IMG/VR virus record: IMGVR_UViG_2778261277_000005
Source of the DNA: a virus
Lineage: Duplodnaviria > Heunggongvirae > Uroviricota > Caudoviricetes
Direction: 5' to 3' (one strand)
Length of the DNA stretch: 17,171 bases
Shown: positions 1-17,171 of the stretch, piece by piece
Layout: each line of letters begins with the position of its first letter
Position numbering within the stretch: position 1 is the first letter of the stretch
The notes under the pieces: generated by a model
What the model was told of the DNA's origin: nothing
What the model saw: the letters and a program-made list of their open reading frames with translations, nothing else
The model's database searches: none
Translations under genes and position numbers: made by a program

Positions 1-416
1 CTCCCGGTCAGTTCACGGATCAACACCGTGAGCAGCTCTGGCGATGGATTTTCCAGCGTCATGTTACCGTGACGGAATTCCACCTTGCAGGAACTGGCAC
101 TGACTCTGGTCTGAGTGGAAGTGGATAAAGACGGCGCAATGGCCGCCACAGGTTCTTTCTGCTCATCCGGCGTTATTTCTACAGGTAATAATTCAACGCC
201 AGTGTCAGAAGAGGTCGTTACCGGAAGACGCCGCGAAACACGCCCTTCGTTCTGCCAGAGCCTGAGCCATTTGAAAATAACATTATCATTGACGCCATTT
301 TCACGTGCAATCTGTGCAACACAAGCTCCAGGTTGTGATGCCAGTTCCACCATACGAAGTTTGAATTCATTCGAATAGTTTTTACGAGGTTCTTTTCGCC
401 AGTCCTGTAATTCCAT
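1..416 (-). CDS. Insertion-sequence OrfA/TnpA-like helix-turn-helix protein (IS66- or IS3-type), N-terminal ~138 codons; ORF continues beyond the window start
   Basis: Reverse-complement translation from the ATG at 416..414 is stop-free to position 1: MELQDWRKEPRKNYSNEFKLRMVELASQPGACVAQIARENGVNDNVIFKWLRLWQNEG... The 'NYSxEFK...ARxxGV...WxxxxQxG' pattern is the classic transposase OrfA HTH signature. Not in the ORF track because it has no stop inside the window. Opposite in orientation to the phage late operon. Confidence 0.55.
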   Translation of the reverse strand, partial: MELQDWRKEPRKNYSNEFKLRMVELASQPGACVAQIARENGVNDNVIFKWLRLWQNEGRVSRRLPVTTSSDTGVELLPVEITPDEQKEPVAAIAPSLSTSTQTRVSASSCKVEFRHGNMTLENPSPELLTVLIRELTG

Positions 417-501
417 ACTTAGATGTCCGTCTATATCAGATGGGCGTCTAAGTTACCAATTCTCGTCTGATGGCTACATACGGCGGTCAGTTTACGCTTA
501 C
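1..501 (-). mobile_element. Partial insertion sequence (one terminus plus start of orfA); candidate terminus near 495-501
   Basis: Minus-strand sequence reading inward from ~501 starts 5'-GTAAGCGTAAACTGACC..., consistent with my recollection that IS66-family inverted repeats begin GTAAGCG. The orfA ATG lies ~85 nt inside this end. Terminase homology begins only downstream of ~540. The boundary is uncertain (476-570 possible). Confidence 0.4.
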
Positions 502-573
502 GATAAGGCCCGCGAGCATTCTAAAAAGCGCCTCGACAGAACGTTCAGAAGCAGTGCGGCGGTAAAGAAAAGA

Positions 574-2286
574 ATGAGTCCACGTCGTAACGACAATAAT
601 GTCCATGATAAGACGTTCAGGGATGGCTCGTTCCTTAAAATTGGTTGGCCCTCGGTCAACATTATGTCGTCGTCGGATTACCGGTTTGTCGCCTTAACCG
701 ATTACGACCGTTTTCCGGAGAATATCGACAGCGAGGGTGATGGTTTCTCCCTGGCCTCAAAACGTACCACCACATTTATGTCCGCCGGGATGACTCTGGT
801 GGAGAGCTCGCCGGGACGTGACATCTGCGACAGCAAATGGCGACGTAAGTCGCCTCATGAAGCGCCACCGACGACTGGTATTCTTTCCCTTTACAATCGT
901 GGTGACCGCCGCCGCTGGTACTGGCCATGTCCGCACTGCGGTGAATATTTTCAGCCAGCTATGGATGCCATGACCGGCTACCGTAATGAACCGGATCCCT
1001 TTAAAGCCAGTGAGGCGGCGTATCTACTTTGCCCGCACTGCAGCGGCATTATCACTGCGGAGAAAAAGCGTGAGCTCAATAGTGCAGGAGTCTGGTTACG
1101 TGAAGGTCAGGTCATTGATCGTAACGGCAACGTTTCCGGTGAACCGCGCCGCTCCCGTATCGCCAGTTTCTGGATGGAAGGGCCAGTTGCTGCGTATCAG
1201 ACCTGGGCGCAACTGGTTTACAAATTACTGACTGCAGAACAGGAGTATGAAGCGACAGGAAGCGAAGAAACACTCAGGGCGGTTATCAACACCGACTGGG
1301 GATTACCTTATCTTCCTCGTGCCAGCATGGAGCAACGAAAAAGTGAACTGCTTGAGCAGCGGGCAGAGCCAGTTCCTTCCCGCAGTGTTCCGGATGGCGT
1401 TAATTTCCTTGTGGCGACAGTGGATGTGCAGGCGGGACGTCATCGCCGTTTTGTGGTTCAGGTAACGGGCTATGGCAGCCGTGGCGAACGCTGGATTATT
1501 GATCGTTACAACATCACGCAGTCATTGCGCAGTGACTGCGACGGGGAGAGCCAGCGAATTGATCCGGCCAGCTATCCGGAAGACTGGGATGTCCTGCTGA
1601 CGGATGTTTTTCATAAAAGCTGGCCGCTGGCCTCCGATCCTTCTCAACAAATGCGACTGATGGCAATGGCGGTGGATTCCGGCGGTGAAGACGGGGTCAC
1701 TGATAATGCCTATAAATTCTGGCGTCGTTGCCGTCGTGATGGCCTTGGTAAACGTATTTACCTGTTTAAGGGCGACAGCATCCGGCGCGCAAAACTGATC
1801 AGCCGTACATTCCCTGATAACACCGGACGAACGGGCCGCCGGGCGCAGGCCGCAGGTGATGTGCCGCTCTGGCTTCTTCAGACGGATGCCCTGAAAGACC
1901 GGGTGAATAACGCGTTATGGCGTGACTCGCCAGGTCCAGGCTATGTGCATTTCCCTGACTGGCTGGGGAGCTGGTTTTACGACGAACTGACGTATGAAGA
2001 GCGGAGCAGTGACGGGAAATGGAGTAAGCCGGGTCGCGGTGCCAACGAAGCTTTTGACCTGATGGTGTATGCCGAGGCGCTGGTCATTCTGCATGGATAC
2101 GAAAAGATCCGCTGGCCGGATGCACCGGAGTGGGCGAGTCGGGAAACCTGGCTGGAGTGTGTCCCGGACAGTACCGAACCGTCACCCTCACCGGAGCCGG
2201 TATCCACGCCTGTTAAAAAACAAAAACGGAAGAAAACAGTAACTGACGATGTTAACCCCTGGCTGACTTCCGGAGGATGGTTATGA
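574..2286 (+). CDS. Terminase large subunit, GpA (lambda A) family, 5'-truncated: lacks the N-terminal ATPase/Walker A region
   Basis: The 570-aa ORF aligns to roughly residues 140-641 of lambda gpA by recollection (e.g. WYWPCPHCGEYF vs lambda VACPHCGEEQY; FLVATVDVQAGRHRRFVV...WIIDR vs lambda YLTAGIDSQLDRYEMRVW...WLIDR). Four-Cys motif CPHCG...CPHCSG present. The same frame is open upstream through ~502 into the IS junction, so 574 is only the first ATG. Stop overlaps the next gene start (ATGA). Confidence 0.8.
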   Translation: MSPRRNDNNVHDKTFRDGSFLKIGWPSVNIMSSSDYRFVALTDYDRFPENIDSEGDGFSLASKRTTTFMSAGMTLVESSPGRDICDSKWRRKSPHEAPPTTGILSLYNRGDRRRWYWPCPHCGEYFQPAMDAMTGYRNEPDPFKASEAAYLLCPHCSGIITAEKKRELNSAGVWLREGQVIDRNGNVSGEPRRSRIASFWMEGPVAAYQTWAQLVYKLLTAEQEYEATGSEETLRAVINTDWGLPYLPRASMEQRKSELLEQRAEPVPSRSVPDGVNFLVATVDVQAGRHRRFVVQVTGYGSRGERWIIDRYNITQSLRSDCDGESQRIDPASYPEDWDVLLTDVFHKSWPLASDPSQQMRLMAMAVDSGGEDGVTDNAYKFWRRCRRDGLGKRIYLFKGDSIRRAKLISRTFPDNTGRTGRRAQAAGDVPLWLLQTDALKDRVNNALWRDSPGPGYVHFPDWLGSWFYDELTYEERSSDGKWSKPGRGANEAFDLMVYAEALVILHGYEKIRWPDAPEWASRETWLECVPDSTEPSPSPEPVSTPVKKQKRKKTVTDDVNPWLTSGGWL

Positions 2287-2495
2287 ATCAGAATGATATT
2301 GAAGCCATGATTCAGCGTTATACGGAAGCTGAAATGGCGGTGCTGGACGGAAAATCCGTCACTTTTAATGGTCAGCAGATGACCATGGAAAACTTATCTG
2401 AGATCCGGCAGGGACGGCAGGAGTGGGAGCGCCGCCTTGCGGCTCTGATTACACGACGACGGGGGCATCCCGGGTACCGGCTGGCGAGGTTCTGA
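2283..2495 (+). CDS. W: Head completion / head-tail joining protein, gpW family
   Basis: 70 aa; ATG at 2283 overlaps the terminase stop (ATGA), with GGAGG ~6 nt upstream. C-terminal '...TRRRGHPGY' resembles the lambda W C-terminus ('...QRRRGPAGFYV'). Position between terminase and portal is as in lambda. Confidence 0.75.
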   Translation: MNQNDIEAMIQRYTEAEMAVLDGKSVTFNGQQMTMENLSEIRQGRQEWERRLAALITRRRGHPGYRLARF

Positions 2496-4003
2496 TGGCA
2501 ATTCTTGATGATGTGATTGGCGTTTTTTCACCAGGATGGAAAGCGGCAAGGCTGCGTTCCCGTGCGGTGATTCAGGCTTATGAGGCCGTAAAAACGACGC
2601 GGACACACAAAGCCCGACGGGAGAACCGAACTGCCGACCAGTTAAGCCAGTACGGGGCCGTGTCGTTACGTGAGCAGGCCCGTTACCTTGATAACAACCA
2701 CGATCTGGTCATTGGTGTATTTGACAAGCTGGAAGAACGGGTGGTGGGGAAAAACGGGATTATTGTCGAGCCACATCCGGTATTACGCAATGGGGCCATT
2801 GCCCGTGATCTGGCAGCGGAGATACGCACCCGATGGAGTGAATGGTCTGTCAGTCCGGAAGTCACCGGGCAGTTTACCCGTCCGATGCTGGAACGTCTGA
2901 TGCTGCGTACCTGGCTGCGCGATGGTGAGGTGTTTGCCCAGATGGTTTCCGGGCGCATAAACAGCTTGACGCCTTCTGCCGGTGTTCATTTCTGGCTGGA
3001 GGCGCTCGAGCCGGACTTTATTCCCATGACCAGTGATGAGAGCAACAGGCTGAATCAGGGCGTGTTTGTTGATGACTGGGGGCGTCCCGAAAAATATCTG
3101 GTGTATAAAAGCCGTCCCGTATCCGGGCGGCAGATGGAAACCAAAGAAGTGGATGCAGAGCGAATGCTGCATCTTAAATTTGTTCGCCGTCTGCACCAGA
3201 TGCGCGGGACGTCTTTGTTGTCCGGTGTGCTGATCCGCCTCAGTGCTCTGAAAGAGTATGAAGATTCTGAGCTGACTGCAGCAAGGATCGCCGCTGCTCT
3301 GGGGATGTACATCCGGAAAGGCGACGGACAGAGCTATGAAACGGATGGTAATGACAGCAAGGAGAATGAACGCGAGCTTACCATTCAGCCAGGCATTATT
3401 TACGACGATCTGAAACCCGGCGAAGAAATCGGAATGGTGAAGTCGGATCGCCCCAATCCTAACCTTGAAACTTTTCGTAATGGTCAGTTGCGTGCCGTGG
3501 CTGCGGGCAGTCGTCTGAGTTTTTCCAGTACAGCGCGCAACTATAACGGCACTTACAGCGCCCAGCGTCAGGAGCTGGTTGAATCTACTGATGGCTACCT
3601 GATCCTGCAGGACTGGTTTATTGGTGCCGTCACCCGCCCGATGTACCGTGCCTGGCTGAAACAGGCTGTGGCATCCGGTGTTATCAGGCTACCCCGCGAT
3701 CTGGACCGATCTTCACTGTATACCGCGGTGTATTCCGGACCGGTGATGCCGTGGATTGACCCTGTTAAGGAGGCTGAGGCCTGGAAAATTCAGATTCGTG
3801 GTGGAGCGGCGACAGAATCAGACTGGGTACGTGCAGGTGGTCGTAATCCGGATGATGTCAAACGTCGGCGCAAGGCCGAAATTGATGAAAACCGCAAGCT
3901 GGATCTGGTATTTGATACCGATCCGGCCAGTGATAAAGGAGGCAGCAGTGCCGCAACGAAACGACAGGAGCCGCAGCACACCGACGACCAGTCCGAAGAA
4001 TAA
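2495..4003 (+). CDS. Portal protein (lambda B-type family)
   Basis: 502 aa from the ATG overlapping the W stop (TGATG); the ORF-track start at 2423 is an in-frame upstream extension that overlaps W. Size and position are typical for a portal; sequence is diverged from lambda B. Confidence 0.8.
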   Translation: MAILDDVIGVFSPGWKAARLRSRAVIQAYEAVKTTRTHKARRENRTADQLSQYGAVSLREQARYLDNNHDLVIGVFDKLEERVVGKNGIIVEPHPVLRNGAIARDLAAEIRTRWSEWSVSPEVTGQFTRPMLERLMLRTWLRDGEVFAQMVSGRINSLTPSAGVHFWLEALEPDFIPMTSDESNRLNQGVFVDDWGRPEKYLVYKSRPVSGRQMETKEVDAERMLHLKFVRRLHQMRGTSLLSGVLIRLSALKEYEDSELTAARIAAALGMYIRKGDGQSYETDGNDSKENERELTIQPGIIYDDLKPGEEIGMVKSDRPNPNLETFRNGQLRAVAAGSRLSFSSTARNYNGTYSAQRQELVESTDGYLILQDWFIGAVTRPMYRAWLKQAVASGVIRLPRDLDRSSLYTAVYSGPVMPWIDPVKEAEAWKIQIRGGAATESDWVRAGGRNPDDVKRRRKAEIDENRKLDLVFDTDPASDKGGSSAATKRQEPQHTDDQSEE

Positions 4004-4016
4004 TTCCTGGTTCAGG

Positions 4017-5975
4017 ATGCAGGCAGGTCACCAGAGTGACGCGGATATTTATATTTATGACGAGATTGGTTTCTGGGGTGTTACAGCGAAGCAGTTTATC
4101 AGTGATCTGAATGCACTGGGCGATATCACCCACATTAATCTCCATATTAATTCACCGGGTGGCGATGTCTTTGAAGGCATCGCCATTTTTAATGCACTGA
4201 AAACACATGGTGCGTCCATTACCGTTTATGTCGACGGTGTGGCGGCGTCAATGGCGTCGGTCATTGCGATGGTGGGAAACCCGGTCATTATGCCGGAAAA
4301 CTCCTTCATGATGATTCATAAACCATTTGGCTTTACGGGCGGTGATGCGGAGGACATGCGCACCTATGCCGACCTGCTCGATAAAGTTGAGGCGGTTCTG
4401 TTACCCGCTTATGCACAGAAAACCGGGAAAACCACCGATGAAATTGCTGCCATGCTGGCGGATGAGACCTGGATGTCCGGTGCCGAATGTCTGGCACAGG
4501 GATTTGCTGATCAGGTGACACCAGCCGTTAAGGCAATGGCATGTATTCAGTCAAAACGTACAGAGGAATTTAAAAAGATGCCGGAATCCATTCGAAACAT
4601 GATTACTCCGCCACGCAACAGTGCTCCACGCGTACAGGATGATGAACCTGCAGCCTCCCGGACGCCAGTGCAGGCAGCAGCACCCGTGGTGGATGAAAAC
4701 AGTATCCGTGCGCAGGTACTGGCAGAGCAAAAAGCGCGTGTAAACGGTATTAATGATCTGTTTGCCATGTTTGGCGGGCGTTATCAGATGCTGCAGGCCC
4801 AGTGTCTTGCCGATCCTGAATGTTCGCTGGAGCAGGCCCGTGAAAAGCTGTTGAACGAGATGGGGCGCGAGTCCACGCCATCCAATAAAAATACCCCGGC
4901 TCATATTTATGCCGGTAACGGTAATTTTGTGGGGGACGGGATCCGCCAGGCGCTGATGGCGCGTGCCGGATTTGAAAAAACCGAACGTGATAATGTCTAC
5001 AACGGGATGACCCTGCGTGAATATGCCCGTATGTCACTAACTGAACGGGGTATTGGGGTTTCCGGTTATAACCCGATGCAGATGGTCGGTGCGGCGTTCA
5101 CACACAGTACGTCTGACTTCGGTAATATTCTGCTGGATGTTGCGAACAAAGCCATTCTGCAGGGCTGGGAAGATGCCCCTGAAACCTATGAACAGTGGAC
5201 GCGGAAAGGTCAGTTGTCTGATTTTAAAATTGCCCATCGTGTGGGTATGGGGGGCTTCAGTGCTCTGCGTCAGGTGCGTGAAGGGGCGGAATATAAATAC
5301 GTCACCACCGGAGATAAACAGGCCACTATTGCACTGGCGACCTATGGCGAGCTGTTCAGTTTCACCCGTCAGGCCATTATCAATGATGATCTGAATATGC
5401 TGACCGATGTCCCGATGAAACTGGGCCGTGCGGCGAAATCCACTATTGCCGATCTGGTTTATGCCATTCTGACGTCTAACCCGAAAATCTCCACAGATAA
5501 TGTAAGTCTGTTCGATAAAGCGAAACATGCAAACGTACTGGAGAGCGCTGCAATGGACGTGGCATCGCTGGATAAAGCCCGCCAGTTGATGCGCGTTCAG
5601 AAAGAGGGGGAGCGTCATCTGAATATTCGTCCTGCGTTCGTACTGGTACCGACGGCGATGGAGTCTGTTGCTAACCAGGTCATTCGCTCCTCAAGTGTCA
5701 AGGGGGCTGACATTAACGCCGGTATTATTAACCCGGTGAAAGATTTTGCGACCGTTATTGCAGAGCCTCGTCTTGATGATAACAGCCAGACCACCTTCTA
5801 CCTGGCTGCGTCAAAAGGCTCCGATACGATTGAAGTGGCTTATCTCAACGGTGTGGATACGCCATATATTGATCAGATGGAGGGCTTCAGTGTGGATGGC
5901 GTGACAACGAAAGTGCGTATTGACGCCGGTGTCGCGCCAGTTGATCACCGCGGTCTGGTGAAATGTACGGCGTAA
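4017..5975 (+). CDS. Fused prohead protease (ClpP/S14-like) - linker/scaffold - major capsid protein (HK97 fold)
   Basis: The N-terminal ~200 aa carry a ClpP-like serine protease signature (HINSPGGDVFEGIAIF..., GVAASMASVI..., MMIHKP); a Pro/Ala/Gln-rich linker follows; the C-terminal ~380 aa resemble major capsid proteins. Start chosen at the first ATG after the portal stop (MQAGHQSDADIYIYDE...); the ORF-track start at 3756 overlaps the portal. Confidence 0.8.
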   Translation: MQAGHQSDADIYIYDEIGFWGVTAKQFISDLNALGDITHINLHINSPGGDVFEGIAIFNALKTHGASITVYVDGVAASMASVIAMVGNPVIMPENSFMMIHKPFGFTGGDAEDMRTYADLLDKVEAVLLPAYAQKTGKTTDEIAAMLADETWMSGAECLAQGFADQVTPAVKAMACIQSKRTEEFKKMPESIRNMITPPRNSAPRVQDDEPAASRTPVQAAAPVVDENSIRAQVLAEQKARVNGINDLFAMFGGRYQMLQAQCLADPECSLEQAREKLLNEMGRESTPSNKNTPAHIYAGNGNFVGDGIRQALMARAGFEKTERDNVYNGMTLREYARMSLTERGIGVSGYNPMQMVGAAFTHSTSDFGNILLDVANKAILQGWEDAPETYEQWTRKGQLSDFKIAHRVGMGGFSALRQVREGAEYKYVTTGDKQATIALATYGELFSFTRQAIINDDLNMLTDVPMKLGRAAKSTIADLVYAILTSNPKISTDNVSLFDKAKHANVLESAAMDVASLDKARQLMRVQKEGERHLNIRPAFVLVPTAMESVANQVIRSSSVKGADINAGIINPVKDFATVIAEPRLDDNSQTTFYLAASKGSDTIEVAYLNGVDTPYIDQMEGFSVDGVTTKVRIDAGVAPVDHRGLVKCTA

Positions 5976-5997
5976 ACGTCGCAGACAACAACTCTGA

Positions 5998-6020
5998 TGG
6001 CCCGTAAGGGCTTTTTTTGT
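5998..6020 (+). terminator. Putative intrinsic terminator after the capsid gene
   Basis: GCCC-GTAA-GGGC short hairpin immediately followed by TTTTTTT, about 25 nt after the capsid stop codon. Confidence 0.45.
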
Positions 6021-6061
6021 ACCTGAAATCAGCCCCTGAACGGGGCTGTGCGGAGACAGTT

Positions 6062-6385
6062 ATGGCAAAGAATTTTGTAGAAGAAGGAAAAACGGTGGCG
6101 ATTGTTGCCAGTGCAGCCATCAGCAGCGGAGATCTGGTGCAGGTGGGCGATGTTTTTGCGGTGGCGCTGACCGATATTCCACAGGGTGAAACAGGCGACG
6201 GCATGACCGAAGGTGTGTTTATGCTGCCTAAGCTGAAAACGGATGACATGAAAACGGGTAAGAAGGTTTATCTGAAGTCCGGAAAAGTTCAGCTGACTAA
6301 CAGCGGCTCTGATCCGCTGGTCGGGGTTGTCTGGGCAGATGCCGGAACCAGTGCAGAAGAAGTGCCGGTAAAACTCAATGTCTGA
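6062..6385 (+). CDS. DUF2190-family small head protein (putative capsid decoration/cement protein)
   Basis: 107 aa from MAKNFVEEGKTV...VGVVWADAG...VPVKLNV, preceded by GGAGA; it resembles the ~110-aa DUF2190 proteins that commonly follow major capsid genes. The ORF-track start at 6017 is an upstream extension. Confidence 0.55.
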   Translation: MAKNFVEEGKTVAIVASAAISSGDLVQVGDVFAVALTDIPQGETGDGMTEGVFMLPKLKTDDMKTGKKVYLKSGKVQLTNSGSDPLVGVVWADAGTSAEEVPVKLNV

Positions 6386-6653
6386 TCCCTTTTCCCGGCT
6401 GGCAGCGCGTATGGATGCTATCACGGTTAGAAAGATGGGAAAGACAGCCTCGATTAATGATGTCGATATGACTGTGATCCCGGGAGAAACACTGGCAGAG
6501 CTGAATGCTCTGTCCGGACCTGCGGTCTCTCTGGTGGTGTTTTCTTCGGGATACCGCCCACGGCGCGGGGATCGCGTTGTTTATGACGGACAACAATGGA
6601 CGGTCACACGGCATGAACGTTTTAACGGTAAGCCAATGATCTTTATTGAGTAA
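6378..6653 (+). CDS. Head-tail connector protein, lambda FII-like
   Basis: 91 aa. 'RRGDRVVYDGQQWTVTR' matches the lambda FII 'RRGDTLTIGEENFWVDR' region by recollection, and the N-terminus 'FSRLAARMDAI' resembles FII 'FDAAIARADETI'. Start overlaps the previous stop. Confidence 0.65.
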   Translation: MSDPFSRLAARMDAITVRKMGKTASINDVDMTVIPGETLAELNALSGPAVSLVVFSSGYRPRRGDRVVYDGQQWTVTRHERFNGKPMIFIE

Positions 6654-6664
6654 AGAGGTGTGGG

Positions 6665-7243
6665 ATGAAGGGGCTTGAGAATGCCATCCGTAATCTGAAC
6701 AGCCTTGATACCCGTATGGTGCCACAGGCCAGCGCATGGGCGATAAACCGTGTGGCACAGAAAGCGGTCTCGGTCGCCACCCGGCAGGTTGCCGGGAATA
6801 CCGTTGCGGGAGATAACCAGGTGAAAGGGATCCCCCTGAAACTGGTACGTCAGCGTGTCCGGGTGTTTAAAGCCAGTCCGTCAGGAAAAATGACGGCCAG
6901 GATCCGCGTTAACCGGGGCAATCTGCCCGCTATTAAGCTGGGGACAGCCCGGGTCAGACTGGCCCGGCGTGGTGGAAAACTGCAGTACCGTGGCAGTGTG
7001 CTGAAGGTGGGTAAATATCTTTTCCGGGATGCGTTTATTCAGCAACTGGCGAATGGTCGCTGGCATGTGATGCGGCGTATTGATGGCAAAAATCGTTACC
7101 CCATTGATGTGGTGAAAGTCCCGCTGTCCGGACCGCTGACACAGGCATTTGAAGATGCCCGCGACCGCATTATTGCTGCGGAAATGCCGAAACAGCTGGG
7201 GTATGCACTGAAACAACAACTGAGGTTATGGCTGACCCGATGA
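6665..7243 (+). CDS. Z: Minor tail protein Z (tail completion)
   Basis: 192 aa, the same length as lambda Z; strongly lambda-Z-like (AINRVA..., IRVNRGNLPAIKLG, QQLANGRWHVMRR, GKNRYPIDVVKVP, LGYALKQQLR). GAGGTG RBS upstream. Confidence 0.85.
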   Translation: MKGLENAIRNLNSLDTRMVPQASAWAINRVAQKAVSVATRQVAGNTVAGDNQVKGIPLKLVRQRVRVFKASPSGKMTARIRVNRGNLPAIKLGTARVRLARRGGKLQYRGSVLKVGKYLFRDAFIQQLANGRWHVMRRIDGKNRYPIDVVKVPLSGPLTQAFEDARDRIIAAEMPKQLGYALKQQLRLWLTR

Positions 7244-7641
7244 ACCGACATACACAAATCCGCCAGGCCGTACTGGCACGCCTTCGGGAACAGTGTGGAG
7301 ACAGCGCCACGTTTTTTGACGGGCTTCCGGCATTTATTGATGCGCAGGAACTGCCTGCCGTGGCGGTGTGGCTGAGTGATGCTCAGTACACCGGAAAAAT
7401 GACGGATGAAGATGACTGGCAGGCTGTTCTGCATATTGCTGTCTTCATCCGGGCACAGGCACCGGATTCAGAGCTGGATATGTGGATGGAGAGCACCATT
7501 TTCCCGGCCCTGAATGATATACCGGCACTTTCCGGACTCATCGACACCCTGATCCCTCTCGGTTTTAACTATCAACGTGATAATGAGATGGCCACCTGGG
7601 CGATGGCGGAAATCACGTACCAGATCACGTACACGAATTAA
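7240..7641 (+). CDS. U: Tail terminator protein U
   Basis: ATG at 7240 overlaps the Z stop (ATGA). MNRHTQIRQAVLARL...ATFFDG...PAVAVWL...PDSELDMWMES...IPALS...ITYTN parallels lambda U almost residue for residue by recollection. The ORF-track start at 7228 is a short upstream extension. Confidence 0.9.
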   Translation: MNRHTQIRQAVLARLREQCGDSATFFDGLPAFIDAQELPAVAVWLSDAQYTGKMTDEDDWQAVLHIAVFIRAQAPDSELDMWMESTIFPALNDIPALSGLIDTLIPLGFNYQRDNEMATWAMAEITYQITYTN

Positions 7642-7652
7642 AGGAGGTGGCA

Positions 7653-8396
7653 ATGACCACACCAAATCCACTGGCAAAAACGAAAGGTGCGGGAACGACG
7701 TTCTGGATGTACACCGGCAAGGGCGATGCGTTTGCGAACCCTTTATCGGACACTGACTGGCTGCGTCTTGCGATGGTGAAGGATCTGCAACCTGGCGAAA
7801 TGACCGCTGATGCAGAAGATGACACTTATCTCGATGATGAAGATGCAGACTGGAAAACGACAACCCAGGGGCAGAAATCCGTTGGTGATACTTCGGCGAC
7901 GCTGGCCTGGCGTCCGGGTGACAGCGGGCAGAAAAAACTGGTTCAGTTGTTCGACTCCGGTGAAGTCTGCGCGTTTCGTATCAAATATCCCAACGGCACT
8001 GTTGATGTTTTCCGTGGCTGGCTGAGCTCACTGGGTAAAACCATTGCCTCAAAAGACGTGATGACCCGCACAGTGAAAATCAGCGGTGTGGGGCGTCCGT
8101 ATCTGGCAGAGGAAGGCACTGAAACAGTGAGCGTTACCGGGCTGACGGTGGCACCGGCATCTGCCAGTGTAAAAGTGGGAGCAACCACCACGCTGACCTT
8201 TACAGTAAAACCTGACGGAGCCAGTGACAAAGCGATCAGTGTGCATTCGACAGATCCACAGACTGCCACGGTGACCCTGAACGGGCTTGTGGCCACGGTG
8301 AAAGGCGTGAAGCAGGGCAGTGTCAGCATTGTGGGCATGACTTCTGACGGCGATTTTGTGGCAGTGGCTGCGGTGGCTGTCAGCGCCGCAGGTTAA
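7653..8396 (+). CDS. V: Major tail tube protein V with C-terminal Ig-like (Big_2-type) domain
   Basis: AGGAGG RBS, then ATG (MTTPNPLAKTKGAGTT...). Matches lambda V (KGAGTT, YANPLSD, YLDDEDADW, QGQKS.GDTS, NGTVDVFRGW), and the C-terminal ~90 aa are Thr/Val/Ser-rich like the lambda V Ig-like domain. The ORF-track start at 7647 is a GTG two codons upstream. Confidence 0.9.
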   Translation: MTTPNPLAKTKGAGTTFWMYTGKGDAFANPLSDTDWLRLAMVKDLQPGEMTADAEDDTYLDDEDADWKTTTQGQKSVGDTSATLAWRPGDSGQKKLVQLFDSGEVCAFRIKYPNGTVDVFRGWLSSLGKTIASKDVMTRTVKISGVGRPYLAEEGTETVSVTGLTVAPASASVKVGATTTLTFTVKPDGASDKAISVHSTDPQTATVTLNGLVATVKGVKQGSVSIVGMTSDGDFVAVAAVAVSAAG

Positions 8397-8414
8397 CAGG
8401 ACGATACTCATCAT

Positions 8415-8440
8415 TTGCCCCGGTTATCCGGGGCTTTTTT
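8415..8440 (+). terminator. Intrinsic terminator between V and G
   Basis: GCCCCGG-TTAT-CCGGGGC (7-bp GC stem) followed by TTTTTT, ~20 nt after the V stop. The ORF-track TTG start for G (8415) lies inside this hairpin and is rejected. Confidence 0.6.
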
Positions 8441-8456
8441 GCAGGTGGAGAACATG

Positions 8457-8843
8457 ATGTTTCTGAAACAGGGCACGTTTAATTATGAAAAGCAGTCCGT
8501 GGTGCTCAGTGAGCTGTCCGGGCTGCAGAGAATTGAATATCTGGCGTTTGTTCAGCAGCGAACGGCAAAGTTTGATGCCGAAGAGGGAGAACTGCCGGAG
8601 GCTGAACGACAGATTGCTTTTCTGCGGATGGGGATGGATATCAATGCCTGGCTGGTTTCCCGCTCACTGTGGAATGCGGAACAGTCTCAGGATGTTGAGA
8701 CGCTTTGCGCATCCGTTATTACAACATGGTCGTATGATGCCCTGGGAGCGGGGGCGGAGATGGTTCTGTCGCTGAGCGGTATGGGAGTCATTGAGAATGC
8801 CGGGGATTTGGAGCATGAGGTGCTGACGCCGGAAAAGTCCTGA
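8457..8843 (+). CDS. G: Tail assembly chaperone G
   Basis: Starts MFLKQGTF... (lambda G starts MFLKTESF...), with GGAG upstream; 128 aa; located immediately upstream of the tape measure gene. Confidence 0.85.
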   Translation: MFLKQGTFNYEKQSVVLSELSGLQRIEYLAFVQQRTAKFDAEEGELPEAERQIAFLRMGMDINAWLVSRSLWNAEQSQDVETLCASVITTWSYDALGAGAEMVLSLSGMGVIENAGDLEHEVLTPEKS

Positions 8844-9181
8844 CGCGGGAAATGCAGTTTGTCATGCGGCTTGCCCGGGAGTTCCGGCGGGCAGACTGGC
8901 GGCGGATGCTGTCGGAAATGTCGGCCACTGAGCTTGGTGAGTGGGGCGATTATTTCCGGATGCAGAGCTTCAGTGATGTGTGGATGGATGCGCAGTTTGC
9001 CTCGCTGAAGGCATTGATCGTGAGAATGGTGTCCGGTAGCAGTGATGCTGCGGTGGCTGATTTCAGCCTTTTACCGGAAGAGAACGGGATACCGGAGCGA
9101 ACGGACGAAGAACTGATGCATCTTGGGGAAGGTATTTCCGGAGGTGTGCGTTATGGACCAGATAGCCAACCTGGTCATTGA
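8457..9181 (+). CDS. T: Tail assembly chaperone G-T fusion, produced by programmed -1 ribosomal frameshift near the 3' end of G
   Basis: The 8852..9181 ORF is in the -1 frame relative to G, and that frame is stop-free across the G stop codon. This mirrors the conserved G/GT arrangement of lambda-like tail modules. Candidate slip region is CCGGAAAAG, ~8829-8837. Confidence 0.7.
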
Positions 9182-12100
9182 TTTGGGGATTGATGCGGCA
9201 GAGTTTAAAAATGAAATTCCCCGTATCAAAAACCTTCTGAATGGTGCAGCCAGCGATGCAGAACGGTCTTCTGCCCGTATGCAGCGTTTTATGGAGCGTC
9301 AGACTCAGGCCGCCCGGCAGACAACGCAGGCAGCTTCTTCGGCTGCAACAGCCGCATCCGTCCATGCGCAGACGGTGGAGAAGAACGCACAGGCTCATGA
9401 ACGCATGGCCCGCGAGGTGGAGAAAACCCGCCAGCGCATGGAGGCACTGAGCCAGAAAATGCGCGAGGAACAGGCGCAGGCCATGGCTCTGGCGGAGGCT
9501 CAGGATAAAGCGGCTGCTGCGTTTTATCGTCAGATTGACAGTGTGAAACAGGCCAGTGCGGGGCTGCAGGAATTACAGCGTATTCAGCAGCAGATCCGAC
9601 AGGCCAGAAACAGTGGCGGGATTGGTCAGCAGGATTATCTGGCGCTGATTTCTGAGGTTACTGCGAAAACTCGTGTTCTTACACAGGCTGAGGAAGAGGC
9701 TACCCGACAGAAAGTGGCGTTTATCCGTCAGCTTAAAGAGCAGGCAACCCGCCAGAATCTTTCTTCTTCTGAGTTGCTTCGTGCTAAGGCTGCCCAGCTG
9801 GGGGTAAGCAGTGCTGCAGAAGTGTATATCCGCAAAATGGAGCAGGCAGGAAAAGCCACGCATTCGCTGGGTCTGAAAAGTGCAGCGGCCCGCCAGGAGA
9901 TAGGCGTTCTGATAGGTGAACTGGCTCGCGGCAATTTAGGTGCGCTGAGGGGATCCGGGATAACGCTGGCTAACCGTGCCGGATGGATAGACACACTGAT
10001 GTCACCGAAAGGCATGATGCTGGGCGGGGTTATTGGCGGTATTGCCGCGGCCGTCTATGGTCTGGGTAAAGCCTGGTATGATGGTCAGAAGGAGGGGGAA
10101 GAATTTAACCGCCAGTTGTCGCTGACGGGGCATTATGCCGGAGTCACTGCCGGGCAGCTGTGGACGCTCAGTCGTGCTATTTCCGGGAATGGTATCACGC
10201 AACATGCTGCAGCCGGTGCGCTGGCTCAGGTGGTGGGGAGTGGTGCATTTCGTGGAAACGATATCGGTATGGTGGCGAGAGCTGCCGCACAGATGGAGCG
10301 ATCGGTTGGCCAGTCGGTCAGCGATACCATAAATCAGTTTAAGCGGCTGAAGGATGATCCTGTAAATGCCGCGAAGGCTCTGGACAATGAGCTGCATTTT
10401 CTTACTGCCACTCAGCTTGAGCAGATACGCGTCCTTGGGGAACAGGGGCGGTCCAGTGATGCGGCACGGATAGCCATGTCTGCACTGGCAGAGGAAACCG
10501 GTCGGCGTACTGCGGATATTGATAATAACCTCAATGCGCTGGGCAGTACGCTGAAGTATCTGTCTGATTTATGGAGTCGTTTCTGGGATGCGGCCATGAA
10601 TATTGGTCGTGAAGACTCGCTGGATGAACAGATTTCCGCTTTACAGGAGAAAGTGTCGCGGGCGAAAAGACTCCCCTGGACGGCATCATCTTCTCAGGTT
10701 GAGTACGATCAGCAGCGTCTTAACGAGCTTCAGGAGAAAAAACGCCAGAAGGATTTGCAGGATGCAAAAGAGCAGGCAGAGCAGAATTATCAGGAGCAAC
10801 AGAAACGCCGTAATGCTGAAAATGCTGCACTGAACCGGATGAATGAAACGGAAGCAGCACGACATCAGCGTGAAATTGCGCGTATTAATTCCATGCAGTA
10901 CGCCGATCAGGCTGTCAGGGATGCGGCGATACAACGTGAAAATGAACGTTACGAGAAAGCCCTGGCATCCGGTAAGAAAAAAACACGCGAACCCCGTAAT
11001 GATGAGGCCACCCGGTTATTGCTGCAGTACAGTCAGCAACAGGCACAGGTGGAAGGACAGATTGCTGCTGTCAGACAGTCAGCAGGCATTGCCACGGAAA
11101 GGATGACAGAAGCGCATAAACAGCTTCTGGCTCTGCAGCAGCGCATCAGCGACCTGGACGGGAAAAAACTGACGGCAGATGAAAAGAGTGTGCTGGCCCG
11201 TAAAGATGAACTGATTCAGGCACTGACGCTGCTGGATGTAAAACAGCAGGAGCTTCAGAAACAGACGGCACTCAACGAGCTGAAGAAAAAAACAATTCAG
11301 CTGACCAGTCAACTGGCTGAAGAAGAGCGCGCTCAGCGTCAGCAACATGACCTGGATATCGCCACGGTGGGTATGGGTGATCAGCAGCGGCAGCGATATC
11401 AGGTACAACTGAGTCTTCGCCAGAAATACCAGCAACAGCTGGAGCAGTTGAGGCGGGATAGTGAGCAGAAAGGAACATATAACACGGATGACTACAGAAA
11501 GGCCGAGCAGGCGCTGACGGAGAGCCTGAACCGACAACTGAATGAGAATCGCCGTTACTGGCAACAGCTTGAAGTTGTGCAGGGTAACTGGAAAAACGGA
11601 GTCCTGCGTGCATTTCAGAATTTTACCGTGGATGCAGATAATACGGCAGGAACAGCAGAACAGGTGTTCTCGTCAGCCTTCAGCAACATGGGAAATGGCC
11701 TGGCAACTTTTGTCACTACCGGCAAACTCAATTTCAAATCCTTCACCTCTTCTGTGCTGTCAGACATGGCGAAAATCCTGGCGCAGGCAACCATGATGAA
11801 ATCGATAAAAGGGATTGGCAGTGTACTGGGATTTGATCTCAGCAGCCTTTCCCTGAATGCCAATGGGGGGATTTATCAGTCTGCTGATTTGAGTCGTTAC
11901 AGTGGCACGGTGGTTAACCGTCCGACGTTTTTTGCTTTTGCAAAAGGCGCGGGTGTGATGGGGGAAGCGGGACCTGAAGCCATTCTGCCACTGCGTCGTG
12001 GTGCTGACGGTAAGCTGGGGGTTGTGGCGGATATTGGTGGTTCAGGTATGGCGATGTTTGCCCCGCAGTACAACATCGAGATCAATAACGATGGCACGAA

Positions 12101-12218
12101 CGGGCAGATAGGTCCGGCTGCCCTGAAGGTGGTTTATGACCTCGGGAAAAAAGCGGCAGCGGACTTTATGCAACAGCAGGCCCGTGATGGTGGTCGGTTA
12201 AGTGGAGCATATCGGTAA
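9153..12218 (+). CDS. H: Tail tape measure protein H
   Basis: ~1021 aa from the ATG preceded by GGAGG (MDQIANLVIDLGID...); the ORF-track start at 9123 is an upstream extension. Long Q/A/E/R-rich coiled-coil central region; directly downstream of G/T. Stop overlaps the M start (TAATG). Confidence 0.9.
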   Translation: MDQIANLVIDLGIDAAEFKNEIPRIKNLLNGAASDAERSSARMQRFMERQTQAARQTTQAASSAATAASVHAQTVEKNAQAHERMAREVEKTRQRMEALSQKMREEQAQAMALAEAQDKAAAAFYRQIDSVKQASAGLQELQRIQQQIRQARNSGGIGQQDYLALISEVTAKTRVLTQAEEEATRQKVAFIRQLKEQATRQNLSSSELLRAKAAQLGVSSAAEVYIRKMEQAGKATHSLGLKSAAARQEIGVLIGELARGNLGALRGSGITLANRAGWIDTLMSPKGMMLGGVIGGIAAAVYGLGKAWYDGQKEGEEFNRQLSLTGHYAGVTAGQLWTLSRAISGNGITQHAAAGALAQVVGSGAFRGNDIGMVARAAAQMERSVGQSVSDTINQFKRLKDDPVNAAKALDNELHFLTATQLEQIRVLGEQGRSSDAARIAMSALAEETGRRTADIDNNLNALGSTLKYLSDLWSRFWDAAMNIGREDSLDEQISALQEKVSRAKRLPWTASSSQVEYDQQRLNELQEKKRQKDLQDAKEQAEQNYQEQQKRRNAENAALNRMNETEAARHQREIARINSMQYADQAVRDAAIQRENERYEKALASGKKKTREPRNDEATRLLLQYSQQQAQVEGQIAAVRQSAGIATERMTEAHKQLLALQQRISDLDGKKLTADEKSVLARKDELIQALTLLDVKQQELQKQTALNELKKKTIQLTSQLAEEERAQRQQHDLDIATVGMGDQQRQRYQVQLSLRQKYQQQLEQLRRDSEQKGTYNTDDYRKAEQALTESLNRQLNENRRYWQQLEVVQGNWKNGVLRAFQNFTVDADNTAGTAEQVFSSAFSNMGNGLATFVTTGKLNFKSFTSSVLSDMAKILAQATMMKSIKGIGSVLGFDLSSLSLNANGGIYQSADLSRYSGTVVNRPTFFAFAKGAGVMGEAGPEAILPLRRGADGKLGVVADIGGSGMAMFAPQYNIEINNDGTNGQIGPAALKVVYDLGKKAAADFMQQQARDGGRLSGAYR

Positions 12219-12547
12219 TGGAGACGTTTCACTGGAAAGTGCGCCCGGATATGAATGTGGTATCAGAGCCGAAAGTGGTGACAGTGAAGCTGGGCGATGG
12301 TTATGAACAGCGTCGTGCGGCGGGACTGAATAACCAGTTGTCGATTTACAGCGTGACGATACGTGTTCGTAAATGTGAACACCCATCTTTAAAAGCCTTT
12401 CTGGAACGGCACGGTGGCGTCCGCGCATTTCAGTGGACGCCACCTTATGACTGGAAGCCGATCAGGGTGGTTTGTCGTAAATGGTCGGCAAGCGTGGGGG
12501 CGCTGTGGGTAACCATAACGGCAGATTTTGAACAGGTCGTGGCATAG
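12218..12547 (+). CDS. M: Minor tail protein M (tail tip)
   Basis: 109 aa, the same length as lambda M; METFHWKV...GDGYEQR...YSVT...HGG...WTPPYDW...FEQVV parallels lambda M by recollection. Confidence 0.9.
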   Translation: METFHWKVRPDMNVVSEPKVVTVKLGDGYEQRRAAGLNNQLSIYSVTIRVRKCEHPSLKAFLERHGGVRAFQWTPPYDWKPIRVVCRKWSASVGALWVTITADFEQVVA

Positions 12548-12556
12548 GAGGCCCTG

Positions 12557-13255
12557 ATGCAGGATATTTCACAGGAAACACATCATGAGACGACACGCCT
12601 CACTCAGTCAGCCCAGGTGGTGCTCTGGGAAATCGATCTGACAGTGGTCGGTGGTGAACGTTATTTTTTCTGTAATGAGCAGAACGATAAAGGTGAGCCG
12701 GTCACCTGGCAGGGGCGACAGTATCAGGCGTATCCCATTCAGGGGACGGGATTTGAACTGAACGGCAAAGGCAGTGCTGCCCGTCCGACACTGACGGTTT
12801 CTAACCTGCACGGCATGGTCACCGGGATGGCGGAAGACCTGCAGAGTCTGGTCGGAGGAACGGTGGTCCGGCGTAAGGTTTACGCCCGTTTTCTGGATGC
12901 GGTGAACTTCGTCAACGGAAACAGTGACGCCGATCCGGAGCAGGAGGTGATCAGCCGCTGGCGCATCGAGCAGTGCAGTGAACTGAGCGCGGTGAGTGCC
13001 TCTTTTGTACTGTCCACGCCGACGGAAACGGACGGTGCCGTTTTTCCGGGACGTATCATGCTGGCCAACACCTGCACCTGGACCTATCGCGGTGATGAGT
13101 GCGGTTATCACGGTCCGGCGGTCGCGGATGAATATGATCAGCCGACGTCCGATATCACGAAGGATAAATGCAGCAAATGCCTGAGCGGCTGTAAGTTTCG
13201 CAATAACGTCGGCAACTTTGGCGGCTTCCTTTCCATTAACAAACTTTCGCAGTGA
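12557..13255 (+). CDS. L: Minor tail protein L (tail tip, C-terminal Cys cluster)
   Basis: 232 aa, the same length as lambda L; near-identical blocks (VVLWEIDLT, GGERYFFCNEQN, VTWQGRQYQ, GMVTGMAEDLQSLVGGTVVRRKVYARFLDAVNFVNGNS, KDKCSKCLSGCKFRNNVGNFGGFLSINKLSQ). AGGAGG RBS. Confidence 0.92.
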   Translation: MQDISQETHHETTRLTQSAQVVLWEIDLTVVGGERYFFCNEQNDKGEPVTWQGRQYQAYPIQGTGFELNGKGSAARPTLTVSNLHGMVTGMAEDLQSLVGGTVVRRKVYARFLDAVNFVNGNSDADPEQEVISRWRIEQCSELSAVSASFVLSTPTETDGAVFPGRIMLANTCTWTYRGDECGYHGPAVADEYDQPTSDITKDKCSKCLSGCKFRNNVGNFGGFLSINKLSQ

Positions 13256-13260
13256 ATCCC

Positions 13261-14004
13261 ATGACAGAGACAGAATCAGCGATTCTGGCGCACGCCCGGC
13301 GATGTGCGCCAGCGGAGTCGTGCGGCGTCGTGGTGAGAACACCGGAGGGGGAAAGATATTTTCCCTGCGTGAATATATCCGGTGAGCCGGAGGAGTATTT
13401 CCGGATGTCGCCGGAGGACTGGCTGAGTGCAGAAATGCAGGGAGAGATTGTGGCGCTGGTCCACAGCCACCCCGGTGGTCTGCCCTGGCTGAGTGAGGCC
13501 GACCGGCGGCTGCAGGTGCAGAGTGATTTGCCGTGGTGGCTGGTCTGCCGGGGGGCGATTCATAAATTCCGCTGTGTGCCGCATCTCACCGGGCGGCGCT
13601 TTGAGCACGGGGTGACGGACTGTTACACGCTGTTCCGGGACGCTTACCATCTGGCGGGAATTGAGATGCCGGATTTTCATCGCGGGGATGACTGGTGGCG
13701 TCACGGTCAGAATCTCTATCTGGATAATCTGGAGGCCACAGGGCTGTATCAGGTGCCGTTGTCATCAGCACAACCGGGCGATGTGCTGCTGTGCTGCTTT
13801 GGTTCATCGGTGCCGAATCATGCCGCCATTTACTGTGGTGACGGCGAGCTGCTGCACCATATTCCTGAACAACTGAGCAAACGAGAGAGGTATACCGACA
13901 AATGGCAGCGACGCACACACTCCCTCTGGCGTCACCGGGCATGGCGCGCATCTGCCTTTACGGGGATTTACAACGATTTGGCCGCCGCATCGATCTGCGT
14001 GTGA
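13261..14004 (+). CDS. K: Tail tip assembly protein K (JAB/MPN metalloprotease-like plus NlpC/P60-like domains)
   Basis: ATG just after the L stop (MTETESAIL...). JAMM-like motif 'VHSHPGG...SEAD'; downstream Cys/His-containing region (DCYTLF..., NHAAIYCG) typical of the NlpC/P60 domain of lambda K. The 3' end overlaps I in another frame, as in lambda. Confidence 0.85.
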   Translation: MTETESAILAHARRCAPAESCGVVVRTPEGERYFPCVNISGEPEEYFRMSPEDWLSAEMQGEIVALVHSHPGGLPWLSEADRRLQVQSDLPWWLVCRGAIHKFRCVPHLTGRRFEHGVTDCYTLFRDAYHLAGIEMPDFHRGDDWWRHGQNLYLDNLEATGLYQVPLSSAQPGDVLLCCFGSSVPNHAAIYCGDGELLHHIPEQLSKRERYTDKWQRRTHSLWRHRAWRASAFTGIYNDLAAASICV

Positions 14005-14426
14005 AAACGGGGGCCGAAGCCATCCGGGCGCTGGCCATGCAGATCCCGGCGTTTCGTCAGAAGCTGAGCGACGGCTGGTATCAGGTACGCATTGCCGGGC
14101 GTGATACAGGTGAAACGGAATTATCAGCCCGTCTTAATGAACCGCTGGCAAATGGTGCTGTGATCCATATCGTGCCGCGTCTGGCGGGAGCCAAAAGTGG
14201 CGGTGTGTTTCAGGCTGTGCTGGGGGCGGCTGTTATGGCGGTTGCTATATGGATGCCGGGGGTAGGAATTATGGCGAGTAATCTGCTGTTTTCTCTCGGT
14301 GCCAGTATGACGCTTGGCGGTGTTGCACAGATGCTGGCCCCTAAACCCAAAACCCCCCGCACACAGACAACGGATAACGGCAAACAGAACACCTATTTTT
14401 CTTCACTGGATAACATGGTTGCCTAG
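13902..14426 (+). CDS. I: Tail tip assembly protein I, ending at an in-frame TAG; the C-terminal 38 codons continue in frame to 14543
   Basis: MAATHTLPLASPGMARICLYGDLQRFGRRIDLRVKTGAEAIRALA... is essentially the lambda I N-terminus. The ORF ends ...YFSSLDNMVA-TAG, and the same frame continues GNVLPVLYGEMRVGSRVVSQEISTADEGDGGQVVVIGR-TGA, which matches the lambda I C-terminus, where Q (CAG) occupies the TAG position. Confidence 0.85.
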   Translation: MAATHTLPLASPGMARICLYGDLQRFGRRIDLRVKTGAEAIRALAMQIPAFRQKLSDGWYQVRIAGRDTGETELSARLNEPLANGAVIHIVPRLAGAKSGGVFQAVLGAAVMAVAIWMPGVGIMASNLLFSLGASMTLGGVAQMLAPKPKTPRTQTTDNGKQNTYFSSLDNMVA

Positions 14427-14561
14427 GGCAATGTTCTGCCTGTTCTGTACGGTGAAATGCGCGTGGGGTCACGCGTGGTTTCTCAGGAGATCAGCACGGC
14501 AGACGAAGGGGATGGTGGTCAGGTTGTGGTGATTGGTCGCTGATGCAAAATGTTTTATGTG

Positions 14562-14585
14562 AAACCGCCTGCGGGCGGTTTTGTC
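14562..14585 (+). terminator. Hairpin plus T-rich tract between I and J (possible attenuator or RNA structure)
   Basis: AACCGCC-TGCG-GGCGGTT stem-loop followed by TTGTCGTTT, ~20 nt upstream of the J RBS. Confidence 0.35.
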
Positions 14586-14603
14586 GTTTATGGAGCGTGA
14601 GGA

Positions 14604-17171
14604 ATGGGTAAAGGAAGCAGTAAGGGGCATACCCCGCGCGAAGCGAAGGACAACCTGAAGTCCACGCAGTTGCTGAGTGTGATTGATGCCATCAGTGAAG
14701 GGCCGATTGAAGGTCCGGTGGATGGATTAAAAAGCGTGCTGCTGAACAGTACGCCGGTGCTGGACAGTGATGGGAATACCAACATCGCCGGTGTCACGGT
14801 GGTGTTCCGGGCTGGTGAGCAGGAGCAGACTCCGCCGGAGGGATTTGAATCCTCCGGCTCCGAGACGGTGTTGGGTACGGAAGTGAAATACGACACGCCG
14901 ATCACCCGCGCCATCACGTCGGCAAACATCGACCGACTGCGCTTTACCTTCGGTGTGCAGGCACTGGTGGAAACCACCTCAAAGGGGGACCGGAATCCGT
15001 CGGAAGTTCGCCTGCTGGTTCAGATACAGCGTAATGGTGGCTGGGTGACGGAAAAAGACATCACCATTAAGGGCAAAACCACCTCGCAGTATCTGGCCTC
15101 GGTGGTGGTGGATAACCTGCCGCCGCGCCCGTTTAATATCCGGATGCGCAGAATGACGCCGGACAGCACCACAGACCAGCTGCAGAACAAAACGCTCTGG
15201 TCGTCATACACCGAAATCATCGATGTGAAACAGTGCTACCCGAACACGGCACTGGTCGGCGTGCAGGTGGACTCGGAACAGTTCGGCAGCCAGCAGGTGA
15301 GCCGTAATTATCATCTTCGCGGGCGCATTCTGCAGGTGCCGTCGAACTATAACCCGCAGACGCGGCAATACAGCGGTATCTGGGACGGAACGTTTAAGCC
15401 AGCATACAGCAACAACATGGCCTGGTGTCTGTGGGATATGCTGACCCATCCGCGCTACGGCATGGGGAAGCGTCTCGGTGCGGCGGATGTGGACAAATGG
15501 GCGCTGTATGTCATCGGCCAGAATTGCGACCAGTCGGTGCCGGATGGCTTTGGTGGCACGGAGCCGCGCATCACCTGTAATGCCTGGCTGATCACACAGC
15601 GCAAGGCGTGGGATGTTCTCAGTGATTTCTGCTCGGCGATGCGCTGTATGCCGGTATGGAACGGGCAGACGCTGACGTTCGTGCAGGACCGACCGTCGGA
15701 TAAGGTGTGGACCTATAACCGCAGTAATGTGGTGATGCCGGATGATGGCGCGCCGTTCCGCTACAGCTTCAGTGCCCTGAAGGACCGTCATAATGCCGTT
15801 GAGGTGAACTGGATTGACCCGGATAACGGCTGGGAGACGGCGACAGAGCTTGTGGAGGACACGCAGGCCATTGCCCGTTACGGTCGTAACGTCACGAAGA
15901 TGGATGCCTTTGGCTGTACCAGCCGGGGGCAGGCACACCGCGCCGGGCTGTGGCTGATTAAAACGGAACTGCTGGAAACGCAGACCGTGGACTTCAGCGT
16001 GGGTGCCGAAGGGCTTCGCCATGTACCAGGTGATGTCATTGAAATCTGTGATGATGACTATGCGGGGATCAGCACCGGCGGGCGCGTGCTGGCGGTGAAC
16101 AGCCAGACCCGGACGCTGACGCTCGACCGTGAAATCACGCTGCCATCCTCCGGTACCACGCTGATAAGCCTGGTTGACGGAAGTGGCAATCCGGTCAGCG
16201 TGGAGGTCCAGTCCGTCACCGACGGCGTGAAGGTAAAAGTGAGCCGTGTTCCTGACGGCGTTGCCGGATACAGCGTGTGGGGGCTGAAGCTGCCGACGCT
16301 GCGCCAGCGCCTGTTCCGCTGCGTGAGTATCCGTGAGAACGACGACGGCACGTATGCCATCACCGCCGTGCAGCATGTACCGGAAAAAGAAGCCATCGTG
16401 GATAACGGGGCGCACTTTGACGGCGACCAGAGCGGCACGGTGAATGGTGTCACGCCGCCAGCAGTGCAGCACCTGACTGCCGAAGTCACCGCAGACAGCG
16501 GGGAATATCAGGTGCTGGCGCGCTGGGACACGCCGAAGGTGGTGAAGGGGGTGAGCTTTATGCTTCGCCTGACCGTAACAGCGGACGACGGCAGTGAGCG
16601 GCTGGTCAGCACGGCCCGGACGACAGAAACCACATACCGCTTCAGGCAGCTGGCGCTGGGGCGTTACACGCTGACGGTCCGGGCGGTAAATGCGTGGGGA
16701 CAGCAGGGCGATCCGGCATCGGTATCGTTCCGGATTGCCGCACCGGCAGCGCCGTCGCAGATTGAGCTGACACCCGGGTATTTTCAGATAACCGCCACGC
16801 CGCATCTTGCGGTTTATGATCCGACGGTACAGTTTGAGTTCTGGTTCTCGGAAAAGCGGATTGCGGATATCAGGCAGGTTGAAACCAGCGCGCGTTATCT
16901 TGGTACGGCGCTGTACTGGATAGCCGCCAGTATCAATATCAAACCGGGCCATGATTATTATTTTTACGTTCGCAGTGTGAATACCGTTGGCAAATCGGCA
17001 TTCGTGGAGGCTGTTGGTCGGCCGAGTGATGATGCTTCCGGCTATCTGGATTTTTTCAAAGGCGAGATAGGGAAAAGCCATCTGGCTCAGGAGTTGTGGA
17101 CGCAGATTGATAACGGTCAGCTTGCGCCTGACCTGGCTGAAATCAGGACGTCCATTACGGATGTCAGCAAT
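14604..17171 (+). CDS. J: Tail tip / host specificity protein J, N-terminal ~856 codons; 3' end beyond the window
   Basis: ATG at ~14604 preceded by GGAGCGTGAGG; the frame is open to the last base of the window (exactly 856 codons), which explains its absence from the ORF track (no stop in window). [54 protein letters not shown]... matches the lambda J N-terminus essentially residue for residue by recollection. Confidence 0.92.

Follow-up and report, generated by a model that had tools for sequence, protein, structure and literature searches.

In a lambda-like (Qin-type) prophage of E. coli the terminase large-subunit gene was most probably split by a simple insertion of the IS66-family element ISEc23, with the loss of packaging as its consequence, and we put the probability of this reading at roughly 87%. 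In the proposed course of events ISEc23, encoding tnpA, tnpB and the DDE transposase tnpC, would have transposed into the terminase at codon 106-108 with its genes antisense to the phage late operon, and would have parted the Walker A P-loop (residues 72-79) from the remainder of the ATPase and the nuclease domain. The far end of the IS should then abut codons 1-108 of the gene, the 8-bp sequence GATAAGGC being duplicated. Neither fragment would be able to serve as a packaging motor and the prophage DNA would be neither cut nor packaged.

The window, by which we mean the whole 17,171 nucleotide stretch of DNA that was analysed, is the entire draft contig NLFZ01000054.1 of the E. coli assembly GCA_002225765.1. 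Its left end lies inside the IS and its right end inside the tail-tip gene gpJ, and it stops at base 1 because the short-read assembly broke in a repeated element and not for any biological reason. The left edge falls 10 nt short of the tnpA stop, at the tnpA/tnpB overlap, a position that may point to other IS66-family copies in the genome that have tnpB-tnpC in common with it but lack this tnpA segment.

The ISEc23 end and its boundary with the terminase gene

Positions 1..501 (minus strand) correspond to the tnpA-side, or left, end of ISEc23. This IS66-family element has 2532 bp in its complete form, and 501 bp of it are present here. Within it the minus strand of 1..416 carries 138 of the 141 codons of tnpA, the IS66-family accessory HTH protein, with an ATG at 416..414 and a translation that begins MELQDWRKEPRKNYSNEFKLRMVELASQPGACVAQIARENGVNDNVIFKWL... 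and is cut off by the contig end at 138 residues. A first-pass annotation, made from the letters of the sequence, had proposed an IS OrfA-type HTH protein reading out of the window at this position and this was borne out, as the product matches the Pfam family HTH_Tnp_1 (E 4.9e-12) and its DNA is 99.8-100% identical to RefSeq genes labelled 'IS66-like element accessory protein TnpA'. tnpA is the sole IS66 gene inside the window, tnpB and tnpC being seen in full copies that are 99.8% identical over the shared segment.

The terminal inverted repeat (IRL) occupies 477..501 on the minus strand and reads GTAAGCGTAAACTGACCGCCGTATG inward from base 501, pairing with GTAAGCGTCAACGGAGCACCGTATT in full copies of the element. 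GTAAGCG terminal repeats are reportedly typical of the IS66 family, and another IS66 element compared here has the ends GTAAGCGTCC... The same annotation had pointed to an IS66-type GTAAGCG reading inward from ~501 and expected an inverted repeat at ~476-560; the motif is exact at 501..495 on the minus strand, similarity to ISEc23 ends at 501 and the repeat falls within the expected interval. Bases 502..573, which lie within the region it annotated, belong not to the IS but to the terminase coding sequence (codons 106-129). When 1..1300 was compared by megablast with 5426 complete E. coli genomes, the boundary between IS similarity and terminase similarity lay exactly at 501/502, with 1..501 aligning to IS copies and 502..1300 aligning at 99.9% to genes annotated as 'phage terminase large subunit'.

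The window's 1..501 matches the ISEc23 copies of PCN061 and LR881940 at 500 of 501 bases (99.8%) and those of strains E2863 and HS4 at 100% identity. We accordingly assign the element, at the level of sequence, to ISEc23 itself rather than to a relative, the name being taken from the PGAP annotation of the matching copies. Full ISEc23 measures 2532 bp in both PCN061 (NZ_CP006636.1; positions 5970-8501 of extracted locus L001) and isolate 2015-01-2097 (NZ_LR881940.1, here LR881940; positions 5970-8501 of extracted locus L002), where PGAP annotates tnpA, tnpB and an 'IS66-like element ISEc23 family transposase'. The proteins of the full copies match HTH_Tnp_1, TnpB_IS66 and the combination DDE_Tnp_IS66, zf-IS66 and LZ_Tnp_IS66 in Pfam. 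One end of the full element is GTAAGCGTCAACGGAGCACCGTATT and the other GTAAGCGTAAACTGACCGCCGTATG; both start GTAAGCG and they agree at about 19 of their first 25 positions. The two copies are flanked by 8-bp target duplications, ACATTATG in PCN061 and ATCCATCC in LR881940, at two independent sites.

Both reference copies resemble the window in their shared 501 bp (99.8% identical), in the terminal repeat GTAAGCGTAAACTGACC... and in tnpA, and, as in the window, both interrupt the packaging genes of a prophage of this type and point the same way, antisense to the late operon. They differ from it in position: the PCN061 element sits 157 bp deeper in the terminase gene (codon ~160), whereas that of LR881940 sits in the upstream DUF1441 gene. 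The insertions in the window, PCN061 and LR881940 are independent events. ISEc23 is a very common E. coli element, with ISEc23-like sequence found in 3244 of the 5426 complete genomes at a median of 3 and a maximum of 42 places per genome.

A terminase cut downstream of Walker A

Immediately beyond the IS the plus strand carries the 3' portion of a GpA-type terminase large-subunit gene (502..2286, codons 106-699) from which Walker A is gone and in which the nuclease domain is whole. By comparison with the intact copy of ATCC 25922, codon 106 of the 699-codon gene begins at base 502; the plus-strand reading from this base is DKAREHSKKRLDRTF... and the frame is already open upstream of 502. No in-frame start codon was found between the stop at 376-378 and position 574, where the ATG at residue 130 is the first in-frame start and opens a 570-aa ORF (574..2286). 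Because there is no in-frame start before 574, the longest possible product lacks Walker A.

The domain matches agree with this placement of the break. The fragment covers only profile positions 67-247 of 247 of Pfam GpA_ATPase, and the whole of GpA_nuclease (PF20454; positions 1-294 of 294, E 1.6e-86). In the intact homologue the Walker A motif GPARTGKT occupies residues 72-79 and aligns with KSARVGYS of lambda gpA (residues ~76-83), upstream of the break; it is absent from the window. That the terminase starts mid-protein had been recognised in the first-pass annotation and is correct (codon 106 of 699). The start had been placed at about lambda gpA residue 140, and this part needs revision as the break aligns with lambda residue ~109; the earlier figure is explained by the ATG at 574 (residue 130), which aligns with lambda ~136. 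The absence of Walker A, Nu1 and cos from the window was also correctly noted: GPARTGKT lies in the missing codons, and no small-subunit gene or cos is present, since the contig breaks off within the IS.

Comparison with an uninterrupted homologous prophage, which the annotation had proposed as a check, was possible in ATCC 25922, where an uninterrupted terminase gene of 699 codons follows a DUF1441 gene. Over 502..6300 the window differs from this prophage at 4 of 5799 bases (99.93% identity), the two agree in the head and tail genes that follow, and the terminase (WP_000507030.1, GpA family, 699 aa) shows a single amino acid difference, A334V, over residues 130-699. ATCC 25922 has codons 1-105, including Walker A, together with the upstream DUF1441 gene, whereas the window has neither. 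Lambda gpA (641 aa) shares the GpA_ATPase and GpA_nuclease layout of the window-type terminase and can be aligned with it over ~600 residues, but with only 24% identity, and in the window's prophage type a DUF1441 protein, not one annotated as Nu1, is the small-subunit partner. With the IS end at 501 and the gene cut downstream of Walker A, the proposal that an IS insertion splits the ATPase domain stands, and the terminase of the window, as read from its domain content, is a gene fragment and not a functional family member.

For cos cleavage and translocation a GpA-type terminase needs both Walker motifs (A and B) and its catalytic residues on the same polypeptide as the nuclease domain. Given this need for a single polypeptide, a split after residue 108 should abolish packaging. 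From the domain architecture the terminase is almost certainly a pseudogene and the prophage defective.

Continued expression of the 570-aa ORF from the ATG at 574, for example by read-out from the IS, with a nuclease-only or regulatory role for a gene remodelled rather than destroyed, seems to us very improbable. In its favour the nuclease domain is complete, the ORF is intact and it carries one private missense change only. This is set against the lack of any start codon in this frame from the stop at 376-378 as far as 574 and against a private nonsense mutation in tail gene I (described below) that fits decay. In addition a scan of 300..700 on both strands found no sigma-70-like promoter and no terminator, although the scan is crude and uninformative on IS read-out.

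The 5' half of the gene

Simple insertion of ISEc23 makes a definite prediction for the side of the element that lies outside the contig. The reference copies are flanked by 8-bp duplications, from which GATAAGGC at 502..509 (plus strand) is the predicted target sequence, repeated at the far end of the window copy; the far-side junction would then read ...GTGCAGATGACCGAAGATAAGGC joined directly to GTAAGCGTCAACGGAGC. In a model with this 8-bp duplication the 5' gene ends ...GAT AAG GC followed by G TAA, giving residues 1-108 (...TEDKA) and then a TAA supplied by the GTAAGCG of the IS. Within a collection of 15 billion proteins, 13 NCBI and Logan contigs encode exactly this 108-aa product. In the same collection the 570-aa 3' ORF occurs in the V334 form of the window on 2 contigs (NCBI) and in an A334 form on 9 more (Logan), for a total of 11 with the 3' product. 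The figures of 13 left-hand and 11 right-hand products are consistent with a small lineage in which the two halves of a simple insertion are both present. From the predicted reciprocal product we infer that the 5' part of the terminase lies directly beyond the IS in the genome from which the window came.

These products also bear on the possibility that the junction is the outcome of an IS-mediated rearrangement, either an adjacent deletion or a recombination or inversion between ISEc23 copies, which would place the 5' fragment, the small-subunit gene and cos elsewhere or have deleted them. The contig ends before the far side of the IS is reached, and ISEc23-like sequence at a median of 3 and up to 42 places per genome would offer substrates for recombination. 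We nevertheless judge a rearrangement unlikely, as the exact reciprocal product of an insertion with an 8-bp duplication is present on 13 contigs, close to the 11 with the 3' product, and the terminase side begins exactly at the terminal base of the IS, as a primary insertion would give.

It is harder still to credit that the join of IS and terminase is an assembly chimera and that the terminase is intact in the true genome. Short-read drafts can mis-join at repeats, and this is a 17 kb contig with repeats at both ends, but the terminase sequence takes over exactly after the final base of the IS inverted repeat, the truncated 570-aa ORF was called separately on 9 further Logan contigs and the complementary 108-aa product also exists.

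The two forms of the 3' ORF further order two events: as truncated ORFs with the ancestral A334 also exist, A334V evidently post-dates the IS insertion. None of the 5426 complete E. coli genomes contains the junction itself, the two records among them that cover at least 80% of 1..1300 both have the IS at other sites, and an exact search with the 40-bp IS/terminase junction gave no matches in species-representative genome contigs and viral contigs. With its predicted ORFs on about a dozen draft and Logan contigs, the junction between the IS and GATAAGGC could serve as a lineage marker.

The remaining prophage and other IS66 insertions

Downstream of the terminase the lambda-like late genes continue on the plus strand from 2283 to 14426, with Pfam-supported gene calls for 2283..12286 and collinearity with relatives. 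From 2283 the order is a 70-aa gene where lambda has W, portal, a ClpP-protease/capsid fusion, decoration protein, Z and U, and after U the major tail gene, G, T, tape measure, M, L, K and I. The interval 502..15975 is collinear with intact relatives at 99.97% identity and product lengths are equal for the genes called in both, with the exception of I. A look-up of the capsid-protease protein, which is too common to mark a lineage (528 index blocks), gave only intact relatives, and these served for comparison. The high identity and unchanged late-gene arrangement indicate a recent insertion event. At the right end the gpJ tail-tip gene (14487-17171, plus strand) continues past the contig end. 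We weighed and dismissed a 625-aa ORF on the minus strand (15204..17081) as a further gene: it runs antisense within gpJ, matches no Pfam family and is almost certainly spurious.

The exception is a lambda gpI-like tail assembly ORF (13902..14426, plus strand) shortened by an amber codon. At window position 14424 a private C-to-T change turns CAG into TAG and removes the last 39 codons of gene I, whereas all five close relatives have C at the equivalent position and read through to the equivalent of 14543. Scored against these five relatives the window has two private substitutions in total, the gene I amber and a C-to-T at 1187 that gives A334V in the truncated terminase. The amber, as predicted from the reading frame, is a second inactivating lesion of the prophage, and both substitutions are in keeping with a dead prophage under relaxed selection.

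That prophages decay and become domesticated through IS insertions in their genes is textbook knowledge. The phenomenon described here, a known element with a known consequence, is thus already known, and in PCN061 RefSeq already annotates split terminase pseudogenes of an equivalent kind. The finding identifies the window's prophage as defective, by a split terminase and an amber in a tail-assembly gene, and explains where the draft contig ends; it carries little weight beyond annotation and leaves current understanding unchallenged.

Window-type terminases are present in about 792 complete genomes. In 714 of these the 1351-bp stretch that comprises the DUF1441 gene and the 5' end of the terminase is uninterrupted, so that around a tenth are disrupted in some way. 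We saw four independent IS66-family insertions in the packaging region of ~1.5 kb, those of the window, PCN061, LR881940 and GCA_014106285.1, involving two different IS66-family elements and all antisense to the late operon, in a sampling that is anecdotal. The element in GCA_014106285.1 (2699 bp; positions 2629-5327 of extracted locus L007) is 64-76% identical to ISEc23 and lies ~360 bp upstream of the DUF1441 gene. The PCN061, LR881940 and GCA_014106285.1 insertions all have 8-bp duplications (3/3). The clustering may reflect a hotspot or a mere sampling effect. We hold it to be unlikely that the packaging region, taken to run from cos through the small-subunit gene into the 5' end of the terminase, is a preferred and orientation-biased IS66 target or a site at which such insertions are favoured by selection. 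Were selection at work, insertions here would lock the prophage in place and spare its lysis and cold-shock cargo genes.

A further disruption was seen in a prophage of the same type on the draft contig AARHXD020000050.1 of GCA_011959325.2, where the terminase is cut at about codon 327. The 824 bp before the cut (positions 1-824 of extracted locus L013) match neither the intact prophage nor ISEc23, and by this comparison the break represents a disruption different from the ISEc23 insertion.

Follow-up and report, generated by a model that had tools for sequence, protein, structure and literature searches.

The window, i.e. the whole stretch of 17,171 nucleotides analysed here, opens in the end of an insertion sequence (IS) and runs directly into a gene for a large terminase subunit (terL) deprived of its 5' end. 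What happened to this gene? It may have been truncated together with the other packaging determinants, or merely interrupted, and what is left may or may not sustain the packaging of DNA. The window is the whole of a draft contig, NLFZ01000054.1 of assembly GCA_002225765.1, whose left end lies in a repeated IS and whose right end lies in the tail-tip gene J, and the answer had partly to be looked for outside of it.

The first-pass annotation described a terminase frame open from the IS junction (~502) to 2286, in which the first ATG has no convincing Shine-Dalgarno sequence. We read the same: the IS ends at base 501, the frame is free of stops from 379 to 2286, i.e. it is already open upstream of 502, and its earliest ATG, GTG or TTG is the ATG at 574, preceded by the 20 nucleotides GTGCGGCGGTAAAGAAAAGA. 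This ATG was retained by the gene caller, giving a product of 570 aa (574–2286). No GGAG, GAGG or AGGA was found within 20 nt 5' of the in-frame starts from 574 to 970, and in the window the frame has no start of its own directly after terS, the first one being internal. Besides, a consensus scan of positions 300–800 on both strands gave no promoter-like site, the promoter/terminator scan remaining empty, so that nothing points to transcription of the terL fragment from an outward promoter of the IS.

In uninterrupted relatives the terL product has 699 aa (WP_000507030.1), and the alignment places base 502 at nucleotide 316 of the intact gene, the first of codon 106. The profile search that had been proposed to define the retained residues finds the ATPase domain incomplete: GpA_ATPase (PF05876) matches the window ORF at profile positions 67–247 of 247 only, while in the intact TerL it covers residues 40–303 (profile 2–247). 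GpA_nuclease (PF20454) is full in the window ORF (profile 1–294 of 294, E = 1.6e-86), and complete in the intact protein as well. The Walker A P-loop, GPARTGKT, occupies residues 71–78, thus 5' of the break at residue 105/106, and is absent from the window ORF; the retained part does begin after Walker A, as had been noticed at first reading. The fragment keeps the distal part of the ATPase domain with a CPHC...CPHC motif and the full nuclease domain (motif and nuclease part were seen as intact from the beginning), and lacks the N-terminal 105 residues. It is a gene fragment, an incomplete member of the GpA family. We observe in addition that its cysteine motif, CPHC-x32-CPHC at 902–1062, lies within the ATPase domain; it could be a zinc-ribbon-like insert common to GpA-type terminases.

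The gpA protein of phage lambda has the same two-domain architecture, GpA_ATPase and GpA_nuclease, but is distant: no megablast alignment with the present TerL was obtained. In a three-way alignment of the window fragment, the intact TerL and lambda gpA, GPARTGKT pairs with the lambda segment KSARVGYS, the Walker A region of lambda, so that the Walker A positions correspond; the P-loop is of the classical GxxxxGKT type here and deviant in lambda. The Cys-rich motif of lambda, CPHC...CEHNAC, aligns with CPHC...CPHC. The small subunits differ, DUF1441 here and Nu1 in lambda.

Table 1. Features of the window, with coordinates on NLFZ01000054.1
Feature	Position	Strand	Description
IS66-family element, terminal 501 bp	1–501	-	one end of a 2,532-bp element; 0 mismatches to the copy in CP027366.1
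tnpA	3–416	-	runs off the contig end; IS66 TnpA, Pfam HTH_Tnp_1
Target-site duplication, right copy (GATAAGGC)	502–509	+	8 bp; left copy on NLFZ01000013.1
terL, 3' fragment	502–2286	+	codons 106–699 of a 699-aa GpA-type TerL; Pfam and alignment
First in-frame start (ATG)	574–576	+	codon 130 of intact TerL; no Shine-Dalgarno
Head-tail adaptor (gpW-like)	2283–2495	+	ATG overlaps the terL stop (ATGA); GGAGGA at 2272–2277
Lambda-like head and tail module	2495–14543	+	Pfam and STEC1587 annotation; gapless alignment to the intact prophage
Amber codon (CAG to TAG)	14424–14426	+	codon 162 of 200 of a gpI-like tail-assembly gene (13941–14543)
Tail-tip gene J, 5' part	14604–17171	+	runs off the right contig end; repeated among lambdoid prophages

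If terL had been interrupted by a simple insertion, the 5' fragment should encode residues 1–105 followed by D-K-A and by a TAA brought by the IS end GTAAGCG. This predicted 108-aa product, ending in ...TEDKA, is present in the protein collection as an exact match; its coding sequence is located in the final 1.4 kb of a second contig of GCA_002225765.1, NLFZ01000013.1 (131,190 bp). The order on this contig is a cosN-like site, an intact DUF1441 terS, terL codons 1–105, GATAAGGC and the other IS end; a DDE_Tnp_IS66 transposase gene follows 3' of the 108-aa ORF, on the minus strand, up to the contig end, and the native terL start is there, 8 bp 3' of terS. The junctions (a slash marking the IS boundary) read ...ACCGAA GATAAGGC / GTAAGCGTTAACGG... 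on NLFZ01000013.1 and ...CGCTTAC / GATAAGGC CCGCGAG in the window; in longer form, ...GTGCAGATGACCGAA GATAAGGC / GTAAGCGTTAACGGAGCGCC... and ...CAGTTTACGCTTAC / GATAAGGC CCGCGAG..., respectively. The IS is thus flanked by the same 8 bp at its two ends, one in each contig, and they are found once only in uninterrupted alleles (two loci read). Duplications of 8 bp are also seen at independent insertions of IS66-family elements, ATCCATCC in LR881940 and ACATTATG in PCN061, and GTTGAAAG is that of a further IS copy. The two contigs are unjoined in the assembly, their linkage resting on the matching duplications and on the IS ends. Seven short metagenome contigs that seemed to stop 1–3 nt from the insertion site were discarded as junctions: they are uninterrupted sequence, recovered through a selection artefact, since a contig that happens to stop in codon 108 also yields this 108-aa sequence as a partial product.

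The element itself is of the IS66 family. Genes matching the tnpA of the window carry the PGAP annotation IS66-like TnpA, and on the minus strand the terminal repeat starts at base 501 with GTAAGCGTAAACTGACC, opening with GTAAGCG; this inverted repeat is found at both IS ends (GTAAGCGTTAACGGAGCGCC and GTAAGCGTAAACTGACCGCC). The 501 bp of the window and 1,035 bp of NLFZ01000013.1 are, with 0 mismatches, the two ends of one 2,532-bp IS, and hundreds of complete E. coli genomes align with the window from base 502 exactly. Of the gene set typical of the family, tnpA is in the window and the DDE_Tnp_IS66 gene on NLFZ01000013.1; the middle 996 bp of this IS copy being unassembled, the whole set tnpA-tnpB-tnpC was read from an identical full copy of 2,532 bp in E. 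coli 89-3156 (CP027366.1, in whose retrieved locus positions 4532–5032 correspond to the window part). ISEc23 and its relatives share with the present IS the GTAAGCG start of the repeat, the 8-bp duplication and tnpA-tnpB-tnpC in 2,532 bp. ISEc23 of PCN061 has 1 mismatch with window 1–501, but over the full length 95 of the 2,532 positions differ, and these differences are almost confined to the tnpC half, the first ~1,000 bp. Among complete genomes, only 36 records match the tnpC end (segment 10324–11358 of the NLFZ01000013.1 locus) at 99% or more. Judging from these comparisons, the IS in terL is a variant or a mosaic of ISEc23.

Altogether, these data make us confident that terL has been split by the simple insertion of a 2,532-bp IS66-family element with target-site duplication, nothing being deleted, a packaging failure being the expected outcome. 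Since the IS is multicopy, the short reads were assembled into separate contigs that stop within it, the window being the right-hand one. The view of the window as a deletion remnant, in which the insertion came with the loss of the 5' end of terL, of Nu1/terS and of cos, leaving the structural module orphaned, certainly fits the fact that only IS sequence lies 5' of base 502 in the window. However the opposite IS end, on NLFZ01000013.1, is bordered by the 5' end of terL, terS and the cosN-like site, with a matching 8-bp duplication, and a perfect duplication on both sides argues against an IS-adjacent deletion, which would leave none. We consider such a deletion very improbable. The initial description of a remnant without N-terminus, Nu1 and cos is thus right for the window alone and wrong for the genome, where these pieces are on NLFZ01000013.1. 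For annotation, the lesson is that a phage gene cut off where a draft contig stops in an IS is not to be taken for a deletion remnant. A rearrangement between two IS copies, rather than a single insertion, is formally possible.

A short-read draft with both contig ends in repeats also brings to mind a chimeric join at the IS-terL junction, terL being intact in the organism. Against such an artefact, two independently assembled junctions agree on the 8-bp duplication, and the left junction recurs in the Logan assemblies of runs SRR9162939 and SRR17480441, where, as a repeat would lead one to expect, the contigs extend no further than ~30 nt (k-1) beyond the IS boundary; moreover the look-ups made returned no uninterrupted contig from GCA_002225765.1. 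We give hardly any credit to a misassembly, even less than to a deletion, and keep the split of terL by a simple insertion after codon 105, in line with the disruption announced by the first-pass annotation.

To which prophage does this terL belong? The closest cultured phages over terS-terL are Tritos (OV696610.1, prophage 3 of E. coli LF82) and cdtI (NC_009514.1), at 99.4% and 99.1% DNA identity respectively, the allele compared being the intact one of STEC1587. Both have the same order cos, DUF1441 terS, terL, W-like adaptor and portal, but with an uninterrupted TerL of 699 aa, whereas here an IS follows codon 105; over residues 106–699, 2 of the 594 differ from Tritos and 5 from cdtI. The terS of NLFZ01000013.1 and that of STEC1587 encode the same protein, and the candidate cosN, GGGCGGGAGCGT, located 195 bp 5' of terS, resembles the lambda cohesive-end site GGGCGGCGACCT. 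The sequence GGGCGGGAGCGTCGCGG, at position 9270 of the NLFZ01000013.1 locus, is the one found from base 1 onward in the Tritos and cdtI records, and is closely like the left cohesive end of lambda, GGGCGGCGACCTCGCGG; the comparison of this locus with the left end of Tritos shows a 1-bp indel. The host prophage is a Tritos/cdtI-like (Qin-type) lambdoid cos prophage. Tritos undergoes spontaneous induction in LF82, was plaque-purified on an MG1655 derivative and was identified as a siphovirus by imaging (PMC9928086). As this near-identical phage forms plaques and produces DNA-filled infectious particles, the uninterrupted gene encodes a working terminase.

The age of the event can be estimated by comparison with the uninterrupted prophage of STEC1587, which looks complete (integrase, Q, lysis, head, tail and tail fibres). 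It aligns without gap with window 502–17171, 5 of the 16,670 bases being different. In TerL the change is A334V; the protease/capsid gene has one synonymous substitution, two neighbouring bases of J give R780K, and the gpI-like gene has CAG changed to TAG. On the other side of the insertion, the 10.3 kb compared by BLAST against STEC1587 are 99.98% identical (1 mismatch, 1 gap). The insertion is evidently recent, since so few differences separate it from an intact prophage of the same type and both copies of the duplication are perfect; a recent inactivation had indeed been suggested from the good state of the C-terminal part.

The course of events can be retraced as follows. The IS66-family element transposed into terL at codons 106–108, duplicating these three codons (GATAAGGC). 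The 5' piece, of 108 codons (residues 1–105 and DKA), would hold the P-loop and the N-terminus presumed to bind the small subunit; the 3' piece, of 594 codons, would hold the other ATPase motifs together with the nuclease and C-terminus, with no start signals of its own. In lambda, gpA binds the small subunit by its N-terminus and the portal by its C-terminus. As Walker A is now separated from the other parts of the ATPase fold, neither of the two pieces should power DNA translocation, and the 3' piece should be unable to join TerS at cos; cos cleavage and translocation would both fail. With an ATPase domain in two parts, TerL has almost certainly lost its activity, and DNA packaging is expected to be defective, except if a compatible terminase acts in trans or the IS leaves by precise excision.

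The terminase might nevertheless work in two pieces, either by complementation between the fragments or with the 570-aa product acting as a stand-alone nuclease/portal-binding protein. The gene caller accepts 574–2286, the nuclease domain and C-terminus are complete, and the 5' fragment keeps the native start. Against this possibility, the ATG at 574 and the later in-frame starts up to 970 lack a Shine-Dalgarno sequence, no promoter-like site was found in 300–800, the break falls within the ATPase fold, parting Walker A from the remaining motifs, and by analogy with lambda gpA the N-terminus binding the small subunit would be on the other fragment. A working split terminase is accordingly most unlikely, and we retain the reading of an inactive TerL.

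The downstream genes are a different matter. The gpW-like adaptor has its own GGAGGA upstream of the ATG, so that its translation is independent of terL, and the head and tail module that follows comprises the portal, a ClpP-protease/major-capsid fusion, DUF2190, Z, U, V, G/T, the tape measure, M, L, K and I. Late transcription of lambdoid phages is antiterminated by Q. By analogy with lambda, such transcription probably crosses the IS, in which case heads and tails could form and empty proheads would be expected. The first-pass annotation had counted the downstream structural genes as intact, and here it has to be corrected: the amber codon of the gpI-like gene means that the module is not fully so. 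It removes the C-terminal 39 residues (QGNVLPVLYGEMRVGSRV...), kept in every intact gpI-like homologue seen. The truncated product is on record for 2 contigs, the intact 200-aa protein for 1000 or more. A sequencing error is conceivable in a single draft, although a Logan assembly carries the same truncated product. The amber is probably a second inactivating lesion, which would compromise tail assembly. The observation made at first reading is confirmed, and its interpretation only partly supported. Beyond the gpI-like gene lies J, which the ORF tool does not list, as it continues past the end of the contig; a 625-aa ORF on the minus strand (15204–17081), considered as a gene replacing J, was rejected as a shadow ORF inside the GC-rich J.

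With two disabling lesions and about seven differences to an intact relative in ~27 kb, we have here a clean and datable case of early prophage decay, in which one precise excision, together with reversion or suppression of the one amber codon, would bring back the intact form. Qin of E. coli K-12 is heavily deleted. It shares the names of several upstream genes with the present prophage (rrrQ, rzpQ, cspI, ynfN and gnsB, with tfaQ further downstream), which by contrast is essentially full length, with only the two recent lesions.

Is the terminase region a preferred target of such elements? In prophages of the same type, ISEc23 occurs in terL of PCN061 (nt 472) and in terS of isolate 2015-01-2097 (LR881940, nt 222), at 2970–5501 of both retrieved loci, and each copy has its own 8-bp duplication. 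With the present one (terL nt 315), this makes three independent IS66-family sites within ~800 bp. Among the 5,426 complete E. coli genomes, no insertion at terL nt 315 was found and window 1–2600 is nowhere in one piece, the best two having the IS at other sites. That IS66-family elements hit terS-terL above chance, through a target preference or through selection for lysogens that do not package, is a doubtful proposition: the search that yielded the three sites was biased to such cases, with a possible ascertainment effect of the query, which makes the hotspot a lead of low probability. If the selection reading were true, the favoured lysogens would be those in which the lysis, moron and structural genes of the prophage are kept but its DNA cannot be packaged. 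The common orientation of the three insertions was not taken as evidence, for the query (tnpA end plus terL) could join only hits so oriented.

In the literature, the search for IS66 insertions into terminase genes brought up unrelated or generic papers only, and that for the assembly accession GCA_002225765.1 gave no match. The disruption of prophage genes by IS is a textbook route of prophage decay. The event is lineage-specific at the level of the site but of a known kind, ordinary prophage decay, and the split of terL opens no new question by itself.

A last observation concerns the morons located 5' of cos. Two of them, gnsB and ynfN, are frameshifted in some otherwise intact relatives (locus L005, 18061–18233; PCN061 locus, 316–545), in which cspI, ymcF and hokD are kept. 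According to PMC9928086, strain LF82 expresses these moron genes of its Tritos prophage at a high level.

Follow-up and report, generated by a model that had tools for sequence, protein, structure and literature searches.

A ClpP-like protease and an HK97-fold capsid protein encoded in one reading frame of a lambdoid Escherichia coli prophage

Can the prohead protease, a scaffold and the major capsid protein of a tailed phage be made as a single chain, and if so, where does that chain begin, which of its segments would do what, and how would the capsid part be set free? The question is raised by a long open reading frame (ORF) in the head gene region of a 17,171-nt stretch of viral DNA (IMG/VR record IMGVR_UViG_2778261277_000005; the whole stretch is called the window here). 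An earlier note, made from the letters of the DNA, had read this frame as one gene with a ClpP-like N-terminus, a linker and a capsid domain, and all three parts were indeed matched by hidden Markov models (HMMs). With a probability of about 0.9, the gene is the ‘tripartite’ head gene of the Gifsy-2/mEp460-type lambdoid prophages of E. coli. As such it is already known, from a curated NCBI family (NF045540), a structural paper on Gifsy-2 and a genomic description of the MD8 group, and the remark that such fusions occur in some prophages and are little studied was correct. The gene ranks with the commonest E. coli prophage genes and carries little weight as a discovery; the remaining interest is mechanistic and concerns the position of the cut, the protease that would come with each subunit and the segment that would serve as scaffold.

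The head-tail module and the state of the prophage

Positions 502-17171 of the window are collinear, without gaps and at 99.8% identity, with a prophage of E. coli CP55_Sichuan (NZ_CP053731), for which the PGAP annotation gives the order terminase, small head-tail adaptor, portal, fusion gene, DUF2190 and then the lambda-like series of tail genes Z, U, V, G, T, H, M, L, K, I and J. The window is the head-tail module of a lambdoid prophage, and the features in and around the fusion gene are collected in Table 1. The gene that follows the fusion gene has a homologue in MD8 that is annotated as a head decoration protein, and the site of the hairpin between the two genes carries a rho-independent terminator in the annotations of mEp460 and mEp213. 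The setting within a lambdoid head module, with a portal gene upstream and a decoration-protein gene downstream, is that of the Gifsy-2-type tripartite gene, and so is the make-up of the frame, i.e. a single ORF with an N-terminal ClpP-like domain carrying Ser and His and a C-terminal HK97-fold capsid domain.

Further along the module, a lambda-like GGGAAAG slippery site was not found at the junction of the tail chaperone genes G and T. A 625-aa ORF on the minus strand (15204-17081) was judged spurious, as it matches no family and runs antisense to the tail-tip gene J, within which it lies.

Positions 1-501 of the window are foreign to the prophage and represent the end (the tnpA side) of an IS66-family element, which sits in the large terminase gene, about 315 nt from its start; the remaining terminase frame opens only at position 574. 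Because this element interrupts the large terminase gene, the prophage copy probably cannot package DNA on its own and is probably not producing phage, and its copy of the fusion gene may never be used for building particles, though the gene is intact. The interrupted terminase gene is also the argument for regarding the fusion gene as a relic, i.e. as a decaying gene of a defective prophage that has no function in this genome. Such a state is conceivable but rather unlikely, given a gene that is not only undamaged but agrees at 100% identity with copies in other genomes and at 99% with those of viable phages, in a window whose remainder is collinear, at the identity given above, with the head-tail module of an intact prophage. 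Moreover, the relic reading bears on the state of the prophage and leaves the identity of the gene untouched.

Table 1. Features of the fusion gene and its immediate surroundings (positions in the window; residues in the 675-aa form)
Feature	Position	Strand	Residues	Basis and remarks
Lambda-family portal gene	2495..4003	+		PGAP in NZ_CP053731; PHROG 21, E = 6e-139; last 56 nt overlap the fusion gene
Shine-Dalgarno sequence AAGGAGG	3936..3942	+		Direct reading; 5 nt before GTG 3948; alike in mEp213 and MD8
Whole fusion gene: ClpP-like prohead protease/scaffold/major capsid protein	3948..5975	+	675 aa plus stop	ORF; NF045540; start as called by PGAP
ClpP-like (S14) protease domain	4083..4520	+	46-191	Pfam CLP_protease; NF045542; ClpPs in the PDB
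Predicted catalytic Ser codon, motif GVAASMA	4248..4250	+	101	Aligned with the serine of ClpP AASMG
Predicted catalytic His codon, motif MIHKP	4317..4319	+	124	Aligned with the histidine of ClpP MIHQP
Glu codon, third position of the ClpP triad	4464..4466	+	173	Alignment to 1y7o
Conserved segment after the protease, MACIQSKRTEEFKKMPESIRNMITPP	4536..4613	+	197-222	Alignments; column counts
Hypervariable, indel-rich Pro/Ala/Thr-rich linker	4614..4691	+	223-248	About 26 aa; alignments
Conserved helical segment, best scaffold (delta-domain-like) candidate	4692..4865	+	249-306	Three helices; conservation
Variable, predicted-disordered stretch, RESTPSNKNTPAHIYAGNGN	4866..4925	+	307-326	First candidate maturation-cleavage zone
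Three conserved helices ahead of the part alignable with Mu/JBD30	4926..5102	+	327-385	AlphaFold2
HK97-fold major capsid protein core	5103..5972	+	386-675	Pfam; profile against PDB; AlphaFold2; Foldseek
GC-rich hairpin followed by a T run	5999..6022	+		Terminator-like; 24 nt beyond the stop
Head decoration protein gene (DUF2190 family), next downstream	6062..6385	+		PHROG 122, E = 1.8e-47; PGAP

Reading frame, start codon and parts of the chain

A single reading frame is open from position 3756 to the stop codon at 5973-5975, and reading it through reveals neither an internal stop nor a frameshift. The gene had at first been placed at 4017-5975; the frame and the stop of that call stand, whereas its start does not, the more likely one being GTG 3948. 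The version that begins at ATG 4017 lies in the same frame and is 23 codons shorter (652 aa), its residue numbers being those of the 675-aa form minus 23.

Specifically, the start is most likely GTG 3948, 69 nt upstream of ATG 4017, because a complete AAGGAGG precedes it, because PGAP chooses this codon and arrives at a 675-aa product, because mEp213 starts at the same GTG behind the same AAGGAGG and MD8 at an ATG behind GGAGG in the equivalent position, and because the Met of codon 4017 is replaced by Ile in Gifsy-2 and MD8, in an alignment where the upstream motif ‘SW[FY]’ (Ser-Trp-Phe/Tyr) is invariant. ATG 4017, with only an AGG as ribosome-binding element that abuts the codon without a spacer, is on these features probably not the start. 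If the gene starts at GTG 3948, its first 56 nt coincide with the end of the portal gene. In the records of mEp460, cdtI, Ayreon, Tritos and phi458 the gene begins at the ATG equivalent to 4017, whereas PGAP uses the upstream GTG with its better ribosome-binding site. Between annotations, the start-codon calls for this gene differ by 23 codons.

The domain search that had been proposed as a check delimits both enzymatic and structural parts. Pfam CLP_protease matches residues 23-168 in the 652-aa numbering (E = 4.6e-36) and Phage_capsid_4 residues 354-649 (E = 1.1e-54; same numbering), with Mu-like_gpT as a weaker additional match. The first 200 residues thus hold a protease fold, and with a frame free of hidden stops and frameshifts both points on which the earlier reading could have failed are settled in its favour. 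The protease domain is further matched by NF045542 (head maturation protease, ClpP-related; E = 1.3e-64), and ClpP structures in the PDB align to it with E-values down to 8e-16. Among 55 diverse full-length fusions (36-54% identical), the predicted catalytic Ser101 and His124 are each kept in 55/55, while position 173 holds Glu in 47 of them and Asp in 4; this third position of the triad corresponds to Asp171 in the numbering of E. coli ClpP. Cellular ClpP is matched incompletely: the Pfam alignment runs over profile positions 29-179 of 182, so that the first ~28 positions, which we take to be the N-terminal axial part, are missing, and the score against TIGR00493 is 60 bits for a cut-off of 308.6. 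From these alignments we infer that the domain is a prohead protease of ClpP fold rather than a cellular ClpP that is partnered by an ATPase.

At the other end of the chain, an AlphaFold2 model of residues 300-675, built on an alignment of the C-terminal 376 residues from 25 diverse homologues, has a pLDDT of 83.1 and a pTM of 0.76. Foldseek against the PDB pairs this model with HK97 gp5 in several maturation states, with encapsulins and with the capsid proteins of SaPI1 and other phages (probability 1.00, E about 1e-8), and the C-terminal HK97 fold is thereby confirmed at the level of the predicted structure, which was the second check proposed. The nearest solved relatives are the Mu-type capsid proteins, and they are reached only by profile search, in which the alignment profile finds the capsid proteins of JBD30 (8rkc; 1.7e-15) and Mu (9jod; 2.9e-12) in the PDB. 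The N-termini of these two proteins begin to align at about residue 384-395, and a beta-rich part of about 65 aa at the C-terminus of the capsid core is absent from Mu gpT. Among the solved structures, no close relative turned up, nor did this capsid type or its procapsid at high resolution.

Between the two domains, a linker does exist as the earlier note had it, but the Pro/Ala/Gln-rich region described there is only about 26 aa long and is rich in Pro, Ala and Thr. The majority-residue fraction is 0.36-0.69 in this region versus 0.8-0.99 elsewhere, and its length varies from 2 to 48 aa among 55 homologues. The linker is a short flexible tether, and the candidate for a scaffold is the helical segment behind it (residues 249-306, perhaps to ~385). 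Arg264, Ala297 and Leu302 are conserved within residues 249-306, which are also the sole part to reach a pLDDT of 70-83 in an AlphaFold2 model of the full 675 aa that is otherwise of low confidence (20 close homologues of at least 75% identity; mean pLDDT 35.5). A scaffold role of this segment may be proposed on these grounds. The product is very probably one 675-aa chain that runs from GTG 3948 through a ClpP-like protease, a flexible linker and the helical segment into an HK97-fold major capsid protein (MCP) related to those of the Mu/JBD30 type.

The same reading frame could in principle also give nested products, if an internal start at Met211 (ATG 4578), directly behind the protease domain, added a protease-less scaffold-capsid chain of 465 aa, similar to HK97 gp5. 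In the window, Gifsy-2, mEp213 and MD8 alike, an in-frame Met-Pro follows GAGGA(A/G) or CAGGAG at a distance of 9-10 nt, and the cluster representatives include stand-alone scaffold plus capsid proteins (P0168 and P0229; 443 and 468 aa) whose N-termini lie near Met211. However, the purines that resemble a Shine-Dalgarno sequence are forced by the conserved codons for Glu-Glu-Phe or Gln-Glu-Phe, their spacing is long, and the two stand-alone proteins may be truncated gene calls. Above all, column counts show Pro212 kept across the family and Met211 only in close relatives, with Ile, Pro, Ala or Val at this position in most of the 55 diverse fusions, and an internal start is for this reason considered improbable. 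If it were real, the gene would work in the style of lambda C/Nu3, the dose of protease per procapsid would be below one per subunit, and there would be no 1:1 ratio.

Relatives of the fused gene

The single-chain reading is borne out by NF045540, the curated NCBIfam family ‘ClpP-like prohead protease/major capsid protein fusion protein’, whose HMM spans the junction of protease and capsid protein. The protein scores 984.6 bits against a cut-off of 475, with residues 9-651 of the 652-aa form corresponding to profile positions 2-651 of 652, and PHROG 133 likewise matches it over its full length; such agreement lies well outside what chance would give. The second NCBIfam fusion family, NF045541 (‘prohead protease/major capsid protein fusion protein’, e.g. 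in Ralstonia phage YO122_2), has a homologous scaffold plus capsid part but differs in its N-terminal ~190 aa, which form a domain that is not ClpP and is not recognised by Pfam. Here the score is 400.8 bits for a cut-off of 525, and the match is limited to residues 197-649 of the 652-aa form. The protease junction of NF045541 falls at ~197-198 in this form (~220-221 in the 675-aa form), just upstream of the linker.

Within E. coli, a match is present in 2125 of 5426 complete genomes (~40%), with up to 6 copies per genome. Identical DNA (100%) occurs in E. coli chromosomes, where PGAP gives it the product name of NF045540, and the genes of mEp460, cdtI, Ayreon, Tritos and phi458 have 98.8-99.4% amino-acid identity, with further isolated phages at about 99%. 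Full-length homologues are encoded by Stx phages, mEp213, LLS, Fels-1, Gifsy-2, a Providencia phage and the Pseudomonas MD8/F10 group. When 1.84 billion cluster representatives were searched exhaustively with the fusion protein, 38,822 matches emerged, and more than 100 of the best 150 are fusions over the full length (640-740 aa; 36-60% identity). Because so many divergent representatives carry the full-length form, the fusion is, on sequence comparison, a deep and large family and no local accident. Annotation labels for the gene are inconsistent and include "Nu3", "protease C", "terminase" and "major head protein".

Separate protease and capsid genes are the usual arrangement, and many phages match the protease part alone or the capsid part alone, but the idea that two genes (protease; scaffold-capsid) only seem to be joined, by a sequencing error or a frameshift mutation, is refuted, because the fused frame is kept even between divergent sequences. 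The single ORF recurs across thousands of separate assemblies, in phage isolates of E. coli, Salmonella, Klebsiella, Providencia and Pseudomonas and in the cluster representatives just counted, and a curated HMM covers the junction.

The closest described counterpart of the tripartite gene is that of Gifsy-2 (STM1034.3n), with 69.5% identity over the full length, the same order of ClpP-like protease, central domain and capsid protein, and similar neighbours, i.e. a portal gene upstream and a small decoration-type gene downstream. It differs by an N-terminus that is 10 aa longer, a slightly longer linker and an insert of 8 aa before the capsid domain, and otherwise in nothing substantial. According to PMC12315714, the fused protease/coat gene of Gifsy-2 (the "tripartite capsid gene") was described by Effantin et al. 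(2010, Virology 402:355). The capsid of Gifsy-2 has T=7 symmetry (PMC8814770), and the phage is listed with those whose decoration protein is trimeric and sits at the three-fold axes (PMC8538268). Pseudomonas phage MD8 and the F10 group have a single gene alike, in the same gene order and with 57% identity, but in another host and with a linker of other sequence and length; for MD8 gp5, HHpred and Phyre2 have been used to argue that a single gene provides the protease, the scaffold and the capsid protein (PMC8508860). Moreover, protease-scaffold-capsid fusions are a common feature of small actinobacteriophages (PMC7302621).

Candidate cleavage zones and a proposed course of assembly

Two classical systems resemble parts of the tripartite gene. 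The capsid domain shares the fold of HK97, as the Foldseek match to gp5 indicates. In HK97, gp5 carries a delta domain with scaffold function, fused before the capsid domain and removed by the phage protease, but this protease (gp4) has its own gene and belongs to an unrelated family, and the capsids are cross-linked and undecorated. Lambda is similar in having a portal of the same family and a decoration protein (gpD), and differs in that its protease belongs to another family of serine proteases and its capsid protein gpE has a gene of its own. Protease and scaffold of lambda (gpC/Nu3) are encoded in one reading frame (PMC8508860).

By its variable length and predicted disorder, the stretch at residues 307-326 stands out as a zone where the chain may be cut. 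It varies between 17 and 27 aa across homologues, keeps Pro311, and contains the 8-aa insert of Gifsy-2; residues 313-324 have a pLDDT below 50 in the AlphaFold model of residues 300-675. The helices that follow (at 28-40, 57-66 and 77-86 of the same model) belong either to the end of the scaffold or to the capsid protein, as an extension at its N-terminus. The maturation cut would most likely fall within residues 307-326 or just before ~384, and for a gene of the Gifsy-2 type it would be expected to leave a capsid protein of about half the length of the precursor or shorter. Literature searches on this family (mEp460, cdtI, the Gifsy-2 capsid) for virion proteomics or N-terminal sequencing turned up genome surveys only.

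A course of assembly can be drawn by analogy with HK97 (delta domain-capsid), lambda (protease-scaffold) and the published work on Gifsy-2. The chains would assemble together on the portal to form a T=7 procapsid; its shell would be made of the capsid domains, while the helical segment and the protease domain of each chain would face inwards. Crowding within the shell would switch on the Ser101/His124 protease, which would sever the scaffold from the capsid domains and digest the internal parts, and these would exit. DNA packaging would then lead to expansion of the shell, followed by its stabilisation through trimers of the decoration protein encoded by the downstream gene. An autoproteolytic release of the capsid protein, as the earlier note had it, can thus be reasonably supposed by analogy, and the same holds for a fixed 1:1 synthesis of protease and capsid protein, because both lie in a single reading frame. 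If each capsid subunit does bring its own protease, about 415 ClpP-like domains would have to be housed and activated in a procapsid.

One weak terminator-like hairpin within the gene (4910-4923) was put down to chance (5 such sites versus 2.2 expected).

Relatives of the fusion protein

An ORF of Ralstonia phage YO122_2, assigned to the second protease/major capsid protein fusion family (NF045541), has its scaffold and capsid module in common with the fusion protein of the window, but its N-terminal domain of ~190 aa is a different one, which is not recognized by Pfam. That the scaffold and capsid module is kept while the N-terminal domain is different suggests that the protease module has been swapped at or near the hypervariable linker. 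A longer combination was predicted in one representative from the search of cluster representatives with the fusion protein (P0265, 1224 aa), where a lambda-family portal, a ClpP-like protease and capsid domains are found in a single protein; this could be either an even larger fusion or the result of gene calls merged where the portal and protease genes overlap.

Features of the window and of the sister-family record (L007, Ralstonia phage YO122_2)
Feature	Record	Position	Strand	Remark
697-aa ORF, family NF045541	L007	1829-3922		Ralstonia phage YO122_2; record carries no annotation
IS66-family element end, ISEc23-like, tnpA side	window	1-501		junction 501/502
Terminase large subunit remnant	window	502-2286		
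GC-rich hairpin and T run	window	5999-6022		between capsid fusion gene and decoration protein gene
Tail assembly chaperone genes G and T	window	8457-9181		
625-aa ORF	window	15204-17081	minus	antisense within tail-tip protein J gene

Boundaries of the fusion gene

Records disagree on where the fusion gene starts (window 3936-4019). In those of mEp460 and the cdtI phage it begins at the ATG equivalent to 4017, whereas PGAP places the start at GTG 3948. A perfect AAGGAGG precedes this codon at a distance of 5 nt, and a gene that starts here shares 56 nt with the portal gene. Product names also vary among phage records, and include ‘Nu3’, ‘protease C’, ‘terminase protein’ and ‘major head protein’. 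Downstream of the gene, the hairpin and T run are labelled as a rho-independent terminator in the mEp460 and mEp213 records; as the site lies in the middle of a late operon, presumably either transcription passes it by antitermination or the site adjusts how strongly the head genes are expressed relative to those downstream.

Terminase and tail genes

The IS66-family element end is inserted in the prophage's large terminase gene, which, judged from related prophages, would start at about 187 if intact; this prophage probably has a defect in DNA packaging. The tail genes G and T adjoin as in lambda; the GGGAAAG slippery heptamer is absent from their junction in the window, so that any G-T frameshift would need another site. 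Within the tail-tip J gene, which starts at 14604 and continues past the window end, the 625-aa ORF matches nothing in Pfam, and chance is the likeliest explanation for this antisense reading frame.

What the first reader, a model, noticed from the sequence alone, without database searches (positions are those of the whole stretch)
8820..8860. G-T programmed -1 frameshift with an apparently non-canonical slippery sequence
T (8852..9181) is in the -1 frame relative to G, and that frame is open across the G stop, as expected for the conserved G/GT chaperone pair. However, the sequence just before the G stop reads CCG GAA AAG TCC TGA, not lambda's G GGA AAG heptamer. I cannot find GGGAAAG upstream of the stop; one does occur just after it. 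The shift may therefore use an A-AAG/AAAAG-type site with imperfect P-site re-pairing, which could change the G:GT ratio. My hand count disagreed with the ORF track by one base in this interval, so exact coordinates need recomputing.
Basis: partly seen in the sequence, partly recalled or inferred. Interest (0 to 1): 0.45.

Follow-up and report, generated by a model that had tools for sequence, protein, structure and literature searches.

The report
Known variant G/GT tail-chaperone frameshift site
This is the usual lambda-type tail-chaperone G/GT programmed -1 frameshift, but it uses GGAAAAG instead of lambda's GGGAAAG, a one-base variant already annotated as the slip site in phages N15, phi80 and LLS, so it is real but ordinary.

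Summary
The window is the late operon of a lambdoid E. coli phage or prophage, 99.6% identical to phage Ayreon and about 98% to mEp460 and cdtI. G (8454..8843, PF06894) is followed by the T reading frame (PF06223) in the -1 frame. That frame is open from 8819 to 9181, so only 22 nt (8819..8840) are available for a shift. The only slip-prone site there is G_GAA_AAG at 8831..8837. There is no X_XXY_YYZ heptamer.

The heptamer sits at the position homologous to lambda's G_GGA_AAG. An invariant Lys lies 12 residues before the conserved LARE motif, and -1 frame protein conservation starts exactly there. The ATG at 8852 aligns with Leu in most relatives.

GGAAAAG occupies this position in 55 of 64 distinct sequence contexts sampled, including N15, phi80, Gifsy-1, Gifsy-2 and Fels-1. 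GenBank already labels it as the -1 slippery sequence in N15, phi80 and LLS.

I found no conserved downstream structure. An SD-like GAGGTG 8 nt upstream is a possible but unproven stimulator. The efficiency, and so the G:GT ratio, is unmeasured.

The parts
8454..8843 (+). Gene G, tail assembly chaperone (129 aa); ATG 8454, stop TGA 8841..8843
   Evidence: ORF list. Pfam PF06894 Phage_TAC_2, E = 7e-40. Same boundaries as annotated in Ayreon, mEp460 and Tritos. Translation.
8831..8837 (+). Proposed -1 slip site G_GAA_AAG (0 frame GAA AAG = Glu Lys; -1 frame GGA AAA)
   Evidence: Only in-frame Z_ZZN site in the G/T overlap. Homologous to lambda G_GGA_AAG. Identical heptamer annotated as the slippery sequence in N15, phi80 and LLS. 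Found in 55 of 64 distinct contexts.
8819..8840 (+). G/T overlap: the only stretch where the -1 frame is open while G is still being translated
   Evidence: Last -1 frame stop is TGA 8816..8818; G stop is at 8841.
8837..9181 (+). T segment of the predicted GT fusion. It is read in the -1 frame from GTC 8837..8839 to stop TGA 9179..9181. The predicted GT is 242 aa with junction ...LTPEK|VLTREMQF...
   Evidence: Pfam PF06223 Phage_tail_T, E = 5e-15. Fusion translation. -1 frame conservation from the slip-site Lys onward.
8852..8854 (+). ATG used by database annotations as an independent T start; probably just an internal Met of GT
   Evidence: Aligns with Leu in 9 of the 11 relatives compared, and with Arg or Ile in the two Vibrio phages. 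Residues upstream of it in the -1 frame are conserved.
8817..8822 (+). SD-like GAGGTG, 8 nt upstream of the heptamer; candidate dnaX-like upstream stimulator (hypothesis only)
   Evidence: Best anti-SD duplex is -6.9 kcal/mol. Only 5.8% of positions in this operon do as well. Similar elements occur in 5 of 6 lineages of the clade whose stop lies 3 nt after the heptamer, but are mostly absent from the N15/phi80 clade.
8847..8853 (+).
   Evidence: It lies 3' of the G stop, is out of phase, and is not conserved in Gifsy-1, Gifsy-2 or Fels-1.
7647..8396 (+). Major tail tube protein V, upstream neighbour (context)
   Evidence: PF16461 plus Big_2.
9153..12218 (+). Tape measure protein H, downstream neighbour; overlaps the end of T by 29 nt and has a GGAGGTG SD at 9140..9146 (context)
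   Evidence: PF06791, PF09718 and PF24622. Start as annotated in relatives. Sequence.

Best explanation
A minority of ribosomes translating gene G slip back one nucleotide at G_GAA_AAG (8831..8837) and continue in the T frame. This makes a 242-aa GT fusion (...TPEK|VLTREMQFVMRLAREF...) alongside the 129-aa G, as in phage lambda.

The driver is the single E. coli tRNA-Lys (anticodon mnm5s2UUU), which moves from AAG to the better-paired AAA. The P-site tRNA-Glu moves from GAA to GGA. It keeps the first and third pairs and has a G.U at the middle position. G binds the tape measure protein, and the T part of GT recruits the tail tube protein, so the slip frequency sets the G:GT ratio.

Shown here: the anatomy, the homology of position, the conservation pattern and the lack of alternatives. 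Inferred: that the shift actually occurs, its efficiency, and whether tRNA-Glu truly re-pairs or only tRNA-Lys slips.
For: - Gene order V-G-T-H with the matching Pfam families.
- T is in the -1 frame, open from 8819. G_GAA_AAG is the sole slippery site in the 22-nt overlap.
- The same position as lambda's G_GGA_AAG. An invariant Lys lies 12 residues before LARE, and -1 frame similarity among relatives starts at this Gly-Lys and is absent upstream.
- In about 270 related loci giving 64 distinct contexts, the heptamer at this position is GGAAAAG 55, GGGAAAG 4, CCCAAAA 2, AAAAAAG 1, GGCAAAG 1 and AGAAAAG 1.
- The 0-frame codons are GAA_AAG in 56 of 57 contexts, although GAG and AAA are synonymous. 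This points to nucleotide-level selection.
- The preceding codon ends in G in 56 of 57 contexts, across four different amino acids.
- N15, phi80 and LLS records annotate GGAAAAG as the -1 slippery sequence. phi80 and LLS carry joined G-T CDSs.
- The ATG at 8852 is not conserved.
- Literature: A_AAG is the most shift-prone tetramer in E. coli (PMC4066793). Single G.U mismatches in the -1 frame are tolerated thermodynamically (PMC6787027).
Against: - I found no direct evidence (protein, reporter or mass spectrometry) for this clade or for this heptamer in any phage.
- In a reconstituted system, G GAA AAG was chosen as the 'unfavourable, less slippery' control and gave mainly 0-frame product with wild-type EF-G (PMC6924986).
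- The A_AAG tetramer without a stimulator is barely above background, about 0.15%, against 5.6% with a strong pseudoknot (PMC4066793).
- I found no conserved downstream structure.
- Two single-sequence variants, GGCAAAG and AGAAAAG, suggest P-site re-pairing may not be needed.
Confidence: 0.85

Rival explanations
1. T is made on its own. Ribosomes that terminate at the G stop (UGA 8841..8843) reinitiate 8 nt downstream at AUG 8852, or initiate there de novo. This gives a free 109-aa T and no GT fusion, which is how most database records annotate the locus.
For: ATG 8852 exists close to the G stop and is preceded by GGGA. Ayreon, mEp460, Tritos and PGAP annotate separate G and T CDSs.
Against: - The ATG aligns with Leu in Gifsy-1, Gifsy-2, Fels-1, N15, phi80, mEp213, lambda, PhiR12_5 and Stx2_14040.
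- The -1 frame peptide K-[VA]-[LF]-x-x-E-[LM]-x-F upstream of and across it is conserved, so that stretch is translated.
- GGGA is only 1-2 nt from the ATG.
- The Ayreon record picks a different start from the mEp460 record, so these starts are gene-caller choices.
- By established knowledge of lambda (Levin 1993; Xu 2013 and 2014, cited in PMC5009743), T acts only when tethered to G.
Confidence: 0.06
2. The product is the same but the mechanism differs. Only tRNA-Lys slips on A_AAG (tetramer or NNA_AAG hexamer type, as at IS1222 G_CGA_AAG), either in the A site or in the P site with an empty A site. The leading G and tRNA-Glu re-pairing play no part.
For: - A_AAG alone is a recognised -1 site, and the 5' codon acts through tRNA wobble properties rather than re-pairing (PMC5009743; PMC4066793).
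- Natural variants GGCAAAG and AGAAAAG occur at the same position and cannot re-pair in the P site.
Against: - Heptamer position 1 is G in 56 of 57 contexts, across Pro, Ala, Leu and Val codons. This is only modest evidence, because G-ending codons are preferred in E. coli anyway.
- The two variants are single metagenome-derived sequences.
- Tetramer sites need strong stimulators, and none is evident here.
Confidence: 0.3
3. In this sub-clade the weak heptamer is compensated by an upstream SD-like element (GAGGTG 8817..8822) that pairs with 16S rRNA, as in dnaX and IS911. That would bring GT output back to a lambda-like level.
For: - The anti-SD duplex is -6.9 kcal/mol, 8 nt upstream; only 5.8% of positions in the operon match this.
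- SD-like elements of -4.3 to -9.5 kcal/mol, placed within the 4-16 nt scan range, occur in 5 of 6 lineages of the clade whose stop lies 3 nt after the heptamer.
- They are mostly absent from the N15/phi80 clade and from lambda.
- The spacing falls within the 6-17 nt range that PMC4066793 searched for SD-like stimulators.
Against: - The region encodes an acidic tail (Glu and Asp codons), which makes GAG/GGA strings by itself.
- The lineages are related, so the counts are not independent.
- The N15/phi80 clade uses the same heptamer with no such element.
- One lineage in the clade (L212) lacks it.
Confidence: 0.25

Closest known systems
Phage N15 gene 14/15, phi80 gene G-T and phage LLS genes 11/12: G/GT frameshift at GGAAAAG
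   Same: Identical heptamer G_GAA_AAG at the homologous position, preceded by a codon ending in G and followed by YCC. The gene order is V-G-T-H and the Pfam families are the same. These records explicitly annotate it as the slippery sequence for a -1 frameshift.
   Different: The G and T proteins are only about 43-45% identical to the window's. In those phages the G stop lies 15 nt after the heptamer, against 3 nt here. They have no SD-like element upstream.
Phage lambda G/GT -1 frameshift at G_GGA_AAG (Levin, Hendrix and Casjens 1993; Xu, Hendrix and Duda 2004, 2013, 2014)
   Same: Same genes, same position of the slip, same A-site codon AAG shifting to AAA, and the same -1 frame continuation GK[VA][LF]..EL.F..LARE.
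   Different: One base differs: GGA becomes GAA. The P-site tRNA is therefore tRNA-Glu, which would re-pair with a central G.U mismatch, instead of tRNA-Gly with full pairing. The site does not fit X_XXY_YYZ. The overlap is 22 nt against 61 nt.
Gifsy-1, Gifsy-2 and Fels-1 prophage G/T (Salmonella)
   Same: The same CCG GAA AAG (T/C)CC TGA junction with the stop 3 nt after the heptamer, and an SD-like purine stretch upstream. The Gifsy records mention the frameshift in their product names.
   Different: Only 67-70% nucleotide identity. There is no ATG at the position of 8852.
A_AAG tetramer / NNA_AAG hexamer -1 sites (IS1222 G_CGA_AAG; Bacillus cdd A_CGA_AAG)
   Same: A tRNA-Lys AAG-to-AAA slip without a fully slippery P-site codon (PMC5009743).
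   Different: Those sites work with strong downstream stimulators. None is detectable here.

Membership tests
Lambda-type G/GT tail assembly chaperone -1 programmed frameshift | Two short ORFs lie between the major tail tube gene and the tape measure gene | tested here: met
   V (PF16461), G (PF06894), T (PF06223) and H (PF06791/PF09718) in order on the + strand.
Lambda-type G/GT tail assembly chaperone -1 programmed frameshift | The second ORF is in the -1 frame and open across the stop of the first | tested here: met
   The T frame is open 8819..9181 and the G stop is at 8841.
Lambda-type G/GT tail assembly chaperone -1 programmed frameshift | A slip-prone sequence lies in phase within the overlap, at the position homologous to lambda's | tested here: met
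   G_GAA_AAG 8831..8837 aligns with lambda G_GGA_AAG. The Lys is invariant, 12 residues before LARE.
Lambda-type G/GT tail assembly chaperone -1 programmed frameshift | The downstream ORF lacks a conserved start of its own, and -1 frame conservation begins at the slip site | tested here: met
   ATG 8852 aligns with Leu in 9 of 11 relatives. Conservation starts at Gly-Lys.
Lambda-type G/GT tail assembly chaperone -1 programmed frameshift | A GT fusion protein is actually produced at a low, fixed ratio to G | not testable with these tools
   This needs a western blot, mass spectrometry or a reporter. No published measurement was found for this heptamer in a phage.
Canonical X_XXY_YYZ simultaneous-slippage heptamer | Positions 1-3 are identical and positions 4-6 are identical | tested here: not met
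   GGAAAAG: positions 1-3 are G, G, A. There is no canonical heptamer anywhere in 8819..8840.
N15/phi80-type G_GAA_AAG slip site | Heptamer GGAAAAG in the G frame as G_GAA_AAG at the G/T junction | tested here: met
   Identical heptamer and phase. The annotated misc_features in N15, phi80 and LLS read GGAAAAG.
A_AAG tetramer sites with a strong 3' stimulator (IS3/IS1222 type) | A stable hairpin or pseudoknot lies 5-9 nt downstream of the motif | tested here: not met
   Folding z-scores range from -1.3 to +1.4 for the window, Gifsy-1, Fels-1, Gifsy-2 and lambda. RNAalifold on 9 GGAAAAG junctions gives -16 kcal/mol with a covariation term of +0.41. Rfam finds nothing relevant: no match at gathering thresholds, and one chance sub-threshold lncRNA hit in the permissive scan.
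dnaX / IS911-type upstream SD stimulation | An SD-like sequence lies about 6-17 nt upstream of the motif | tested here: inconclusive
   GAGGTG 8817..8822, -6.9 kcal/mol with an 8-nt gap. The background frequency is 5.8%. The element is specific to one clade and confounded by acidic codons.

The most novel reading that the evidence does not exclude
G_GAA_AAG is intrinsically much less slippery than lambda's heptamer. In that case this very common prophage lineage either runs tail assembly at a G:GT ratio far from lambda's 30:1, or restores the ratio with a so far uncharacterised combination: an upstream SD-like element plus a 0-frame stop one codon after the site. Either would make it a natural test case for how much P-site mismatch (a central G.U) a functional bacterial -1 site tolerates.
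Probability: 0.2. Interest if true: 0.4.

Novelty: already known. Interest (0 to 1): 0.2.

Why it matters
It matters mainly for annotation and as a small point in frameshift mechanics. The cassette is present in 1848 of 5426 complete E. coli genomes. RefSeq/PGAP and most phage records annotate G and T as separate genes, with an arbitrary T start and no GT fusion.

The natural, conserved slip site is exactly the sequence used in vitro as an 'unfavourable' control (PMC6924986). Measuring its in vivo efficiency would show how much P-site mismatch a working bacterial -1 site can bear, and whether the G:GT ratio is really fixed among lambdoid phages. It would not change the established picture of tail assembly.

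Tried and rejected
- **Canonical heptamer search:** I looked for X_XXY_YYZ heptamers in the overlap and found none.
it is GGGAAAT, out of phase and not conserved, so I rejected it.
- **Downstream stimulatory structure:** single-sequence folds of the window, Gifsy-1, Fels-1, Gifsy-2 and lambda are no better than shuffles. The RNAalifold consensus of 9 junctions is weak with no covariation support. The only recurrent hairpin lies about 38 nt downstream inside the highly conserved LAREFxRPDW coding stretch, so protein constraint explains it.
- **Rfam:** no family reached its gathering score in the window. A permissive scan of 8700..9000 gave only a chance lncRNA hit.
- **Transcriptional slippage:** I considered and rejected it from general knowledge, because the A run is only 4 nt. 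This was not tested.
- **Genome-contig scan with a single protein:** it returned only 7 near-identical loci, and the first viral-contig scan returned only relatives at 95% identity or more. I obtained diversity with tblastn against phage records and with scans seeded from N15, Gifsy-2 and Fels-1.
- **Literature:** searches for GGAAAAG or 'G GAA AAG' in a phage context found no experimental work. Licznar et al. 2003, which tested all NNA_AAG hexamers, is not held.
- **Minus-strand ORF 15204..17081:** it looked odd but is an antisense artefact inside gene J.

Full report
**What the window is.** The window is the late (head-tail) operon of a lambdoid E. coli phage or prophage. The 8400..9200 stretch is 99.6% identical to phage Ayreon and 97.5-98.5% identical to cdtI, mEp460, Tritos and others. 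Pfam places the genes in order on the + strand:
- terminase large subunit, portal, and a ClpP/capsid fusion;
- V, the tail tube protein (7647..8396, PF16461);
- G (8454..8843, PF06894, E = 7e-40);
- the T frame (PF06223, E = 5e-15);
- the tape measure protein H (9153..12218);
- then M, L, K, I and J.

**Checking the observation.**
- G ends ...ACG CCG GAA AAG TCC TGA, with the stop at 8841..8843.
- The ORF 8852..9181 is in the -1 frame.
- The last upstream stop in that frame is TGA 8816..8818. The frame is therefore open from 8819, giving a 22-nt overlap (8819..8840).
- The overlap contains no X_XXY_YYZ heptamer. It contains one in-phase site with a slippery A-site codon, G_GAA_AAG at 8831..8837.
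- One detail is wrong. The sequence just after the stop is GGGAAAT (8847..8853), not GGGAAAG. It is downstream of the stop, out of phase, and not conserved in relatives.

**Homology of the site.** I compared the junctions of 16 phage lineages besides the window. The heptamer at this position is:
- G_GGA_AAG in lambda, PhiR29_1, PhiR12_5 and an Stx2a phage;
- A_AAA_AAG in the Stx2_14040 and Stx1_111698 phages;
- C_CCA_AAA in two Vibrio phages;
- G_GAA_AAG in N15, HK225, phi80, LLS, mEp213, Gifsy-1, Gifsy-2, Fels-1 and the window clade.

In every case this heptamer lies at the same place. In the alignment of -1 frame translations (A3) the Lys of the heptamer is invariant. It sits 5 residues before an invariant Glu, 8 before an invariant Phe, and 12 before the invariant LARE motif.

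Upstream of the Gly-Lys the -1 frame translations are unrelated (GADA, HDHA, TRYC, ACFC...). Downstream they are conserved. This is the expected signature of a shift at that point.

The ATG at 8852, used as the T start by most annotations, aligns with Leu in 9 of the 11 other sequences. Residues encoded upstream of it in the -1 frame (K-[VA]-[LF]-x-x-E) are conserved. Independent initiation at that ATG is therefore unlikely.

**Breadth and nucleotide-level selection.** Scans of IMG/VR seeded from the window, N15, Gifsy-2 and Fels-1 G proteins, together with the genome and phage loci, gave about 270 loci. These have 70 distinct junctions by one definition and 64 distinct 42-nt contexts by another.
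- Over distinct contexts, GGAAAAG accounts for 55, GGGAAAG 4, CCCAAAA 2, AAAAAAG 1, GGCAAAG 1 and AGAAAAG 1.
- Within the GGAAAAG-type group the 0-frame codons are GAA_AAG in 56 of 57 contexts. GAG and AAA would encode the same residues of G, and AAG is the minor Lys codon in E. coli (general knowledge). This argues for selection on the nucleotides themselves.
- The preceding codon is GCG, CCG, CTG or GTG in 56 of 57 contexts. That is four different amino acids, all with a codon ending in G. It weakly favours a role for heptamer position 1, although G-ending codons are preferred anyway.
- The following codon is TCC or CCC in 54 of 57 contexts.
- The two odd variants, G_GCA_AAG and A_GAA_AAG, are single sequences. 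If real, they suggest A_AAG is the essential core.

**It is already known.**
- The N15 RefSeq record carries a misc_feature 'slippery sequence for -1 translational frameshift' whose sequence is GGAAAAG.
- phi80 has the same feature plus a joined gpG-T CDS.
- Phage LLS has a joined CDS and a feature literally named 'minus-one programmed translational frameshift site GGAAAAG'.
- The Gifsy-1 and Gifsy-2 records name T as part of G 'by translational frameshifting'.
- By contrast, records of the window's own clade and PGAP annotate G and T as separate CDSs. The cassette is found in 1848 of 5426 complete E. coli genomes.

**Mechanism.** The best-supported reading is a -1 slip in which tRNA-Lys moves from AAG to AAA.
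- A_AAG is the most shift-prone tetramer in E. coli (PMC4066793; PMC5009743).
- tRNA-Glu would move from GAA to GGA with a G.U at the middle position.
- A thermodynamic model of dnaX variants shows that a single A.U to G.U change costs only a few kJ/mol. [quoted passage not shown]
- PRFect's authors likewise invoke G.U pairing of tRNA-Glu with GGA for mycobacteriophage GGGGGAA sites (PMC10885494).

Against high efficiency:
- Peng et al. chose AUG GAA AAG (G GAA AAG) as the 'unfavourable' sequence because of the second-position mismatch. They saw mainly 0-frame product with wild-type EF-G (PMC6924986).
- A_AAG without a stimulator is near background, about 0.15%, against 5.6% with the IS3 pseudoknot.

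The frequency here may therefore be lower than lambda's, which makes about 1 GT per 30 G (PMC5009743), unless something stimulates the shift.

**Search for stimulators.**
- Downstream folds of the window and four relatives are no more stable than shuffled controls.
- RNAalifold over nine GGAAAAG junctions gives a weak consensus with a slightly unfavourable covariation term.
- Rfam finds nothing relevant: no family reached its gathering score, and the permissive scan gave only a chance lncRNA hit.
- Upstream, the window has GAGGTG (8817..8822) 8 nt before the heptamer, with an anti-SD duplex of -6.9 kcal/mol. Only 5.8% of positions in this operon do as well.
- Comparable elements occur in 5 of 6 lineages of the sub-clade whose G stop lies 3 nt after the heptamer (the window type, Gifsy-1, Gifsy-2, Fels-1 and L202, but not L212).
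- They are mostly absent from the N15/phi80 clade and from lambda.
- This fits a dnaX-like SD stimulator. It is confounded by shared ancestry and by the acidic residues encoded there, so I rate it as a hypothesis with about 0.25 confidence.

**Rivals.**
- Free T made by reinitiation at AUG 8852 is unlikely (about 0.06), for the conservation reasons given above.
- Single-tRNA slippage and two-tRNA slippage give the same protein and cannot be separated computationally.

**Verdict.** The feature is the ordinary G/GT frameshift with a slip-site variant that phage annotators have recognised at least since the N15 record was annotated. Novelty: already known. Interest is low (0.2). What remains of value is the annotation gap in a very common prophage and an untested question about the efficiency of a mismatched natural slip site.

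Noticed in passing
window 8417..8441 (+): A strong intrinsic-terminator-like hairpin (GCCCCGG TTAT CCGGGGC followed by TTTTTT) sits in the 57-nt gap between the tail tube gene V and gene G. Homologous features are annotated as terminators in Ayreon, mEp460 and N15. It may attenuate transcription so that G, GT and H are made in lower amounts than V.
   Followed up: partly
window 15204..17081 (-): A 625-aa minus-strand ORF with no Pfam hit lies antisense inside the tail tip gene J. J runs off the end of the window, so it is missing from the ORF list. The ORF is most likely an artefact of an open antisense frame and not a gene.
   Followed up: yes
window 8841..8843 versus N15 (L096 717..719): Phages using GGAAAAG fall into two junction types. 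In one, the G stop is one codon after the heptamer (window, cdtI/mEp460, Gifsy, Fels-1). In the other it is five codons after (N15, phi80, LLS, mEp213). SD-like upstream elements track the first type.
   Followed up: partly
L155 (IMGVR_UViG_3300048929_000058) and L161 (IMGVR_UViG_2648501177_000013): Single natural variants G_GCA_AAG and A_GAA_AAG occur at the homologous slip position. Neither allows P-site re-pairing. If they are functional, they suggest that A_AAG alone suffices.
   Followed up: no
L203-L211 (IMG/VR loci, about 35% G identity): A distant group has two candidate sites in the overlap: GGAAAAG 19 nt and GGCAAAA 7 nt before the G stop. Its T frame lacks the LARE motif. I did not resolve where it shifts.
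   Followed up: no
window 9153..9181 (+): The tape measure gene H starts (ATG 9153, SD GGAGGTG 9140..9146) inside the last 29 nt of the T frame, so the end of GT and the start of H overlap. The same arrangement is seen in relatives.
   Followed up: no
window 3756..5975 (+): A single ORF combines a ClpP-like prohead protease domain and a major capsid domain. PGAP annotates it in relatives as a 'ClpP-like prohead protease/major capsid protein fusion'. This is typical of this phage group and unlike lambda's C/Nu3/E arrangement.
   Followed up: no

Follow-up and report, generated by a model that had tools for sequence, protein, structure and literature searches.

The stretch of DNA analyzed here (the window) corresponds in full to contig NLFZ01000054.1 (17,171 nt) of the draft assembly GCA_002225765.1, and it belongs to a Qin/lambda-like prophage of E. 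coli. The contig ends at an IS on the left and inside the tail gene J on the right, a pattern typical of short-read drafts. From position 502 to position 17171, it consists of a lambda-like head and tail block with terL, the portal gene, a protease-capsid fusion gene, Z, U, V, G, T, H, M, L, K, I, and the 5' part of J. The sibling genomes have this block inside a Qin-like prophage, adjoining cspI, ydfR, rrrQ, rzpQ, ynfN, gnsB, and tfaQ, a neighborhood like that of cryptic or defective lambdoid prophages such as Qin. Over 16,670 nt, the window aligns without gaps to the intact prophage of E. coli STEC1587, with five mismatches: one yields A334V in terL, one is synonymous in the protease-capsid gene, one creates an amber codon in I, and two form an adjacent double change at codon 780 of J (R to K).

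The head genes at 3948-5975 are not lambda-like and comprise a single gene for a fusion of a ClpP-like prohead protease with the major capsid protein (675 aa) and, downstream of it, a DUF2190 "cement" gene. Their combination with a lambda-like Z-U-V-G-T-H-M-L-K-I-J tail module makes the prophage a head/tail mosaic. The lambda-type slippery heptamer GGGAAAG is absent from the overlap of the G and T homologs (8457-9181) and occurs four times elsewhere in the window; a G-T frameshift, if it operates here, thus needs a different slip site.

The first-pass annotation reported that the terminase was disrupted, and this is borne out by the left end of the contig, where an IS66-family element interrupts terL, with the junction at 501/502. 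The end of the element occupies positions 1-501 on the minus strand, the strand that also carries its TnpA (HTH) reading frame, and it shares 99.8% identity with the ISEc23 copy of E. coli PCN061. What remains of the large terminase gene (502-2286, plus strand) lacks its first 315 nt (105 codons), in addition to bearing the A334V substitution. Of note, strain PCN061 has the same IS type in terL, located about 165 nt further into the gene. Because the two elements sit at different positions, the insertion in PCN061 is a separate event from that in the window, and the terL gene of this prophage family has been struck by IS66-type elements at least twice.

Gene I lies between K and J, an order shared with the sibling prophages and with lambda. 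The K homolog upstream (C40 peptidase; 13261-14004, plus strand) is intact and overlaps the start of I, whereas the J homolog downstream (central tail fiber/hub; 14604-17171, plus strand; PF24801, FNIII-A_GpJ) is represented by its N-terminal 856 codons and is still open at the contig end. The open reading frame of I (13902-14426, plus strand) comprises 174 codons when counted from the ATG at 13902, or 161 when counting begins at the in-frame ATG 13941, where the CDS of relatives is annotated to start. Direct translation gives ...NTYFSSLDNMVA up to a TAG at 14424-14426, confirming the earlier statement that the gene stops after ...SLDNMVA; the window thus holds no uninterrupted full-length frame of I. 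The amber triplet is codon 175 (codon 162 from the annotated start) and is equivalent to Q185 of lambda gpI. Beyond it, the same frame continues at 14427-14543 with 38 codons, GNVLPVLYGEMRVGSRVVSQEISTADEGDGGQVVVIGR, and a TGA at 14541-14543; this segment is intact at the DNA level and corresponds to lambda residues 186-223.

The affiliation of the gene is clear. Residues 14-97 match the Pfam family PF06805 (Lambda_tail_I) with an E value of 5e-24 and 84.9 bits against a cutoff of 23.8, and the 213-aa product obtained by placing Q at the stop aligns end to end (1-213 to 1-223) with the lambda gpI chain 8iyk_I, with an E value of 9e-108. This alignment confirms that the 38 orphaned codons are the conserved C terminus of lambda I. 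The codon found in lambda at this place is CAG, in the context GCC CAG GGC (the C being lambda coordinate 15325), and the closest relatives among 5,426 complete E. coli genomes are identical to the window over the 719-nt I region (99.9%) save for a C instead of the T at 14424. Furthermore, relatives have CAG at essentially all other copies. The Gln codon proposed for the ancestral gene is therefore the correct one, and the single C-to-T nonsense change is one of the five differences that separate the whole block from its intact sibling, in keeping with a recent inactivation. We conclude that the locus is a pseudogene of the Lambda_tail_I family, produced by a one-base nonsense change in a well-conserved gene, and not a chance similarity.

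We also considered whether the short frame belongs to a naturally short I family, which we reject. Homolog searches returned gene I products of 200-215 aa, and the shorter entries were contig-end partials, carriers of the same amber, or frameshifted copies. A few sequences do, formally, end at the same codon; they represent the same rare mutation, with the 38 codons still intact behind the stop, and no shorter family emerged from the comparison. The 174-aa truncated product starting at ATG 13902 is on record in databases; no record was found of the 161-aa form starting at the annotated ATG. Re-initiation at the in-frame ATG 14457, which would yield the C-terminal 27 residues, was likewise rejected, as this ATG lacks a convincing ribosome-binding site and a separate peptide would be unable to tether the plug to gpJ.

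The structure of the lambda tail tip gives an indication of what the truncation would cost. By cryo-electron microscopy, three copies of gpI are found inside the tip cone (PMC11101478). Each consists of an unresolved N-terminal domain and two hydrophobic helices followed by residues 159-175, which form a plug closing the tube, and the C-terminal beta-strands and loops then thread the gaps between the gpJ hub domains (PMC11101478, PMC10721106). The intact I product of the window type shares with lambda gpI (PF06805; PDB 8IYK/8IYL/8K35/8XCG) the N-terminal domain, hydrophobic helices, plug, and C-terminal strands; it differs in length, at 213 aa versus 223 aa, because its central hydrophobic segment is 10 residues shorter. 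Unlike lambda gpI, the I gene of the window encodes only the residues equivalent to 1-184. The truncated product thus retains the Lambda_tail_I domain at its N terminus along with the hydrophobic helices and the plug segment, and the amber deletes the equivalent of lambda gpI 185-223, most of the gpJ anchor. By analogy with lambda, the binding partner of the lost C terminus should be the product of the adjacent J gene. With the strands that lace through gpJ gone, tail-tip assembly should fail: we infer that the truncated protein would not be held in the gpJ/gpL cone and would be nonfunctional. Such a defect agrees with that of classical amber mutants in gene I of lambda, which are tail-defective.

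The position of the mutated base is informative. An intact I gene of the window type contains exactly one CCWGG site, a CCAGG at gene nucleotides 522-526 that spans Ala174-Gln175-Gly176 (GCC CAG GGC in the siblings) and whose inner C, nucleotide 523, is the first base of codon 175. In the window, the mutated remnant of this Dcm site is a CTAGG at 14423-14427, the only CTAGG of the entire contig, in which T 14424 takes the place of the inner C, the target of Dcm methylation. The conversion of CCAGG to CTAGG is a C-to-T change (a G:C to A:T transition), so that both the sequence context and the substitution are those of a Dcm hotspot, and it is one of 16 possible transition-to-stop changes in gene I. 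The first-pass annotation did not note that the mutated base is the C targeted by Dcm, a position that would account for both the mutation and its recurrence, described below.

The dcm gene is present in most E. coli strains, and the work of M. Lieb on lambda cI am6 and the very-short-patch repair system reportedly involved the same chemistry. The closest precedent is that of the dominant lacI amber hotspots (Coulondre et al. 1978), where, according to the review in PMC12606429, the second C of CCAGG undergoes a G:C to A:T change. As in gene I, the lacI hotspots of Coulondre, Miller, Farabaugh & Gilbert (1978) result from the same transition, convert an in-frame CAG into TAG, and recur in preference to other nonsense sites. 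The two cases differ in that the lacI mutants formed a selected laboratory collection, whereas the gene I mutations occur in the prophages of natural isolates, across diverged alleles of E. coli and Shigella.

Based on this precedent, we suggest the following sequence of events. The inner C of CCAGG in gene I would have been 5-methylated by Dcm, and the resulting 5-methylcytosine would have been deaminated to thymine and missed by very-short-patch repair. Once fixed as CTAGG, the site would read TAG (amber) in place of CAG (Gln) and translation would end 38 residues early. The truncated product would retain a ubiquitin-like N-terminal domain, the hydrophobic helices, and the plug and would lack the C-terminal beta-strands that, in the lambda virion, join gpI to the gpJ hub by beta-sheet augmentation. 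Since terL was already broken, the I mutation is most simply viewed as neutral decay of an already defective prophage. Methylation and deamination, as the chemical cause, are suggested by the sequence context, and an ordinary replication error at this base would leave the same result in any one case. Taken as a whole, we regard it as probable that the amber is a real and very recent nonsense mutation of gene I, brought about by deamination at the Dcm site in the course of the ordinary decay of a defective prophage. IS insertion combined with point mutation is a decay route shared by Qin-like prophages; in contrast to Qin of K-12, the prophage of the window retains the entire lambda-like head/tail block, and its lesions are very recent.

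Because the mutated base lies in a Dcm motif, whether the T is real deserves attention. The change could be a sequencing or assembly artefact, with CAG in the genome and the T being a miscall, for example, a methylation-related consensus error at the Dcm motif or the product of a collapsed repeat. The difference is a single base, and consensus errors in older nanopore assemblies fall predominantly at Dcm motifs (PMC6591954). However, the window, which breaks at repeats (at the IS and inside J), looks like a short-read contig, and just 1 of its 45 original CCWGG sites differs from the sibling, the other four single-nucleotide differences being off Dcm sites. Moreover, a second assembly, GCA_002475455.1, contains a 1,297-nt contig (L007) that carries the TAG, is 100% identical to the window, and encodes the exact 174-aa product, making a sequencing error unlikely. 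The window contig and the L007 contig are each reported in two samples, and Logan assemblies from other runs, as well as IMG isolate genomes, also contain this TAG. An artefact is thus very unlikely. Accordingly, of the origins put forward in the first-pass annotation, prophage decay stands, whereas sequencing error loses its appeal with the finding of the allele in a second assembly and on three other haplotypes.

Two database proteins (P0010 and P0044), which are I homologs encoded on Mb-sized contigs, end in ...SLDNMVARQC(P/C)ACSVR. These ends fit a 2-nt deletion inside the same CCAGG (GCC CAG GGC to GCC CGG C..), and the resulting frameshift could be an error of the methylation-related type, a point that lends some weight to the artefact reading. 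The two sequences represent either further real lesions of the Dcm site or long-read methylation artefacts. More generally, differences associated with CC(A/T)GG may be real mutations or long-read artefacts, and a check of the reads is warranted.

The amber at this codon was found on four haplotypes. Haplotype A, used here as the reference, comprises the window and the contig L007. Haplotype B, represented by the Logan assemblies of other runs L005 and L006, which also encode the 174-aa truncated product, shows 8 silent differences from A. Haplotype C comprises the IMG/VR entries L008 and L009, whose product is that of Shigella sp. FC1544 (ODQ11604.1/OEG51487.1), and shows 39 differences from A. 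Haplotype D comprises the IMG/VR entry L011 and several NCBI E. coli proteins (KAA2057898.1, EJT4499963.1, and others); it is of the lambda-like 223-aa type, about 19% divergent from A, and has 19 differences from the I gene of lambda itself. Complete genomes contain a CAG sibling that differs at that one base for haplotype A (L003, strain STEC1587) and for haplotype B (L010, strain E275a). As A and B each have a CAG sibling differing at that base alone, they are best explained by independent events, and the occurrence of at least two independent TAG events is well supported. A CAG sibling of haplotype C was sought among complete E. coli genomes and was not found, the best match being 98.3% identical, probably because this allele comes from Shigella. 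For haplotypes C and D, for which no CAG siblings were found, the case for independence comes from sequence divergence; we consider that there were probably four independent TAG events.

The TAG could instead have arisen once and moved among lambdoid prophages by mosaic exchange. Indeed, mosaicism is extensive among lambdoid prophages, the degree to which L008/L009 match the window shifts abruptly along the tail genes, and the missing CAG siblings of C and D leave room for such an origin. Yet, apart from this base, A and B are identical to their CAG siblings over the whole gene, and the sites distinguishing A from B that lie nearest to the TAG are 22 nt upstream and 17 nt downstream. Shared descent of the TAG would hence need a conversion tract of less than 40 nt that carried that base only. 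Furthermore, the TAG falls at the one Dcm site of the gene, which independently predicts recurrence. We therefore find a single origin unlikely.

Among 205 full-length I genes of IMG/VR, in-frame stops numbered three at codon 175 plus one in a low-quality, frameshift-riddled sequence; as the TAG pattern itself served as the seed of the recurrence survey, this excess over other nonsense sites is semiquantitative, an indication and not a rate. All three IMG/VR TAG alleles lie on GCC (Dcm-competent) backgrounds, in agreement with a hotspot, with numbers too small for significance. The population frequencies of neighboring synonymous variants (CAA at the same codon at 4 loci, GCT at 81, and GGT at 17) were considered as mutation-rate controls and were rejected, these counts reflecting shared ancestry.

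Recurrence might also reflect selection, if loss of the gpI C terminus were favored by the host, for example, by silencing the production of tail tips or particles. The presence of the same lesion in at least four backgrounds would be expected under such a scenario. Nevertheless, the allele is seen very rarely and only in tip lineages, it occurs together with other inactivating lesions, and selection acting on loss of function would have no reason to favor any one of 16 nonsense sites, still less the Dcm one. Selected inactivation is, in our view, extremely unlikely.

The TAG allele is rare and is not unique to the window contig. The 59-mer centered on the TAG gave no exact match at 3,227 places in 2,239 genomes, out of 5,426 complete E. 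coli genomes searched, and 21-mer counts in IMG/VR gave 3 TAG versus at least 120 CAG. No match was returned when the GTDB species representatives were scanned for an exact 38-mer and JGI metagenomes for a 21-mer, the allele being too rare or too isolate-specific to appear there.

These counts also bear on the idea, advanced in the first-pass annotation, of a gene needing amber suppression. A gene designed to depend on suppression is unlikely, given that none of the complete E. coli genomes searched carries the TAG, and programmed stop-codon readthrough is rejected on the same counts and on the lack of conservation of the stop. In a more restricted form, the gene could be conditional or functional, with readthrough of the amber, by a supE-type Gln suppressor tRNA or through leaky termination, still yielding full-length gpI. 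The 38 downstream codons are indeed intact and in frame, and only three copies of gpI are needed per virion (PMC11101478). The original residue is also Gln, so that supE would restore the exact wild-type protein. Suppressor tRNAs of the supE type insert Gln, and amber suppressors are uncommon in natural isolates. A search of the 17-kb window for tRNA genes found none, and intact downstream codons are expected anyway for a mutation this recent. Furthermore, terL is not intact, so restoring I would not rescue the prophage, and the prophage of haplotype C has accumulated further lesions, namely, a frameshift in J and a truncated U. We therefore hold readthrough to be highly unlikely.

The classical lambda sus (amber) mutants in tail gene I reportedly come from Campbell's sus collection. 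As with those mutants, an amber in I would be conditionally lethal and suppressible by supE with the native Gln. The case of the window differs in that the amber is spontaneous in a wild prophage, that a second lesion is present in terL, and that no suppressor is known in the host.

Regarding annotation, I of the window contig should be described as a pseudogene and the prophage as defective in both terL and I. With recent nonsense mutation by Dcm-site deamination as the preferred reading, the single Dcm site of lambdoid gene I would be a natural amber hotspot, hit independently in E. coli and Shigella prophages, and the lacI-type 5-methylcytosine hotspot would be seen at work in wild genomes. 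The Dcm site of gene I would then predict where recurrent prophage-inactivating mutations fall. This is a fresh example of a long-known type of event and resolves no open question. A more speculative thought, to which we assign a very slim chance, is that the codon-185 amber (lambda numbering) marks a recurrent, reversible switch site or that the truncated gpI has a function of its own in the lysogen. In the former case, CCAGG would go to CTAGG by deamination and be restored through recombination with coresident prophages, or bypassed by suppression, and populations would exploit this switch to silence or conditionally express tail-tip assembly. In the latter case, the function would reside in a protein composed of the N-terminal domain, membrane helices, and plug and freed of the gpJ anchor.

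A few further features surround gene I. Between I and J, positions 14562-14590 form a hairpin, AAACCGCC-TGCG-GGCGGTTT, followed by a T-rich tract, at the place where relatives (phage 21, Ayreon) annotate a terminator. Folding of 14544-14604 gives -21 kcal/mol with a z score of -2.9; a simple-consensus scan of 13800-14800 for promoters and terminators returned nothing and likewise left this hairpin unflagged. On the minus strand, a 625-codon open reading frame with no Pfam match runs antisense to J (15204-17081) and is probably a by-product of J codon usage. Finally, the double substitution in J relative to STEC1587 consists of two adjacent bases, 16942-16943, which change codon 780 from AGG to AAA (R780K). 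In the Shigella-type sequences L008 and L009, similarity to the J gene of the window falls from 95% to 83%, with a shift of frame, at the same residue 780, which suggests that this region of J is a mosaic junction or an otherwise unstable spot.
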